Shown: positions 1 to 64,000 of the stretch, piece after piece
How the letters are laid out: each line of letters starts with the position of its first letter
How positions within the stretch are numbered: the first letter of the stretch is position 1
Sequence record: MN342151.1
From: Escherichia phage vB_EcoM_3HA14
Strand: one strand, 5' to 3'
DNA: 64,000 nt
Notes under the pieces: generated by a model
What the model was told of the DNA's origin: nothing
What the model saw: the letters and a program-made list of their open reading frames with translations, nothing else
Databases searched by the model: none
Translations under genes and position numbers: made by a program

Positions 1-2373
1 TTAATCCCAGCATACAGTGTCTTCTGGAATGCTCTTAGTATCAAAACCTAAGAACTTACCAACTTCAACGGGTGATACTTTATTCCAATCCAGATTAGAA
101 AGCAAGAAGTTTTCTTTACGGCGTTTCTCAAAGTAATCTTTGAACTTGCTTTCAAGACGCTTCTTAGCATTATCCAGAACCTTTCTTGGCTTACAAGAAC
201 CTCTCATATTCCTGCGAATGGTATCAAGAGTACTGGTAATATCTTTGTAAGCAACTGGTGCAGCAGTATATGCCAAGCGTCCAAACATTGCTTCTATAGC
301 CTCTTCATTCCCCTCTAAGAAAATAGTCTTCTTAAAGTCTTTACTGTAAATGTGGCCTCTGGACTTACGCTTATCAGCAAACATAAAGTTTCGAGAAATC
401 ACATTACAATCAGTGATATCATGATTATTAGTCATATATTGGTGAGTCAAGAAACGATGATACTCAATCCAATGTGTAGCATCAATGAAATCTTTCATCA
501 CTTGTTCATTGACTTCTGTCCAGTCTTCAGGAATCTTTTTCCAGTTGGCTTTACGGAAGACATAAACTGACTGTCCAGTTAACTCTGTCATCAACGTTGC
601 AGCACGTTCTGGTGAACATGAGAAGATTCCACCAATCACTTCATCACTCTGTGCTTTGATATAGAGTTGTGGTTCTTCAATCTCATCAAAGTTCTCTTTA
701 ACCTCTGTATAGCGAATTATGTCAGTGTTTGGACATATAAATGCTTTATACAGTTTTACAACACCACGTACAATAGTACGTTTCTCATAGTGGTGCTCTT
801 TAGATGACATTGTATGCACACTTAACAGACTCTTGTCAAGCATATGCAAATCTACAAACTCATCAAATTGCTGCTGACTGCTGAACAAGAAAGCAATACC
901 ATTGTAGCGACGGAAGTTAGAGTCTTCCTGTTCACGGTCACGGCAAGCTCCACGTATAATCTGGTTTTTACCAGTTGTCTTTTCAGACCCGTTCTTGTTT
1001 CGACGGTCATTGATAAGGAACAAATAGTTGCTCAACTTATCTTTACTCATTGCACCAAAGATACTAAACATTGCTGCATCTTGTGAATAAGTTGCTGAAG
1101 TTGCTCGAATACGGTTCTCCAGACTGCTGTACTTGTAGTATGCTACAGGTTCATACAGGTTACCAATATTAGGAACTGGATTACCATCTTTGTCAAGCCT
1201 CAAGTTACCTGCATCATCTTTCAAGAATGACGGAGAACCATCTGCTTCAGTTAACTGACCACGACGGATACCTAACAGTTTTTGTTCAAGCTTTTTCAAG
1301 TTCTGGCCTTGCCATTCCAGAGAATCTTGGACGTGAATAAAGATTTCACGAGCCTCCTTCCTCATGGTATCATAGGCTTGAGCAGCATCAATCAGAGTTG
1401 GCTTGTTAGCAATCTCTTTTACCACATCTTCTACGATTGTCTTAGTGATTTTCTTCACAGCTTCAACAATCTTGGTCTTAGTGGTCTCATTCATCTGCAA
1501 TGCTTCACGAGATGCAGCAATAGCCACTGAACCAATTGGCATGTAGATGTTAACAAGGTCTACAGCACTACGGAAGAACTGAGGCAGAATGCTTGTAAAC
1601 TCTGAACCAAGCAACTCACCCATTTCAACAGGATAAGCAATATTACCCATGATTACATTGAAATGGACACTGTTACTATTTGAACGCCAGTTCTCTTTGT
1701 ACTTCATTGCATCATAGACACCATCTTCACGAGAAATGGAAGTCATTGCTTCAAGAATGTCATAGTACTCAACATTACACTCTGGCTTAACTTTAAAGTA
1801 CGAGTATACATTGCTCGCTTCTTCATGAAACTTGTTGATACGGTTATCGGATACCGCTACTCGAACAGCTAAACCATTTGGCTCTGTAGTTGGGTTAGTA
1901 GTCAACTTAGTTACTTGAGGGATACCATTCTCAAGGTAAACTGAGTATTTGTTAACTACACCATCAACATAGCTTGATACAGTGAATGACTGAGCAATTG
2001 CAAAAGGTGACTTTGAACCGATACCCATAGCACCAATGTAGTCGTTTGAATCGTTCTTTGTAGATTCTCCATAGGTCATGTAAAGTTTCATAACTTTATC
2101 ATGAGTCAGCCCTGTACCAAAGTCACGAACTTCAAAGAATGGCTCGAAACGAGTTGGTAAGTGAACCAAGAAAGGTTTATCAACGTTACCAGAATCAATG
2201 TGAGCATCTACTGCGTTACATGACAATTCACGAATTACAGCACGTTCTTTATATGTGTAAACACCTGAGCTTAGAAGACTGAACATTTCAGGTGTCATCT
2301 TAATCTGAGCCTGAGAGGTTTCCAGTGTACTTGAGCTTTTAATTACCGTTGCGTGGTCATTTACCATGCGCAT
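1..2373 (-). CDS. rIIA: rIIA-like protein (GHKL/HATPase-type N-terminal domain)
   Basis: 790 aa ORF; N-terminal motifs RELxxNAVDAH, RDFGTG, GxGSKSPF collinear with T4 rIIA; ATG at 2371-2373 with AAGGAG about 9 nt upstream; stop at window position 1-3. Confidence 0.85.
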   Translation of the reverse strand: MRMVNDHATVIKSSSTLETSQAQIKMTPEMFSLLSSGVYTYKERAVIRELSCNAVDAHIDSGNVDKPFLVHLPTRFEPFFEVRDFGTGLTHDKVMKLYMTYGESTKNDSNDYIGAMGIGSKSPFAIAQSFTVSSYVDGVVNKYSVYLENGIPQVTKLTTNPTTEPNGLAVRVAVSDNRINKFHEEASNVYSYFKVKPECNVEYYDILEAMTSISREDGVYDAMKYKENWRSNSNSVHFNVIMGNIAYPVEMGELLGSEFTSILPQFFRSAVDLVNIYMPIGSVAIAASREALQMNETTKTKIVEAVKKITKTIVEDVVKEIANKPTLIDAAQAYDTMRKEAREIFIHVQDSLEWQGQNLKKLEQKLLGIRRGQLTEADGSPSFLKDDAGNLRLDKDGNPVPNIGNLYEPVAYYKYSSLENRIRATSATYSQDAAMFSIFGAMSKDKLSNYLFLINDRRNKNGSEKTTGKNQIIRGACRDREQEDSNFRRYNGIAFLFSSQQQFDEFVDLHMLDKSLLSVHTMSSKEHHYEKRTIVRGVVKLYKAFICPNTDIIRYTEVKENFDEIEEPQLYIKAQSDEVIGGIFSCSPERAATLMTELTGQSVYVFRKANWKKIPEDWTEVNEQVMKDFIDATHWIEYHRFLTHQYMTNNHDITDCNVISRNFMFADKRKSRGHIYSKDFKKTIFLEGNEEAIEAMFGRLAYTAAPVAYKDITSTLDTIRRNMRGSCKPRKVLDNAKKRLESKFKDYFEKRRKENFLLSNLDWNKVSPVEVGKFLGFDTKSIPEDTVCWD

Positions 2374-2596
2374 AAGAGTATCTCCTTAGTTGTCGATGTG
2401 GCAAACTATATAATTTTATAGATGCCACTGTCAAGTTACTTTTTAAATTTCTTTCCAGTTCCATTACAGTAAGGGCAACAATGCCCTATACCAACTACCC
2501 CAGAACCTTCACACTCATCACAAGGTTCAGTCTCTGAGAAGTACTTGCATAGTAACACTGCAATAGCAACTATACAACCGAGTGAAAGAACAATTT

Positions 2597-2944
2597 CTAA
2601 CCAATAACCTTGCATACCTTATCTCCTATAGTTCTGAATAGGACAAAACTTCTGTCATGAACAATACTCGAAGATACTGCAAAACTATTCTCAAGTATCT
2701 TTTTGTTTGGATTGTAAAATTCTTCTTGAAACAAATCAAGAGCTTCTTGATGGTTCTGTGGAAGACCTTTGATATAAACCTTCAAAGTAACCGTTGTATA
2801 AATCTCAGAAGCTAACTCTGATTGTGCTGCTTGAAACAGTTCATTGATAAACTTATGACCATCTTCATGGCGCTTGATGTTTTCCCAACGTTCTTCAATG
2901 ATTAAATTAACATTCATCTGTTTAATTTTCATAGTAATCTCCAC
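2597..2944 (-). CDS. hypothetical protein
   Basis: 115 aa ORF, no recognisable motif; follows a terminator-like hairpin. Confidence 0.45.
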   Translation of the reverse strand: MEITMKIKQMNVNLIIEERWENIKRHEDGHKFINELFQAAQSELASEIYTTVTLKVYIKGLPQNHQEALDLFQEEFYNPNKKILENSFAVSSSIVHDRSFVLFRTIGDKVCKVIG

Positions 2945-2954
2945 AAATTAAAAA

Positions 2955-2970
2955 GGCTCCCGTAGGAGCC
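2955..2970 (-). terminator. intrinsic terminator-like hairpin (GGCTCC-CGUA-GGAGCC) with U-tract on minus strand
   Basis: inverted repeat ggctcc/ggagcc followed on the minus strand by a T-run; lies just downstream of the NadV-family gene. Confidence 0.5.
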
Positions 2971-2985
2971 TCTTATCATACTGTT

Positions 2986-4803
2986 TTAAAGTTGCTTGTC
3001 AATAGTATTTCGAACATCACGCAGGTTAATGTAACCGTAAGGTTGCGAGTTGCTAAATACCAGTTTCAAAGCACTATGACAATTGTCAATTGCACCTTCA
3101 AACTCTGCAAAGCCAAAACCGTCTACAGCTACTAGCTTGTCACCATCCCACATAGGTACAACTCCACCAAAAGCAGACTTCTTAAGGCCACTGTCAGTTT
3201 TAGGGTCTTTAGCCAGCATAATTTCTTGACCATCCATCTGTGCAAGAGTTGCTTTAACAGCAAATGCAAAGGTGTCACGAGTCAGGTACTGATAGGTGTA
3301 TGAGCCTACACCAAACACTACGTTAGAACTTGCAAAACCTTTATCAGCAAGACGTAACAGAATCTCATTAGCCCTCTCCAGAGTGATAGAATCACCGTAG
3401 ATTAGCCCAATGTGCTCATCCAGTACTTTGTACCCTTTGGAGTTAACAGTGCCACCAAAGATGTTATACAGCGTGTGGATAGCTCCATCAATTTCTGCTG
3501 TTAACATACGCTTCACAGTAAACTGTCCAGTCTTCTGAGCAGTAATCAGGTTGATTGTATCAGCAGATTCAAAATCTTCTTTATCAACAACCATCTCATA
3601 ACCTTCAGAGATTAGCCAAGCAGAGAACCCAAAGCCAATATCAGACATTTCACAATTCAAGATTGTGTCATGCAGATGTGTATTGTTCGGTGCAAGCTCT
3701 TTCATGTGCTTATAGAACATTGACTTAGCAGTTTCCCATTCAATGGCTTTGTAACCTGTGACAATGTGAACAGGGTCTCCAGAGTCTGGACGGATTACCA
3801 ACTTACCATCACGATTCAGGATTACATTACGTAGCTCTGGCAGAATCTGTGTAACAGTACGCCAGAAGTTGTAAGTATCTGATACGGCACTTGCAATACC
3901 AGTTGGGTAAACTTCTGTCAGAAGGCGATGGAAAGTTTCTACCTCACCACGCCAACGCATTGCATCAAGTAAGTTGTCAGAATGCGATAGATGCCAATCA
4001 CTTACCTCTTTGTTAAGACTGTTCCATGAGATGTTTGCACACATCACAGAGTGCTCAGTAGCCGGGACAGAGTTACCAATCTCACCTACATTCATAAACT
4101 GACCATATGCACGTTTAGCTGTATATACAGCAGGGAAGCTGTCAGTACCTTTAAAACTTGTCAGGTGACCTACTGCGTTAAACGCATCATCTGTGAAGCC
4201 AGACATACCACGCATTGCAAAGTCATGACACTGCCAAGGTAAATGGAAGTCATTGTCACAGGTCTTATCAGCCCATTGCTTACAGATACGTTTGTAATGC
4301 AGTGCAATAGTTGCAATCGTACAAGCCTTCCAGATTTCAGCAGAGAAAGCATCTTCAAGATAACCAGCTACCCAATGGAATCCTTCTACAGTGTTTTTGA
4401 AGACAATCATCGGGACACGCATAGGGACAATTGTACCTTCCTCTACAGAGTAGACTTCAACAGGCAGGTAACCCAAGTCATGAAGTTCTTCCCAATGTTG
4501 ACGACCAATAGCATCTGCACCAAGGACACCATTCATGATTTCCAAGATTTCGTCAATGGCTTCTTTCTTATCACGTTCAAAGAACGTTGCATTCCAGTGG
4601 TCTACCAGATAGTCTTTTACAAAACGCTGAATACCAAAAGCTACAACACCATCAATCTCTAACGGAGAGTTAAACCATTTATCTCCACGAGGTGTTAAGT
4701 TCAACATAAGATACTGTGTAGCATCTGGATACTGATAGATATGACCCGCTTTATAAGCATCTGCATTAAGACCTGCTGGTACTGCATAGATTGATTTAGT
4801 CAT
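2986..4803 (-). CDS. nicotinamide phosphoribosyltransferase family protein (NadV-like; candidate Namat of a NAD+ reconstitution pathway)
   Basis: 605 aa; NAMPT/NadV-family features recognised by eye along the whole translation (e.g. KAGHIYQYP near N-terminus); ATG at 4801-4803; GAGAGAGAUA motif just upstream of start. Confidence 0.75.
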   Translation of the reverse strand: MTKSIYAVPAGLNADAYKAGHIYQYPDATQYLMLNLTPRGDKWFNSPLEIDGVVAFGIQRFVKDYLVDHWNATFFERDKKEAIDEILEIMNGVLGADAIGRQHWEELHDLGYLPVEVYSVEEGTIVPMRVPMIVFKNTVEGFHWVAGYLEDAFSAEIWKACTIATIALHYKRICKQWADKTCDNDFHLPWQCHDFAMRGMSGFTDDAFNAVGHLTSFKGTDSFPAVYTAKRAYGQFMNVGEIGNSVPATEHSVMCANISWNSLNKEVSDWHLSHSDNLLDAMRWRGEVETFHRLLTEVYPTGIASAVSDTYNFWRTVTQILPELRNVILNRDGKLVIRPDSGDPVHIVTGYKAIEWETAKSMFYKHMKELAPNNTHLHDTILNCEMSDIGFGFSAWLISEGYEMVVDKEDFESADTINLITAQKTGQFTVKRMLTAEIDGAIHTLYNIFGGTVNSKGYKVLDEHIGLIYGDSITLERANEILLRLADKGFASSNVVFGVGSYTYQYLTRDTFAFAVKATLAQMDGQEIMLAKDPKTDSGLKKSAFGGVVPMWDGDKLVAVDGFGFAEFEGAIDNCHSALKLVFSNSQPYGYINLRDVRNTIDKQL

Positions 4804-4847
4804 CTTTTTATCTCTCTCAAAGTGGGGCTTTTCAGCCCCTAAAGTTG

Positions 4848-5729
4848 TTATTCAATATTTGCTACGGTCACTTGTGAGAAGTGGGAAAGACCACGGTCTT
4901 TTTCATCCCCTAGTGAGTTTGTAGTGTAGATATGGTCGATACCATTGTCAAGGAGATTTTCAACACCTTTAGAGAAAATCCCATGAGTAACATAAAGCTC
5001 TACACGTTCTGCTCCAGCTTCACGAAGATACTTTGCAGCCTCGATAAAGGTTCGACCACCATCACAGATATCATCCAGAATCATAACAGTCTTACCTGTT
5101 AAGTCTACATCATCAAGGATGCGCATACCAGTGATTTCACCAGTTTTCAGGTTTCGTACCTTCGACATTGTAATATAAGGTTTCTCAACCTCTTTAGCAG
5201 CCTCTTCAGTCTTCTTAGCTGCACCTGCATCTGGAGCCACTAAGTAATCAATGCGTGGGTCACTTGCAAAGTGGACTGCTGCCTCTTTTTGAGGGAGGTT
5301 GTAGAAGCTCTTAAACAAATTCTCTGCAACATTACTGTGAGTATCCAGAGCACATACTGCATCGAACTCCATAGCATTTACAAGATTTGCAAAGACTTTA
5401 AGTGCTGCTGCATCACCTTTAAACATGTGACGGTCATAGCGAGCATTTGGTAAGAATCCAAAAAGAACAGTTTTCATGGTTGCTTTCTGAGGAATCAAGC
5501 GGTCAATAGCCTCTTTAGCCATAGCCAATGCAAAGAGTGTGTCTTTGTCATAACCTTGTACAGTGAAGATAACATTTTCAATCTTACCAGCAGCATGTTC
5601 AACAAAGCCTACTAAGTCTTCTGAGAAGTTACCACCAATCTCCCCAGAAGGGAACTGGATAATGTTGAAGGTCTCTTGATGAGAACCTTTGGAATTTGAA
5701 TTAAGTAGAACTCGAATAGTAGTTTTCAT
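4848..5729 (-). CDS. ribose-phosphate pyrophosphokinase (Prs) family protein (candidate Adps of a NAD+ reconstitution pathway)
   Basis: PRPP-binding PRTase motif VMILDDICDGGRT; ORF track start 5747 is TTG; ATG at 5727-5729 preceded by GAGAGAGAUA; immediately upstream of the NadV-family gene. Confidence 0.75.
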   Translation of the reverse strand: MKTTIRVLLNSNSKGSHQETFNIIQFPSGEIGGNFSEDLVGFVEHAAGKIENVIFTVQGYDKDTLFALAMAKEAIDRLIPQKATMKTVLFGFLPNARYDRHMFKGDAAALKVFANLVNAMEFDAVCALDTHSNVAENLFKSFYNLPQKEAAVHFASDPRIDYLVAPDAGAAKKTEEAAKEVEKPYITMSKVRNLKTGEITGMRILDDVDLTGKTVMILDDICDGGRTFIEAAKYLREAGAERVELYVTHGIFSKGVENLLDNGIDHIYTTNSLGDEKDRGLSHFSQVTVANIE

Positions 5730-5739
5730 AATATCTCTC

Positions 5740-6018
5740 TCAGTCAAAAGTTACAAATGTTACAGCCATAGCTGATTTACATTTCTTTGGGTCTACAATG
5801 TGGTAGATAACTGAACAGTTTCCTGTTCCGTCTGGTACTGGTTTTGTCCAAGTACGTTCAATATTTGGCTCTCCAAACTCTTTATAGAATCCGTTGGAGT
5901 AGTGGTCTATCATCTCAATAGCAAGTGCATCTGGGACGTGACCACGTATCATATACATCTCACTACCATTTCCAGCTTCGCTAATAAGCTCTTTGATATC
6001 CCATTGTTCTCTAGCCAT
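5740..6018 (-). CDS. hypothetical protein
   Basis: ORF 5740..6045 trimmed to internal ATG at 6016-6018 with GAGG RBS; start overlaps stop of upstream gene. Confidence 0.4.
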   Translation of the reverse strand: MAREQWDIKELISEAGNGSEMYMIRGHVPDALAIEMIDHYSNGFYKEFGEPNIERTWTKPVPDGTGNCSVIYHIVDPKKCKSAMAVTFVTFD

Positions 6019-6526
6019 GATAAGTTGCCTCATAAACTGTCTCAAGCTTCAACAAGAGTGATATTGCCAGAACTGCATATTCCCTGTCAAGCATTGGTGG
6101 CATATTATTTTTAAGATATGCTTTCTGTTCCTCCCAAGTCATCTTAGGGGCTTCTGGAAGCTTCTCTCCCTGCTTCTGGTTATCTTCTTGAGTCTGGATA
6201 AACCAGTTCGAGCAATGGTGCTCTCCACCTTTTGTCACGGGCTTATGGTGGCCTAATGTGAAAGCTTTCTTTCCAGAATATCTACAAAGCTTATTAAGGG
6301 TTGCAATAGTGTTCTTGACAACGCAGTATTCATAGAGGTTGTCAATAGTGTAATGAGGGTAGTACTGGAACAAGGCACTATCACGGAACTTACCACGATT
6401 CCAAAGCACCATGTGATTAGAATTTGAAGGGTCATACTGATGTGACTCGATGAACTCTTGACGCTCATCAAAATCAAGACGAAGAACAGACATTGCAGCA
6501 GCACGTTTCAGATTTGAATGGTACAT
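6011..6526 (-). CDS. HNH endonuclease-like protein (possible homing endonuclease)
   Basis: 171 aa; C..C...GHHKPVTKGGEHHCSNW...N pattern resembling HNH motif; weak, read by eye only. Confidence 0.3.
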   Translation of the reverse strand: MYHSNLKRAAAMSVLRLDFDERQEFIESHQYDPSNSNHMVLWNRGKFRDSALFQYYPHYTIDNLYEYCVVKNTIATLNKLCRYSGKKAFTLGHHKPVTKGGEHHCSNWFIQTQEDNQKQGEKLPEAPKMTWEEQKAYLKNNMPPMLDREYAVLAISLLLKLETVYEATYHG

Positions 6527-6545
6527 GATTTCTCCAAAATAAAAA

Positions 6546-6565
6546 GGGAACCTTTTACAGTTCCC
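6546..6565 (-). terminator. intrinsic terminator-like hairpin GGGAAC-CUGUAAAAGG-GUUCCC
   Basis: perfect inverted repeat followed on minus strand by T-run; downstream of ORF 6579..6890. Confidence 0.5.
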
Positions 6566-6578
6566 TAATCATATACGC

Positions 6579-6890
6579 TTACTGAGCTATTTTCAAGACT
6601 TTTAAGAAACCTTCCTCGCCAATTGCATCATAAACGTTTTCAGTTGGCTTGATAAGGTTGTTCAAGCATACAATTTTCTTACGCTTCTTGTCATAAGTAA
6701 GCTTCAGTTGTTTCAACTCTTTGTCATCTTCAGGGTGCTCATTGTACATCTTCACAGCTTCTTTGAAGCTAATGTAGCCACCACCTAAAGTAAGGAAACC
6801 TGTACCACAATAGTGGGAGTTGTGTTTATCAGCCATAAACTGGCACAGGATAGAAATCTGAATTTTACGAGTGTTATAAATCTTTTCCAT
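6579..6890 (-). CDS. hypothetical protein
   Basis: 103 aa ORF. Confidence 0.45.
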   Translation of the reverse strand: MEKIYNTRKIQISILCQFMADKHNSHYCGTGFLTLGGGYISFKEAVKMYNEHPEDDKELKQLKLTYDKKRKKIVCLNNLIKPTENVYDAIGEEGFLKVLKIAQ

Positions 6891-6901
6891 TTTAATAATC
6901 C

Positions 6902-7159
6902 TTACTTGCTACGTTTACGGTTGCGAGCTTTTTTAGCTGCACGTTTAATTGCTGCTGCACCAGTTTGGCGATGAGCTTGCTTCTTACCACCTTTACCACG
7001 TCCAACATGGATGTAAGGTTGCTGTTCAATCTGGCTTGCAAGAACCTGTGCAACTGCTGAAGCGTCTACTCCAACCTGCTTACCAGTCATTGAAACGATA
7101 GCTGCTGCTTTTGCCAGAGCTGCTAAGAAACCTGCTTTCATGTTTGAAAAAATTCCCAT
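6902..7159 (-). CDS. hypothetical basic protein
   Basis: 85 aa ORF, Ala-rich with Lys/Arg-rich C-terminus. Confidence 0.4.
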   Translation of the reverse strand: MGIFSNMKAGFLAALAKAAAIVSMTGKQVGVDASAVAQVLASQIEQQPYIHVGRGKGGKKQAHRQTGAAAIKRAAKKARNRKRSK

Positions 7160-7174
7160 TTTAATATCTCTCTT

Positions 7175-7495
7175 TTAAAGTTTAATACAGAACTGTTTTA
7201 GTTCTTCTTCTGTTACGGAAATTACTTTGTCATCTTCAACAATATTTGTTGCGTAGAAGTTTGACATGTGTGACTTATATTTTACTCTGAAAACTTCAAC
7301 TTCTGCAAGCTTTTTTAAAGCGTCTAGTCCGGTTGTATCAAAAAGACTCTTTGTGTACTTCTGCCAATCTTCAAGAGTGTTAGGGTTAACCTTATACTCT
7401 CCAAACAGTGAGCTATTGCAAGAGATGGTCATAATCTCACCTCTTCGAAAACCCGCTCTATTCTGCTCTCCATTGACAGTCACCTTGCCAGCCAT
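7175..7495 (-). CDS. hypothetical protein
   Basis: ORF 7175..7573 trimmed to internal ATG (7493-7495, GGAG RBS) to reduce overlap with nrdG; alternative ATG at 7430-7432 also has a GAGGTG RBS. Confidence 0.35.
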   Translation of the reverse strand: MAGKVTVNGEQNRAGFRRGEIMTISCNSSLFGEYKVNPNTLEDWQKYTKSLFDTTGLDALKKLAEVEVFRVKYKSHMSNFYATNIVEDDKVISVTEEELKQFCIKL

Positions 7496-7943
7496 ATTCT
7501 TTTCTCCAAAGTATTTGATTGTCAGACCCACGATACGGTTTGTGTGTCGGTTTAGAAGCATCATACTTACCATCTATTACCACGTCAACATATTTCATCA
7601 CTTCTAAGTTGATTTTTTCATGTAGCTGGTAACCTGTCCATAACCATATAGATTTGTCTGGGTATACGGTTTTAATCCGCTTACAGATATTTGTTACTGT
7701 CTGAACATTCCTATCATCAAGTGGCTCTCCACCAAGGATAGATAGACCACTGATTCCATCATCATTCATTATCTGCATAATGCCATAAAGGTTTGCATAA
7801 GTAAACTCTTTACCAGCATTAAACTTCCAAGATTCCTTGTTAAAACAACCTTCACAGTGATGTTTGCAGCCAGCTACAAAAAGACTGACACGAGCACCTT
7901 CACCGTTCGCTGTATCGAATTTTCGTATTTCCATGTAGTTCAT
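7458..7943 (-). CDS. nrdG: anaerobic ribonucleotide reductase activating protein (radical SAM)
   Basis: CxxxCxxC cluster (CKHHCEGC) near N-terminus, about 160 aa; ORF track start is GTG, ATG at 7941-7943 with GAGGTG RBS. Confidence 0.8.
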   Translation of the reverse strand: MNYMEIRKFDTANGEGARVSLFVAGCKHHCEGCFNKESWKFNAGKEFTYANLYGIMQIMNDDGISGLSILGGEPLDDRNVQTVTNICKRIKTVYPDKSIWLWTGYQLHEKINLEVMKYVDVVIDGKYDASKPTHKPYRGSDNQILWRKEYGWQGDCQWRAE

Positions 7944-8335
7944 TAGCACACCTCAACTTCAAAACTTACATGTTTTGTGACGTACTCTTCACAATGCTCT
8001 TTAATAAATTCCTGAAGCAGTTCATCTTCCTGAGCACGAGTCATCAAAGCAACATACTTTGGATTCATTGTTTGCTGAATACTGTAGAAAGACATGTCAC
8101 CAATTTCTGTACCATATGAATCTGACCATGTTCCAGTTACTACTAAGACTTTATCACTCAACTCCGTAGGGAGTTCAATGTCATCATCCTTTGCGTCATC
8201 AATAACAGAGTCAGTTATTAAAAGAGTACATGCTATGTAAAACTCTGAGTATTTTCTGTGAGTTTTCTCACAAGAGCCACACTCTAAAGCATAGTCTTTA
8301 AGCCAGTTCATTTGATTTTTATTTAATTTAGTCAT
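7943..8335 (-). CDS. hypothetical protein
   Basis: 130 aa ORF, ATG with AAGGAAAG RBS. Confidence 0.45.
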   Translation of the reverse strand: MTKLNKNQMNWLKDYALECGSCEKTHRKYSEFYIACTLLITDSVIDDAKDDDIELPTELSDKVLVVTGTWSDSYGTEIGDMSFYSIQQTMNPKYVALMTRAQEDELLQEFIKEHCEEYVTKHVSFEVEVC

Positions 8336-8431
8336 TTCTCTTTCCTTTCAATGTGTTGTATAAAAGCCCTAACAAGAAACCTAGTAAGACAGAGCCTACT
8401 AAGGTGACTAACAAGAATGTCTTAATCATCA

Positions 8432-8689
8432 TCAATACCACCATATTGTTTGGTTGTTATCACAAACATACAGGTACTCTGTCCCGATTTGTGGGACGAT
8501 GATTGTAGTGTTGCCTGATATGACTGTCATATAGTATAGGTAATTTCTACTCTGTGACGTTTGCTGACAATGGTTTGCAGTCATCCAAAGCTTAGTGTGG
8601 TAACTGTCATACACAGCAAAACCTATCAGAATTACTAATGCAATCCCAAGAAACCATAACCAAAATTTAGGCCAAAAATCATAGCTCAT
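8432..8689 (-). CDS. hypothetical membrane protein
   Basis: 85 aa, one hydrophobic helix (FLGIALVILIGFAVY). Confidence 0.4.
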   Translation of the reverse strand: MSYDFWPKFWLWFLGIALVILIGFAVYDSYHTKLWMTANHCQQTSQSRNYLYYMTVISGNTTIIVPQIGTEYLYVCDNNQTIWWY

Positions 8690-8758
8690 ACGTTAATTCC
8701 ATACTCAATAAAAAAGGTGATGTAAGCCTATCAAGACCTACACCACCTTGTCAACTAC

Positions 8759-10903
8759 TTACATAGATTTTCTATCCTGAATTTCAGCAATTTTTGCATC
8801 GTTCATTCTGGAAGTACCTTTAATCTTAGTCCAGCCAAGATAACCACAAACACGGTTAATCACAGAGATATCGTGTGAGTTGCACTTAGGACACAATTCA
8901 ACATCTGCACTTGGACGGTGACCACAATTCTCACAGATTGCCAAGTCAAAGTTAACACCTTGATAGAAACCTTTACCCATACCTCTTGTCACACAAGCCC
9001 TAATAGCTTTATGATTCTCTGGATTAGCAATACGAACGTACTGGATATGACCACCATTACAAGCATGGAAGAAAGGTTCTTCTAAGTCTTGCTTTTCAAA
9101 TGGTGTAATATCTGCACCAACATTCATGTGGAAGCTGTTTGTAAAGTATTCTTTATCAGATACACCTTTAACAACTCCAAACATGTTTCTAAACTGCTTC
9201 AATTGCGTACCACAAAGGCTCTCAGCAGGTGTACCATAGAGGGCATACAAGAAACCATCTTCCTGTTTAAACTGCTCCAGTTTGCCATTCAGGTAGTTTA
9301 AAACCTTACTTGCAATATCACCGTCTGACTCATGTAATCTTTTACCTTGTGCAAGTACTGTTAACTCATCCAATGCAGTGACACCAAAAGAGGCTGTAAA
9401 AGATTTCACAGTATCCCAACCAATCTTGTCAGTTGGCTTCTTATGACCTTTATACAAACCACCTTGTGTGAATGCTAGAGGGTTAGAGCTTGCTGGCATA
9501 TTAGCAATCATCTCATAACGTTTTTTATGGAAGCTTCTAATCATCTCAAGATACTTGTCAAGTTCTGTCCAGAAGTCTAAACCATTCTCTTCAGAATACT
9601 TGTAAATCATTGGCAGATTAAGAGATACTGCACCGATATTTGCTCGCCCTGTGTAGAACTCTTTACCATCTTCATCATGATATGGAGATAAGAAAGCTCT
9701 GCAACCCATTGGAGAGATGACTGCACCTGAACGCTCAAAAGCTTCTGCAACAGAACCATGACCAGAAACACTTAAGAAGTCTGGGTACATAGCTTTAGAA
9801 CAGCACTCAATAGCTTTGTCATAAAGAGTTCCCTGCCAAGGGTCTAACATGTGTCTTGTTTCATCATAGATGTAAACCAGTTTAGGGAATACAACAGGCT
9901 TCTTAGATTTACCTTGACCATTCATTCTCACATCAAGAATAGTCTTCGCAATCATAAATTGCAAGCGGTTATCTTCACTAGCCATATCTGGTTCGAGTAA
10001 ACCAAATGTTAAGGTTGTGAATGCAAAGTCACCACGGCTGCAAGGAACTGTATTCAGTTTCATTTCCAGAGATTGGAAGCCTTGGGTTAGCTCAATCTGA
10101 AGTTGTTCTTTAGCATAGTGGTATGCACCACCTCTCCCTGTGATATTATACTGCTTTGCTTTCTCCAGATGATACTCAAAAGACTTCTTAGCATATGGCA
10201 CAAGAACCTTGTCAATCTCTGGGATAGTAAATCCACCAAATTGCTGTGCCGTTGCTGAGAGTACAACGTCACCAATAACCTGTAAAGCTGAAAGTACAGA
10301 CTTTGGTTCGCAGTATTCAATGCCGGACATTTCAAAACCACCTTTCAAGACGCTTCCAATGTCAAACAAGCAACAGTTAATACCACCGAAGATTAAATCT
10401 CTTAAGTCATGGATATAAATGAAACCATCTTCAATAGCACTTGCTTCTTCTGGTGTCAAGTGATACTGCTTAAAGATTTCTTTTGTCAAATATCCACGGA
10501 TGATTGAACCTTTTGTAGAGATTAAGCTACTGTCAAAGTTAGCATTCTCACGGTCACCTAAGAAGAGTGTGTCTTTAGTCTTTTGATAAAGCTCATCCCA
10601 ATTCTGTGCAACCTCTTTACGATAGTTTCTGTAGGTTGAATATGACTCATAGATTTCATGGTTTACCTCTGCCAGAGTTCCTTCCACAATACTGTGAACA
10701 TCATCTACAGAGATGAGCATAGCATTCTGATTAGTTGCTCTGACAAGCAGTCTCATAAAGGCTGATTCAAGAGCATGGATAACTTCTAGTGGTAACTCTT
10801 TGTAGCCAACTCTATTAGCTGACTTGGTAACTGCTTCGACGATTTTATTTACATTTGGTTTTTCCAGTGAACCGTCTTTCTTAATAATTTGTACTTTAAC
10901 CAT
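8759..10903 (-). CDS. nrdD: anaerobic ribonucleoside-triphosphate reductase
   Basis: ATP-cone-like N-terminus, C-terminal Cys cluster and glycyl-radical motif RVCGYLG; start moved to ATG at 10901-10903 (AGGAG RBS) because the longer track ORF would run through a terminator hairpin. Confidence 0.85.
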   Translation of the reverse strand: MVKVQIIKKDGSLEKPNVNKIVEAVTKSANRVGYKELPLEVIHALESAFMRLLVRATNQNAMLISVDDVHSIVEGTLAEVNHEIYESYSTYRNYRKEVAQNWDELYQKTKDTLFLGDRENANFDSSLISTKGSIIRGYLTKEIFKQYHLTPEEASAIEDGFIYIHDLRDLIFGGINCCLFDIGSVLKGGFEMSGIEYCEPKSVLSALQVIGDVVLSATAQQFGGFTIPEIDKVLVPYAKKSFEYHLEKAKQYNITGRGGAYHYAKEQLQIELTQGFQSLEMKLNTVPCSRGDFAFTTLTFGLLEPDMASEDNRLQFMIAKTILDVRMNGQGKSKKPVVFPKLVYIYDETRHMLDPWQGTLYDKAIECCSKAMYPDFLSVSGHGSVAEAFERSGAVISPMGCRAFLSPYHDEDGKEFYTGRANIGAVSLNLPMIYKYSEENGLDFWTELDKYLEMIRSFHKKRYEMIANMPASSNPLAFTQGGLYKGHKKPTDKIGWDTVKSFTASFGVTALDELTVLAQGKRLHESDGDIASKVLNYLNGKLEQFKQEDGFLYALYGTPAESLCGTQLKQFRNMFGVVKGVSDKEYFTNSFHMNVGADITPFEKQDLEEPFFHACNGGHIQYVRIANPENHKAIRACVTRGMGKGFYQGVNFDLAICENCGHRPSADVELCPKCNSHDISVINRVCGYLGWTKIKGTSRMNDAKIAEIQDRKSM

Positions 10904-10918
10904 TCTGACTCCTAATGC

Positions 10919-10940
10919 AAAAAAGGTCTCCGAAGAGACC
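10919..10940 (-). terminator. intrinsic terminator: GGUCUC-UUCG-GAGACC tetraloop hairpin plus U6 tract
   Basis: perfect palindrome ggtctccgaagagacc with aaaaaa on plus strand (U-tract on minus); about 20 nt upstream of nrdD start. Confidence 0.6.
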
Positions 10941-10952
10941 CTTATATTAATT

Positions 10953-11153
10953 CTACTTAGAAAACTTTTCAATAAGCTTTTTAAGCTTTCCACTCAAACC
11001 ATGTTTGATATCTAATATCTCAAAGATAACCCATACTAGCATAGCTCCAAAGAGAGCACCTTGTTTTAAATCAGTAAACAGGCTAGTAACCATGAATGCC
11101 AGAGCAATCATCGGAGCATCTTCAACAAAACCATCCCATAAACGTTTAAGCAT
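10953..11153 (-). CDS. hypothetical small membrane protein
   Basis: 66 aa with hydrophobic segments. Confidence 0.4.
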   Translation of the reverse strand: MLKRLWDGFVEDAPMIALAFMVTSLFTDLKQGALFGAMLVWVIFEILDIKHGLSGKLKKLIEKFSK

Positions 11154-11388
11154 TATTCACCTCTGCCATAAAGTTCTGTAGTGTTCCAACAGGTTTCATT
11201 TCATTGTCTTCAACCTTCATAATGAAAGGCATCTGACGAACAGGTATCTTTGCAATATCCATCAGGTCACTTAGCTCATAATCTTTCCCAAGCATTCTTA
11301 CAACATGGTCTAAGCCACGAGCCTGAGCAAAGTTCTTAGCAGTAACACACTGTGGGCATCCATCTTTTGAGTAAATTACATAAGTCAT
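11146..11388 (-). CDS. glutaredoxin/NrdH-like redoxin
   Basis: 80 aa with CPQC active-site motif near N-terminus; sits between nrdB and nrdD. Confidence 0.65.
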   Translation of the reverse strand: MTYVIYSKDGCPQCVTAKNFAQARGLDHVVRMLGKDYELSDLMDIAKIPVRQMPFIMKVEDNEMKPVGTLQNFMAEVNNA

Positions 11389-12461
11389 TAAGGAACCTCT
11401 AAAAATCCTGAATTTAAATCATCAACAACAGTATTCAAAAGGTACGCACCATTTTGTTGTTCTTGGTTAGCGTTTTGCTCTTTATCAATTTCCATCTTCT
11501 TAATCATATATTTCAAAGGTGGTTCTTTAGGAGCTACAAAATCTCTTGGAATACCAAACATATCATACAATGGAGCAGCGTTGTAGTAAACCCATTCGTG
11601 AAGAAGTTTTGTATTCAAACCTACAACAGCACGTCCTTCAGAAAAGATATAATAAGACCATTTCTCTTCACTTTCAACTACTTCATCCAGAATTACTTTA
11701 ATTTCTGGGAGTACTTGACGGAAAGCTTCTTGCCACTCTTCATCTTTCAAAGTTTCTTTTAATGCTTCGATATCAATCTTTGTGTGAATGATTTCGTCAA
11801 GCATAATTTTCTGTACTGCTTGTGCAATCCCTTGGAACTTATCTTGTGCATCAAGTGCAAAGGTACATGCAAAGGATGCCATGAAGGAAATACCCTCAAG
11901 TGCTGTTACTGCAAAGAGACCTTTTAAGATTACTTTGTGGAAGTGTAAAGGGTCTTTCTCCATTAGCTCTTGACGAACATAGCTTAAACGATAGTTAATA
12001 CCTTCGTCAAGAAGTTCTGCCAGTGCTCTGTTCACAGTCTTCAATCTGTCCTGAACAGCAGCATTCTGGTTAATCTCATCAAGGATTGTTTCAGGGTTCT
12101 TGATACACTGACGAACAATCTCTGAATAAGTTAGTGCATGAAGGTTCTCAATTTCTGATTGCTTCATGATAGCAGTTGCATAGATATCATCAGAGATGAA
12201 TGGTGCAAATGCAAAAGCTAAACTCTTAGCAACCTGTGTATCTGCTTCCCATTGCCATTTCAGAATCTCAAGCATTACACCAGACATTGACTGAGGAACA
12301 CTCTCAAAGTCTAACCGTGACTGTTCAAATGGGAACTCATCTTCAGACCAGTCTTGTGCTTTCTGCTGCTTATACAGTTCAAAGATTTTTGGATAGTGTT
12401 TATTCAGTGAATCGAAAGTTTTTCGTTCGCCGCCTAAGAAAATTGGATGTGGGTTAATCAT
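11388..12461 (-). CDS. nrdB: ribonucleotide reductase class Ia small subunit
   Basis: 357 aa, ferritin-like di-iron RNR beta features recognised by eye; adjacent to nrdA. Confidence 0.8.
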   Translation of the reverse strand: MINPHPIFLGGERKTFDSLNKHYPKIFELYKQQKAQDWSEDEFPFEQSRLDFESVPQSMSGVMLEILKWQWEADTQVAKSLAFAFAPFISDDIYATAIMKQSEIENLHALTYSEIVRQCIKNPETILDEINQNAAVQDRLKTVNRALAELLDEGINYRLSYVRQELMEKDPLHFHKVILKGLFAVTALEGISFMASFACTFALDAQDKFQGIAQAVQKIMLDEIIHTKIDIEALKETLKDEEWQEAFRQVLPEIKVILDEVVESEEKWSYYIFSEGRAVVGLNTKLLHEWVYYNAAPLYDMFGIPRDFVAPKEPPLKYMIKKMEIDKEQNANQEQQNGAYLLNTVVDDLNSGFLEVP

Positions 12462-12841
12462 TCTGGTAAGATTCCTGTATCTAGAAAGTTTCTGGCTTCA
12501 GTTGTTGTCATAACAACCCATTTGTCCTTGTTGAACATATCAAGTGGTCTTGCATATGTTTGCTTTGGATTAAAACAATCAACATATCGTATATGTTCTT
12601 TCCAAGAACCATCTGGCATCTTAACTTTTAAGTCTAAGTCTGCAATATAATACAAAGACCGTCTTGGAATATAAAATAAATATAGTGAGTTATCTTTGCT
12701 ACGTATTCTCGCATTGCGAATTAAATCTAGCATATCTTTCTCCAAGTTAATTTTAGAGGGTCTTTTACGACCCTCATAGTTATTAAAACTAAACGCCGCA
12801 ACCCTCACAGTAGGCATCTTGTAGTGCTGATTTACCAACAC
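12458..12841 (-). CDS. hypothetical protein (inserted between nrdA and nrdB)
   Basis: 127 aa ORF with GTG start overlapping the nrdA 3' end; no motif recognised. Confidence 0.35.
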   Translation of the reverse strand: MLVNQHYKMPTVRVAAFSFNNYEGRKRPSKINLEKDMLDLIRNARIRSKDNSLYLFYIPRRSLYYIADLDLKVKMPDGSWKEHIRYVDCFNPKQTYARPLDMFNKDKWVVMTTTEARNFLDTGILPE

Positions 12842-15023
12842 CGATACGACTGTTAAGGTAGTACATAGTTTTCAAACCAACAAGGTTTGCATAAATCATG
12901 TACTTCAAAGCTTGCTCTAATGATACCTTCTTAGACTTCGAGTAGTCAACATAGAAATCTGAAGAGATAGCTTGACCAGTGAATTTTTGAACAATTGCAT
13001 AGCAATCAATCATATCAAATGTGTCAATATCCCAAGCAATTTCATATACATACTTCAACTCTTCATAGTCAGGTACAATAAACAGAACGTTACCAGTTGC
13101 AGACTTCTTAGTTAAGATGAAGTCACGAATAGGGTACAGGCCGTTTGTCGTGTTAGTTGCCAGAGAAGAACTCTCATTAGGCATATAAGCCTCTAACACA
13201 GAGTTACGAATACCACCATTTTCTTTAATTCGATGTGACAGGTCATCCCAATCATAACGAAGTTTTGCATCGTGCTTTTCATCAATTTTCTTGTTAGCAG
13301 TCTTTGGTGGAACCCAACCGTCAGGGTACTTAGTAAACTGCATGTACTCTGGTACACCACGCTCTTTTGCGAGTCTTAAAGATGCTTCATGCAAGAAGTA
13401 AGAGTGCATCTCAGCCAACTCATGGAGTTTAGTTTTACCAGCCCTTGATGAGTAGTTCACATAGTTCTTCGCAAGGTAATGAGCCACATTAGTAAGGCCA
13501 ATACCAACAGAACGGCGTTTCTGAACGTGGTTACGCATTGACGGATACGGATAATCCATAAGGTCAATAACGGAGTCAACCATTGCAAGAGCATAATAAG
13601 CAACGTCAGCGTATTCATCTTCTGTGATTCTCCCTGCAACCAAACTAGCTAGGAAGCAAAGAGCAACTTCACCGTCTTCTTTCTTGGCTGTGTAGCTATA
13701 CAGGTCTCTTTCATCCTCAAAACCGTGAACTGGTAAGACAATCTCCATACACAGGTTTGACATTTTCAAAGGCTCTTTGAAAGGTGTATGATAGTTTGCG
13801 TTGTTAGTAAAGAACGGGTAAACACGTCCTGTAGCATAACGTTGCTGAATAAACAACTTGGCAACCTCACGAGCCTTCACACGTTTATGTTTAACACCTG
13901 TATGAACTGCGTGACCTACTGCCATAGCAAATTCATCAGCACTTGCTGTGTAGAACATGTCATACAGTCTTGGTGCATCTTTGTAAGAGAATAGCAACCA
14001 ATCTGTATCGTACTGTACACATTGCCAGAAGTAATCATTTGCACCAAATGAGTAGTCCATTTCATTAATACGCTTTGCAGGAACCGTTGTAGGGTGCTTC
14101 AAGCGTAGCAAATCCTCAATCTGTGGGTCTAATGCAGTGAAGAAGTTATTAGCTGAACCACCACGACTCTTCTGTTTATTAGCCTCTACAGCAGCACGTA
14201 CAAGCTTATAATAAGGGAGTTTTCCCATATGCTCAATAGTGTTTTGTCGGATTCCATCACCAATTGTTCTGGTCTCCATCAGCATACCAATACCTGCTTG
14301 CTTAGTGGTCATGTCATAAGCTACTTTTGTAGCAATTCCAAGAGACTCCGCAGTATCATTTGCTTTAATTAGGCAGCATGAAGCATAGCCAGATTTTGTA
14401 GCTCTCAGACCATTCAGATATGGTGTAGGGGCATTAATCTTCAGGTCAGATAGATATGTGTAGAGCTTAATAACATCATCTAAACGACGCTGTTTAGGCT
14501 GTCTTTCAAAGGCTTTCATAGCCATACCCATGAACATAAACTGTGGAGACTCAAACAGCTTACCACTTTTAATGTCACGGATTCCATACTTATCACGGAA
14601 CTGCTTCAGTACTGCATACCCATAAGAGATATCTTTTGAATGTACGATGTGACCTTGTAAGTAGTCAATCTCTTCAGGTGTGTAATCCATATGTTCCCAA
14701 AGCCCCATCTGCTCCATCTTCATCACAAATGGAAGTAACTGAGGAACCTTTGTAAATCCACCAAAAGCTTCTTTGTAGATAATGCCAAGAAGTAGTCTCC
14801 CAGCCATATCAGAGTACTCTTGAGTTTGTTTATCAATACAAACGTCAATCATAGCTTGGTGCATTTCTTTTGTTGTACAACCTTCATAGACACGCTTCAT
14901 AGCTTCCATTACAACTTCTGACCAGATAATTCCTCTCTTGTCAGCCCATGAAGCCCATTTATTTAAACGTTCTGGTTCGAATGGTACGATTGTACCGTCT
15001 GATTTGCGAATAGTAGTAATCAT
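12789..15023 (-). CDS. nrdA: ribonucleotide reductase class Ia large subunit
   Basis: 744 aa; active-site motif NLCMEI, C-terminal CxxC tail; ATG at 15021-15023. Confidence 0.85.
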   Translation of the reverse strand: MITTIRKSDGTIVPFEPERLNKWASWADKRGIIWSEVVMEAMKRVYEGCTTKEMHQAMIDVCIDKQTQEYSDMAGRLLLGIIYKEAFGGFTKVPQLLPFVMKMEQMGLWEHMDYTPEEIDYLQGHIVHSKDISYGYAVLKQFRDKYGIRDIKSGKLFESPQFMFMGMAMKAFERQPKQRRLDDVIKLYTYLSDLKINAPTPYLNGLRATKSGYASCCLIKANDTAESLGIATKVAYDMTTKQAGIGMLMETRTIGDGIRQNTIEHMGKLPYYKLVRAAVEANKQKSRGGSANNFFTALDPQIEDLLRLKHPTTVPAKRINEMDYSFGANDYFWQCVQYDTDWLLFSYKDAPRLYDMFYTASADEFAMAVGHAVHTGVKHKRVKAREVAKLFIQQRYATGRVYPFFTNNANYHTPFKEPLKMSNLCMEIVLPVHGFEDERDLYSYTAKKEDGEVALCFLASLVAGRITEDEYADVAYYALAMVDSVIDLMDYPYPSMRNHVQKRRSVGIGLTNVAHYLAKNYVNYSSRAGKTKLHELAEMHSYFLHEASLRLAKERGVPEYMQFTKYPDGWVPPKTANKKIDEKHDAKLRYDWDDLSHRIKENGGIRNSVLEAYMPNESSSLATNTTNGLYPIRDFILTKKSATGNVLFIVPDYEELKYVYEIAWDIDTFDMIDCYAIVQKFTGQAISSDFYVDYSKSKKVSLEQALKYMIYANLVGLKTMYYLNSRIGVGKSALQDAYCEGCGV

Positions 15024-15043
15024 TATATTAAATCCTACAGGTG

Positions 15044-15066
15044 AAAAAGGGTCTCCGAAGAGACCC
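15044..15066 (-). terminator. intrinsic terminator: GGGUCUC-UUCG-GAGACCC tetraloop hairpin plus U5 tract
   Basis: same palindrome as at 10925-10940, followed on minus strand by U-run; about 25 nt upstream of nrdA start. Confidence 0.6.
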
Positions 15067-15074
15067 CTTAGAGA

Positions 15075-15410
15075 TTAAATGCTAAAAATCTTTTTACTTT
15101 CCCAGAGTTCAATGAACTTCTGTGACACTTTTGTTAGTGAACCTTTAGACATTGTATTCATGTACCAGTAACGTTTACCTTCATCGAATGCCATGTCAAG
15201 TTTCTCACTAATATCTTCTTCAAGTCTTGCAATTGAAAAGTTACCACGTACTTTGCAGACAACTCGTCCAAATTTGATATCGCTGCGACCTTTGCAATCT
15301 TCAGTGTACATTACAAAGTCACCATGATGTAATGTCTCACCAAACTTATCATTGCCTAGTTCTTCACCAGCTTTGATTTCTTCTTTAGTTAACTTTTTAA
15401 TTTTAGACAT
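15075..15410 (-). CDS. hypothetical protein
   Basis: 111 aa ORF. Confidence 0.45.
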   Translation of the reverse strand: MSKIKKLTKEEIKAGEELGNDKFGETLHHGDFVMYTEDCKGRSDIKFGRVVCKVRGNFSIARLEEDISEKLDMAFDEGKRYWYMNTMSKGSLTKVSQKFIELWESKKIFSI

Positions 15411-15729
15411 GATATCTATCCAAGTTTCGTTTCAAGTAAATCCACTGGTCATCTGTGCGCTCTACACCCATGAACAGGGGGGCTACAACAACTTTACCAA
15501 AAGTATTTCTGTGCTGGCAAATCTCGTAAGAGTACGGTTTATCAATATTTAAGCCATACTTATACAACACTGCTGCTAATACTTGTTCATTATCCAGAAT
15601 CGTTTCTGGCTTCTCTCCGTACTTGTCTAACAGTGAATCATTCATAAACACTGTCATAGAGAGGTTGTAGTTGGAGAAGTGGCTTTTTGCCACCACTTCT
15701 TCACCTTTATTAATGTTCTGTGAATCCAT
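15403..15729 (-). CDS. hypothetical protein
   Basis: 108 aa ORF. Confidence 0.45.
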   Translation of the reverse strand: MDSQNINKGEEVVAKSHFSNYNLSMTVFMNDSLLDKYGEKPETILDNEQVLAAVLYKYGLNIDKPYSYEICQHRNTFGKVVVAPLFMGVERTDDQWIYLKRNLDRYHV

Positions 15730-16465
15730 TATAACCGACTCCTTTCAACCACTGCTTGAGGTTGATTGCATCATAATTCAATTTCGGATATGAGGTTACA
15801 TGGAACTTCTCACCATCATAGTACACAATATCCGCAAGCCATAATCCATTCTCACGGCAGAAATCTTTATCTGCTTTTGAAGAGATTGGTTCAACTTTAG
15901 AAAAGTTTTTAATGCCAAGACTACCAAGACTTCCAATCAGTCCTTGGCAGATAACGCATGTGTCAGATGTTACCACAAATAATTCTTTTGCGTCAACTTC
16001 TGCAATAAAACTTTCAAGTTGAACTTTTGGAAGATTAGACTGTTTCATAATCTTACCATCAGACTTGCGAATAATCGCAAACCACTCTTTACCTTCGATG
16101 ATTGATTGACGCAGGTAACATTCATCACCAGTACGTTTCTCAATATCAAACATTCGCTGTAGAGCTTCTTGATAGTCGTCTGTGTATTTGAGGTTGTTGT
16201 TTTCACAAACAGCCTTGATAGCACCATCATGGTCATGTTGTGTCAGGAAAATTAAACCATCAAGTACATACTGCAAATCAGCTTGAGCATCAAGGGTCTC
16301 AACAGGGTCTTTGGCTTCTACTGCTGCGACTAACTCTCTAGCTTCTTCAAGCATACACAGAGATTGGCTTTTCAGTGATTCCCAATACTCTGTGCTGTAT
16401 GGTTCTTTTGGATTATTGCCACAACGTAGATTCCAATTTCTTACGGATTCTCTGGAATTAAACAT
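15710..16465 (-). CDS. hypothetical protein with MazG-like NTP pyrophosphohydrolase-type N-terminal motif
   Basis: EEARELVAAVE...LDAQADLQYVLDGL resembles MazG EExxE/ExxD helices; C-terminal half unassigned. Confidence 0.3.
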   Translation of the reverse strand: MFNSRESVRNWNLRCGNNPKEPYSTEYWESLKSQSLCMLEEARELVAAVEAKDPVETLDAQADLQYVLDGLIFLTQHDHDGAIKAVCENNNLKYTDDYQEALQRMFDIEKRTGDECYLRQSIIEGKEWFAIIRKSDGKIMKQSNLPKVQLESFIAEVDAKELFVVTSDTCVICQGLIGSLGSLGIKNFSKVEPISSKADKDFCRENGLWLADIVYYDGEKFHVTSYPKLNYDAINLKQWLKGVGYNGFTEH

Positions 16466-16695
16466 TAAGCCTCCTTATCTTCAAACAACTTTTGTTGAGA
16501 CTCAATATAGTCCATTCGTTCTTTGAGTTCAACACGTTTGCTTAACAGATGTTGAATTTGTGATTCCAGAGCATCCATCTCAGCTTCTGTAGCTGACTTA
16601 GCTTTACTGATAGTTTCCTTCAGTGCTGCTACACCACTCTGGATTTTAGAAACATGGTCATTTTTGATTTTATTAAACATTTTAAACTCTCTCAT
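16465..16695 (-). CDS. hypothetical coiled-coil protein
   Basis: 76 aa ORF. Confidence 0.4.
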   Translation of the reverse strand: MREFKMFNKIKNDHVSKIQSGVAALKETISKAKSATEAEMDALESQIQHLLSKRVELKERMDYIESQQKLFEDKEA

Positions 16696-17182
16696 TAAGT
16701 TTCATGATTTTAGTGATTCTCTTCTCAGCTTCATCATAAGTCTCTTTTGTAAGAAACTTGATTGCTGCAATGTTCGCATTGTAGAAGAGTCGAAGCTTAG
16801 AGTCAATCCTTTTTGTCATGACGTCAAACTTATGTTGTAGGTTAGCTTCGCCATAAACTAAGCCACCTCGCGTATAGTAAGTCTGGATGATGTAGAAGTC
16901 AAACTCTTTTTCACCAAAAGATTCAATATCCTTCTTAATGTACTCAGAAGATGTTTGGTAAGTCATCCAATCACTTTCTTTTGTCACGACTTTACGTCTG
17001 GTCTTTCCAGCAACCTTTTTCTTAGTGACGTTATTAAATTGTTTCTTTCCAATATAATATTGTCCAGTTTTCTTACAGTATACTAAATAGACAAAACCAA
17101 AATAGTTAGCGGGGTTAATTTCCCCGCACAGTGAAACCCAATGTCCATAAACAGGGCAATTTCCAAATCCTTTAATCTTCAT
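16682..17182 (-). CDS. GIY-YIG domain nuclease (possible homing endonuclease)
   Basis: FVYLVYCKKTGQYYIGKK matches the GIY...YIG motif spacing; downstream Arg cluster. Confidence 0.4.
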   Translation of the reverse strand: MKIKGFGNCPVYGHWVSLCGEINPANYFGFVYLVYCKKTGQYYIGKKQFNNVTKKKVAGKTRRKVVTKESDWMTYQTSSEYIKKDIESFGEKEFDFYIIQTYYTRGGLVYGEANLQHKFDVMTKRIDSKLRLFYNANIAAIKFLTKETYDEAEKRITKIMKLNERV

Positions 17183-18239
17183 TCATAACTGGCTCCCAAT
17201 TGTATTTTTTAAACGTAAAATCATCTTTAGGATTTCGTTCTTGATAAGCAATCCAGAAGTGTTGCTCCATTAATTCTAGTGGAGTTCTTGTCACAATCTG
17301 ACCATCCCACGATTCATAAGTGTATGACTCTTTCTTAGCATAAAGCTCATAGATTGCGTCTAAGCACTCTTTGTAGGTAGTTTTACCTTCCAGTGCATTC
17401 ATCACCGCAACCTTACCAGCACCTTTTAAACCGAAGTAGTTGTCTGCATTATCACCTGCTACAGCTTGATAGCAGAGGAATTTAAAACCTACTCCGACTG
17501 TCTTCTTAGCTTTCGGTTTAGATTTGATAGGGCAATCCCAAATCTCACCAACGTTATTATCTGCAATGAAAATTAATGGAGCTTTCTCATAAGTCATATC
17601 AATACAGTAAGTTCCTTCAGCTTGACGAAGGTCTTTATCAATACTCATCAGAGCAGCTTTTTTACCCATCTTCTCAGCTTTTGCAATAACGATAGAGTCT
17701 GCTTCGAAGCCCCCTTTTAGGAGCTTAAACTCTGGTCGTGACAGAAGATACTCACGACAAGCAACTAGGTGTGTAGGTGTTACAGCTTCTTTTCTGTTAC
17801 CTTGGTATTGGTGTTCAAGACCTTTGATATCCTTGTGTTTATGAACACCTTTCTCAGTAAGGTAACCCATCCATTTGCGTTCTTTACCAACGACTTTCAA
17901 CCACTCCTGAAGAACTTGCTGTGTAGCCATAATTGCTTCAGCTTCACTCTTAGCCTCCTTCCAAGTCTGTCTTTCCCATTCATCTTCATCAAAGTCAAGT
18001 CCTAACTCTTCAGTTAAAACTCTTTGGTCAGACAACCATTGTGCTGCCAGTTTTGCACTATCAAAAGCGTCGGATTCTTCAGCAGTGATTTTATTCACAT
18101 ACTTATACTTTGCTTTTTCAACTACACAAGCACCTTTGTAAGCAATGCTATCAGAGTCAATAAAGACGTGTGTAACGCTCTCTGGGAGCTTTGTTAAGGT
18201 GTATTGTTCCATTGTACTCTCCATACGAAAAAGCCCCAT
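17172..18239 (-). CDS. 5'-3' exonuclease / flap endonuclease (PIN plus H3TH)
   Basis: N-terminal VFIDSDSIAYKGA like the DGS..A.R motif; GDNADNYFGLKGAGKVA like the H3TH GDxxDN..G..GiG.KtA motif. Confidence 0.65.
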   Translation of the reverse strand: MGLFRMESTMEQYTLTKLPESVTHVFIDSDSIAYKGACVVEKAKYKYVNKITAEESDAFDSAKLAAQWLSDQRVLTEELGLDFDEDEWERQTWKEAKSEAEAIMATQQVLQEWLKVVGKERKWMGYLTEKGVHKHKDIKGLEHQYQGNRKEAVTPTHLVACREYLLSRPEFKLLKGGFEADSIVIAKAEKMGKKAALMSIDKDLRQAEGTYCIDMTYEKAPLIFIADNNVGEIWDCPIKSKPKAKKTVGVGFKFLCYQAVAGDNADNYFGLKGAGKVAVMNALEGKTTYKECLDAIYELYAKKESYTYESWDGQIVTRTPLELMEQHFWIAYQERNPKDDFTFKKYNWEPVMNED

Positions 18240-18274
18240 ACGTCTGTACAGGGCTTTGTAGTAGTTACTGACTA

Positions 18275-19138
18275 TTACTCGTCGTCAGTTTCGAAATCAT
18301 CTTCGTCGTCATCATCTGGGTTTGGCAGGTCGTCGTCATCGTCGTCATCACCACCTTTACCTTCATCACCAGAATCTTTTGCATCTTCTTCAGTGATTTC
18401 ACCGTTGTCTTCAACACCTGCAAGACCAAGCATTGCCAGTTCATCTTCATCCAGTTCAGTCTCAGTAGCACCACCAGTACCACCAGTGTAAGGAACCAGA
18501 GTATCAATGATAAATTGTTCCTGAATTGGCTTGGTCAGAACGTTACCTTCAAATGTGTAGAAGTGAGTCGCCAGAATCACACTACCAAATGAGCCGTTAC
18601 CAACTGCAATATCTGGATGAATTACATCGTAAGTCTTATCGTCATCGTGCTTATCAGATTTTGCTGCCTTGATTTTCTTCATAGGCTGCTTAACTGCAAC
18701 ACGCTTACCATTGATTTCTTCAACCAGCATTACAGGGAAACTCTGTTTTGCTGACCACACAGCACCGTCTTTATATGCTGCTGAACGGCTAACCTTCAGG
18801 ATGTGATAGGTGTCAGCTTCAAACGGAGGCTCACAACCAAACTTCTCTTCGAAGTCGTCTGCATCAACAGCCTCTGTAGTAACTTTATCCCAACCTTCAG
18901 GACTCTTTTTAGACTTGGTGAACTCTTTAAAGAGCTTGTTACCATCTTTTGCCAGAATTGAAACGCTGTAGTTACAATCTTTGCCCGGAAAATGCTTATC
19001 CACAGATTTACCCTTTTGAGGACGTGGGATAGTGTTCAGGTAATAGAACCAAACATCTTTCAGTAGGTAACGCAGAGTCTCACGTTCTTGACCATTGTAC
19101 TTCTCTACCGGAGCTTTCATTTTAACAACTTTAGACAT
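18275..19138 (-). CDS. acidic-tailed protein, putative ssDNA-binding protein
   Basis: 287 aa with a C-terminal tail of more than 20 Asp/Glu (DDDDDDDLPNPDDDDEDDFETDDE); located between flap endonuclease and primase-helicase. Confidence 0.4.
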   Translation of the reverse strand: MSKVVKMKAPVEKYNGQERETLRYLLKDVWFYYLNTIPRPQKGKSVDKHFPGKDCNYSVSILAKDGNKLFKEFTKSKKSPEGWDKVTTEAVDADDFEEKFGCEPPFEADTYHILKVSRSAAYKDGAVWSAKQSFPVMLVEEINGKRVAVKQPMKKIKAAKSDKHDDDKTYDVIHPDIAVGNGSFGSVILATHFYTFEGNVLTKPIQEQFIIDTLVPYTGGTGGATETELDEDELAMLGLAGVEDNGEITEEDAKDSGDEGKGGDDDDDDDLPNPDDDDEDDFETDDE

Positions 19139-19357
19139 TTTAATACCTCTTTCTCAAATTAACTTTCAACTCAACTATCAAGGAGTACAATCTTACAGAC
19201 TTCATACTCCCTTGTCAAACACTTTAAGCAGATTTCTTAGCTGCTTTACGAGCCGTCTTACCCATGCGAACTCGCTTCTGTACATAGTATTCAGCAGGTT
19301 TACCAGCAGTTGCTTTCATGGAATCGCCAAATACTTTCTCGAATGCTTTAGAATGTT

Positions 19358-19639
19358 TCATGAATCTCTCCGATATATTTCATATTCAAAATGTTTATTA
19401 GTCAAGGTAAAGATGTAAACTGTAGATAAACCATCAATTGCTAATGCAAACTGCTCAACATTATCTTTTGATAAGTGTTCAAACTTTACTTCATGTCCCT
19501 TGTTGATGAGTACTTTACCGAACTGCTCTATCTTAGTCAAGCACTCTTTTACAAATTTTTCTCTGCTTTTTTCTGAATAGAAGGGTTCAAAACCCTCCTT
19601 CAGATAACTATCAATCAGTTTCGAACGGACAGTCATCAT
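19358..19639 (-). CDS. hypothetical protein
   Basis: 93 aa ORF. Confidence 0.45.
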   Translation of the reverse strand: MMTVRSKLIDSYLKEGFEPFYSEKSREKFVKECLTKIEQFGKVLINKGHEVKFEHLSKDNVEQFALAIDGLSTVYIFTLTNKHFEYEIYRRDS

Positions 19640-21602
19640 TATCCTCGTTAATCACAGGTGGAATGGTGGAACTTTCACGTTGTTCTTGTGTGTAAATCTC
19701 TCCAGATTCACGGTCAAAATCAACATCTTCATAGTGTGGCATAGAGTCATCGTAATGGTCTTCAGCCTCACCAATACCAAACTGCTGACGAATATTCTCT
19801 GCTGCACCATCAATATCAACACCGCATCCAGCAGCCTTTACAAGACGGCCTGTATCTGGATTGTACCAAGTGTGACCAGCAATACCAGTTGATTTACCAT
19901 GACGACGACACTTCGTTAGCTTGATTTTTGTCAAGTTCTTTTTAACAGGGTCTGGGTCAACCTTGTTACGCATAAGCAAAATGTTGTTCATGGAAATCTG
20001 GAAGTATGCACCAGAACCCTTGATATCTTCTTCAGAAATATCACCACCTTCAGAGTTGGCCTTTTGGCCACCTGCACTCTTACGAACGTGACACACGTTT
20101 ACCTGAGCATACTGATAACGCTTACAGCGACGAAGTAACTCAGACAGAACTTCTTCTTCATCTGTATCAGAGCGTGACAGCGCCAATGTAATAGGGTCAA
20201 GAATGATAATCTTACAATCAAGGCTGTTAACCAGATAGTCAACAAACTCCAGCAGGTTATCTTGGTCAATTGCCCCTTGGTGGTCTACGATGTGAATACG
20301 ACGACCTTTTGACAACTCAGCATGTGCAACCTTAATCTCATCCCAATTACGCTCATCGTAAGGAATCTCTGAAATCTGCTTACTAAGATGGATTGCACAG
20401 AGCATTTCCATAAGTTCTTCGTAAGTATCCTCTACAGGAATCACACCGATGTTGTACTCAGTATCTTTCCATGCTTTGTAAATCATCTCACGAGTATATG
20501 CAGATTTACCTACAGATGAAGGTGCAGCAAGGGTTGTAATCTCGCCTAAACCATACCCGCCATAAGTCAGCTTATTCAAATCCCCGAAAGAATCTGGGAA
20601 AGGAATTAAAGGAATCTGACCACGATTCTTCATAGCATCGAAACCGTCTGCAAAGTTCTTGATACCAGCAGGACAGTAACGAGGTGCATTGTAGATTCGT
20701 TGTTTAAATCCTTCTAAGACTGTATCTTTGTCTTTGAAGAACTTAGTCCACCACTCACTAAGGTCTTTAATACCTTCAGGATACTGGAACAGTCTTACTT
20801 TCTCAATAGGTAAGATACCAGCAGCTTCCTTAGTTGCTTTAGCCCCTGCTTCATCATTATCAAAGCATAGGTAAATCTCATCAAAGGAAGTAATATACTG
20901 ATAGTTCTCTTTGATAGACTTAACATTAGCACCAGATGGTACAGAAACGTGGCAGTAATTCTTACGTCTAGACTTATCTTTAATTGCTAAAGAAGTCATG
21001 TAGATTGCTGTAGCACATTCCATCTCACCTTCCCAGATGAAAAGACGGTTACCACCTTCTGGAGCAATCCATGAACCGAACATAGCCAGTTCACCTTTAA
21101 TATCTCCGACACCACCAGAAAAATCTTTCAACTTCCCACGTAAGTGCTCTTTATGATAGTCATCTGGATATTTGTGACGAACACGATAACCTACATGTTG
21201 CAACTTCCCATCTTCATCCTTTTTGTATGTTGGATAGAAATGTGCATCAATATCACCGTTATCATCAATATCAACTTTAATACCAAGACGCTCAAGGACT
21301 TTTGCAGGAATCTTCCTGTCTTTTAAATCCATTGCTTCTAGGTTTTCTTTCACATCATCTAAATCCATACCACGAAATGTACGGTTTTTATTCTCTGAAC
21401 CTGAAGTATGAGTACTCACAATCTGCCCTTTATCAAAATCCCACTCTGGAAAACCTTTTCCACAACTGAAACATGTCATTGAATATGAACCGTCATCATG
21501 ACGATATATAGAACCTGCATCTGAAGATAAACATTGAGGGCGTGGACATGCACAGTGACCTACAAATGTTCCAGCATCTTTCAGTTTTCTCTGTTTAGCC
21601 AT
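19611..21602 (-). CDS. bifunctional DNA primase-helicase (T7 gp4-like)
   Basis: N-terminal Cys4 zinc ribbon (CACPRPQC...CFSCGK), TOPRIM-like DNDEAG, Walker A SVGKSAYT and Walker B IIILD of a DnaB-family helicase. Confidence 0.85.
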   Translation of the reverse strand: MAKQRKLKDAGTFVGHCACPRPQCLSSDAGSIYRHDDGSYSMTCFSCGKGFPEWDFDKGQIVSTHTSGSENKNRTFRGMDLDDVKENLEAMDLKDRKIPAKVLERLGIKVDIDDNGDIDAHFYPTYKKDEDGKLQHVGYRVRHKYPDDYHKEHLRGKLKDFSGGVGDIKGELAMFGSWIAPEGGNRLFIWEGEMECATAIYMTSLAIKDKSRRKNYCHVSVPSGANVKSIKENYQYITSFDEIYLCFDNDEAGAKATKEAAGILPIEKVRLFQYPEGIKDLSEWWTKFFKDKDTVLEGFKQRIYNAPRYCPAGIKNFADGFDAMKNRGQIPLIPFPDSFGDLNKLTYGGYGLGEITTLAAPSSVGKSAYTREMIYKAWKDTEYNIGVIPVEDTYEELMEMLCAIHLSKQISEIPYDERNWDEIKVAHAELSKGRRIHIVDHQGAIDQDNLLEFVDYLVNSLDCKIIILDPITLALSRSDTDEEEVLSELLRRCKRYQYAQVNVCHVRKSAGGQKANSEGGDISEEDIKGSGAYFQISMNNILLMRNKVDPDPVKKNLTKIKLTKCRRHGKSTGIAGHTWYNPDTGRLVKAAGCGVDIDGAAENIRQQFGIGEAEDHYDDSMPHYEDVDFDRESGEIYTQEQRESSTIPPVINEDNDDCPFETD

Positions 21603-21795
21603 TCACACCTCTTCGTTGTAGTTCTGCCTTAAGACCGTTTTCAATCTTATCAAGCTCATGGATTTCTTCTGCAATCTCTTTCCTTCTTGAAGCGACCCTT
21701 TCAAGTCGCTCCATCATAACTTCTTTGGAAAGAGATGAGAGTTCCACTGTACGGTGGTCAATTACTTTAAAGTTATTCTCTCTCATCTTCAACAC
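21595..21795 (-). CDS. hypothetical protein
   Basis: 66 aa ORF. Confidence 0.35.
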   Translation of the reverse strand: MLKMRENNFKVIDHRTVELSSLSKEVMMERLERVASRRKEIAEEIHELDKIENGLKAELQRRGVNG

Positions 21796-21798
21796 CTT

Positions 21799-22539
21799 TT
21801 ACAGATTGATAATGGTTTTAAGTTTGCTCTCTAATTCTTCCATCGTTCCGTTATTCTGGATAATATCACGAGAGAAGTTAGTGGAAATACCACGTTCAGA
21901 GCTATGGGAAGCCACCTGAATAGCATCTTTTCTTGTAATCTCAATTATCTGGCTATCGTAGCTTTGAAGGAACTCAGCTTCAATATCAAACCTTAAATCA
22001 CATATCAGTGCAATACCTATGTGACTTTTCTTAACGCAATCTCCATAGAATTTTTCAATACGTTCTGCCAAATCTGTAATCCAGAAACGCTCTCCAAGAA
22101 TTTTACGGATAACCTCACTACCCCAGACTTGCTGTATTTGTCTTGAGGAAATCATATATTCATTTTTCAAACCAAGCTTTGTAAGCAATGTAGGTTTACC
22201 AACTTTCTTTAACTCTTTGATAAGCCTGTCTGTGATTTCCCCACAAAGTTTTGCATCTTCATGGATGCCCTTACTTTTCATGTTTAGCTGGAAAGCCCAT
22301 GCCACACGGGAGTTAAGATTGTCAAAATCTAAGCTAAACTTTTTAGGTGTTTCTTTCGTATCACCATACAGGTCTTGCCAGTTCAAGTCAAAGATAAATC
22401 CAGCAGTTGCTTTTAAGTTATCGGCAAACGCAAACACTTTAACAGTGTATCCAGCCTCATTCAATAGATTTTTTACAATGCTGCAAGATGTATCCTTTCC
22501 AGAACGAGCTTTTCCAGTAAATGCAATAACACTTTTCAT
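21799..22539 (-). CDS. deoxynucleoside monophosphate kinase
   Basis: P-loop AFTGKARSGKDT similar to T4 gp1-type dNMP kinase; track start 22569 is TTG, ATG at 22537-22539 with GGAG RBS. Confidence 0.65.
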   Translation of the reverse strand: MKSVIAFTGKARSGKDTSCSIVKNLLNEAGYTVKVFAFADNLKATAGFIFDLNWQDLYGDTKETPKKFSLDFDNLNSRVAWAFQLNMKSKGIHEDAKLCGEITDRLIKELKKVGKPTLLTKLGLKNEYMISSRQIQQVWGSEVIRKILGERFWITDLAERIEKFYGDCVKKSHIGIALICDLRFDIEAEFLQSYDSQIIEITRKDAIQVASHSSERGISTNFSRDIIQNNGTMEELESKLKTIINL

Positions 22540-22596
22540 ATCGTTCACTCCATAATAAAAAGCCCCCAATTAAGGAGGCTTAAGGGTATGCCACAA

Positions 22597-23391
22597 TTAT
22601 TGTAGTTTAGAACCAGTGAGTTCACGCTCAGACATTGCTTCTAACTGCTGAACAAACTCTTCACCGAAGTTGATTGCAATCTTGGTGCTAAGAACTGCTG
22701 CACCAGTTTGGCTAAATACATCCCCGAGTGCTGCTGTATGAGCACCTTGTGAAATGCTCTCTACAAAGCTTGGGTCAGACTCTAACATTTTTGACACTTC
22801 AAGTAAAGCATGGATACCCATGATACTAAAGATAGCGTTTAACAGTGAAGTTACCTTAACCTGAATAGGGTCTAAAGAGAGACCATTAGTAATCTCTGAC
22901 AGCTTATTCATTGTCTCATCAGCGTACTGAATTGCCTTGTCAGAGACTTCATCAAAGCCCCAATCCAGTTTTGCATAACGTGGTGACTTATCATCCATAC
23001 GCTTCTCTAGCGATGCCATTACAGCAGCAACTGGTGTACAAATACCTTTCAGAAGGTCTTCATCACTCATGTTATCAAGTTCTTTAATACCCTGCTCAGT
23101 AATCTGGATGTATCCACCTGAATACATTTCATCAAAGATGTATGCTGCAAAGGCATCAACACCAATGAAGATGGTCTTCAGAGCATCAGTCTTATTAGAC
23201 AGCAGGTATTCAACCTCTTTACGGAAATCTTCGTCATTCTCTACAGCGTTTTTTACAACACGCAGAGATTCAGGGATAAATTTTCCTGACAGTGAGTTGC
23301 TACGCATAATGATAGCAAGAGTCTCAACGGTGTTCAGCATGAATGCTTCGTCAATACCTTTTTCTTCCAGAATCTCATTTACAGTTTTCAT
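22597..23391 (-). CDS. hypothetical protein
   Basis: 264 aa ORF. Confidence 0.45.
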   Translation of the reverse strand: MKTVNEILEEKGIDEAFMLNTVETLAIIMRSNSLSGKFIPESLRVVKNAVENDEDFRKEVEYLLSNKTDALKTIFIGVDAFAAYIFDEMYSGGYIQITEQGIKELDNMSDEDLLKGICTPVAAVMASLEKRMDDKSPRYAKLDWGFDEVSDKAIQYADETMNKLSEITNGLSLDPIQVKVTSLLNAIFSIMGIHALLEVSKMLESDPSFVESISQGAHTAALGDVFSQTGAAVLSTKIAINFGEEFVQQLEAMSERELTGSKLQ

Positions 23392-23815
23392 CTTTAATCT
23401 CTCTCATTTTGTTAATAGTAAGTCGTGATAATCTTAAGCTTTCTTGTGAAGAGAAGTCAAGCCCTTTTTCAGACCGTGGGAAGTAATTTCTGTCCCATGT
23501 ATTCTCTGCATCCTGAAGCAGTTGGGATAGACTATCTAAGTCCGTTCCATTTTGCAACTTATTTTTTAAGGTATCTATCAAAAAGATTGTGTCTTTCGCT
23601 TTACGTCTTTCTGAAGATATCTCTTTCATGTGCTCAAATACCGAGCACTTTAAACCTTCGTCATATCCACTTGATAGTTCTATCTCATGCTGAACATCAA
23701 CCATTCGACGATGTTGATAAGCATACTCCTTCTGAGCCTCAATGTAAAGTGCTTCAACTTTTTCTAAAGCTTGGACAAGGTTATTGATATCTGGGTGAAC
23801 GTACATCCTCTGCAT
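23375..23815 (-). CDS. hypothetical protein
   Basis: 146 aa ORF, first gene of the leftward block. Confidence 0.45.
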   Translation of the reverse strand: MQRMYVHPDINNLVQALEKVEALYIEAQKEYAYQHRRMVDVQHEIELSSGYDEGLKCSVFEHMKEISSERRKAKDTIFLIDTLKNKLQNGTDLDSLSQLLQDAENTWDRNYFPRSEKGLDFSSQESLRLSRLTINKMREIKDENCK

Positions 23816-24074
23816 GATTGCCTCTGTTAAGTATCTATAAAGATTTTAATCTCTTATCTTTATGTATGTTATACATATAACTTTAAAGCTTTTTAAAAGC
23901 TATTAAAAATCTTTTAAGACTTTTAAAGAAACTGTATAGTTAATCTATAAAGGGAGTCTATTAAGATAAAACCCACTTCGAAAAGACTAACACCTTGTCA
24001 AGTAGTTTGTCAACTTGCTTTTTGAAGAAAATTGCTGTAGGGTATTATCCAGAATGATTTGAGAGGGAGTAAAA
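23816..24074. promoter_or_regulatory. divergent AT-rich intergenic control region
   Basis: 259 nt between divergently oriented gene blocks; repeated TTTTAAA(A)G and TCTATAAAG motifs, two TTGTCA boxes; no promoter assigned with confidence. Confidence 0.4.
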
Positions 24075-26774
24075 ATGGACAATGTAGATTTCGAAAAATT
24101 ACATTTGGTTGGTGATACAGAAACTGATGGGTTGCTCCTTGAGTTTACAAAAGCACACGTAATGGCTTTCGCAGACTATAAAGATGACAGTGATGAACCT
24201 GCTGTGTGGGTTTTCACTGATGAGCCTATTCTTGGTCACAAGTATACAAAATACATCAAAGGTGGTCTGCGTGAAGGTGTTGAGTTTGCACTGAAAGCTA
24301 AACGTCTTTGTATCCACAATGGTCTTGGTTATGACTGGTGGGTGTTTAATCACATTGCACCTGACCTGTGGAACTTTGAGAATCCTAAGTGTAAGCCTTG
24401 GGGTGACTTCTTTCAGGATTCACTTATCCAATCTCGCGTACAGTGGATGGATAGACCTACGCCAAAAGGTTACAAAGGTGCTCATGGTTTAGCTGCATGG
24501 GGTGCTCGTGTAGGTGTCCGTAAACCAGAGATTGAAGAGTGGGGTGTCTGGAATGCAGAGATTCTTACTCGTGTTGTAGAAGATATTAAGATTAACGCCA
24601 AAACTAAACGTGCTCTTGATAATGAGTACCTCAAGCTTAAGAAGTGTGGTGTTGACACTTATGAAACCTACATGCGAGCTAAAGAAACATCCTTCTGGAT
24701 GAGTCAGCAAGCTATCAACGGTTGGAAAGCTGATGTAGAACTTATGCAGTTCCACGTTAAAGAACTTGACAAGTTAACTAACGAGTTGGCTGCTGAGGTT
24801 GAACCACACCTTCCACCAACTATTAAGACAAAAGGTAAAGTCACAGGTGAAGAATTTGCCAAGTCTTGGAACGAGTATGTAGATACATTTGGTCACGTTG
24901 ATGGTTTGAAAAGGATTACCAAGTACCCTAAGACAAAGTATCGTGAACAGATGCGTGAAGGTGAGTTGAAGCAGTACCCTATCAAGCCGTATGGTAAGCC
25001 AACTACAAAGATTTTTAATGTTGAGAAGCGCAACTGCTACACTCCAACTAACACGGTCACAAAAGAAGAGTACCCTGAAGGTTTTGTAGCAATGAAAGAT
25101 GCTCGTGCAGTTTGTAATGAACTGAATGAGAAGATTGGCAAGAAGTGTAAAGATTGGAAGCCAGTTAAGACTGTGAAAACTGTGAAGTACTACAACGTTC
25201 ACGTTGTTAATCACTTTGAGTTAGAGTCTAGTCGCTACACTGGTTTGATTGATGCACCATTCACACCAATTGAGTTTGAAGTTTCACGAATGACTCAGGT
25301 AGCTGTGGTGAAGGATTACTTAAAATCCGTTGGCTGGATTCCTGATGATTGGAACTATAAAAAAGATTCTGACGGTCGTCCTATCAAGGTTTGCAGGTTC
25401 AAAGACAACAAAAAGATGATTCGCAAACATCCTAAGTGGGATGAGATGGTTGAACGTTGTGGGTTGAACTATATTGAGCATGAAGGTGTCTACTACATCG
25501 AGCATAACTGGTCTGTTAAGAAGTACACAGATGTGCTTGAGCCTTGCTTGATTAGGACTTCACCAAAGCTTACAGAATCTTCTTATGATACAATCGAAGG
25601 TGAGCTTGGACAGAAGATTGCGAAGTACTATACTTTGATGCACCGACGCAGGACTATCGAGAACTCAAAGGATGATGAGAAAGGTTGGCTGAACCAGATT
25701 CGTCCAGATGGTCGTTTGAGTGCAGGTGCAATGGTGTTTGGTACTTCTACTGGACGTATGACTCAGTATGGTATTGTGAACGTACCTTCTGGTGCTGCTG
25801 TGTACGGTGAGCCAATGAGGGCAGTGTGGATTTGTGAAGAGGGAACCAACGTAGTATCTGTTGATATGAACTCTGCACAGCTTGTACTACTCTGTAACTT
25901 CATGGGTGATAAAGACTTCACCAAAGCGGTAACAGAGGGTAAAGAAGAGATTGAGTTTGTCCGTCAAGAGGATGGAAGATACTACTGTAAACACTTTGAC
26001 CAGTATCTGAATCCAGAGATTGACAAGTATCTGCGTTACGACTCTGAAAACGATTTGTACGTAGTTTACTCAGGGACTGATGCTCACACTCTGAACAGTA
26101 TCTACTTCAGCCTTAATGATGAGCAAGATATCTTGACTTGTCGTGCTACTCAGGATGAGAATCTTCTTCATGAGATTAGCAAGGGACGTAAGAAAGCTAA
26201 GAATGGTATCTATGCTTTGTTGTTCGGTGCAGGTGATGAGAAGTTTGCTAAAACAATTAAAGCAGCAACTACTCAGGAAGGTGCATTGACTAAGCAGACT
26301 TACTTTGTGCGTTTACCGAAGATTAAGAAACTGTTAGACAACTTGGAAGCTGATTTCAAAGCAACTAAGAAAGCACTTGAAGAGGTGTTTGGTAAAACTG
26401 CTGCAATCTCTAAAGGTGGTTTTGTGAAGGTTGCTGGGGCTTGGCTGTGGTGTAAGTCTCCACACAAACTCTTGAACTATTTGCTGATGGGTTCAGAAGC
26501 ACAAGTTCAGAATGAAGCAATCAACCTTGCATGTCGTCGTATGATTGACGAAGGTTTGATGAAGTTGAATGGTCGTAAACCAGCTATTGGTGCTCGCTTA
26601 CTCTGTGCTTACCACGATGAAACAAGCTGGGAATGTCCAGAGAGCATGACAGCAGATGTGAAAGCAGTAACTGACTGGTATTATGGTCAAGCATCTAAGA
26701 ACCTTGGGCTAAGAAAAGAGACATTGGTCACAGGTGCAGGGAAAGTTGGTAAATCGTGGCTTGAAGTCCACTAA
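24075..26774 (+). CDS. DNA polymerase, family A, with N-terminal 3'-5' exonuclease
   Basis: 899 aa; Exo I-like DTETDG; motif A VVSVDMNSAQLVLL, motif B RKKAKNGIYALLFG, motif C YHDE. Confidence 0.85.
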   Translation: MDNVDFEKLHLVGDTETDGLLLEFTKAHVMAFADYKDDSDEPAVWVFTDEPILGHKYTKYIKGGLREGVEFALKAKRLCIHNGLGYDWWVFNHIAPDLWNFENPKCKPWGDFFQDSLIQSRVQWMDRPTPKGYKGAHGLAAWGARVGVRKPEIEEWGVWNAEILTRVVEDIKINAKTKRALDNEYLKLKKCGVDTYETYMRAKETSFWMSQQAINGWKADVELMQFHVKELDKLTNELAAEVEPHLPPTIKTKGKVTGEEFAKSWNEYVDTFGHVDGLKRITKYPKTKYREQMREGELKQYPIKPYGKPTTKIFNVEKRNCYTPTNTVTKEEYPEGFVAMKDARAVCNELNEKIGKKCKDWKPVKTVKTVKYYNVHVVNHFELESSRYTGLIDAPFTPIEFEVSRMTQVAVVKDYLKSVGWIPDDWNYKKDSDGRPIKVCRFKDNKKMIRKHPKWDEMVERCGLNYIEHEGVYYIEHNWSVKKYTDVLEPCLIRTSPKLTESSYDTIEGELGQKIAKYYTLMHRRRTIENSKDDEKGWLNQIRPDGRLSAGAMVFGTSTGRMTQYGIVNVPSGAAVYGEPMRAVWICEEGTNVVSVDMNSAQLVLLCNFMGDKDFTKAVTEGKEEIEFVRQEDGRYYCKHFDQYLNPEIDKYLRYDSENDLYVVYSGTDAHTLNSIYFSLNDEQDILTCRATQDENLLHEISKGRKKAKNGIYALLFGAGDEKFAKTIKAATTQEGALTKQTYFVRLPKIKKLLDNLEADFKATKKALEEVFGKTAAISKGGFVKVAGAWLWCKSPHKLLNYLLMGSEAQVQNEAINLACRRMIDEGLMKLNGRKPAIGARLLCAYHDETSWECPESMTADVKAVTDWYYGQASKNLGLRKETLVTGAGKVGKSWLEVH

Positions 26775-26835
26775 TAGTATTGACAAGGTGCTCATGGAAG
26801 AGTACCTTATACTATATATTGTATAGGAGACTTGT

Positions 26836-27036
26836 ATGACTATTTCAGAAATTGAAGTTCAACTGCAATGTGCTGGATATTCTCAAAGTGAGATTGAGGC
26901 TATGTGCATCATCATTTGCAGTAGCCATAAGCACCTCAAGCTTTCTAATGAAAATCTTCGCAAGGTTGATATTTTTATTGCTGGAGGTAAGATTATCAAG
27001 GATAAGACAGGCTACCTTAAAGGTGAACGTCTATGA
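26836..27036 (+). CDS. hypothetical protein
   Basis: 66 aa ORF. Confidence 0.4.
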   Translation: MTISEIEVQLQCAGYSQSEIEAMCIIICSSHKHLKLSNENLRKVDIFIAGGKIIKDKTGYLKGERL

Positions 27037-27242
27037 GCCATCGTGGAAGAACTCATCTCGCCATGATGCAAGGTGCTTCAAAAGAGACTATCAAGAATCG
27101 GAAGAAAACTCTTTTTGACAGAATGAATAGACTCATCGATAATGCAAGCCTACCTAACTCTGAAAAGGTTTTCTTGAAAGGGAATCTGAAGAGTATTGCA
27201 CAGGAACTTATTGACATTGAATTTTGGAGACACCAAAAATGA
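27033..27242 (+). CDS. hypothetical protein
   Basis: 69 aa ORF, overlapping stop/start with neighbours. Confidence 0.4.
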   Translation: MSHRGRTHLAMMQGASKETIKNRKKTLFDRMNRLIDNASLPNSEKVFLKGNLKSIAQELIDIEFWRHQK

Positions 27243-27430
27243 CATACGAAGAAGCTCTCGAAGCTATGAAACAGGGCAAGAAAGTTCGAAATGAAAATTT
27301 CACATCTGATGAGTTCTTTGAAATAAAAGACGGAAAGGTTGTATGTGAAATGGGTTACCCAATGGCTGCATGGTACAAGGGGGAACCTTGGCAGAAAACT
27401 GGATGGAGTATCTTTAATGAAACTTTATAG
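27224..27430 (+). CDS. hypothetical protein
   Basis: 68 aa ORF. Confidence 0.4.
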   Translation: METPKMTYEEALEAMKQGKKVRNENFTSDEFFEIKDGKVVCEMGYPMAAWYKGEPWQKTGWSIFNETL

Positions 27431-27549
27431 CATTTGGGGAAGAGTTGGTGAAGGTTATGACTGGACTCTTCTTAAAACAAATGTTAAAAGTAACGAGATA
27501 GCTTACTACAAAATCTATTACCATAAAACTTTTAGAGAGGTAGAGTATC

Positions 27550-27801
27550 GTGAGCAATAAAGAGCAAGAAGCTTTAGCAATCTTCAAGAGCGAAGACAAA
27601 TCAATAGCTTTTGTCTCAGAGGCTTGGTGCAGGGATTTGGGGTATGATTGGTATCTCTTCTTATGCGCTAAGAAAGATGTTAAACCAGTTGATGAAACCC
27701 GATTCAAAGAACTGTATAATATCTGCCAAGAGGGTTATGAAGAACATTACGAAGGTTCTTTGAATCCTGTAAATTCAAAAGCTTCAGATTTATTTTATTG
27801 A
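27550..27801 (+). CDS. hypothetical protein
   Basis: 83 aa ORF. Confidence 0.4.
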   Translation: MSNKEQEALAIFKSEDKSIAFVSEAWCRDLGYDWYLFLCAKKDVKPVDETRFKELYNICQEGYEEHYEGSLNPVNSKASDLFY

Positions 27802-27811
27802 GAGGTTTGAA

Positions 27812-28057
27812 ATGTTAAAATTATTGATACCAGCTTTAGTAGTCCTACTGGTTGGATGTAACCCTTCTTATGAGAATAAGGATGCTTCTTACAGACTTCC
27901 TCCAGAAATGCAAGACTGCAAGATTTATAAACTTAATGGTGATGCCATTAGCAGGGATGTTATTGTAGTTCGCTGCCCAAATTCTCAGACGACAACTTCT
28001 TACAAGTATGGGAAGAATAGTCAGTCACACACCACAGTTTTTGATGGGGGATATTAA
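27812..28057 (+). CDS. putative lipoprotein (signal peptide plus lipobox LLVGC)
   Basis: MLKLLIPALVVLLVGC N-terminus; 81 aa; two further Cys in the mature part. Confidence 0.5.
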   Translation: MLKLLIPALVVLLVGCNPSYENKDASYRLPPEMQDCKIYKLNGDAISRDVIVVRCPNSQTTTSYKYGKNSQSHTTVFDGGY

Positions 28058-28058
28058 T

Positions 28059-28265
28059 ATGCAGGTTCTGGTAAACTTTATCTATAAGTATGAAAACATC
28101 TTCAGCACTATGACTGTAGCTCAACGCAATCCAGTTATTCCACGAGAAGGGGAGACTGTTGAGATTAATGATTGGAACTACAGAGTTGAAGAGGTCAAGC
28201 ATAAACTTAAAGATGGTTATGACCACCAAGTTGTAAATGTGTATTTAAAAGGTAAGTGGCAATGA
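28059..28265 (+). CDS. hypothetical protein
   Basis: ORF 28008..28265 trimmed to internal ATG at 28059 preceded by GGGGGA. Confidence 0.35.
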   Translation: MQVLVNFIYKYENIFSTMTVAQRNPVIPREGETVEINDWNYRVEEVKHKLKDGYDHQVVNVYLKGKWQ

Positions 28266-28795
28266 GTGAAAAAAGGTTATTCAAAGAGTCCTACAGTAAT
28301 CTGAAGATGGGTTATCAAGGCTACTCAATACCTTGGTATGAAGATAAGAAAAAACAGTATTCAAACCCTTTTATATATCAACCTGTAAAACTCTCTGTAC
28401 TGGAGTTTTGGCATGAAACTGGAGCTACGCCATACCAATTTGACAACATGGAATATGCGCGTATTTGTAAAAGTCTTGGTGCAAGACAAGTTGATAATAT
28501 CATTGAACATTTGAAGGATTTGTATAAAGATTTTGCTGGATACTTATACGAGAAACAGTTTGGGGAGTGCTTAAAATACCCAGATGGGTCACTTGTTCTG
28601 CTCTCATACATGTCTAATGGTAACATAAAAATTGCATACAAAGACCTGTGTGATAACTACTATGATTTTTATACTAGATTGAGACTACCATACCCAGATA
28701 GCTCCTTTTCCTTATCTAGCAATGCAATGACGCACTCTGGGAATATTGTTTCTGTTGAAAAATTAAAAAAGACGTGGGAGAAGAAAAATAAATGA
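28262..28795 (+). CDS. hypothetical protein
   Basis: about 177 aa; ATG at 28262 preceded by AAGG. Confidence 0.45.
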   Translation: MSEKRLFKESYSNLKMGYQGYSIPWYEDKKKQYSNPFIYQPVKLSVLEFWHETGATPYQFDNMEYARICKSLGARQVDNIIEHLKDLYKDFAGYLYEKQFGECLKYPDGSLVLLSYMSNGNIKIAYKDLCDNYYDFYTRLRLPYPDSSFSLSSNAMTHSGNIVSVEKLKKTWEKKNK

Positions 28796-29892
28796 CAATT
28801 CTGTACAAACAAAATAAAGATGGTTCTTTCAACGTCTGGTCATGTGTTGCTGTAGGTGATAAAGTCGTCACAACTTATGGTAAAGAAAATGGCAAGATGA
28901 TGTTTGAAGAGTACACAGCAGAGCCAAAGAACATCGGTAAGAAGAATGAGCGTAATGCTGAACAGCAAGCTCTTTTTGAAGTTGCTGCTAAGTACAAGAA
29001 GCAGGTTGACCGTAAAGGGTATGCTTACACAAAATCTGAAGCAGAGAATGTTGAAAAGGTTGGTGTACAGCTTGCTCAGGATGCTTCCAAGATAAGTCAC
29101 AAGAAGTATCTGGTATTTCCTGCCGATGCTCAACCTAAACTTGATGGGGTTCGTTGCAGGATTTCAAGAGATGCTGACTCAGAAAGTTTTACGGCATATT
29201 CTCGTGAGAACACGGTATACAACATTCCTGTAGAGTTGATTCCTGATGTTCTTCTTATGCTGAAACTGCACAAAGATGTTGAAGATTTCGATGGTGAGAT
29301 TTATGCTCATGGTTGGGACTTGGAAGATATTGTATCTATGATTAAGAATGCTGACAATCCAGACCGTCACCTTCTTAAATTCTACTGGTATGATATCTGT
29401 GACAAGACTAAATCTTGGCCTGAGCGTCGTGAAGTTATTGATAATTCACCAATCGTTGAACTCGGTGATGCTTGCAGGGTTGTACCTGTTCAGACAATCC
29501 GTGTTAACTCTTGGGAAGAATTTGATAATGCTCATGACAACTGGGTTAAACTCAAGTTTGAAGGGGCAATGTATCGGTCAATCTCACCAGATTCGTTCTA
29601 TGAGTGTGGTCATCGCTCTTACTTCCTGATTAAGCACAAGAAGATGCACACACAGGAATTTAAAGTAACGGGTGTAAAGACTGATAAACGTGGTCATGGT
29701 AAGTTCGTTGTAGAGACTCTTCCTAACGTCTTTGTAGATGTTTCATGGAAAACTACACACGAGAAGAAAAAGTATCTTGCTGAACATCCTGAAGAGTTTA
29801 TCGGGAAGCCTTTAACGGTTCAGTTCCAGAAGATGACTCGTAAGGGTTCTTTACAGTTCCCTGTTGGGCTAGTAATTCGAGACTATGAATAG
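28792..29892 (+). CDS. ATP-dependent DNA ligase
   Basis: 366 aa; adenylation motif I KLDGVRC (KxDG) at the expected position; size typical of T7-type ligases. Confidence 0.8.
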   Translation: MTILYKQNKDGSFNVWSCVAVGDKVVTTYGKENGKMMFEEYTAEPKNIGKKNERNAEQQALFEVAAKYKKQVDRKGYAYTKSEAENVEKVGVQLAQDASKISHKKYLVFPADAQPKLDGVRCRISRDADSESFTAYSRENTVYNIPVELIPDVLLMLKLHKDVEDFDGEIYAHGWDLEDIVSMIKNADNPDRHLLKFYWYDICDKTKSWPERREVIDNSPIVELGDACRVVPVQTIRVNSWEEFDNAHDNWVKLKFEGAMYRSISPDSFYECGHRSYFLIKHKKMHTQEFKVTGVKTDKRGHGKFVVETLPNVFVDVSWKTTHEKKKYLAEHPEEFIGKPLTVQFQKMTRKGSLQFPVGLVIRDYE

Positions 29893-29900
29893 AGGTTAGT

Positions 29901-30050
29901 ATGTTTAGCACAATTATCCTGTTTGTTTTTGTTGTTTTATCATTATCTTACTTCATAAGTAAACTTTTAAGCATAACATACAAAGCAGCCTTAGCCCTTA
30001 CTCTGTTGTCATTTGCAGTAAATGCAGCAGTTAGAATGTATTTAGTATAA
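29901..30050 (+). CDS. putative small hydrophobic peptide (not in ORF track)
   Basis: ATG at 29901 after GAGG; about 49 codons encoding MFSTIILFVFVVLSLSYFISKLL...; below the track length cut-off. Confidence 0.3.
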   Translation: MFSTIILFVFVVLSLSYFISKLLSITYKAALALTLLSFAVNAAVRMYLV

Positions 30051-30055
30051 AATTG

Positions 30056-30083
30056 TTGACATGAGTAACCTGACGGGTATACT
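30056..30083 (+). promoter_or_regulatory. sigma70-type promoter (TTGACA-N16-TATACT)
   Basis: consensus -35 TTGACA at 30056-30061 and -10 TATACT at 30078-30083, about 50 nt upstream of the 30134 start. Confidence 0.5.
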
Positions 30084-30084
30084 A

Positions 30085-30106
30085 CCTATATAGAAAATTA
30101 TATAGG
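30085..30106. promoter_or_regulatory. operator-like perfect palindrome CCTATATA-N6-TATATAGG
   Basis: 22-bp palindrome immediately downstream of the -10, nested in a 9-bp inverted repeat (30070-30078 / 30108-30116). Confidence 0.4.
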
Positions 30107-30133
30107 AACCCGTCAGAAACCTCGGAGGTGTTT

Positions 30134-30514
30134 ATGAAAAAGTTACTTGTTGGTGTCATTGCTATTGGTATGAGTTTTAGTGCAGCAGCTATGAAGATGC
30201 CTGAAGCAAACTTTAATGGTGTCGCTTTAGAATCTTGTAAGATTGTACAGAAAATCGCTTCAAATGCTGGAGAGTTGACTAAACCGTTGTCTGCTCAGAC
30301 TGTTCAAGAAATGACTGATAAGATGGTTGACTACAACTACCATTTTATGGGAGATTACTATGACAGATTAGCAGATGAGATGGTTACTCAGAACGTTGAC
30401 CTTCTTGATAGCAAAGGTATTGAGACTGTAGAAGATGTGAAAGACAATTTTATGCGTGAGTCTTTCAAAGGTGTTCAATACTTTATTGAAAATCGTCACT
30501 GCATGGGTTTATAA
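30134..30514 (+). CDS. hypothetical secreted protein (N-terminal signal peptide)
   Basis: ATG at 30134 with GGAGG RBS; MKKLLVGVIAIGMSFSAAA signal-like N-terminus. Confidence 0.5.
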   Translation: MKKLLVGVIAIGMSFSAAAMKMPEANFNGVALESCKIVQKIASNAGELTKPLSAQTVQEMTDKMVDYNYHFMGDYYDRLADEMVTQNVDLLDSKGIETVEDVKDNFMRESFKGVQYFIENRHCMGL

Positions 30515-30516
30515 TC

Positions 30517-30720
30517 ATGAAGAAGAACATCTGTAGAGCAGACTACGGTGAAGTAGTCGATGATGACGGAGTAGTTATTTACAGAGTTTGGGCAAGTGAT
30601 TATTCAACCGTTGTAGAGTCTTTAGATAACTACATCAATGGGACTCGTGAAAACGTCAGAGCAACTAATCTTGATTCGTTAATAGACACTTCTCGAAAAC
30701 GGAGAAAGAAAGATGAATGA
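30517..30720 (+). CDS. hypothetical protein
   Basis: 67 aa ORF. Confidence 0.4.
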   Translation: MKKNICRADYGEVVDDDGVVIYRVWASDYSTVVESLDNYINGTRENVRATNLDSLIDTSRKRRKKDE

Positions 30721-31012
30721 AGTCTTTGACCCATATGCACCTCAAGATTCTTGGGAGGCTGATAGAGAGGCTGAAATGGAGAATTATGTCTGTCCAATGG
30801 ATATAGAAGAGATGAAAGACTTTGTATCTTTCAGATTCTCTAAAGAGATTGAGAAGCTAAAACTTTCTCAGGCTCAAGTAGCAACTGTTTGTGAAATCTC
30901 ACAGAGTCGTGTATCAAATATCATTAACGACCCTCAAAAGATTTCTTTAGAGTACATGCTTAATGCTTGTACAAAACTTGGTGTAAATTTTAACTTAAGG
31001 CTGGCAGATTAA
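30713..31012 (+). CDS. putative HTH (XRE-like) DNA-binding protein
   Basis: LSQAQVATVCEISQSRVSNIIN resembles a helix-turn-helix segment. Confidence 0.4.
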   Translation: MNEVFDPYAPQDSWEADREAEMENYVCPMDIEEMKDFVSFRFSKEIEKLKLSQAQVATVCEISQSRVSNIINDPQKISLEYMLNACTKLGVNFNLRLAD

Positions 31013-31013
31013 T

Positions 31014-31373
31014 ATGAAACGTGAAAATGCAATCTTTAACGATAACTTTGCAATTGGCTTCTATGGTAAACCAACTCCAGCAGAGAAGCTTTATGGTAAT
31101 GCAATTCTGGAGACCTTGAAAGAGGTTTACACAACTGGTGGTATGAAGCATACTGAAGCAAACCGTGTAAGAGGTTATATGGCAATTGGCTCTGCAATCT
31201 CTAACATCAAACTTGAAACTACAAGTGCTAAAAAGGTACGAGACCACTTCATCAAAGAGTTGTCAGAGAACCTAGATGGTGTTGAAGTCAAGGCTGTCTG
31301 GTTAGATGTTGATGGTCACAACTATACAACTTTTGTGTTTAAAAATGAGGATATCAAATGTCTCTTCCCTTAA
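31014..31373 (+). CDS. hypothetical protein
   Basis: 119 aa ORF. Confidence 0.45.
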   Translation: MKRENAIFNDNFAIGFYGKPTPAEKLYGNAILETLKEVYTTGGMKHTEANRVRGYMAIGSAISNIKLETTSAKKVRDHFIKELSENLDGVEVKAVWLDVDGHNYTTFVFKNEDIKCLFP

Positions 31374-31861
31374 AACTCGATTTATACTTTGGGTACAGTG
31401 TATTGCAAGGCAGCATACTATCACTACCAAAGTCAGATTATCGTTGTGATTTAGGTTCTGTGAAACGTGCATCACACTTTAACAACAATATCTTAGGCTT
31501 GCAGACACTTCACAGGTGGCTTGAGGAAGATGGACGGTTAAATGAATATCTTCACCAACTAGAACTAGCCAAAGAAGAGGGGCATATGGGTTGGAATTTA
31601 CTACCCCATCTGTACAAACCTGCAAGTCCTATGGAGATACGCTATAACGAACAATCTGTTGATAGTTATAACAAATATAATATAACTATTGGCTCAAGAC
31701 CTTGGAAGGAGTATGGAAAGCTCCGTGAAATCATTATACAGACTATTGGAAAGCGTGTAGCAAAAGGTATTGCTTATGATGAAAAGGTTGACTGGAATAC
31801 ACAAAAGTGTATAAAATTCTTCAAGTACGATAATGACAAAGATACTTTTGTAGAGGTTTAA
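31358..31861 (+). CDS. hypothetical protein
   Basis: 167 aa ORF. Confidence 0.45.
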   Translation: MSLPLKLDLYFGYSVLQGSILSLPKSDYRCDLGSVKRASHFNNNILGLQTLHRWLEEDGRLNEYLHQLELAKEEGHMGWNLLPHLYKPASPMEIRYNEQSVDSYNKYNITIGSRPWKEYGKLREIIIQTIGKRVAKGIAYDEKVDWNTQKCIKFFKYDNDKDTFVEV

Positions 31862-31862
31862 C

Positions 31863-32378
31863 ATGAAAATTGGAATTACCCTTTGCCAGCCTGAAGCAGA
31901 GTTCTTGAAATCAATGTTGTCTGAGCATATGAAGTCCACAAATCACACTGAGAAGACATTCTTGATTGACACTAACTATGATGCAGGAACTATTGAGTTC
32001 ATTGATGAAGACACTGCTGATTCTCTGTGTGTTCTTCCTGCTCACTTATTTACTCCAGAGCTACGTGAAAGTCGTTCTATTGAAGTTAATCTGGAGCCAA
32101 GTATTGAACTGTACTCAGATACACAGTATCCAAGAAGCTTTAAAGCATTGCTAAACATCTTCGTAGCTGATATTGTAGAGATTGTTAAACAGACTGAAGG
32201 TGGTCATGTAGTAACTGCTGAGTATGAACAAGGCACTATCAAACTGACAGGTGACTTTGGTTCTATGAGTTTCTTAGACTTTGTTCCAAAACACTTTGAA
32301 GACTTTCTATCAAGTGAAGTTGATGACCTCGATTTCATACTAAAATTTGAACGCACTTTTAAGGTAAACAAAAAATGA
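31863..32378 (+). CDS. hypothetical protein
   Basis: 171 aa ORF. Confidence 0.45.
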   Translation: MKIGITLCQPEAEFLKSMLSEHMKSTNHTEKTFLIDTNYDAGTIEFIDEDTADSLCVLPAHLFTPELRESRSIEVNLEPSIELYSDTQYPRSFKALLNIFVADIVEIVKQTEGGHVVTAEYEQGTIKLTGDFGSMSFLDFVPKHFEDFLSSEVDDLDFILKFERTFKVNKK

Positions 32379-32647
32379 AAATCTTAAGCGGAGTATCACA
32401 GTGTTACATGAATGATGGTGAGCCAGTTAAATGCTGCCATTGTGGAGGTGAGAACTTCCAAGGTGAAGTTTCAGAGATTGTCTCTGGCAATATCGCTGAA
32501 GAGTACACCCGTTGCTGTGGATGTGGAAAGATTTTATCTTTTTGGGCTTATGGAAGTTATGAACCACAACCTCACCTTATTTACCATCCAAACAGGATTG
32601 TGAAGCGTGTTCTGAACTGGTTCATTATCAAAGGATTTACAAAATGA
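32375..32647 (+). CDS. hypothetical zinc-ribbon protein
   Basis: CCHCGG...CCGCGK paired Cys clusters. Confidence 0.4.
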   Translation: MKILSGVSQCYMNDGEPVKCCHCGGENFQGEVSEIVSGNIAEEYTRCCGCGKILSFWAYGSYEPQPHLIYHPNRIVKRVLNWFIIKGFTK

Positions 32648-33189
32648 TTAAGTTAATTTTTGCAAGTGGTATTAACGGGGAGTTTGGCACAGCTACTGGA
32701 ATGCCTTGGCCTCGTAATAAACAAGATATGGCAGAGTTTAAGAAGCAGACTGTTAACCAGTTAGTCTTGATGGGTAGCGAAACTTGGAAGACTCTTGGGA
32801 GCAAGCCTTTGCCAAACCGTGAGAATATTGTCTTGACAAACTCTCTTGACTTTTACGGTCTGGACTTTAAAGATGACTCTCATTGTAAAGCAAGAGTTAA
32901 GCCTGAAGCTTTTGGGGCTTTCCTGAAGTATATTGATAGCTCTATTGATGAAGATGTTTTAGTAATCGGTGGAGCCAATATCTTAATCTCAGCTTTGCCG
33001 TATGCTGACGTAGTTTTCCACAGTGTTATTAAGGAAGTTACTGAAGAGGCTACTGTCAAGCTACCTTATGAGGGTTTCTTCCAGTACTTGTATGACACAG
33101 AGTTATTTGCTAAAGTACAGTCCAAACCTTCAGAAGATAAGTCTGTTGTGTTTGATACCTATGTTCCACAAGTAAGAGGACGTTTCTAA
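32644..33189 (+). CDS. frd: dihydrofolate reductase
   Basis: 181 aa; GMPW, LVLMGSETW, PLPNRENIVLT motifs in DHFR order. Confidence 0.8.
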   Translation: MIKLIFASGINGEFGTATGMPWPRNKQDMAEFKKQTVNQLVLMGSETWKTLGSKPLPNRENIVLTNSLDFYGLDFKDDSHCKARVKPEAFGAFLKYIDSSIDEDVLVIGGANILISALPYADVVFHSVIKEVTEEATVKLPYEGFFQYLYDTELFAKVQSKPSEDKSVVFDTYVPQVRGRF

Positions 33190-33190
33190 T

Positions 33191-34090
33191 ATGTCACAAG
33201 CAGATGTAAGCTACAAAGCTATTTTAAACCATGTTTTATCAGTTGGTGAGTTGCGTAAAACCCGAACTGGCTCAGTGATTTCAACCTTTGCTCCACCTGA
33301 GTTCCGTTTTGATATGCGTAGTGGATTTCCATTAATCACCTCAAAACAAACATTCATGCGTCAAGTCCTCGGTGAAGCATTATGGTTTATGAACGGTGAA
33401 AACCAACTAGGCCATTTGCGTTACAGAACTTGGGGAGAGAACGACGGAGAGCGTTGGACTATCTGGACAGATGATTTTAAACGTTGGTTGAAAACAACCT
33501 ATGCTACAGAGAATGATTGGCTGGAGGATGCTGGAGGAAGAATCTATGGAGTCCAATGGAGAGCCTACGAAGGTCATGGTGGCGTTGTTGTAGACCAGTT
33601 GAGTAATCTTGTAGAGAAGATGAGAAAGTCTCCTACAGACCGTTACATGCTCGTTAACGCATGGAATGCAGCAGATATCTCAAGTAACTCTATGGCATTA
33701 GCACCTTGCCATGTACTTTTTCAGATTTATATCTCGAACACTAATGAGGTGGATTTGAAATGGTATCAGCGTTCTTGTGATACGTTCTTAGGGTTACCAT
33801 TTAACATTGCTTCCTATGCCTTTATCTTGGAAGTGTTGTGTAAACTGACGGGATATACACCGCGATATCTGGTAGGGACTTATGGTGATACTCAAATCTA
33901 TCAGAACCATATGTCACAGGTTTTTCAGCTTCTTGGCAATGAAGAGTTCCCAGCACCTAAGTTTGAAATTCATCAAGATTTGAAGTCTCTTGAAGACTTG
34001 AGACATATGACAGCAGATGACTTCCTAGGTGGGTTGAAAGGGTATAAACATGCTGGTAAGATTGAAGCACCTTTATCAGTAGGTAAGTAG
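33191..34090 (+). CDS. thyA: thymidylate synthase
   Basis: 299 aa; TRTG, active-site LAPCH, DLKWYQRS and FLGLPFNIASYA motifs. Confidence 0.85.
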   Translation: MSQADVSYKAILNHVLSVGELRKTRTGSVISTFAPPEFRFDMRSGFPLITSKQTFMRQVLGEALWFMNGENQLGHLRYRTWGENDGERWTIWTDDFKRWLKTTYATENDWLEDAGGRIYGVQWRAYEGHGGVVVDQLSNLVEKMRKSPTDRYMLVNAWNAADISSNSMALAPCHVLFQIYISNTNEVDLKWYQRSCDTFLGLPFNIASYAFILEVLCKLTGYTPRYLVGTYGDTQIYQNHMSQVFQLLGNEEFPAPKFEIHQDLKSLEDLRHMTADDFLGGLKGYKHAGKIEAPLSVGK

Positions 34091-34100
34091 AAACAAAAAA

Positions 34101-34120
34101 GGCTCCCGTAAAAAGGAGCC
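34101..34120. terminator. bidirectional terminator hairpin GGCTCC-CGTAAAAA-GGAGCC
   Basis: inverted repeat between convergent thyA (+) and 34127..34501 (-), flanked by A-run and T-rich sequence. Confidence 0.55.
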
Positions 34121-34126
34121 TTAGAA

Positions 34127-34501
34127 TTATTTCTTTTTAGTGCTTTGGGTATTTTGTTCTGTAATTGCTTGCAAAGCTGATACAGATTGTGCTAAGTTGT
34201 TAACACTGTCAGAGAACTTATCAAGGGTCTTAGTCAACTTAGCGTTTTCTCCCTTAACATTCTCTAGCTGAACTTTCTGGTTCTCCATCCCTAATTGTAG
34301 GAGCTTCATATCAGATTGTAAGTCACGAATAGCTGAATAGTTACCTTTTGAGTAACCATCCAACTGCTGTAACTTATTTGTGATAGACACTTCCTGTTTA
34401 CCATCAGAGACCTGCATTGTAGTGTACATACCAATTACACTGAAAATACCTACAACGATTGCACCAATATTATTCTTAAAAGCATCTTCAAGCCACTTCA
34501 T
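34127..34501 (-). CDS. membrane-anchored coiled-coil protein (possible i-spanin-like lysis protein)
   Basis: N-terminal TM helix (IGAIVVGIFSVIGMY) then heptad-like coiled coil; function inferred from topology only. Confidence 0.3.
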   Translation of the reverse strand: MKWLEDAFKNNIGAIVVGIFSVIGMYTTMQVSDGKQEVSITNKLQQLDGYSKGNYSAIRDLQSDMKLLQLGMENQKVQLENVKGENAKLTKTLDKFSDSVNNLAQSVSALQAITEQNTQSTKKK

Positions 34502-34695
34502 TATTTCTCACCTTTAAAAGCCTTTTCCAAGGTATCTACAAATTCATCATCAATAGGTGTATCTGTTTTGCTCGCAAGGTATCTTGCAAGCTTAAAGAAC
34601 ACTTTTTCAATCATGTATTCACTGAGAAGAGAAAAAAGAAGCTTCCAAAAGAATGCCCCAAGGTTTTTCATGAGGATTGCTAGAATGGTTGGCAT
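34501..34695 (-). CDS. small membrane protein (possible holin)
   Basis: 64 aa, hydrophobic N-terminus, charged C-terminus; start overlaps stop of downstream gene. Confidence 0.3.
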   Translation of the reverse strand: MPTILAILMKNLGAFFWKLLFSLLSEYMIEKVFFKLARYLASKTDTPIDDEFVDTLEKAFKGEK

Positions 34696-34781
34696 TTAAT
34701 CACCTTACTTCTTGAGCCAAGATGGTGAGAATACCTACTAAGAAATATTAACACCATCTTGACAGTTAGTCAACAAGGTAA

Positions 34782-37160
34782 TTATGCAGTTCTTACCCAA
34801 GCCATTAATTTAATGTAAGTGTTCTGAACACTGAATGCTGCACCAGAACCAGTTGCACCAGTGTTACCACTAAATGTGTGGTTGTGAGCACCAATACCTA
34901 CACCGTGACCGTGAGCACCTACCCAACTTGTTCTCCCTGTCCAAGTTCTTGATGCGTAGAAGTTGACAGGTGTACCATAAGTGAATTGTGAACCAGTATA
35001 ACCTCTAGAGGCTTGTGAACCTGAGATAGCGAATGCCCCACTTGCTGTATAGAAGCTGTTTGCATCACTTCTGAAGAAACCAAAGTCACCAGAGATTTCC
35101 ATGTTACCTCTGTCATGGTCGTGAGCACCTTGAGCGTCTGTGTACTTAGTACCATAATCAAATGTACTTGTTGTTCCAGAGAAGCTATGAGTGTGCGCAG
35201 GAATATGACCAACACTTAGAGCCACCGTATCAGAACCACCAAGACCTTTCACATCGGAACCATTTGCAGAACCAATCCTAATAGTTCTGTTTGCACCTTC
35301 TGTCAAGTAAGTCCAAGTAGTGCCTGGGAAAGCTGTATTTGGGTTGACATTAGAAGCAAAGAACGTCACAATACCAACTGGATACACTTTCTTAAGGTCT
35401 GTAGAATCAGTTACCGCAGAGGCAATACGTTGGTCTACTTCAGCCTTGGTGTAAGCACCAAGTTCAGAGGGTGTAGGTTTGTCTTGGTCTGTGTAGATTT
35501 TAGCCCAAACCTCTTCAAAACCAAATCCATCCCTTGCTGTTCTATAATAGATTCCAGTATTCTTGTAGTTAAATTTAAACTGTGCAGTCGGTGTAGATGT
35601 ACCAACTCCAAGGTGCATTTGGTAAACTAAGTGAGTAGACCCACCAGTTGAATTTGTAACACTGTACAAACCTGTTTTTGAATTCCAAGCAATACCTGTT
35701 GCATCACCTACTTCTGTTCCCGTTCCAGATACACCAGACAACATATATCTTGAGTTTGCAGCAGATTGTGTGTAGTATCTTGAGTCAAAGTTTGACCAAT
35801 CTGTAGGCTGAACCTGACCAGTTACTGATACGCTTCTGTTGAACATGAAAGTGTCAGCAATTTCTAACTGTACACCACCACTTGAATAGTTGTACAGGAA
35901 CAGAGAATTTGGCCTACTGCCTTCACCGTTACCAATATACCAACGTCTGTTGCCGTCTGCATTAGCGCCAACAATATACAGTGATGAATTAGCTGTCCCA
36001 CTTTGCAATGTGAAAGCCGCATCTGTAGTAACAATAGTTTGTGGGTTAGTAAAAACGTTTGCAGCATTAGTTCTTGCAAGCACGTTCGTTAAAGAGCTTG
36101 GAACATATCTTGTATCAAAGTTTGCGAAGTCACTTGGTTTTACCTGACCAGATACATTAATAGCTTTGTTAAATGAAAACTCTGTAGCAATTTTCAAGTT
36201 AACATTTGTCATCTGGTTTGCTAAAACAATCTCAGACTGCGTACCATCTGGTTGACCCACATACCAAGCACCTGTCCCAGCACTGTTGTAACCACGCATA
36301 AATAATGCAGCATTCTCTGAAGCCGCTCTTAAGTTAAGTGCATTACTATCTGCAATAACATAAGTCTTCCCGTTGAAGTTGTTAACCCCAACAAAGTTAT
36401 TACTTGCATTAAGTCTTGCAAATCTCTGGTCAGCAGCAGTCTGTGTAAAGAATCTTGCATCAAGGTTGTTCCAGTTATTAGGCTGAACCTGACCATTGAT
36501 TTCAAAGTTCTTGTCAACACTAACAGAGTTTGTACCAAGAGTCAACGTAGCACCTTTGCTGTTAACTAATGTAACATCAGTCCCAGAAGTCAAGTTACCA
36601 ACTGTGAATCTCAAAGCATTATTTGAGTCTCTTGCTTCAATATATGCTCCACCATCTGGTAAGATACTTTTAAGTGTCAAACCAACACCGTTGATATTAA
36701 TGATTTGTCTTGCCAAGAAAGTATTTTCAGTTTCCTTCATAGCATATCTTGCATCATTTTCAGTGTTAGTTCTCATACCTAATTCATTAGGAGATGGTTT
36801 ATTAAGTGTGTGATAAACTGTTGCAGACCTTGTGGCATCATTTACAGTTAATCTTAAAGCACTTGCATTAATTCTAAAGGTCTTGGCAGTGTCACCGAGA
36901 ATAACTTCAGAAGAACCTGTTGGGTCTAATAAGTCTTTTCCACCGTATCTTAATTTAACGATGCCAAGATTTCCTGTCATATCCCCACCAGTTAGTTGTA
37001 AGAATCTTTCTAGTTTGAAAGAGGCAAGGAAATTTGCATAGGTCATTTTACGGTCTTCATCACCTAGCATATCAGACCTTTTGATAATTCTTAGGTGAAG
37101 TAAATCTTCTGAGCGAACTGTATCAATACTGTTTAGCTCACTTAGCTTATATTCAGCCAT
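34782..37160 (-). CDS. tail fiber protein with His-rich (HxH) C-terminal tip
   Basis: 792 aa, Gly/Ser/Thr/Asn-rich; C-terminal HTHSFSG...GAHGHGVGIGAHNHTFSG...WVRTA shared with the next ORF. Confidence 0.65.
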   Translation of the reverse strand: MAEYKLSELNSIDTVRSEDLLHLRIIKRSDMLGDEDRKMTYANFLASFKLERFLQLTGGDMTGNLGIVKLRYGGKDLLDPTGSSEVILGDTAKTFRINASALRLTVNDATRSATVYHTLNKPSPNELGMRTNTENDARYAMKETENTFLARQIININGVGLTLKSILPDGGAYIEARDSNNALRFTVGNLTSGTDVTLVNSKGATLTLGTNSVSVDKNFEINGQVQPNNWNNLDARFFTQTAADQRFARLNASNNFVGVNNFNGKTYVIADSNALNLRAASENAALFMRGYNSAGTGAWYVGQPDGTQSEIVLANQMTNVNLKIATEFSFNKAINVSGQVKPSDFANFDTRYVPSSLTNVLARTNAANVFTNPQTIVTTDAAFTLQSGTANSSLYIVGANADGNRRWYIGNGEGSRPNSLFLYNYSSGGVQLEIADTFMFNRSVSVTGQVQPTDWSNFDSRYYTQSAANSRYMLSGVSGTGTEVGDATGIAWNSKTGLYSVTNSTGGSTHLVYQMHLGVGTSTPTAQFKFNYKNTGIYYRTARDGFGFEEVWAKIYTDQDKPTPSELGAYTKAEVDQRIASAVTDSTDLKKVYPVGIVTFFASNVNPNTAFPGTTWTYLTEGANRTIRIGSANGSDVKGLGGSDTVALSVGHIPAHTHSFSGTTSTFDYGTKYTDAQGAHDHDRGNMEISGDFGFFRSDANSFYTASGAFAISGSQASRGYTGSQFTYGTPVNFYASRTWTGRTSWVGAHGHGVGIGAHNHTFSGNTGATGSGAAFSVQNTYIKLMAWVRTA

Positions 37161-37205
37161 TTATAAATCCTCTTTCTAGGGGCTGTGTAGCCCCTTATAA
37201 AATAA

Positions 37206-38381
37206 TTACGCAGTTCTCTTCCAAACATATACAACATAAGAAGGTTGCTCAATATTAAATGCTTGTCCAGCACCAAATGCACCAGTTGTACCTGAGTGAG
37301 TGTGCTCAGAAGATTGAACTGTCACAGTACCTGAGTGTCCATGTGAACCAATTGCAACACTGTGTCCATGTGCTCCGATATACACACTGTGAGAGTGGTT
37401 ACCACCAACTGAAGAATTAACGTTGAAGGTATGTGTGTGAACCCCATCAAAGTCTGTATATGACGCATTACCAACACCTGCATCAGCCGTTGCCGTAATA
37501 GCATTCACACCACCCCTGTCAGAACCCCTCAATGGAATCCTGTGGCTGTGACTACCAGCACTGCTTACAGAACCATTAACGTTATGAGCGTGGCTTCCAG
37601 AGTCGTTTGTGGCCTTAGAACCATAATCAAAACTTGATGTGCTCTTAGTCCCATAGTCAAAGTTAGAAATTACTACTGTTGCATTGTGGGAGTGTCCACC
37701 ACCAGTTAGTAATACAGAGTGTGTGTGACTTGGAATGTTATTTTGTGTAAGTGTTACAGTAGCAGAACCAAATACTGATTCTACAGGTCTTGTATCTGTG
37801 TCATAACCGACAAGAGACCTTCCTTTAGAAACTAACTCCCAAGTACCACCACAAAGTAAATATGTAGATGGGTTTGCAGGGTTAACTGACAAATGAATAG
37901 TACCGATTGGATAGCTATTCTGGATAGCTCTATATAAAGCATTCACAGCTTTTGCAGTAGCATACTTATCAGCGTCTTCAGAGTAAGAGTTTGAATATGT
38001 CCAGTTTTGAATATTAGACAAACCTACTTGAATCTTGTTAGTGTTGTGAGGGTTATTCTTGTCATTAATGTGATTCTGAATAAGGGCATTAACTTCATCA
38101 CTTGATAGAATATTAAGGTTCTGTCTAGCCTCTTCAACACTAACCACGTCTGACAAGTTATTAGCAGCCACTAATTGGAGCGCGTTAATAACATTACCAA
38201 GTTCTACGTGAACCTTTGTAACACCGTGTGGGTTATTTCTCAAAGATGCGTGTGGAGCAAGTAATTGCTCAAGTGTGCATCGTTTATCCTCAATACCTTG
38301 CTTAAGGTGAAAGATATCACTTAAATCAATAGGCAACGAGGCTTGAGGCAATGCACTAATTTGAATTTCACCTACTGGCAT
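37206..38381 (-). CDS. tail fiber protein (paralogous HxH tip)
   Basis: 391 aa; N-terminal repeats NNPHxxTKxxVxLxN; C-terminal HTHS...HSHN...GAHGHSVAIGSHGHSG...WKRTA. Confidence 0.65.
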   Translation of the reverse strand: MPVGEIQISALPQASLPIDLSDIFHLKQGIEDKRCTLEQLLAPHASLRNNPHGVTKVHVELGNVINALQLVAANNLSDVVSVEEARQNLNILSSDEVNALIQNHINDKNNPHNTNKIQVGLSNIQNWTYSNSYSEDADKYATAKAVNALYRAIQNSYPIGTIHLSVNPANPSTYLLCGGTWELVSKGRSLVGYDTDTRPVESVFGSATVTLTQNNIPSHTHSVLLTGGGHSHNATVVISNFDYGTKSTSSFDYGSKATNDSGSHAHNVNGSVSSAGSHSHRIPLRGSDRGGVNAITATADAGVGNASYTDFDGVHTHTFNVNSSVGGNHSHSVYIGAHGHSVAIGSHGHSGTVTVQSSEHTHSGTTGAFGAGQAFNIEQPSYVVYVWKRTA

Positions 38382-38383
38382 TA

Positions 38384-38683
38384 TTAGCTCCCTTTATATT
38401 CGTATGTGTAAAGGTTAGTCGTGCTAGTGGGTGCAGTTCCTGTTACTGTGTCAATTAATTCCCAACCATTGGAAACTAAATCAGGTTGCTCCGTAGCAAA
38501 TGAACGAACCTCTCCAACCGTACCATTTACTTTGTTAAGCAAATAGTTGATAATATAGTTAAACCACTGACGACCCATAGGTTCACCCCTTAATAGGCCA
38601 GTGGCTTGAATTTCTGGAGGTGGTAAAACTTTAAGCTGGTTACCATCAGCATCAACTGTATCTGTAGACCATGAAAGAGACAT
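38384..38683 (-). CDS. hypothetical tail-fiber-associated protein
   Basis: 99 aa ORF between baseplate and fiber genes. Confidence 0.35.
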
Positions 38684-39579
38684 TATGAACTTCCTTCTTG
38701 TTGAGATTTATCTTTTCTGCCTTTGACGATTTGGGCGACTTCTGCCATAATCCCATAATCACCACCTGCTACTGTTTCTTTACCAGCAATGAAATAGTCG
38801 TTGCTATTGTTTGTTTTGCTGACTTTCAAATAATCTTTACTGGTACTTCCACCAGTTTTATCCACTCTTACATAACCATCTCTTACACCTGCATCTGCAA
38901 AACTACCTAATTTATTTGCTTCTAGAGAGCCACCTGTGTTGTTCGTAATAAGACCCTTGTTAGTGTTTGTTACAAACCAGTTATTGTTCTCATCAGTAAT
39001 TGCCAGAGATGAATCAGCAACCTCTACAGGAGTCCAAGCAGTACCATTTAAGGTAACATCTCTAAGGATAACTGCTGAACCAATAGTTGTTGCAGCAATC
39101 TTAGAAAGTGTGTATGCTGTATCTAACACGTTATTACGAGTGTTTACACGGATAACAATTCCACCAGTCATTGGCGTAATGTGCTCAAAAATCTGGCTGA
39201 ATGATGCGTTGTAAAGAGTCATAACAGCTCTTTGTAAGAAGCTTGGTGTGGTGTCAGAACGTCTTAAGAAAATTTGAATGTAGAGGATAGCTCTGTAAGT
39301 GTCATCATCAGCACCAATAGGTCTAGGGACTTTAATCAAAGCCCCGATGTTATCAAGTTGTGTGCCAACACCTACACGAATATTTCTTTCAGTATATAAC
39401 TGATTACTGATATCCTCTAATAATTGTAACTCATCTGTGATAGATTTCAATAGACTTGTGTAAATAAACTTATCTTTGAATTGAGTTACAGTTCTTTCGT
39501 CCAATGTTTTCTCATAAAAGTTTTCAATCTTTTTAAACATTGTTACTCCTTGGTAATTGTATACTGTGAGCTTTCCCAA
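38683..39579 (-). CDS. putative baseplate/tail fiber-attachment protein
   Basis: 298 aa; position after the J-like gene as in P2/Mu baseplates; no motif. Confidence 0.3.
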
Positions 39580-41012
39580 ACAGTGTACTGGTCACCATCA
39601 ATAGTGATTCTTGAAGTTGTGTACTGCCCCTCAGCAGGTGGAATTGCTTGGTTATTTGAAAGTGCAACCTTAATCTCATTAATCTCGATACCTTGAATCA
39701 CATCATAGATATGTCCATAGATTCTGTTAGGGATTACATCGTTACCAACTTTCAAAGTTCTACCGTAGGCATTAATACCTTGAACAATTCTGTCATGAAT
39801 ATCCTGTTCAGGGATGTTAAGAGTTTCTTCATCGTAAAGAGAGTAAGTAACCTTGACAAAAACGTATTTAGGCATTGGTCTACTAAAGTAAACGTCGTGA
39901 GGGAGAGAACCTAAGTCATATGCAGTCCCAAAGATTGAACCATATGGGCGAATACCAGCAGGTTTCGTGTCCCAGATTGCCTGTGCAATATTATCATTCT
40001 GACCACCAACTACAACAATCTTAAAAGACTTCGGAGGAAGACCATCAGAGTTTGTTGTCTCAGTATCATTTTCTACACCAGAAGCATCAGACACACCTTG
40101 AACTCTCTTGACAGCAGCTACAATAGCATCTAGAGTACCTACACCAGTAACAGCCAAAGATTCTAAGTAACGCTGTCTCAGTTCTGTGTCAGTTTCCTCA
40201 TCACGACCTGTTGTCAAGTCATATCTGTTGAAAACACTATCGAGACCATCTACAGTTGTTTCAATCTCAATCAAGGTTCCTGCCAGAGTCTGGATGGCTC
40301 CAGTTTCATCTGCTACAACGTCACTAATTGAAGTAATCTTTGTAAATGTTAAGAATGTCGTTGCGGTAACAACCATAGGGTTAGTTCTGGCAATGATATC
40401 TCCAGTGTCTTTATAGATTCTCAGAACTGAACCATCATTAGTAACTTCAGCCTTTGCAATAATACCACCATTAATAGCATCTGCAAGTTTCTGTAGCAAT
40501 GTTGTAATGGTATCAGAACTAGTCGGCTGATATGAATACTCAATGTTGTCAATGATAATAACATAGTTTGCATCTGTTCGTAAAGAGTTAACTTCTAAGT
40601 TTGCCTCTACACAGTAAGATGGAGTCAGTGTGAAAGTTGACACAGGGTAAAAGATATTACCTGCTGTGCTTCTTAATCTTGTAGTGGCTGGTACAGGAGC
40701 ACCAGAATTACCAGTGAACTCAGCTTGGCCTCTTGTAGCCTGTGCCACATATCTGTATACAGCATTCAAAGCTGTTACATCATCTAAACTGAATCCTTCA
40801 GCTTTGTCAATAGTACCACCATCATAGATTTCTGACAAGATTTCATGAACGTCTGCAAGACCTCGGCAAACAGAAGCTAAGAATAACCCAAGTTCGCTAT
40901 CTTCAGAAACATCAAGGTTTGGTGAGATATCTCTATACAGACTTGCTTTAACATCATCCAAGATTTCTTGATATCTTTTTGTTTGTAAACCTGTAGTTGT
41001 TAATCCAGCCAT
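39543..41012 (-). CDS. putative baseplate wedge protein (gpJ/Mu gp47-like)
   Basis: 489 aa; size and synteny only. Confidence 0.35.
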
Positions 41013-41427
41013 TAAATGTTTACCTCTGTATTAATTTCAACATCGTCAGCAGTTGTCGTTGCATTAAATCTTACTGACACTTTTCTCATTGCATTATCCA
41101 TTGTTGAAGAGTAGTTGTAGATGTTTGTTACATCTCTCGTTTCAACAAGGTAACCTTTCATATAATTATCAAAAATAGAGGTCTTCTGCTTGAACTTAGC
41201 AAGCTGTAAATAAGGGAATCCAGCAGATGTATTAAAGAATACCTCTCCAGCCCTTAGAAGACACCTAATATGTAATCTTTGAGCTACCTGAGTAGCTTTA
41301 TCGTCTTCTGGGATAATTCTAATCTGATTACCCGTAATTTTTAAATCTCCGTGAGCAACGTATACAGAATCATTTCCTAATTTAGCTACGTAGTCACCAC
41401 CAAGATTGATTGCAAAATCTGTTTTCA

Positions 41428-41428
<1 letters not shown>
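41012..41428 (-). CDS. putative baseplate protein (gpW/gp25-like position)
   Basis: 138 aa; synteny only. Confidence 0.3.
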
Positions 41429-44189
<2,761 letters not shown>

Positions 44190-44190
<1 letters not shown>

Positions 44191-46427
44191 TATTCATCCT
44201 CTGGGTAGCTAGAGTTTAACAGAATATCTTCCTGACTCTTATCAGTGATATCCACCATCTTAGTAGCAATCTGCTTACCATCCAGATTAAAGGAAACGTT
44301 AAGCGTCTGCTTAGTTTGCAATGGTAGTCCAGAAGGAGTCATCATCATAGGTGTCTGGTTAAACTTGTTTGCAAAGTTATTTAGAGACTCAGACAGGTTG
44401 TTCATGATAATATCCCAATTTGACAAACCATTATCAACTCTCTGAATATTTCCAGAAGTGTCTGTGGTATATTGTGCAAACTGAAGTTGTCCATTCTGGT
44501 CAAAGAACATTGGACGTTTTGGATTAGTGATTCCTGAGATAGCTTCATTGAAAGGATTAGGTGTGTTAACCTCGTTAAATCTCTTTCCAGCATTCTTGTC
44601 AACTGAACCAGATAACATTAATGCAGAACCACCTACACCAAGAGCCATTCTGGTTGCTGATACACCAGCCGTTGTAGCTGCTGTTTCTGCTGCTGTAGTT
44701 AATCCAAACTTCTGTGCAATCTTAGCTAAGATACCTTCTTCAAAGATACTCTTGACAAATGCTACAGTACCACCAAAGATTTTAGCGACTTTTGTAATAG
44801 CTGCAATTGAGACACCAATAGCGGTGAACGTAGCAACTAACTCAGCAGAATCCTTGATTAGTTTCTGTTGACTAGCATCTAATTCCTTGAAATAGCCCAT
44901 TGAGGTATAGTACAATGAAGAAATGCGGTACATGATATCTGTCACGAAGTCTAGAAGGTTACTAGCACCTTTTAAAAGGTAACCAATACCTGTACCAAGT
45001 GCTTCAGATGTACCAAGGGAACCTTGCAAGAACATTGCAACTGAGTTAGAGAGTTGTGAAATACCTTCGCTAGAGTTGTTAAACAAAGCTACAAGGGTGT
45101 TATCCCACATTGCCTTTGCTTGACCCATAGAGGTAGCTGTCTGCTTAGAAACTGCATTCATACCACCTGCTGCTTCAACAAGCTCTCTCATTTTTTCTGA
45201 GACTTTTGGTAGAACGTCTTTTGCAAGAAGCTGACCATCTTTCATCATCTTGTCAAGTTCTTGTGGAGTTTTACCAATAGCATCAGAGAATAACTGAACA
45301 GCACCTGCCAAACGGTCACCTAACTGTCCACGAAGTTCTTCAGCCTGAATCTTACCTTTAGATGCCATTTGCTGGAAAGCAACCATGATACCTTTCAAGT
45401 CTTCATCAGAAGCACCACGGATACGTGAGAACATAGCAGCATTCTTATAGAACTCTTGAGTCCCTTTAAAACCTAACTCTGGTTGAGCACCAGCAGCGAA
45501 GTTTGAGTACTGCTTCATAGTGTCTGTGTAGTTCTGACCAATCTGGTGAGAGAACGTAGCAGCGAACATTCTAGCTTGCTGTGTATCCCCTCCAAAGATA
45601 GCTGTTGAGGCTAACTGTGCAGACTGTCTCTTTACACCTGCATCAATAGTCTTCTGAGCTAATTCCAACATAGCATACGCTGAAACAAAACCACCTACAA
45701 GCTGTCTTAGTGAAGAGTTTGCTCTGTCTTGTAACCAAGCTGACTCTCTGACTGCCTTAAGTCTAGCATTTTCTGCAATAACCCAACGTTTGGTAGTGTC
45801 AATGAGTTTCTTAACTTCCATTTCATACTCACCGACTTTACCACTACCTTTGTACTTATTATAGATTCCTTGTAAGCTTCCTCTGAAGGAAGTAGCCATT
45901 TGGTTACCTTGTCCACCAATTGTTTCAAGACGACGAGTCAAACCAGAATAGAAGTTGTTATTAAACATTCTTTCCATTTGTCTTTGAGCAATATCAGGTC
46001 TAACTCTAGGTGAACCACCACCCCCAACCGGAGGGATAGTGTTACCACGGCCTCTACCAACTCCACCACGAACATTGACTTTACCTTCAACATTCATAGC
46101 TTGTCTTAGAGCCTTATTAATTTCTTTGGCTGTTTTCTTACCCTGTGTTTCTAATCTACGAAGTGATTTTACACCTTGTGAATCTAAATTCATAGCATTG
46201 TTTAGGGATTTATTGATTCTGCCTGAAGCAGTCTGAGCGTTTTTTACAAGTCTGTTTAGAGCGTCTTGTGAACTTCTATTAGGCTTCACATCAAAGGCTT
46301 TATTGATATTGCGTTCGATACGTTGAGCAGACTGCATAGCCATTTTCTCAACTCTTTGCAAACCCTTAACAACCTTTTCACTGAATCCAAGTTCAACAAT
46401 AAAACTATCAACTGTATATTGTGCCAT
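44190..46427 (-). CDS. tail tape measure protein
   Basis: 745 aa, long low-complexity helical protein with Gly-rich stretch; canonical position between chaperones and baseplate. Confidence 0.7.
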
Positions 46428-46654
46428 TAAATTTTACCTGCTTTTCTGAGTTCGTTGTAAGCCATTTCTTCTTTATATGACTTCTGGATTTCTAAATACT
46501 GACGTAGAGATAATAAATCAACGAAGGTCATATCAAAAAGTTGGTTGAGTGTTTCTTTACACCCATCCATACCATAAATAGCAAGCACAAATTTCATCTC
46601 ATCTGCTTCATCATAAGTTGCCTTTACAGCCCCGTCAGTCAGCGGGGTCTGCAT
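46427..46654 (-). CDS. hypothetical protein (possible second tail assembly chaperone)
   Basis: 75 aa ORF immediately after 46663..47064, different frame. Confidence 0.3.
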   Translation of the reverse strand: MQTPLTDGAVKATYDEADEMKFVLAIYGMDGCKETLNQLFDMTFVDLLSLRQYLEIQKSYKEEMAYNELRKAGKI

Positions 46655-46662
46655 AGAATAAC

Positions 46663-47064
46663 TTAAGCTTCCTGCTGAGAAGTTAGGCTTTTGAAAATGC
46701 TTGCCTCGAAAAAACTTCCGAAGTTTGCCTCCAAAGCAAAAGCTAAGAAGTCAATAAATTCACCGTAGTTCGCTTGGAAGTAACTATCAATTTTCAGTGG
46801 GAAGTCATTAACTGTTGCCCCCTGAAATAGTGTCTCTGCCATTGCATCAATATCTAGTTCATCAACCTTTTCAAAGCAAGCTTCAACGAGTTCTTTAAAT
46901 GGGATTTTAGCTTCCCCATCTTTAGAGGTTAAACCAGAGAACATCTGTGCAAATGCTGGTACAACTGCTTTACCAAGTTTCATAGAGATACGAATACCAT
47001 CTCTTGCTCCAAGAAGAATAATAGTTACCTTCTTGCCGTTAATCATTTTAGTTTCAGTCTTCAT
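46663..47064 (-). CDS. putative tail assembly chaperone
   Basis: 133 aa ORF between tube gene and tape measure. Confidence 0.4.
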   Translation of the reverse strand: MKTETKMINGKKVTIILLGARDGIRISMKLGKAVVPAFAQMFSGLTSKDGEAKIPFKELVEACFEKVDELDIDAMAETLFQGATVNDFPLKIDSYFQANYGEFIDFLAFALEANFGSFFEASIFKSLTSQQEA

Positions 47065-47101
47065 TGTGATTCCTTAAAAGTTATGCTATAAAAACACAAA
47101 A

Positions 47102-47126
47102 GGGGAAGACCTTTTACAGTCTCCCC
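47102..47126 (-). terminator. terminator/attenuator-like hairpin GGGGAGAC-CUGUAAAAGG-GUCUUCCCC
   Basis: long inverted repeat followed on minus strand by T-rich run; between tube gene and chaperone gene. Confidence 0.45.
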
Positions 47127-47140
47127 CTTATTAGGATTTG

Positions 47141-47587
47141 TTAAACGCTTGACGCAGGGATTGTTGAAGTGTAGTCTAACTTCTCACAACCGAAAATCCA
47201 AGTTTTCGAGTTCTGGTCACGACCTAATTCAATCTGTGGAAGCTCTTGCAACCAAGCATTAATACCTGTTGCCAGAACTGAACCAGATGGGTCGTAAATT
47301 ACAAAGTTAGATGAGATATCTTCTTCAAGTTCCATGTCATCTTGTTTAGCTTGAATTGCAGAAAGCATCTGGTTTGATAGAGAAGTCTGCATTAGCTCAA
47401 TCTCAATCGTACCTGTCTTGTCTGCATTTCTTGTCAGAGCTACTTGACCACCTGCACCTACAACTGGCGTAACAAGTGGAGAAGTTCTCTGAAGACGCAA
47501 GAATGAGTCTGGTGCAAAACCTTCAATGGCAATGCCATTCCAGCTACAAACTACATCTTTAGGGGAATATTGCTGATACATAGCCAT
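47141..47587 (-). CDS. putative tail tube protein
   Basis: 148 aa ORF immediately after sheath gene. Confidence 0.5.
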   Translation of the reverse strand: MAMYQQYSPKDVVCSWNGIAIEGFAPDSFLRLQRTSPLVTPVVGAGGQVALTRNADKTGTIEIELMQTSLSNQMLSAIQAKQDDMELEEDISSNFVIYDPSGSVLATGINAWLQELPQIELGRDQNSKTWIFGCEKLDYTSTIPASSV

Positions 47588-47601
47588 TCCTAATTACTCC
47601 T

Positions 47602-48954
47602 TTATTCGTAAGCCACTGTGCCTTTCAAGTCAACATCCAAGATAGCCCCTGCAAGAATACCGTGGAAGGTAACGTCTTTCAGGATACGTGCTTTCTTATC
47701 TGCCAATGCAACTTGTGAGGCTTTAGGAACAGTAACGGTGTAAGTTGACAAAAAGTTTCTGTTAACTGCTCGCTGAAGAGATGTTTCAATGACCTGACGA
47801 ATACGGGTAATACCAGTATCATCATAAGTAATCTTACCACCCTTCTGATTAATTAGCAAGTCTCTCAGAGATGTTTTCAAATCAGATTCAAGCCAATCAA
47901 CACCACGTACAATATCAATCCATTCACCACCAGAAGTGATACCTCTACGCACTACAGGAACCCCACCATCGAGGTCAATGAAGTTACAGCTACGGGTATC
48001 CAAAGCTGACTTCTGAATGCTTGTCAGTGGTCTCTGGTTAGCAGGTTGTAGAGATGCTGCAACACCAGTTAATTGAGCGTTACCCCAAGCAATTGAACCT
48101 GCATCATATGGAGCACCATATGCGATGTAAGCCATTTCTGGGTAGTCATACTCGGCTGTGTGATGCCACAAGCAAACTGTACGAGTGTACTTGCTCTTAG
48201 CTAACTGTGCCGGAACATCTGTTGCAGAGGTCAAATCAGTGCCTTGCAGAGCCTTAACGTCAGCATTAGCTGTGAAGAAAATCTTCTTACGAGCCTGAAT
48301 CTCTGAAGCCATTGCCAAGACAAACTGTTGAGTTCTGTCTTCTGCTGAGATGAAGTACCAATCTGTTGAATATGTCTCAATGGATGCCAGAGCAGCGGAA
48401 GCCGTGTCAGCAGTTGTTGCTGCAATAGACGTTGTAGGTGTAATAGATGTTACTTTTACGAAGTCATTATCACCAGCTTTAGTAATAATCATCGTCGCAG
48501 AAGCACCAGTACCTGTTACACTAGCATTAACACCATCTTTAATTGTTGGGCTTGCTTCAATCTGTGATTTAAACTCATTCAAGACAATAAGTGCTGTGTC
48601 GTTTTCTTTTGCAGTGTACTGGAATGGCTGAGAAACACCACCACCGATAGCAACTGTCAATGAATATTCACTTCCTTCAGCCACTGTGTCAGGAATAGAA
48701 ACAGTATATTGCATAGTTCTTCTACCAATATACAGTTGAGTTACTTTTGGAGTTTGGCTCCATAGCTGTTTTGCAGCTTTATACGCAGCAGTACTTTCAT
48801 CAAAGTCTTCAGCTACTTCTGTTAATGAAGTATAACCACGGATTCTTTCTTCAAAGTTATCTGTTGAAGCAAGGAATAATGGTAAACCAAAACCTTCTCT
48901 TGTAGTTCCTGCTGTGTTCAATGTAATATCTACATTAACAATTGGATTCCACAT
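47602..48954 (-). CDS. tail sheath protein
   Basis: 450 aa; C-terminal region (GGEWIDIVRGVDWL) resembles contractile sheath proteins; followed by tube gene. Confidence 0.65.
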   Translation of the reverse strand: MWNPIVNVDITLNTAGTTREGFGLPLFLASTDNFEERIRGYTSLTEVAEDFDESTAAYKAAKQLWSQTPKVTQLYIGRRTMQYTVSIPDTVAEGSEYSLTVAIGGGVSQPFQYTAKENDTALIVLNEFKSQIEASPTIKDGVNASVTGTGASATMIITKAGDNDFVKVTSITPTTSIAATTADTASAALASIETYSTDWYFISAEDRTQQFVLAMASEIQARKKIFFTANADVKALQGTDLTSATDVPAQLAKSKYTRTVCLWHHTAEYDYPEMAYIAYGAPYDAGSIAWGNAQLTGVAASLQPANQRPLTSIQKSALDTRSCNFIDLDGGVPVVRRGITSGGEWIDIVRGVDWLESDLKTSLRDLLINQKGGKITYDDTGITRIRQVIETSLQRAVNRNFLSTYTVTVPKASQVALADKKARILKDVTFHGILAGAILDVDLKGTVAYE

Positions 48955-49554
48955 TTATTTTACCCCTTTGGAGTCTACATCTAGATGGATAGTATATTCT
49001 GGTGGCTCCTGTCCTTCCTCGTAAACCAATTCACCATCCACAATGACACGTTCAATAATACTTCCACGTTCATCTTTTAATACTGAATTTTTTACAAGGG
49101 TTACAACAAGAGGTGCAGAATTTTCAAAATCTGTGTTGAGATAAGTATAATCATTCGGGATAGCCCCTGTATCAAGTACTGAAGCACCTGTCATGTCAGC
49201 TAGATAATCTCTTGTAGTACTCATCTCTAATCTTTGTTTTAGCTCAAGCATAATACTGTGAGCACCTTTACCATTTACAGTAATCAGTACAGGAATCTGG
49301 AAAGCAATTCTGTAACAAACTACATCATCTTCCACGAACTTATCAAGGACCCAACCATAAGGTGTGGTAGCATCTTGACAGTATACTGTAATAAAAGGTT
49401 GGTCTGGTTTCAGACCTTTATCATTGGAATTATCTGAAGGGTAAGCCCTAATAACGTTTGGTCTGTTATTCTTGTCTCTCGCTAAACGGTGACCAATAAC
49501 ATCAACCAAAACTCGGACAATACCTTTCTCAAGTTCTGCTGTTTCTAACTGCAT
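48955..49554 (-). CDS. hypothetical head-tail joining / tail completion protein
   Basis: 199 aa; position only. Confidence 0.3.
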   Translation of the reverse strand: MQLETAELEKGIVRVLVDVIGHRLARDKNNRPNVIRAYPSDNSNDKGLKPDQPFITVYCQDATTPYGWVLDKFVEDDVVCYRIAFQIPVLITVNGKGAHSIMLELKQRLEMSTTRDYLADMTGASVLDTGAIPNDYTYLNTDFENSAPLVVTLVKNSVLKDERGSIIERVIVDGELVYEEGQEPPEYTIHLDVDSKGVK

Positions 49555-49930
49555 TCATCTTATCCCTTCTAATAATGATATACTCATAATGGGATGTGTG
49601 AGCTAATTGTTCAGACCAATCCATTGTCATAAAGACTTCGTATTCGTGTCCCTTAATCATGACAATATCAGCTTCAGTCCAATCAACATCATCAGATGTT
49701 CTTAACTCAGCTACAGTGAAAAGGATTCTTGTATCTGTCAGTCTGATACCTTCAGGTAAAACAATCTGTGTACCATTCTTTACAGAACCCTTAATATAAG
49801 GTTGAATATTACCTTTGCAGTTAATTGATACAACATCCTGTGAAGCTACCCAATCACCATCTTCATTGTAATGACCATCTTCAGATACCTTTCTTTTAAC
49901 TACAAAGCTGTGTCTATTTAAGAGTCTCAT
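49529..49930 (-). CDS. hypothetical head-tail joining protein
   Basis: 133 aa; position only. Confidence 0.3.
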   Translation of the reverse strand: MRLLNRHSFVVKRKVSEDGHYNEDGDWVASQDVVSINCKGNIQPYIKGSVKNGTQIVLPEGIRLTDTRILFTVAELRTSDDVDWTEADIVMIKGHEYEVFMTMDWSEQLAHTSHYEYIIIRRDKMNAVRNSRT

Positions 49931-50409
49931 TTTTTAATACCTTTCTTAGTAGAGATTTTATAAGCAAGGTTATCTCGTAAATCTCCAGTTTCTACAAGAG
50001 GGGCATTGAAGCCTTTCTTTTTAACTGTAGATGGAGCGTTAGGAGGCAATATAGCCGTATTACCAAAACCTCTTTTAATTGCTTTCTGAGCACTCTTTGC
50101 AAATGCTTCTAAAGTATCTGAGGGGTCAGTATTAAGACTGTTTAATTGCTTATAGAGATTCTTCTTAGTCTGCTCTAACAAGGTCTGTCTGTGTAACATC
50201 ATAGTAATTTCAAACAACCTACGATATACTTTACCTGAAGCTGCTGGTACACCAATAACTTCATGCAAGTACATTAAAGCAGAGTAAGAAAAACCAGAGC
50301 TATGTTGACCTTGTTCCTGAAAATACCCAACTTGAGCATTAGCCGTATGCAAGTTCTTCATAGCCCCGACTAATTTAGCTCTAGCGGGGTGAATAACCCT
50401 TTTAACCAT
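49927..50409 (-). CDS. hypothetical head-tail joining protein
   Basis: 160 aa; position only. Confidence 0.3.
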   Translation of the reverse strand: MVKRVIHPARAKLVGAMKNLHTANAQVGYFQEQGQHSSGFSYSALMYLHEVIGVPAASGKVYRRLFEITMMLHRQTLLEQTKKNLYKQLNSLNTDPSDTLEAFAKSAQKAIKRGFGNTAILPPNAPSTVKKKGFNAPLVETGDLRDNLAYKISTKKGIKK

Positions 50410-50858
50410 TATTCATCTCGCTCGATAATAAATACACCATTGACACGTTCACAGTAATCTCTACCGTAGTATCTAACAGCATCGCCATATTCAGTATATT
50501 TCTTGACAGAGCAAGGATTTTGACGACGCATGTCAATATCACACTGGTTAATACCACCCGCATAAGGGAGGCCACTAACAGAGCTTTTAACTAGGTCGTC
50601 ATAGACAGCTTTCAGAGATTTGAATCTGGAAGAGTTTCGTAAATAAACACCACCAACTTTCTCATCTCCCATCTTGGCTACTTGAAAGAGTAAATATTTA
50701 AGAGCTTTGATGGCTGCTTTCTTTTCATCCTTTCCAGATTCTTGGTAGAACCACTCTAGCACCGATTGGTCAATGAGGATTTCATTGTTGTCAGTATCGG
50801 TGCAGAGGATTCGAACTCTATCAAGAGGGTTATTAGCGGGGTCGCCTGTATAACACAT
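50409..50858 (-). CDS. hypothetical head completion protein
   Basis: 149 aa; position only. Confidence 0.3.
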   Translation of the reverse strand: MCYTGDPANNPLDRVRILCTDTDNNEILIDQSVLEWFYQESGKDEKKAAIKALKYLLFQVAKMGDEKVGGVYLRNSSRFKSLKAVYDDLVKSSVSGLPYAGGINQCDIDMRRQNPCSVKKYTEYGDAVRYYGRDYCERVNGVFIIERDE

Positions 50859-50880
50859 TTATAACCCTCCTTTCAAGTTA

Positions 50881-51984
50881 TTACTCAGCGTCTGAACGAA
50901 CGTCAACAAGCAGTTGAGGACGTGTGCAGTATGGCAGCATGTAAGAGTGGGCTTCGAAGTCAATACCTTCGTCACGGTCTTTCTCATATTCGAACACATA
51001 CAGTTCCTGACCCAGAGTGTTTGCATACCCCATCTTAGGACATGGAGCGTAAGCAACTTCGAAGATGTTGTTAGCTTCACCCAACATTGCTACGTTAGGG
51101 AATGCGTGACCTACACCAATATTAGTGTCAGATACACCATCAATGCTAACCAGAGTATGAGTCTTACCACGCTTGTCTTTGAACTTACCGTTGTACTGTA
51201 CGAATACAACACCACCGTAGTAGAAGCGGTTCATGTGAGCCTGAACACCATCAGTACCACCAGTTCTCAGAGAACCAGTAATCTGTTGCCAAGCCAGCGG
51301 AGTCTGCTGTGCAAGGTATGCGTCACGAATCTTAGGATGCTTGATAAGCTTGCTGAAGAAAGTTCTGTCAACAACGATGTGAATTTCTTCACCGTTGATT
51401 ACAGTACCTGTCTTAGCTTCATCTTCCATGTGCATACGCAGGTCTTCAATGTGCGCATCGATATCAGAGTTCGGGTTGTCCAAGTCGAAGTAGATAGTCT
51501 TCTTAGTTACATCGAACTGCTTGTACAGGTCTGCGTACAGAACACCGTTAGCGTCGATAACTTTACCCTTCAGGGCTTGCATAAACAAGAACTCACGAGT
51601 AATATCAAACTTGGTACGAATCTTCATCAGCTTCTTAGCACGTACAACTGCTTCAGTAGTCAGTTCATTTGCAGTGCCTGGCTGACGAACACCCTGAATC
51701 TCATCAGGAGTGATGCTCTCAACTTCCTTGAAGTACATCATCGGGAAGCTAATCTGACGAACACGCTCAGGAGCGCTAGTCTCAGCTTTACGGCTGGTAC
51801 GGTCTACCGCATCCAGTAAGCTGATATCCCAATCAGTCAAGTCCATCAGGAAAGTAGTCTGTGTTTGTGGAGCAGAACGGAACAGTCCCAGACCAGAGAT
51901 ATATCCGTAAGTATTTGGAATAGACTGGACTTCACCAGTTAAGTCAGCAAGGAAAAATCTGCTTTTTTCAGAATTAGTCAACAT
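50881..51984 (-). CDS. major capsid protein
   Basis: 367 aa; follows protease-scaffold and decoration-like genes in lambda-like order. Confidence 0.7.
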   Translation of the reverse strand: MLTNSEKSRFFLADLTGEVQSIPNTYGYISGLGLFRSAPQTQTTFLMDLTDWDISLLDAVDRTSRKAETSAPERVRQISFPMMYFKEVESITPDEIQGVRQPGTANELTTEAVVRAKKLMKIRTKFDITREFLFMQALKGKVIDANGVLYADLYKQFDVTKKTIYFDLDNPNSDIDAHIEDLRMHMEDEAKTGTVINGEEIHIVVDRTFFSKLIKHPKIRDAYLAQQTPLAWQQITGSLRTGGTDGVQAHMNRFYYGGVVFVQYNGKFKDKRGKTHTLVSIDGVSDTNIGVGHAFPNVAMLGEANNIFEVAYAPCPKMGYANTLGQELYVFEYEKDRDEGIDFEAHSYMLPYCTRPQLLVDVRSDAE

Positions 51985-52015
51985 TGTAAAATTCTCCAGA
52001 ATGTCTTATTATTAA

Positions 52016-52393
52016 TTACAGGCCAGTTGGGACGAAATCAATACCTTTCGCCTTAAGAGCAGACTTGACAGCAGCAGCATCAACACTATCTGCCAGAGTT
52101 AGCATGTCTTTCAGTTCAGCGTCACGGTAAATACCAACAACTTTTAACTGACCGTGGTAAGACAGTTGTAGGTCTGCGTAGAAGTTAACGATACATACAG
52201 AATCTGCCTGAGCTTCTTCACCTGCTGCAACTTTAGTACCATCAGCTTTCAGAACTTCACCTACACGATACTCAGTGCTGGCTACTGGAGCGTACTCTTT
52301 ACGCGAGTGACCAGTTGGTGTAATCTGTTCCCAAAGGATGATATCGTTCAGAGGTTCTCTGTTACCTAATTTAGTAAAACCTTGATATGCCAT
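52016..52393 (-). CDS. putative head decoration protein
   Basis: 125 aa; position between protease-scaffold and capsid. Confidence 0.4.
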   Translation of the reverse strand: MAYQGFTKLGNREPLNDIILWEQITPTGHSRKEYAPVASTEYRVGEVLKADGTKVAAGEEAQADSVCIVNFYADLQLSYHGQLKVVGIYRDAELKDMLTLADSVDAAAVKSALKAKGIDFVPTGL

Positions 52394-52405
52394 TATTTGT
52401 GTTCC

Positions 52406-53752
52406 TTATTTGATAAGAGTTTTCAAAGCATTCTGGAGAGCCAGTTTGCGTTGGTCAGCGTTAGCATTAGCATTTGCTTCTGGAGCGGTGTCTTTACCGT
52501 CATCCACTTCTGCTTCGCCGTCATTGCCAAGTTCTTCCATAGCGTTTGAGTGTTCCAGAACAGCACCAGCAGTTTCTTTCAGCTTAGTGATTTCAGAATC
52601 CTTCTCAGACATGGCAGAAGCATGGGACGCGATAGTTTCATTAAGTTTCTGGTTAGCACCTTCCATAGCATTCATAAACAGAACACTCAGAGGGTTGTCA
52701 AGACCAGCACCTAAAATAGCTGTTGCAGCTTCTTTTGCATCAAACCCAAAAGCTTCAGCAGATGCAGAAATCTTACCAGTTAAATCTGTAAGAACTGCTT
52801 CCTGTTCCTTAGCTTTCATTTGAGCAACCTGAAGACGCAGAGCTTCTAGTTCTTGCTTTTCTTGTTCAGTCATTTCTTCACCTGAATTGTTTGTGTTTAA
52901 ACTTACAGGAGCTTCTTCAGAACCTTGTAAGTAATTTAAGAAATCATCTTGAGACATGATAGAGTTAATTAAACCAAGTTCAAGAGCTTCCTGAGCAGAA
53001 TAAACATTCGCCTCAGTATTCTTTACAGCTTCTTCAGAGATATTACGCGAGTCTGCAACAAAACTAGTAAAAGTCTTGTAAGTGTCATCAATTCTCTTTT
53101 GAAGTCTATTCTTGCTTTCTTCTGATAATGCTTGGAATGGGGAACCCATACCTTTAAATTCACCAGCTTTAATAACGTTAATAGTTACGCCATTCTTTTC
53201 AAATGCTTTAGTTAATTCTTGGTGAACCATAATCACACCAATTGAACCAACATCTGCATCTGGTGATGCAATAATTTCTTCAGCGGAAGATGCAAGAGCG
53301 TATGCAGCAGAGCAAGCAAACTCATCTACATAAGCAATAATTTTCTTTTGGCCTCTTGAAGCCATGATGTGACGTGCCAACTCAAAACAACCTGACGCTT
53401 CACCACCACCTGAATCAACGTGCAGCACGATAGTCTTAATAGACTCATCTGCTAGGGCTTCGTCAAAGCCTCTGCGTAAACCTTCATAAGAACTTAGTCC
53501 ACCAGTACACATTGCATCCATGAAGGTCATACGATGTGTTAGGCCACCCATAATAGGGATGATAGCAATGTCTTCTTTAACTTTTAAAAGACTTCTTGCT
53601 TCACCTTTTGGCTTATCGAAGTTTACTGCTGCTTGTACCTCACCTAACAAGCGGTTATTAACATAAGTCGCTGCTGAGTGGGCTAATGATTCTGTAGCTA
53701 GTAAAGGTTGGTTGAATAATCTGTCAGCAAGTCTGAAGATATTCGAACTCAT
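52406..53752 (-). CDS. prohead protease (S49/ClpP-like) fused to a coiled-coil scaffold domain
   Basis: 448 aa; N-terminal peptidase-like region (DSGGGEASG...ACSAAYALA), C-terminal charged coiled coil. Confidence 0.7.
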   Translation of the reverse strand: MSSNIFRLADRLFNQPLLATESLAHSAATYVNNRLLGEVQAAVNFDKPKGEARSLLKVKEDIAIIPIMGGLTHRMTFMDAMCTGGLSSYEGLRRGFDEALADESIKTIVLHVDSGGGEASGCFELARHIMASRGQKKIIAYVDEFACSAAYALASSAEEIIASPDADVGSIGVIMVHQELTKAFEKNGVTINVIKAGEFKGMGSPFQALSEESKNRLQKRIDDTYKTFTSFVADSRNISEEAVKNTEANVYSAQEALELGLINSIMSQDDFLNYLQGSEEAPVSLNTNNSGEEMTEQEKQELEALRLQVAQMKAKEQEAVLTDLTGKISASAEAFGFDAKEAATAILGAGLDNPLSVLFMNAMEGANQKLNETIASHASAMSEKDSEITKLKETAGAVLEHSNAMEELGNDGEAEVDDGKDTAPEANANANADQRKLALQNALKTLIK

Positions 53753-53763
53753 TTTTACTCACC

Positions 53764-54096
53764 CTATTTATTTAAGTCAATGGATACTGAAGAGATAACA
53801 TAAATTCCTTCTTCAGCAAAGAACTGAGGGCTACTTAGAGCACCTGTTGCCACGCACTTAGAGTTGTCATCCCATAAGCTAAAATGAGAAACTGTAGCAG
53901 AAGCCGGAACAGTAATATTAACTGTGTCTTCTGAAGCAATTAATCCATTATTAGGTTCTGAGAAGAAGATAGCCACTGGCTGAGTAACCTTGTTTGCTGT
54001 AGGGTCTGCCGTTGGGTCTACATTGTGTAATACAATAGTTGTCGGGGTTAGTGTGGCTAGGATTTTATTCTTACCATCAATCGTTAATGTTCCCAT
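53764..54096 (-). CDS. hypothetical protein
   Basis: 110 aa ORF. Confidence 0.4.
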   Translation of the reverse strand: MGTLTIDGKNKILATLTPTTIVLHNVDPTADPTANKVTQPVAIFFSEPNNGLIASEDTVNITVPASATVSHFSLWDDNSKCVATGALSSPQFFAEEGIYVISSVSIDLNK

Positions 54097-54596
54097 TAAT
54101 TAAACCTTACTTTTTGTTTAAGGATTGTTGAATGGTTACCAGATTCATCTACCACATTTACAATCATATCATAAACTTTACCTTTGACAAGTACTTTGTA
54201 ATCATTTTGTGAAAAAATGTACTCAAGTCTGTTAGACTCTTTATTTACTGTCATTGGAGATTGGAATGCTGTATCAATGGTAATGAATGCAGCTTCAACA
54301 CTATTAACGTTAACACGTTTATTCTCACAGTTATATAACTTTACACCCAAAAGGCATGAACTGTCAAATGGAATTTTAACAATTTCGTTACAATTGTTTG
54401 AAATAAACTGTTTTCCGCTCATTGGAGCATCAAGTAACCTGCAAATAGTGAAAACGTCAGAGGTTCCACCATCACTAATATACCCTGAAAGGCTGACCCT
54501 TGAGCCAGCCTCTACAGTTAATTCATCAGTGATAATTAAGACACCTCTATAAGAATGCACTCGCGTAGCATTGGAAATAGAGATAACTTCTGCCAT
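54096..54596 (-). CDS. hypothetical protein
   Basis: 166 aa ORF. Confidence 0.4.
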   Translation of the reverse strand: MAEVISISNATRVHSYRGVLIITDELTVEAGSRVSLSGYISDGGTSDVFTICRLLDAPMSGKQFISNNCNEIVKIPFDSSCLLGVKLYNCENKRVNVNSVEAAFITIDTAFQSPMTVNKESNRLEYIFSQNDYKVLVKGKVYDMIVNVVDESGNHSTILKQKVRFN

Positions 54597-56062
54597 TATT
54601 TGTTTGCCTTATTAGCTGTGCTTGGGTCTCTAGCTGAAGGAGTATTAGCAGTCCCTTCTCCAGCAGTTTGATAACCATCACCAGAACGACTTTGAGTGTT
54701 TGGAGATAGTTTCTCAGATACTGGTTTAGACTCATCAGCAGGTTCAAGGTCAAGATATTCTCTAAGCTTGTCAGACAATGGCTTGTCAACTTCCAGAGCA
54801 CCAACTGCAACTGTTTTCTGAATGAATGATGCAATAGCTTCAAGGTCTGGTGTCTCAATATCATCATACACAATTTCTACGTGTTCTTCATCATCCCACA
54901 TATTTAGTGCATAAGTCTGAGCAACCAAATCACGGTTAATTACATTCTTCACTTGCTTCAGAAGAATATCAACTGACATTGCCAGTAAGCTTGTCTTAGA
55001 ATCTGCCAGAGAGAATGAGCCATACTTTGACTGTCCCATAGCAAGAACATCAGACATAAACGCCATCATAATTTGCTTAGAGTATCTATCAATGATAGAA
55101 CCTGTATCATAAGCTTTAGCACCCTGTCGAGAAACTAATGAGAACTCAAAGATATCTTCTTTAGTTTCTGGGTCGATAAATCTAGGCCAAATTAAACCTG
55201 CTCTGTCATTAGCAATTAAATCATTTACTACTTCTTGGCAGTATTTAACAAAAGCTTTCTTTTCAGGTTCTGCATCTTCACCTAAGTAATCAGGTGGAAG
55301 ACCAATCTTTGGCATACCTACTAAGTCTCTGGAAACACCAACTGCTTCAAACTCTTCAATTTGAACTTTGTATTTCCAAGGAACATAAGCATTAAGCAAT
55401 GGTGAACGTCCCTCTGGGTTACCATATTCATCGTCATACTTGAACAATAAGAATTTACTTCTGGGAAGCTTTCTTGTCAATGGTTGTTCACCAAGATTAA
55501 TTGCTCCTGCAATATGGGAGACATTACGCAGGTTCTGTCTAACACCAATGACTTTTCTATAGTCAGAGTCAAAGTACCATTTATCTAATGTAGTCTGATT
55601 ACGGATTGGTAATTTAGCCCAACCAATTAAACCATCATTATATTTTGAAGGGTACTTACCTTTCTTACCTTGACGTTTCTTATAAACTTTCTCGTTTACA
55701 CAGAAACCGTAAGTACAGAATGACATTACAGAGTTAATAAAGTCAGCCCAATCGTGCTCCATGTCATTCATTAGTGAGTTAAAGAAATTAGCCCTTTCAA
55801 TCATCTTGGCATCTTTCTCTTTTCCCTTCGGTGGTACGAATCTCCAGTTAACCTTTCTGACAAACATCTTAATAATATTTACAGAGGCTGCTACTGAAGG
55901 GTCTCTCATCATAAGTTGGAAAGTCTTAATACTTTCTGGGAATCTTAAAGCCTGTCTAGGTTCTTCATAGATTCTTCCTGAGCGAACTTTAAGGCCAAGA
56001 CTCCCAACCTCACCCATTCTGAATGGAGGAAGGCTTTCTTGTGTTTCTGTGATATCTGCCAT
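54596..56062 (-). CDS. portal protein
   Basis: 488 aa; immediately downstream of large terminase gene. Confidence 0.65.
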   Translation of the reverse strand: MADITETQESLPPFRMGEVGSLGLKVRSGRIYEEPRQALRFPESIKTFQLMMRDPSVAASVNIIKMFVRKVNWRFVPPKGKEKDAKMIERANFFNSLMNDMEHDWADFINSVMSFCTYGFCVNEKVYKKRQGKKGKYPSKYNDGLIGWAKLPIRNQTTLDKWYFDSDYRKVIGVRQNLRNVSHIAGAINLGEQPLTRKLPRSKFLLFKYDDEYGNPEGRSPLLNAYVPWKYKVQIEEFEAVGVSRDLVGMPKIGLPPDYLGEDAEPEKKAFVKYCQEVVNDLIANDRAGLIWPRFIDPETKEDIFEFSLVSRQGAKAYDTGSIIDRYSKQIMMAFMSDVLAMGQSKYGSFSLADSKTSLLAMSVDILLKQVKNVINRDLVAQTYALNMWDDEEHVEIVYDDIETPDLEAIASFIQKTVAVGALEVDKPLSDKLREYLDLEPADESKPVSEKLSPNTQSRSGDGYQTAGEGTANTPSARDPSTANKANK

Positions 56063-56074
56063 TCTTTCTACCTA

Positions 56075-57691
56075 TTATCGTCTTAGCCCCTGATATGGAT
56101 TACTCTTCATAATATCTGTATGAGCACCCATTGAAGGTGGCTTGAATAGTTTAACTTCGTTTAGACTGTTGAAAGCATCACTGGTAGCATCCACTTGGTC
56201 ATCCTTAGTACGACCGTCACCACAAAAACCTTCTAGTTCTTGGAAATATGCTTCATTCCAAGAGCCTCTAACAATTTTGACAAGTCCTGCCTCAGAAGCA
56301 GCAGAGAAACCCGCAAAACGGGTGACTTTATCTTTATTTGTTGGTTTAGCTCTTGCTCGGAAACCTTTCTCAGCAAGTTTTCTAATAAGGGAGGTTGCGT
56401 AGGATTTACCAGCAGCGCCGGGGTCTTGAGGGATAAAAATACCTGTGCGCTTACCATCACCTTCAGCAGTTTGGTTAATTTGTGTTTCAACTCCAGAAGG
56501 TCTATCTCTAAATCTTACTACGTTAATCACATAATAGCAACCATCTTTTTTAGATTTACCCATTTTAACACCTGCTGTCCAGTCAGGGTTAGGGTTAACC
56601 TCAGAAGGTAATGTTGCTGCTAAGTCCCATGCTCTTACGTCAAATACGTCTGCTGGAACACTATCAACAATTTCACACCATTGTCTTTGCCAGTAGTTTG
56701 AACCTTCAGCACGAGCTTTCCAGTTACCAAAACGTAAACGTGCAACGTTAACTGGTGTGTTGTTTTCTAATTTACCACGATACTTAGGTTCAAGGAAATC
56801 TAGAATAGGGTTGTCATCAATTGTACCGGAAATAAAGGTATATGTTTGAGGAATCTCAAGAGGGAACATTTCAAGAATTTTATCTCTATCCCAATCAGAA
56901 ACCATGACACCATCATTCATAACATACCAACGAATCCTGCCGCACTTCTCTGGGTCTGGATATCCAGCATCATCTAGGAAAGGTTCTACCCAATCATAAA
57001 TAAAGTGGTCTCTATCTGGGTTCATTGAGATTTTCATATATGAGTCACCTTCAGCGCCAGAACGTAAACGTGTCTGAAGATATGAAATCTGTGAAGCCGA
57101 GAAGTGTGTACCTTCGTCGAAATAAATAGCTGAGTATTCGATACCTTGGTGACCTTCTGAGTGTTTCTCAAGTTCCAAATAAGTAAACTTGATAGTTGCT
57201 CCAGAAGGGAAAGTGATAGTCATTTTCTGTTCATGTGGAACTCCACCAAACTTACCAAATAACTTTTTAGCCGCAGGCCACAGACCACCTTGTAACTGTG
57301 TTGTATTTCGACGGAAATAAACAGCGTTATAGTTTGGGTCTTCAATAAACCTTAATGAGTCCATTAAAAGGGCAGCAGTCTTACCAGCACCAGCAGCACC
57401 ACCATATAGTACCAAGTCAGCATTAGTGTTCAAGAATACCTCTTGAGAGCCAGGCTGTGGAGCTACATAGTTCTTGTCAGTCATCAATTTAAAGATGAGT
57501 CTTACTTGGTCTGGGGTGTATCTTAATAAAGTCAGAATTTGAGTTGGAAGGAATTTAGAGGGGTCTTTACCAAAGGATTTGATAATATCTTTTACTTCTT
57601 CAGAAAGCCCCAACTCACCTGCTAGGACTTTCCTTACATCTTCCACTCGCTTCTGCTTAATAACATTTAAGTCCATTAAGCACCTCTGCAA
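56075..57691 (-). CDS. terminase large subunit
   Basis: 538 aa; Walker A YGGAAGAGKT near N-terminus, C-terminal nuclease-like acidic residues. Confidence 0.8.
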   Translation of the reverse strand: MQRCLMDLNVIKQKRVEDVRKVLAGELGLSEEVKDIIKSFGKDPSKFLPTQILTLLRYTPDQVRLIFKLMTDKNYVAPQPGSQEVFLNTNADLVLYGGAAGAGKTAALLMDSLRFIEDPNYNAVYFRRNTTQLQGGLWPAAKKLFGKFGGVPHEQKMTITFPSGATIKFTYLELEKHSEGHQGIEYSAIYFDEGTHFSASQISYLQTRLRSGAEGDSYMKISMNPDRDHFIYDWVEPFLDDAGYPDPEKCGRIRWYVMNDGVMVSDWDRDKILEMFPLEIPQTYTFISGTIDDNPILDFLEPKYRGKLENNTPVNVARLRFGNWKARAEGSNYWQRQWCEIVDSVPADVFDVRAWDLAATLPSEVNPNPDWTAGVKMGKSKKDGCYYVINVVRFRDRPSGVETQINQTAEGDGKRTGIFIPQDPGAAGKSYATSLIRKLAEKGFRARAKPTNKDKVTRFAGFSAASEAGLVKIVRGSWNEAYFQELEGFCGDGRTKDDQVDATSDAFNSLNEVKLFKPPSMGAHTDIMKSNPYQGLRR

Positions 57692-57697
57692 ATAGAA

Positions 57698-57904
57698 TTA
57701 TTCAGAAACTTCTTCAGATTCCTGTTTAGGTTCTACACCAAACTTTTCATCTACTAAATTAAGAAGTTTATCCATCGTTGCTTCTTGTGGGTTAATACCA
57801 GTTGCAACAATTAAACGTTCAGCCACAGCCATTACAGTTGCCTGAAGCATCTGAGCCTGTTTCTGAGTCTCATATAGTTCTTTGTAAACATTAGTCTCGT
57901 TCAT
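57698..57904 (-). CDS. hypothetical protein (position of a small terminase subunit, but short)
   Basis: 68 aa ORF directly upstream of terminase large subunit. Confidence 0.3.
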   Translation of the reverse strand: MNETNVYKELYETQKQAQMLQATVMAVAERLIVATGINPQEATMDKLLNLVDEKFGVEPKQESEEVSE

Positions 57905-57942
57905 TGTATTTCTCCAAAATTAAAGTTATAGTGATTCCCCTG

Positions 57943-57966
57943 AAAAAAGACGGTGCAGAGACCGTC
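57943..57966 (-). terminator. intrinsic terminator (GACGGU-CUCUGC-ACCGUC hairpin plus U6)
   Basis: inverted repeat gacggtgcagagaccgtc preceded on plus strand by aaaaaa; at the downstream end of the tRNA array. Confidence 0.6.
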
Positions 57967-58123
57967 AAGGAGAAACCACAATGTATGCCAGAGACATACT
58001 GTATAGGTCTTCCCATAAAGTATAACTCTATAAAAAAGCCCTGTCTAAAAATACTCTCCGGTAGCGAAAGGGAGAATACTCATAGCAGGGCATAATAACT
58101 TTGAGAGAGATATTAATATAAAT

Positions 58124-58199
58124 TGGAGTATCGGAAGGGACTCGAACCCTCATAAACCTGTTTTGCAGACAGGCACATAACCATTTCTGACACCGACAC
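58124..58199 (-). tRNA. tRNA-Cys (GCA)
   Basis: manual fold: acceptor GTGTCGG/CCGATAC, anticodon loop CTGCAAA, T-loop TTCGAGT, U73, encoded CCA. Confidence 0.7.
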
Positions 58200-58205
58200 A
58201 TAATT

Positions 58206-58298
58206 TGGAGGAAGATACCAGACTTGAACTGGTACGCCGATTTCTCGGTTACTGGCAGTTTAGCAAACTGCTCCCTTACCTTTTAGGGTTAATCTTCC
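58206..58298 (-). tRNA. tRNA-Ser (GCU), long variable arm
   Basis: acceptor GGAAGAT/ATCTTCC, anticodon loop TTGCTAA, variable-arm hairpin, T-arm ACCAG-TTCAAGT-CTGGT. Confidence 0.7.
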
Positions 58299-58299
58299 A

Positions 58300-59034
58300 T
58301 TATTTGTTCAGAGCTTCTTTCATCTCTGGAGTTGCGATAGTATCAATCACACCAGTTTTACATGAATCATCAAACCAGCTTGGTAGAACATTCGCAAGGA
58401 AACCATTAATATTTGTTTTCAGATATTCTGCAATCAGTGCTGCTTCATCTGCAATCATCTGAGTTACTTCGTTAGCATATGCAGTAATCTTTGCAATACC
58501 CTCATTAATCGCTGTAACGGCCTGTGTAGCGAGTTCAGAGATTGTATCTAGTCCTTGGTCGATTGCATCTTGCAAATCGCTTAGAACGCCATTTACAGCG
58601 TCTATGGAGGTATTAATCAAATCCATCGCTTTATTACCGTACTCGGTAGCTACGCCCATGATACCGCTAAACGGTGTACATCCAACCTGTTCACCTGCTG
58701 CTCCCATAACGTTAGAGTAACCTTTAGCTACTTGCATACGTTGTGAAAACTCATCTACAGACTTTTGTCCATACTCAGTAAGTGTACTTGTCGTTGAAGT
58801 TGTACTTCCAAGGCTTGTTGTGAAGCTTCCTAATAAGGCTGTTGTCAGTCCAGCAGCAACTAAAATCTGTTGTGTAGCTGGGTCTGTTACAGAACTAATT
58901 GAGTTAACTAATGATTGAGAGGCAGCTATAGTACCACCAAGAACTGCTGCACCAGTAATAAGAGGGTTTGAAAAACCATTACCAGTTTTAAGGAGATTAA
59001 AAATCTCTTTACTTTGTTCTGTCATCTCTTTCAT
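58300..59034 (-). CDS. hypothetical Ala/Thr/Ser-rich protein embedded in tRNA array
   Basis: ORF track start (GTG at 59097) would overlap a tRNA; trimmed to in-frame ATG at 59032-59034 with AGGTG RBS. Confidence 0.4.
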   Translation of the reverse strand: MKEMTEQSKEIFNLLKTGNGFSNPLITGAAVLGGTIAASQSLVNSISSVTDPATQQILVAAGLTTALLGSFTTSLGSTTSTTSTLTEYGQKSVDEFSQRMQVAKGYSNVMGAAGEQVGCTPFSGIMGVATEYGNKAMDLINTSIDAVNGVLSDLQDAIDQGLDTISELATQAVTAINEGIAKITAYANEVTQMIADEAALIAEYLKTNINGFLANVLPSWFDDSCKTGVIDTIATPEMKEALNK

Positions 59035-59050
59035 TATGCACCTATAAAGT

Positions 59051-59127
59051 TGGTAGCCCATCGGGATTTGAACCCTGTTCTCATGTTTTTCAGACACGCG
59101 CTTTAACCATATAAGCTAATTGAGCTA
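59051..59127 (-). tRNA. tRNA-Phe (GAA), tentative
   Basis: anticodon loop CTGAAAA and T-loop TTCAAAT clear; acceptor and T-stem pairings imperfect in manual fold. Confidence 0.45.
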
Positions 59128-59133
59128 TTAAAT

Positions 59134-59210
59134 TGGGGTGACCTACGGGAATCGAACCCGTATAGACCATGTTCACAGCATGGGTCATTATCCATTTATG
59201 ATAAGGCCAC
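59134..59210 (-). tRNA. tRNA-His (GUG)
   Basis: acceptor GTGGCCT/AGGTCAC, anticodon stem CCATG/CATGG with loop CTGTGAA, C73. Confidence 0.7.
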
Positions 59211-59241
59211 ATTTAAGGACTCTCGTAAGAATCCTTAGAAG

Positions 59242-59317
59242 TGGCAGCAGTATAAGGATTTGAACCTTAATCTTTCAGCTTCAGAGGCTGGAGCATTGCC
59301 AGTTATGCTATACTGCT
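59242..59317 (-). tRNA. tRNA-Gln (CUG)
   Basis: 76 nt, standard numbering fits; anticodon loop CTCTGAA; G73. Confidence 0.65.
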
Positions 59318-59323
59318 AATATT

Positions 59324-59402
59324 TGGTACTCCATATCGGATTCGAACCGATACATAACACAGATTTTAAATCTGGCCTCTCTGCCAATTGGAGTAATGGA
59401 GC
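59324..59402 (-). tRNA. tRNA with anticodon UAA (Leu by anticodon), short variable arm
   Basis: anticodon stem CAGA/TCTG, loop TTTAAAA; T-arm ATCGG-TTCGAAT-CCGAT; A73; variable region only about 7 nt. Confidence 0.45.
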
Positions 59403-59404
59403 AT

Positions 59405-59480
59405 TGGCGGGGGATGATGGAATTGAACCATCTTCTTCGATTTCAAAGACCGAGGTTTTAACCTTGTAAACTAATCCCCT
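59405..59480 (-). tRNA. tRNA-Gln (UUG)
   Basis: anticodon stem TCGGT/ATCGA, loop CTTTGAA; T-arm GATGG-TTCAATT-CCATC; G73. Confidence 0.55.
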
Positions 59481-59706
59481 AACGAACTCTTGAAAGAATA
59501 TATGCGTTATTGCAAGTATCCTTATTTTCAGGTAGTGATGTTTCGAAGATAACTTGCTTAAGTTCTAATCCAGCAAAGTTATAAACAACCTTTCTAACTT
59601 CTAACGGGTCACATTGCCAACCAACCGCTATAAAGAAAGTATCTCCAAATCTACCTGTTTCAATCTTGTGGTCATCTTTATGTTTTTCAACTATGAGTTT
59701 ATACAT
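59479..59706 (-). CDS. hypothetical small protein within tRNA array
   Basis: 75 aa ORF filling the gap between two tRNAs; no motif. Confidence 0.3.
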   Translation of the reverse strand: MYKLIVEKHKDDHKIETGRFGDTFFIAVGWQCDPLEVRKVVYNFAGLELKQVIFETSLPENKDTCNNAYILSRVR

Positions 59707-59724
59707 AATGTTACCTATTAAATT

Positions 59725-59801
59725 TGGTGCAGAATAGAGGATTCGAACCCCTAACTAACAACTTCGTAGGTTGCTGCTCTGTCCATTTGAACTAATTCTG
59801 C
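59725..59801 (-). tRNA. tRNA-Arg (ACG)
   Basis: acceptor GCAGAAT/ATTCTGC, anticodon stem GCAAC/GTTGT, loop CTACGAA. Confidence 0.7.
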
Positions 59802-59979
59802 AATATCCTTTTGAGATTCCTGTCTAGCTCTCTTCTTATCTCTTCTGAGAAAGCGTTTACGATGGTCTGTACGCCATTTGTAATAATCTTCTTCACCATC
59901 ATGCGCTGCACAGCAGCCACAACTTGCAATTTCAACTTTACCATGTCTACCATAAGGCTTCATAGGAATCTCCTAAAAT

Positions 59980-60057
59980 TGGTGTTCCAAGACGGATTCG
60001 AACCGTCACTAATACAAGGTTTGAGCTTGCATCCTCTGCCAATTGGGATACTGGAAC
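59980..60057 (-). tRNA. tRNA with anticodon CAA (Leu by anticodon), short variable arm
   Basis: anticodon stem GCAAG/CTTGT, loop CTCAAAC; T-arm GACGG-TTCGAAT-CCGTC; A73; variable region about 6 nt. Confidence 0.45.
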
Positions 60058-60058
60058 T

Positions 60059-60133
60059 TGGTACTCGCTGAAGGACTTGAACCTTCTTCACCAACTTGTA
60101 AGGATGGGGCTTTACCATATAAACTAAGCGAGC
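60059..60133 (-). tRNA. tRNA-Val (UAC)
   Basis: acceptor GCTCGCT/AGCGAGT, anticodon loop CTTACAA, T-arm GAAGG-TTCAAGT-CCTTC. Confidence 0.6.
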
Positions 60134-60228
60134 TTTGAAGAGGTCTGAAGCTGTGCCGCTAACTCAACTCCGTGGAATTTGTTACGGTCTTCAGTTGACT
60201 CAAGCGGTCTTTCACTTGACCTCAAAAT

Positions 60229-60305
60229 TGGTGCTGCTCACAGGACTCGAACCTGCATCTCCATCCTTACAAGGGATGTGCAATAGCCAATTATACGAAA
60301 GCAGC
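60229..60305 (-). tRNA. tRNA-Thr (UGU)
   Basis: anticodon stem CATCC/GGATG, loop CTTGTAA; T-loop TTCGAGT. Confidence 0.65.
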
Positions 60306-60311
60306 ATTATT

Positions 60312-60386
60312 TGGAGCATCCAGAGGGAATCGAACCCTCAACCTCAGTTTGGAAGACTGTAATTTTCCCATTTAAACTATGGATGC
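60312..60386 (-). tRNA. tRNA-Gly (UCC)
   Basis: acceptor GCATCCA/TGGATGC, anticodon loop CTTCCAA, T-arm GAGGG-TTCGATT-CCCTC. Confidence 0.7.
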
Positions 60387-60392
60387 ACTAAT

Positions 60393-60468
60393 TGGTGGAG
60401 AAGCAGGGAATTGAACCCTGTACTTAAGTTTGCAAAACTTATGTTTTAACCATGTAAACTACATCCCC
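60393..60468 (-). tRNA. tRNA-Ala (UGC)
   Basis: G3-U70 wobble pair in acceptor (Ala identity element), anticodon stem TAAGT/ACTTA, loop TTTGCAA. Confidence 0.7.
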
Positions 60469-60474
60469 ATTGTT

Positions 60475-60550
60475 TGGTACAGGTGGAGGGAATTGAACCC
60501 ATCGTCTTACTGATTAAGAGTCAGCCGCATAACCATTTTGCTACACCTGC
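60475..60550 (-). tRNA. tRNA-Lys (CUU)
   Basis: anticodon stem GCTGA/TCAGT, loop CTCTTAA; weak 3-bp T-stem; paralogous to the 61927-62002 tRNA. Confidence 0.5.
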
Positions 60551-60557
60551 ATTAATT

Positions 60558-64000: not shown

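Follow-up and report, generated by a model that had tools for sequence, protein, structure and literature searches.

On balance, we favour the view that the element directly ahead of the gene at 30134 is a composite cassette of promoter and stem-loop, analogous to the promoter-early stem-loops (PeSLs) of T4-like phages, rather than a repressor binding site. This view is built on the match of the promoter to consensus and its conservation, on a helix that covaries between lineages, on the position of the element at the borders of insertions and deletions, and on the recurrence of promoter-overlapping hairpins elsewhere in the window, by which we mean the whole 64,000-nucleotide stretch of DNA that was analysed. 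The window has a GC content of 39.5% and, as judged from its sequence, belongs to a Mooglevirus of the Felix O1-like subfamily Ounavirinae; between 28000 and 34000 it is 98-99% identical to the Shigella phages ESh20 and Sf15. The element lies within a block of plus-strand genes that runs from 24075 (DNA polymerase) through the genes for ligase, DHFR and thymidylate synthase to 34090. Repeats of AAAGCTTT were also noted at 23880-23940. The ligase gene ends at 29892 and is followed by a small hydrophobic ORF and then by an 83-nt gap that holds the promoter element. The features of the locus are as follows.

29901-30050, plus strand: small hydrophobic ORF of 49 aa between the ligase stop and the promoter (from the ORF list)
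30030-30055, plus strand: AT-rich, UP-element-like stretch upstream of the -35 (read from the sequence)
30056-30061, plus strand: -35 hexamer TTGACA, invariant in all lineages compared
30070-30078, plus strand: 5' arm of the outer helix, CTGACGGGT, made up of the last 8 nt of the spacer and the first T of the -10
30078-30083, plus strand: -10 hexamer TATACT, 16 nt past the -35 and invariant in all lineages compared
30085-30092, plus strand: 5' arm of the inner helix, CCTATATA, containing the predicted start
30093-30098, plus strand: hairpin loop GAAAAT, not self-complementary
30099-30106, plus strand: 3' arm of the inner helix, TATATAGG, within the sequence-conserved block TTATATAGGAA
30108-30116, plus strand: 3' arm of the outer helix, ACCCGTCAG, with no T-run after it
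30124-30136, plus strand: Shine-Dalgarno sequence GGAGG (30124-30128) and ATG (30134-30136), the start of the downstream gene
30134-30514, plus strand: gene that opens the downstream unit, 126 aa, its N-terminus resembling a signal peptide (from the ORF list)
30713-31012, plus strand: XRE/HTH_3 protein of 99 aa in the same transcription unit as the 30134 gene, the candidate repressor of the first-pass annotation

The arrangement TTGACA-N16-TATACT agrees with consensus at 11 of 12 positions, and such a pattern is expected 0.06 times per window, with at least one match in 6 of 100 shuffles. The first-pass annotation had read it as a near-consensus sigma70 promoter, and we arrive at the same reading: the pattern is present at 30056-30083 above chance, the hexamers and the upstream AAA(G/A)TTG are unchanged across lineages whose flanking proteins are just 60-70% identical, the promoter falls in the 83-nt gap immediately ahead of a ribosome-binding site and ATG, and the homologous site of phage AYO145A was labelled 'promoter' by its depositors. 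Judged by this conservation, context and annotation, the promoter is probably used by the host sigma-70 RNA polymerase. The stretch upstream of the -35 (30030-30055) is 81% A+T, compared with 60.5% for the window as a whole. From the usual distance of 6-9 nt past the -10, transcription is predicted to start at about 30088-30092, in the 5' arm of the inner helix. A search of the literature on Felix O1-like and Mooglevirus phages returned no mapped starts or 3' ends, binding data or transcriptomes.

The genes on either side can be placed in known families. The 49-aa ORF matches phrog_22006 (E = 2e-7) and is annotated in Michonne as gp47, while the 126-aa protein matches phrog_4332 (E = 9e-65). 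The N-terminus of the latter, MKKLLVGVIAIGMSFSAAA, looks like a signal peptide, which agrees with the earlier placement of the element just upstream of a secreted-protein gene. Divergent orthologues of the 126-aa protein lie downstream of the same element in phage ESh22 and in the IMG/VR isolate genome L047, and a Shine-Dalgarno sequence and ATG close the element in every lineage compared, these two included. In the window the inner repeat ends at 30106, 17 nt upstream of GGAGG. The 126-aa gene is followed by a 67-aa ORF and then by the gene of the 99-aa XRE/HTH_3 protein.

The inner and outer repeats are coaxial and together form a two-tier hairpin with a lower stem of 9 bp, an upper stem of 8 bp and a 6-nt loop, in which the -10 hexamer becomes an asymmetric internal loop (6 nt and 1 nt) between the two helices. 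The nesting of the palindrome in a 9-bp inverted repeat, as described by the first-pass annotation, is thus borne out by CTGACGGGT and ACCCGTCAG at 30070-30078 and 30108-30116. Its description of a perfect 22-bp palindrome applies to the 8-bp arms, which are indeed perfect, but not to the 6-nt spacer GAAAAT, which is asymmetric. When a 66-nt segment was folded as RNA it reached -24.5 kcal/mol (z = -5.75), a value that none of 200 shuffles attained, and with DNA parameters it reached -12.2 kcal/mol (z = -4.4). When both strands of the window are surveyed in 60-nt folds, the segment is one of the nine or so most stable. Folding of the antisense strand gives a slightly lower energy (-27.2 kcal/mol), and the folds therefore do not settle which strand, or which kind of molecule, adopts the structure. 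The 22-mer occurs once in the window, even with three mismatches allowed, and the half-site TATATAGG has no copy there beyond the two arms.

An intrinsic (rho-independent) terminator was considered for this stem and rejected, since the stem is followed by AGAAACCTC and not by a T-run; the 30070-30116 stem was likewise not among the matches of a terminator scan of the window. The missing T-run argues against efficient intrinsic termination at the stem. Rfam covariance models gave no match between 29000 and 31500 at E values up to 1.

The strongest evidence for the outer helix comes from comparison between lineages. The window-type element is present in 17 phage records, and the eight of these that were aligned differ within 30070-30116 at a single base, in the internal loop, but vary in the 5' part of the spacer and in the 3' flank. 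The diverged lineages compared were ESh22, whose element is identical to that of IMG/VR L014/L046 and whose HTH protein is 60% identical to that of the window, and L047. Both retain AAGTTGTTGACA, the 16-nt spacer, TATACT, the block ATATAGGAA and GGAGG followed by ATG. In all three lineages the 5' arm of the stem abuts the -10 and the 3' arm comes after TATAGGAA, and the arms themselves (CTGACGGGT/ACCCGTCAG in the window, TAGTGGGT/ACCCACTA in ESh22, AAACATAGCAAG/CTTGCTATGTTT in L047) are unrelated in sequence, yet every set pairs. A joint alignment of the outer helix contained double changes in five of its nine pairs and one change from C-G to U-G, with pairing preserved in every cell; none of 500 shuffles reached its covariation score, a score drawn from three independent lineages only, and registers slid along the sequence paired at just 31-44%. 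The terminal outer pair of ESh22 is G-U on the sense strand. Fold z-scores were -5.75 for the window, -1.95 for ESh22 and -4.83 for L047.

The maintenance of the outer helix by compensatory changes, despite three unrelated arm sequences, is what would be expected of a hairpin, and from the preservation of pairing in three diverged lineages we take the outer helix to be real. The distance between its arms is 29, 31 and 32-34 nt across lineages, a variation that a hairpin would tolerate but a rigid dimer bound to B-DNA would not. In the inner helix, by contrast, no covariation was seen at all, and three of its pairs, near the loop, are broken in the diverged lineages. Its left arm is GCAATATA in ESh22, the L047 version of the helix has a 2-nt bulge with two broken pairs, and the distance between the inner arms shifts from 6 nt in the window type to 8 and 10 nt in the diverged lineages. 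Pattern scans of IMG/VR anchored on the conserved core returned just the two known types. Another 22 IMG/VR matches, to TTGTTGACATGAG...TATACT, were set aside as a conserved sequence unrelated to the promoter element.

Homologous promoters from the same phage group extend the comparison. P1, TTGACA-tagaaaatttggtgag-TATACT, occurs in 231 Felix O1-like records and has a stem unrelated to the other three, GGTGAGTA/TACTCACC, whose 5' arm is found at the same position and whose loop is 24 nt long. In each of the four stem variants (window, ESh22, L047 and P1) the -10 remains unpaired. Promoter P2 of Sf17 has a hairpin of 13+5 bp around its -35, and its leader is homologous to the window segment from TATACT to TATATAGGA (score 28, 0/500 shuffles); there the homologue of TTATATAGGAA runs directly into the ribosome-binding site. 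The conserved block TTATATAGGAA may be simply an AU-rich leader. The P1 hairpin was also considered as the origin of the spacer and -10 of the window, through its loop and right arm, but was rejected because the local alignment to P1 past the -35 was matched by 81 of 500 shuffles. Since the window-type spacer is unlike those of both P1 and P2 of Sf17, a simple deletion between P1 and P2 fails to explain its origin.

A sister cassette was found after the DNA polymerase gene.

26775-26835, plus strand: sister cassette, with TTGACA at 26780-85, TATACT at 26808-13, TATAGGA at 26822-28 and ATG at 26836

Its spacer is 22 nt long and holds AAGGTGCTC/GAGTACCTT, with an additional lower stem ATAGTAT/ATACTAT, and its fold has an energy of -21.1 kcal/mol (z = -3.8). 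Across approximately 260 Ounavirinae records, conservation of the core is 92-100%, and the variants of its stem comprise a G-to-A change that gives A-U, a C-to-T change that gives G-U on the sense strand, and one mismatch. The pair TATACT...TATAGGA is confined within the window to the cassettes at 26780 and 30056, and two such matches were obtained in none of 100 shuffles. More generally, the window has 11 intergenic TTGACA sites on the sense strand, and 60 nt about each of them were folded, with hairpins judged by eye and by folding; eight had promoter-overlapping folds with z below -2.2, and as a set the 11 sites exceeded random windows in stability (Mann-Whitney p = 0.0036). A narrower scan, with a spacer of 16-18 nt and the left arm near the -10, omits the sister cassette and the -2434 and -19218 sites. 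The hairpin stems at intergenic promoters are unrelated in sequence, and two related copies are contained in the 64-kb window, with approximately 24 kb of the genome lying outside it.

Both cassettes (26780 and 30056) coincide with junctions of insertions or deletions between relatives. At 30056, the blastn match to the Sf17/Moogle group extends no further than window position 30062, the end of the -35, and past this junction Sf17/Moogle carry G-rich repeat arrays and two extra genes before P2 and the same signal-peptide gene. GGT-periodic arrays such as those of Sf17/Moogle were found neither in the window nor in positions 1-50000 of Sf15. The upstream side of the element varies as well: the small ORF is missing from 15 of 28 ligase loci, where the promoter lies 6-7 nt past the ligase stop, and the remaining 13 carry a small-ORF insert of 156-184 nt that ends at AAGTTGTTGACA. 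For the sister cassette, the alignment of many genomes begins at the first T of its TTGACA, because an HNH endonuclease gene is present upstream of it.

We propose that the near-consensus sigma-70 promoter would drive the gene block from 30134 onward, the HTH gene included. Since the predicted start lies inside the 5' arm of the upper stem, transcripts from the promoter itself would lack both 5' arms and would begin with an unstructured AU-rich leader. A complete hairpin would thus require either extruded DNA or read-through RNA from the polymerase-ligase unit. The hairpin may therefore mark and insulate the boundary between the polymerase-ligase unit and the downstream unit, and it may do so by acting on read-through RNA, either by attenuation or by processing and stabilisation of the 3' end. 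The conserved cassette could also serve as a linker, or preferred exchange point, for gene modules, an idea that is weakened by the finding that the copies share little beyond the hexamers and TATAGGA.

The main alternative is that of the first-pass annotation, which took the palindrome to be the operator of a dimeric repressor and named the HTH protein as the candidate. The inner repeat CCTATATA-N6-TATATAGG, at +2 to +23 past the -10, would then be bound by a dimer, and the 99-aa XRE-type HTH protein, encoded 600 nt downstream, would autoregulate its own unit. An 8-N6-8 geometry fits a dimeric HTH protein, the dyad covers the predicted start and would be ideal for steric repression, its perfect 8-bp arms are invariant in the 17 window-type records, and TTATATAGGAA is shared by the three lineages and by the P2 leader of Sf17. 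The HTH gene is genuine and lies in the same transcription unit: its product matches HTH_3 (E = 2.8e-8), HTH_37 (E = 3.7e-7) and phrog_1373, 'transcriptional regulator', while a PDB sequence search with it gave solely a marginal match to HigA2 (E = 0.22). The dyad and the XRE-family gene are arranged much as where a Cro/CI-type operator overlies a phage promoter, with the dyad just past the -10. However, the predicted recognition helix SQ(S/A)RVSNI is near-constant in the window, Michonne, HP1, ESh22, L047 and Felixounavirus Meda while the half-site and the arm spacing drift as described above, and unlike the several sites of a Cro/CI-type system there is a single one here, with no second copy of half-site or palindrome in 64 kb, nested coaxially in a covarying helix. 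Furthermore, TATA repeats are self-complementary, so that dyads arise readily in an AU-rich leader. The symmetric changes of the inverted repeat could in principle also be explained by co-evolution of a dimeric protein and its site, but three specificities would then be needed from a protein with an unchanging recognition helix. We consider this reading unlikely: the assignment of the XRE/HTH_3 family stands, the pairing of this protein with the proposed operator does not fit a helix that is constant while the site drifts, and an operator role of the inner arms is not supported, although they remain a candidate site for the window lineage, where they are perfect and invariant.

Two further explanations concern the molecule on which the hairpin would act. 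Extrusion of a cruciform on supercoiled phage DNA could switch the promoter, with the -10 single-stranded in the internal loop, or the element could be a mere hotspot or target of recombination or homing with no role in RNA. The significant single-strand DNA fold (-12.2 kcal/mol, z = -4.4) and the unpaired -10 of all four stem variants are consistent with this, as is the position of both cassettes exactly at indel borders, one of them adjoining the HNH endonuclease gene; crossover points of PeSLs have also been mapped in or beside the stem-loop (PMC2839356). Nevertheless, in a cruciform the changes that give G-U on the sense strand would leave one arm with A-C mismatches. Extrusion is also kinetically unfavourable where, as here, the outer arms are interrupted by 29 nt, and we regard an action at the level of DNA as distinctly improbable. 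Alternatively, the hairpin may be an RNase III processing site like those of the phage T7 early region. Cleavage of read-through RNA in the internal loop would then protect the 3' end of the ligase message with a hairpin and give the downstream message a defined 5' end, without attenuation. Two helices with an asymmetric loop resemble sites of the T7 R1.1 type, and the 9- and 8-bp helices, the 6-nt/1-nt internal loop, the lack of a U-tract, and the position of the hairpin, between two coding units and clear of the ribosome-binding site, are compatible, by analogy, with a site of this kind. The stems nevertheless fall below the roughly 20 bp that are usually needed, the upper helix is weak in ESh22, the loop of P1 is 24 nt long and no Rfam family was matched. 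RNase III processing as the whole explanation seems to us a minor prospect, and the composite of promoter and stem-loop remains the reading that we carry forward.

PeSLs are known from the T4-like phages RB49/phi1, PST/T4 and nt-1/KVP40, where promoter and terminator activities were demonstrated by lacZ fusions and the stem-loop cut lacZ expression about as much as rrnB T1 (Arbiol et al. 2010, PMC2839356; Comeau et al. 2014, PMC4122927). Five anatomical features of PeSLs were found at the present element: a near-consensus sigma-70 promoter, an AT-rich region upstream, a stable stem-loop that lies between the -35 and -10 or overlaps the -10, a Shine-Dalgarno sequence and ATG at the 3' end, and an intergenic position at junctions of insertion, deletion or replacement between close relatives. 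Both also tolerate G-T pairs in the stem. The differences are that the phage is a Felix O1-like myovirus (Ounavirinae) and not T4-like, that there is no sequence homology to PeSLs, that the stem has two tiers with the -10 as internal loop and lacks both a poly-G/poly-C stem and flanking A/T runs, and that the copies, two of them clearly related in 64 kb, share only the hexamers and TATAGGA and not a consensus of ~100 bp. Since the phage group differs from the T4-like phages, we term the cassette a PeSL analogue and not a homologue.

A second comparison is with promoter-coupled intrinsic terminators, in which the stem-loop of the upstream unit and the downstream promoter share a few dozen bp (Fletcher et al. 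2026 preprint, 10.64898/2026.08.19.745784). The overlap of stem-loop and promoter within so short a distance is common to both. In the preprint the -35 is overlapped or preceded by the stem-loop, the spacer contains the T-tract and transcription terminates ~10 bp short of the start; the present stem lacks a T-tract and surrounds both the -10 and the start. The preprint also points out, with LexA at yobI/ruvA as its cited example, that one palindrome can serve both as a terminator and as a binding site of a transcription factor. Its geometry is seen at other sites of the window, for example at 58034-58093 on the minus strand. As a separate observation, promoter-like hexamers fused to a terminator hairpin with a T-run occur on the minus strand at 8708-8767, 58034-58093, ~3002 and ~6596.

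For the most part this is an ordinary regulatory element, and what is new, and in our opinion moderately interesting, is the presence of PeSL-like cassettes in Felix O1-like phages. It also illustrates that an operator need not be assumed wherever a -10 is followed by a perfect palindrome, a point relevant to the reuse of this promoter and to the engineering of these therapeutic Shigella and Citrobacter phages. A small number of candidate promoters are listed in the genome paper of Felix O1, which describes temporal control and the read-through of the many terminators as not understood (PMC3185647), and we found neither a mapped promoter in the Mooglevirus group nor a description of such cassettes in the literature. 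A conserved, covarying hairpin around a consensus promoter, which recurs and lies at the borders of insertions and deletions, is a concrete element to which the question of transcription control can be attached, and it would extend the idea of PeSLs as mobile regulatory cassettes beyond the T4-like phages. Tentatively, and with less confidence than in the cassette itself, we suggest that the Ounavirinae might possess a promoter-in-hairpin system of their own, evolved independently of the T4 PeSLs, whose host-type promoters would be systematically wrapped in stem-loops that form only in read-through RNA and that would both insulate gene modules and serve as linkers for the swapping of homing-endonuclease genes, small ORFs and the two-gene block with its G-rich arrays. 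If true, an independent cassette system of this kind in the Ounavirinae would provide a handle on temporal control and on the origin of mosaicism in Felix O1-like phages.

As operator candidates for a phage regulator, three tandem 11-bp units are to be preferred over the palindrome at 30085-30106, which forms the inner repeat of the hairpin overlapping the promoter at 30056-30083. These units and other features of the window are as follows.

2380-2434 and 19160-19218, both minus strand: two intergenic promoters with an inverted repeat around the -10
8708-8767, 58034-58093, ~2960-3002 and ~6550-6596, all minus strand: composite promoter/terminator sites
23885-23917: three 11-bp units in tandem, AAAGCTTTTAA, in the divergent control region that spans 23816-24074
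26775-26835: sister promoter/stem-loop cassette, in the gap that separates the DNA polymerase gene from the ORF after it
30517-30720: 67-aa ORF, flanked by the signal-peptide gene and the HTH gene
34099-34122: bidirectional terminator-like hairpin, AAGGCTCC...GGAGCCTT
58124-63155, minus strand: tRNA cluster of 26 genes

The tandem units, which include the palindrome AAAGCTTT, are located in the interval from the DNA polymerase gene to the minus-strand early block; a tandem pair of TTGACA sites, at 24013 and 24001, belongs to this block. Similar motifs, TTTTAA(A/G)AG.CTTTTAA, are found on the flanks of the G-rich arrays of relatives (see below). The 67-aa ORF gave a match to the winged-helix Trans_reg_C domain that was sub-threshold (E = 0.011) and failed the Pfam cut-off; this ORF is also kept in the diverged lineages ESh22 and L047.

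The TTGACA and TATACT hexamers of the sister cassette are 22 nt apart, a distance too long for a canonical sigma-70 promoter, with a 9-bp hairpin occupying the spacer. The core of the cassette is 92-100% conserved among ~260 Ounavirinae genomes, in many of which it is adjoined by an HNH endonuclease insertion.

Inverted repeats also accompany promoters elsewhere in the window. One of the two intergenic promoters has GTGGCA...TGCCAC enclosing TATAGT upstream of the rIIA homologue, and the other has AAGGGAGTA...TACTCCTT enclosing TAAGAT. Two consensus-like promoters lie ahead of the tRNA cluster, at 63302 and 63212, each overlapped by an inverted repeat. In the composite sites a strong hairpin with a T-run is fused to a TTGACA-like hexamer; in the one at 58034-58093, the -35 is overlapped by the stem and the spacer ahead of TATACT contains the T-tract, which is the geometry of a "promoter-coupled terminator". 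The hairpin at 34099-34122 separates the convergent thymidylate synthase (plus strand) and holin (minus strand) genes, and has a T-run after the stem on the minus strand only.

No G-rich GGTNNN array was found in the window or in positions 1-50000 of its close relative Sf15. Such arrays occur in three relatives, in the place that the hairpin alone occupies in the window.

Sf17 (L002), 2720-3010 and 4130-4380: G-rich arrays
Moogle (L003), 2730-2990 and 4130-4540: G-rich arrays
Meda (L006), 2715-2830: G-rich array

The arrays comprise ~10-12 GGTNNN units with a 6-nt periodicity. A long hairpin (CATCACTTAAGAGTC...TTAAGTGATG) or the motif TTTTAAAAGGTCTTTAAAAGGGTCTTTTAA stands ahead of each array, and a further hairpin comes after it. 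The arrays are located downstream of the strong promoter P1, the homologue of the promoter at 30056-30083, and their G-rich strand is the non-template one; they may be elements of an R-loop or origin-like type, or an array to which a protein or RNA binds.

Follow-up and report, generated by a model that had tools for sequence, protein, structure and literature searches.

Two genes on the minus strand of this phage encode tail fibres of 792 and 391 residues, and both products end in an array of histidine-rich HxH motifs followed by a nearly identical terminus. This raises the question of what the common C-terminal part does: does it give the two fibres the same receptor specificity, as suggested in the original prediction, or is it a common support for different binding surfaces? 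In the window, that is, the whole 64,000-nucleotide stretch analysed, the 792-residue open reading frame lies at 34782-37160 and the 391-residue frame at 37206-38381, as first reported; these frames and all the features described below are on the minus strand. The nucleotide identity is 99.2% with Shigella phage Sf19 and 98.9% with Sf17, both members of the genus Mooglevirus of the Ounavirinae, and both fibre genes are annotated as tail fibres in these relatives. The fibre region of Sf14, also a Mooglevirus, is 96.9% identical, and the proteins encoded there likewise have 391 and 792 residues. These fibres belong to a Mooglevirus, one of the Felix O1-like myophages that infect Shigella and E. 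coli. The 391-residue protein is the short lateral tail fibre (STF), orthologous to gp52 of Sf14 and gp26 of the Felixounavirus Bas63, and the 792-residue protein is the long lateral tail fibre (LTF), orthologous to Sf14 gp53 and Bas63 gp27; the gene order is conserved among these phages. STF matched the tail fibre family phrog_2097 with an E value of 5e-131, and LTF matched phrog_4277, also a tail fibre family, over its full length (E=0). Proteins 100% identical to LTF are present in the database, and the copy in Sf17 is annotated as a tail fibre.

STF has nine HxH motifs (H219, 230, 264, 278, 315, 329, 338, 347, and 360), whereas LTF has four (H656, H680, H750, and H759), all within its last 140 residues. 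The arrays and the WKRTA and WVRTA ends are thus present as originally described. BLASTP aligned the C-termini only, LTF 589-792 with STF 153-391, at 29% identity with 17% gaps (E=5e-18). It might be argued that a low-complexity region rich in Gly, Ser, Thr, and His produces HxH motifs by chance. The region does have this composition, the needle alignments are gappy, and in 2000 residue shuffles of the LTF C-terminal segment (mean 0.34 HxH) the maximum was four, so that at least one shuffle equalled the observed count. However, the shuffles of the STF segment gave a mean of 1.4 and a maximum of six, all below the observed nine. Smith-Waterman comparison of LTF with STF against composition-preserving shuffles gave z=19.5 for the whole tip, z=7.3 for the non-repetitive collar alone, and z=11.6 for the return strands with the terminus. 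The last two values mean that the similarity has an alignable register and is not mere Gly/His composition. The two family profiles also matched each other with a probability of 99.8% (E=1.6e-27). Across the homologue alignments of STF (A1) and LTF (A2), which hold dozens of sequences, most HxH positions and the terminal Trp and Arg are invariant or at least 90% conserved; W387 and R389 of STF are invariant in A1, as are the Trp, Arg, and Thr of the LTF terminus in A2. Taken with the profile match and with the ungapped register of 103 residues described below, the shuffles and the collar score rule out an origin by composition or chance, the probability of which we regard as close to nil.

In the needle of T4 gp37, Fe2+ ions are held octahedrally by the histidines of HxH motifs at seven iron sites. 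The structure of this receptor-binding tip (PDB 2xgf) was reportedly described by Bartual et al. in 2010. In our comparison, STF 146-363 matched 2xgf with an E value of 9.4e-25 and LTF 629-770 with 4.6e-5, which bears out the suggestion that both arrays are homologous to the metal-coordinating T4 needle. Residues 245-347 of STF are collinear with gp37 896-998 over 103 residues with zero gaps. In this register, the HxH motifs at 264, 278, 315, 329, 338, and 347 superpose on gp37 915, 929, 966, 980, 989, and 998, six of the seven T4 iron sites, and STF carries additional sites proximal to the collar. The four motifs of LTF fall on the T4 sites 883, 915, 980, and 989. The W.R.A terminus aligns with gp37 1010-1026; it reads IVRLA in T4 gp37 and W.RTA in both fibres.

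The domain limits of T4 gp37 were taken from Islam et al. 2019 (PMC6957217). In T4, the chain follows the needle outward, builds the receptor-binding tip subdomain from mid-sequence residues, and then goes back to the collar; residues 1010-1026 are part of the collar domain D10, and mutagenesis has mapped the contacts with the receptor to the tip subdomain, residues 932-959 (PMC6957217). Both fibres follow the same order as gp37 D10-D11: collar, outgoing HxH strand, tip, returning HxH strand, and C-terminal strand. Since the tip subdomain is in mid-sequence and the chain returns to the collar, the collar, HxH strands, and W.RTA terminus that the fibres have in common are to be regarded as scaffold.

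In STF, the N-terminal baseplate-binding region (residues 1-60; 38202-38381) contains an EDKRCT motif and shows an identity of 0.81 among 62 orthologues. It is followed by a short helical shaft (residues 61-152; 37926-38201), assigned from NPH..TK.QVGL.N repeats and from the helices in the AlphaFold2 monomer model, and by the first half of the collar (residues 153-213; 37743-37925), which matches T4 gp10 and has a pLDDT of 80-90 in that model. The outgoing needle strand (residues 214-280; 37542-37742) carries the motifs at 219, 230, 264, and 278. The apical head (residues 281-314; 37440-37541) was delimited by the ungapped alignment with gp37 and by its variability: residues 281-308 are equivalent to the T4 tip subdomain 932-959, and residues 309-314 begin the returning stem. 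The head region has the same length as that of T4 gp37. The returning strand (residues 315-362; 37296-37439) carries the motifs at 315, 329, 338, 347, and 360, and the C-terminal strand with its conserved VWKRTA end (residues 363-391; 37209-37295) leads back to the collar.

The sole Pfam match of STF is Gp10_C (PF21939; 63.7 bits, cutoff 27), the entire 139-position profile of which is covered by residues 155-390. This means that the needle and the head are an insertion within the collar, like D11 in D10 of gp37. The collar portion of STF has the fold common to T4 gp10, gp11, and gp12 (PF21939 Gp10_C, PF07484 Collar); T4 gp10, however, has no counterpart of the long HxH needle and head that interrupt the collars of STF and LTF. 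In addition, STF 143-229 matched the gp10 C-terminal domain (2fkk/5hx2; gp10 440-522) with an E value of about 5e-7. Foldseek gave no match of the STF monomer model to the PDB at E<=0.001, and its best rows were again gp10 C-terminal domains (E 0.05-0.13), with C24 of the Bizionia phage also listed. On these grounds STF could be a gp10-like structural protein of the baseplate, with a purely architectural HxH region. However, the similarity to gp10 is confined to the collar, and the full gp10 architecture of about 600 residues, with its N-terminal and middle domains bridging gp7, gp11, and gp12, is absent. The match to the gp37 tip, which includes the needle and head, is far stronger; furthermore, the protein forms a 430 Å fibre in the cryo-EM structures of Sf14 and Bas63, and its apex is hypervariable among orthologues, as expected for a host-contact surface. 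A baseplate protein of this kind is therefore unlikely, and STF is treated below as a fibre with a gp37-type tip.

In LTF, residues 1-60 (36981-37160; EDRKMT motif) are the best conserved part, with an identity of 0.81 among 120 orthologues, and were assigned as the N-terminal baseplate-binding region from this conservation and from a profile alignment in which they weakly match the N-terminus of STF. The shaft (residues 61-476; 35733-36980) includes three β-helix repeats of about 110 residues, recognized as three stretches of gp37_trimer (PF20744) and visible in the DNA as repeat family D1 with a spacing of 330/345 nt. The next domain (residues 477-588; 35397-35732) is gp37_C (PF12604, 65 bits), which resembles the tail fibre S protein of Mu; residues 477-582 matched PDB 8ju3 with an E value of 2.7e-22. 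The first half of the collar (residues 589-650; 35211-35396), of the gp10/gp12/gp37-D10 type, aligns with STF 153-213. It matched Gp10_C only weakly, at 22.9 bits and under the 27-bit cutoff, but most orthologues do carry PF21939. The outgoing strand (residues 651-682; 35115-35210) contains the motifs at 656 and 680 and an FDYGTK motif. It leads into the apical head (residues 683-749; 34914-35114; RGNMEISG...ASRTWTG), which was delimited by variability and cassette replacement. Here RGNMEI and ASRTW stand in place of the two most distal metal layers of T4 (929 and 966), and the head is 67 residues long. The returning strand (residues 750-761; 34878-34913) holds the motifs at 750 and 759, and the C-terminal strand (residues 762-792; 34785-34877) ends in the conserved AWVRTA.

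The N-terminal parts had been described as unrelated. At the sequence level this holds (z=1.2), except for one weak motif of about 25 residues, ...HLK/R...EDK/RR.T...L, which pairs STF 18-42 with LTF 15-46 (hhalign P=0.0017). According to both structure papers, this motif falls in the baseplate-binding domain (PMC12609058, PMC11821841), which is structurally conserved between the Bas63 fibres (PMC12609058).

The heads differ from the rest of the tips. No similarity was detectable between the STF head of 34 residues and the LTF head of 67 residues (z=-0.9), and the head sequences are also unrelated to that of T4 gp37 (z=-0.8). Among the 62 STF orthologues, identity in the head was 0.16, compared with 0.54-0.81 elsewhere, and the head length ranged from 13 to 72 residues. 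The LTF head was 0.66 identical among the 120 orthologues; the β-helix repeats were more variable (0.55), and the shaft may therefore contribute to host interaction too. When the LTFs of close relatives were compared, 13 of the 67 head positions were substituted in each of ESh19, KMM2, and ESh22, against 1 (p=2e-5), 3 (p=6e-4), and 9 (marginal, p=0.059), respectively, of the 106 positions in the remaining tip. In STF, substitutions were clustered in the head of KMM2 (5/34 versus 1/205, p=2e-4); no such clustering was found in ESh19 (p=1) or ESh22 (p=0.66). The head types follow the host genus, and both window-type heads are present in 59 of the 259 matching phage records, these 59 being nearly all from Escherichia or Shigella phages.

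LTF 683-749 and STF 281-314 are thus the predicted sites of receptor contact. The idea that both fibres have the same receptor specificity does not fit these results, since what the fibres share is scaffold and their heads are dissimilar. Judging from the sequences, different ligands for the two heads seem more likely than a single common specificity. Because the heads are unrelated, the most likely arrangement is that the phage displays two distinct surfaces for receptor binding, which probably recognize separate regions of the LPS core.

The shared tip had also been taken to suggest module exchange. One form of this would be that one fibre gene recently received its tip from the other, by exchange or duplication, placing the same receptor specificity on shafts of different lengths. 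The tips are truly homologous, the FDYGTK-coding stretch of 28 nt (86% identity) and the GAHxH-coding patches could act as recombination points, and such a state can exist: in the metagenomic relative L003, fibres of 415 and 901 residues share the head family RG.M.I.G...AS(R/K)TW.G. The LTF-type head is also found on the short fibres of a relative. However, the two tips in the window are only 29-32% identical, and their heads are unalignable, one being twice as long as the other. T4 gp37 (Smith-Waterman score 316) resembles the STF tip more than the LTF tip does (222), and the WVRTA/WKRTA terminus is part of the collar, not of a binding surface. The DNA of the two genes shares only patches of 28-52 nt with 71-86% identity, and recent gene conversion was rejected in view of the lack of long identity. 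Given the divergence of the tips, the greater closeness of STF to gp37, and the short patches, nothing points to a recent exchange between these genes, and we consider such an event quite improbable.

Exchange is evident, on the other hand, for the head cassette. In 13 of 121 aligned LTF sequences, the head is replaced by a different cassette with 3+3 HxH motifs, so that two cassettes (2+2 or 3+3) occur within a conserved frame of collar and C-terminal strand. A head 64-73% identical to that of LTF is present in gp37 of the T-even phages vB_EcoM-ZQ3 (Mosigvirus) and CJY920. As in LTF, it reads RGNMEISG...ASR.W.G and is flanked by FDYGTK and GIGAHxH, whereas the collar (19% identity) and the C-terminal strand (39%) are of the T4 type, unlike those of LTF; overall, ZQ3 gp37 shares 67% identity with T4 gp37, and a T4-type gp38 comes after it. 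The ancestry of the cassette is shared across phage families, and its distribution indicates that the head, with conserved FDYGTK and GxHxH strands on either side, can pass as a unit from phage to phage. Mosaicism of tail fibres has been recognized for decades, and Tetart, Krisch and colleagues (1996-1998) reportedly proposed that T-even adhesins recombine at conserved His-box motifs. A wider proposal, which we put forward tentatively and with somewhat more doubt than belief, is that the head of 35-70 residues is a portable receptor-recognition cassette that moves among the fibres of Ounavirinae, both short and long, and the gp37 of T-even phages. If this is true, the present LTF and the gp37 of ZQ3 and CJY920 would recognize one surface structure of E. 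coli and Shigella, and host range would be reprogrammable by placing the cassette alone into any HxH needle.

AlphaFold2 was run on monomers, full-length STF with alignment A1 and LTF 560-792 with alignment A2, whereas the expected state is an intertwined trimer. The fold was not confirmed by either model: the pLDDT was 65 for STF, with the head below 50, and 50 for the LTF tip, with the head disordered. Owing to the low pLDDT and disordered heads, these models were discarded as a basis for the trimeric needle. The intertwined trimer is supported by published trimer models docked into the cryo-EM maps of Sf14 (PMC11821841) and Bas63 (PMC12609058).

It is highly probable that STF and LTF carry T4 gp37-type tips on different shafts, with unrelated receptor-contacting heads. 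In the proposed architecture, each fibre would be a homotrimer held at the rim of the baseplate through a small N-terminal domain, with shafts of unequal length, and each tip would be an ancient module of gp37 domains D10-D11. From a collar of the gp10/gp12 type, the chain would head outward as a β-strand, build the small apical head, and return to complete a six-stranded needle, and the last 30 or so residues with W.RTA would rejoin the collar. In each HxH triplet from the three chains, six imidazoles may bind one metal ion on the three-fold axis; with one metal per triplet, nine sites are predicted in STF and four in LTF. The metal needle would then be the rigid scaffold and the apical head the seat of specificity. 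It should be mentioned that STF and LTF each consist of one protein joined directly to the baseplate, whereas the T4 fibre is built from four proteins, of which gp37 forms the distal part. A tblastn search of the 64-kb window with T4 and ZQ3 gp38 as queries found no gp38-type chaperone (best E=1.3), and the Sf14 authors likewise report no chaperone homologues (PMC11821841). Dependence on a chaperone of the gp38/gp57A type is an accessory trait of T4, not a property of the fold.

The architecture of the fibres and of their tips is already known, having been published in 2025 for Bas63 and Sf14. By cryo-EM of Sf14, the 391- and 792-residue proteins form fibres of 430 and 630 Å, and the authors propose that these may bind different receptors (PMC11821841). 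The Sf14 authors place the T4-like region of STF in the centre of the fibre, not at the tip; they mention HxH for the central spike only, and the needle and head topology of the fibres was not recognized (PMC11821841). In Bas63, both fibres were described with a T4-gp37-like collar, HxH needle, and head (PMC12609058). The Bas63 STF and LTF have seven and six HxH motifs, compared with nine and four here, and by this count the Bas63 LTF agrees with the alternative 3+3 cassette.

The present results therefore leave the current understanding unchanged, and their main value is a correction. In this fold the histidine arrays and C-terminus serve as scaffold, and the surface that binds the receptor is formed by the central part of the tip sequence, so a common HxH tip does not imply a common specificity. 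For host-range engineering of Felix O1-like phages of Shigella and E. coli, the parts to target are LTF 683-749 and STF 281-314, not the C-terminus, and since the same head occurs in T-even gp37, ready donor cassettes seem to be available.

The genes of the long tail fibre (LTF, 792 aa; 34782-37160, minus strand) and the short tail fibre (STF, 391 aa; 37206-38381, minus strand) close a baseplate block that includes a Baseplate_J-like wedge, a baseplate protein, and a 99-aa ORF. Next come two small ORFs for membrane proteins, and the adjoining plus-strand block codes for thymidylate synthase and dihydrofolate reductase. The fibre region is 99.2% identical to that of Shigella phage Sf19 and 98.9% identical to that of Sf17 (Ounavirinae, genus Mooglevirus), and both records annotate the products of the two genes as tail fibre proteins. 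T4 gp37 requires gp38. The fibres of the window differ in this respect: no fibre chaperone gene was found after STF or LTF, and no gp38 homologue in the 64-kb window.

It should be mentioned that the 99-aa ORF (38384-38683, minus strand; phrog_4141, unknown function), located between the baseplate protein and STF, is conserved. By gene order, it is the counterpart of Bas63 gp25, the long-fibre platform protein, and of Sf14 gp51, which is labelled "homolog of T4 gp11?". For the ORFs of 64 and 124 aa directly downstream of LTF (34127-34695, minus strand), PHROGs lists the function as unknown in both cases, and one carries the annotation putative holin. The GC skew is positive at about 24000-34100 and negative elsewhere in the window. 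The right part of this block (from about 31.9 kb) is the plus-strand cluster including dihydrofolate reductase and thymidylate synthase; directly next to it lie the structural genes on the minus strand.

Both fibres carry HxH arrays and a near-identical terminus (AWVRTA in LTF, VWKRTA in STF), as originally predicted. LTF has four HxH motifs, all within the last 140 residues (656, 680, 750, and 759), and STF has nine (219, 230, 264, 278, 315, 329, 338, 347, and 360). Shuffling of the LTF segment gave 0.34 motifs on average, and one or more of the 2000 shuffles reached the observed four; shuffling of the STF segment gave a mean of 1.4 and a maximum of 6, and nine were never reached. In BLASTP, only the C-termini of the two proteins matched (589-792 with 153-391; 29% identity, E=5e-18). 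Against composition-preserving shuffles, the whole tip (collar, HxH needle, and apical head) scored z=19.5, and the return strands with the terminus z=11.6. The N-terminal part of the module belongs to the collar and is not His/Gly-rich (YPVGIVTFF..NPNT..GTTW versus YPIGTIHLS..NPST..GGTW); it alone gave z=7.3. Profiles of the orthologues (62 for STF and 120 for LTF) aligned with a probability of 99.8% (E=1.6e-27). A likeness of composition without register is ruled out by these shuffle scores and the profile alignment; the similarity is real and alignable.

Outside the tip, the sequences are unrelated (z=1.2), as had been claimed for the N-terminal parts, save for a weak motif of 25 residues (hhalign P=0.0017), D.(L/I)(L/F)HL(R/K) ... 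EDK/RR.T, at LTF 15-46 (37023-37118) and STF 18-42 (38256-38330). It coincides with the baseplate-binding motif named by the Sf14 authors (EDKRCT / EDRKMT). In Bas63, the N-terminal baseplate-binding domain of the fibres is structurally conserved (PMC12609058).

STF matched the crystal structure of the T4 gp37 receptor-binding tip (2xgf) with E=9.4e-25, and the T4 gp10 C-terminal domain with E of about 5e-7. Residues 245-347 align to gp37 896-998 with zero gaps, and six of the seven T4 iron-binding HxH motifs are occupied by STF motifs (264/915, 278/929, 315/966, 329/980, 338/989, and 347/998). The 139 positions of the Pfam Gp10_C profile are spread across STF 155-390; therefore, the needle is an insertion inside the collar domain. 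The same arrangement is seen in T4 gp37, in which the collar D10 comprises 811-881 and 1010-1026, the stem 882-931 and 960-1009, and the receptor-binding tip subdomain 932-959 (Islam et al., PMC6957217). The match of LTF to 2xgf was weaker (E=4.6e-5): its four HxH motifs lie on the T4 sites 883, 915, 980, and 989, whereas RGNMEI and ASRTW stand in place of the most distal sites, 929 and 966. These matches bear out the assignment of the arrays to the T4-fibre type, and the common module is, as judged from sequence, a T4-type metal needle with predicted metal sites. The terminus, WVRTA or WKRTA here and IVRLA in T4 gp37, is the strand returning to the collar; its W and R are invariant in the orthologue alignments of both fibre families. 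Upstream of its tip, LTF has three gp37_trimer repeats of about 110 aa and a gp37_C domain, which matches the Mu tail fibre protein S (8ju3, E=2.7e-22).

The AlphaFold2 model of STF, a monomer only, had a pLDDT of 65 (80-90 in the collar, below 50 in the head) and showed long paired strands at 222-242 and 346-365. That of the LTF tip, also a monomer only, had a pLDDT of 50. A Foldseek search of the PDB with the STF monomer model gave no significant match, the best being gp10 C-terminal domains.

The stretch between the outgoing and returning HxH sets, STF 281-314 and LTF 683-749, would form the distal apex, and specificity should lie there. The same receptor specificity had been considered possible for the two fibres. 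The evidence argues against this, for the heads differ two-fold in length and their similarity is undetectable (z=-0.9). Among 62 STF orthologues, identity to the window sequence is only 16% in the head, compared with 54-81% in the other parts, and the head ranges from 13 to 72 residues. In LTF (121 aligned sequences, the window protein and 120 orthologues), cassettes sit in an almost invariant frame of collar and C-terminus. The window type (2+2 HxH, 67-aa RGNMEISG...ASRTWTG head) accounts for 106/121, and a 3+3 HxH type, including that of Citrobacter phage Michonne, for 13/121; the remaining two are shorter, with two or three HxH. Of 259 related phage records, 59 have both window-type heads; Escherichia and Shigella phages make up almost all of them.

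Amino-acid changes in the tip were compared by Fisher's test between head and rest in three relatives about 93-97% identical overall. In LTF, the head had 13/67 changes in each, against 1/106 in ESh19 (p=2e-5), 3/106 in KMM2 (p=6e-4), and 9/106 in ESh22 (p=0.059). In STF, the values were 5/34 against 1/205 in KMM2 (p=2e-4), 0/34 against 1/205 in ESh19 (p=1), and 2/34 against 9/205 in ESh22 (p=0.66). Thus, the changes are often concentrated in the head, but not in all six comparisons; moreover, across all LTF orthologues the beta-helix repeats are more variable than the head (0.55 versus 0.66 identity).

In the third of these repeats, a patch of about 80 residues (LTF about 375-455; 35796-36038) is less than 50% identical to the window LTF in ESh19, KMM2, and ESh22, whose N-terminal domain and first segment of the shaft match it at 98-100%. 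This mosaic segment, confined to one place in the shaft, is the most likely cause of the two-piece megablast matches. It might serve as a second surface, contacting the host or docking on the sheath. In Citrobacter phage BSwM KMM2, codon 597 of the LTF gene (L005 781-3156) is an in-frame stop that falls within the collar, and the gene is recorded as two CDS. Either the sequence contains an error or this isolate, which infects Citrobacter, has a truncated long fibre.

Module exchange had been suggested from the common tip. A recent exchange between LTF and STF is rejected: the tips share about 30% protein identity, the DNA likeness is limited to patches of 28-52 nt (71-86% identity) in the sequence coding for FDYGTK, GAHxH, and the C-terminal strand, and the STF tip scores higher against T4 gp37 (316) than against its neighbour (222). 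Exchange holds at a finer grain, for the head cassette among phages. The LTF head type is also found on short-fibre scaffolds (homologues P0049, z=10, P0115, and P0105). The 87-kb metagenomic phage encoding P0049 (L003, ENA metagenome; an Ounavirinae relative) has this head family, RG.M.I.G...AS(R/K)TW.G, in both its short (415 aa, 6001-7248) and long (901 aa, 7401-10106) fibres. This pair is the state imagined in the original prediction, but in another phage.

The LTF head is further found, with 66-73% identity by tblastn, in gp37 of the T-even, 170-kb phages vB_EcoM-ZQ3 (Mosigvirus; L008 2229-5369) and CJY920 (PQ349265.1 67626-67823). Overall, the ZQ3 gp37 is 67% identical to T4 gp37, and its collar and C-terminus are of the T4 type. 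Its identity to the window LTF is 19% in the collar, 64% in the head, and 56-75% in the needle strands flanking the head. This is a transfer across families of a cassette that has FDYGTK and GIGAHxH as its borders. Since head and flanks are alike but the collar is not, and the head occurs on short-fibre scaffolds, the mobile unit is the head together with the HxH strands next to it rather than the tip as a whole. An old proposal fits this: Tetart, Krisch and colleagues reportedly saw conserved His boxes as recombination points in T-even adhesins.

The tip architecture is already known for Mooglevirus. In Sf14, 96.9% identical to the window in the fibre region, cryo-EM showed two fibres that fold back along the sheath, gp52 (391 aa) measuring 430 Å and gp53 (792 aa) 630 Å; gp10-C-like and gp37-like domains were noted, HxH was mentioned only for the central spike, and the authors suggested that the two may bind different receptors, probably the LPS core (PMC11821841). 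The short and long fibres of Bas63 have a T4-gp37-like tip of collar, six-stranded needle, and small head, with seven and six conserved HxH in the respective needles (PMC12609058), compared with nine and four here. Metal sites of phage-fibre HxH motifs are widely discussed in other literature. What is added here is the exact register of the HxH motifs to the T4 iron sites, the nine (STF) and four (LTF) metal sites predicted in Mooglevirus, the hypervariable STF head and two LTF cassettes, and an LTF head common to T-even gp37.
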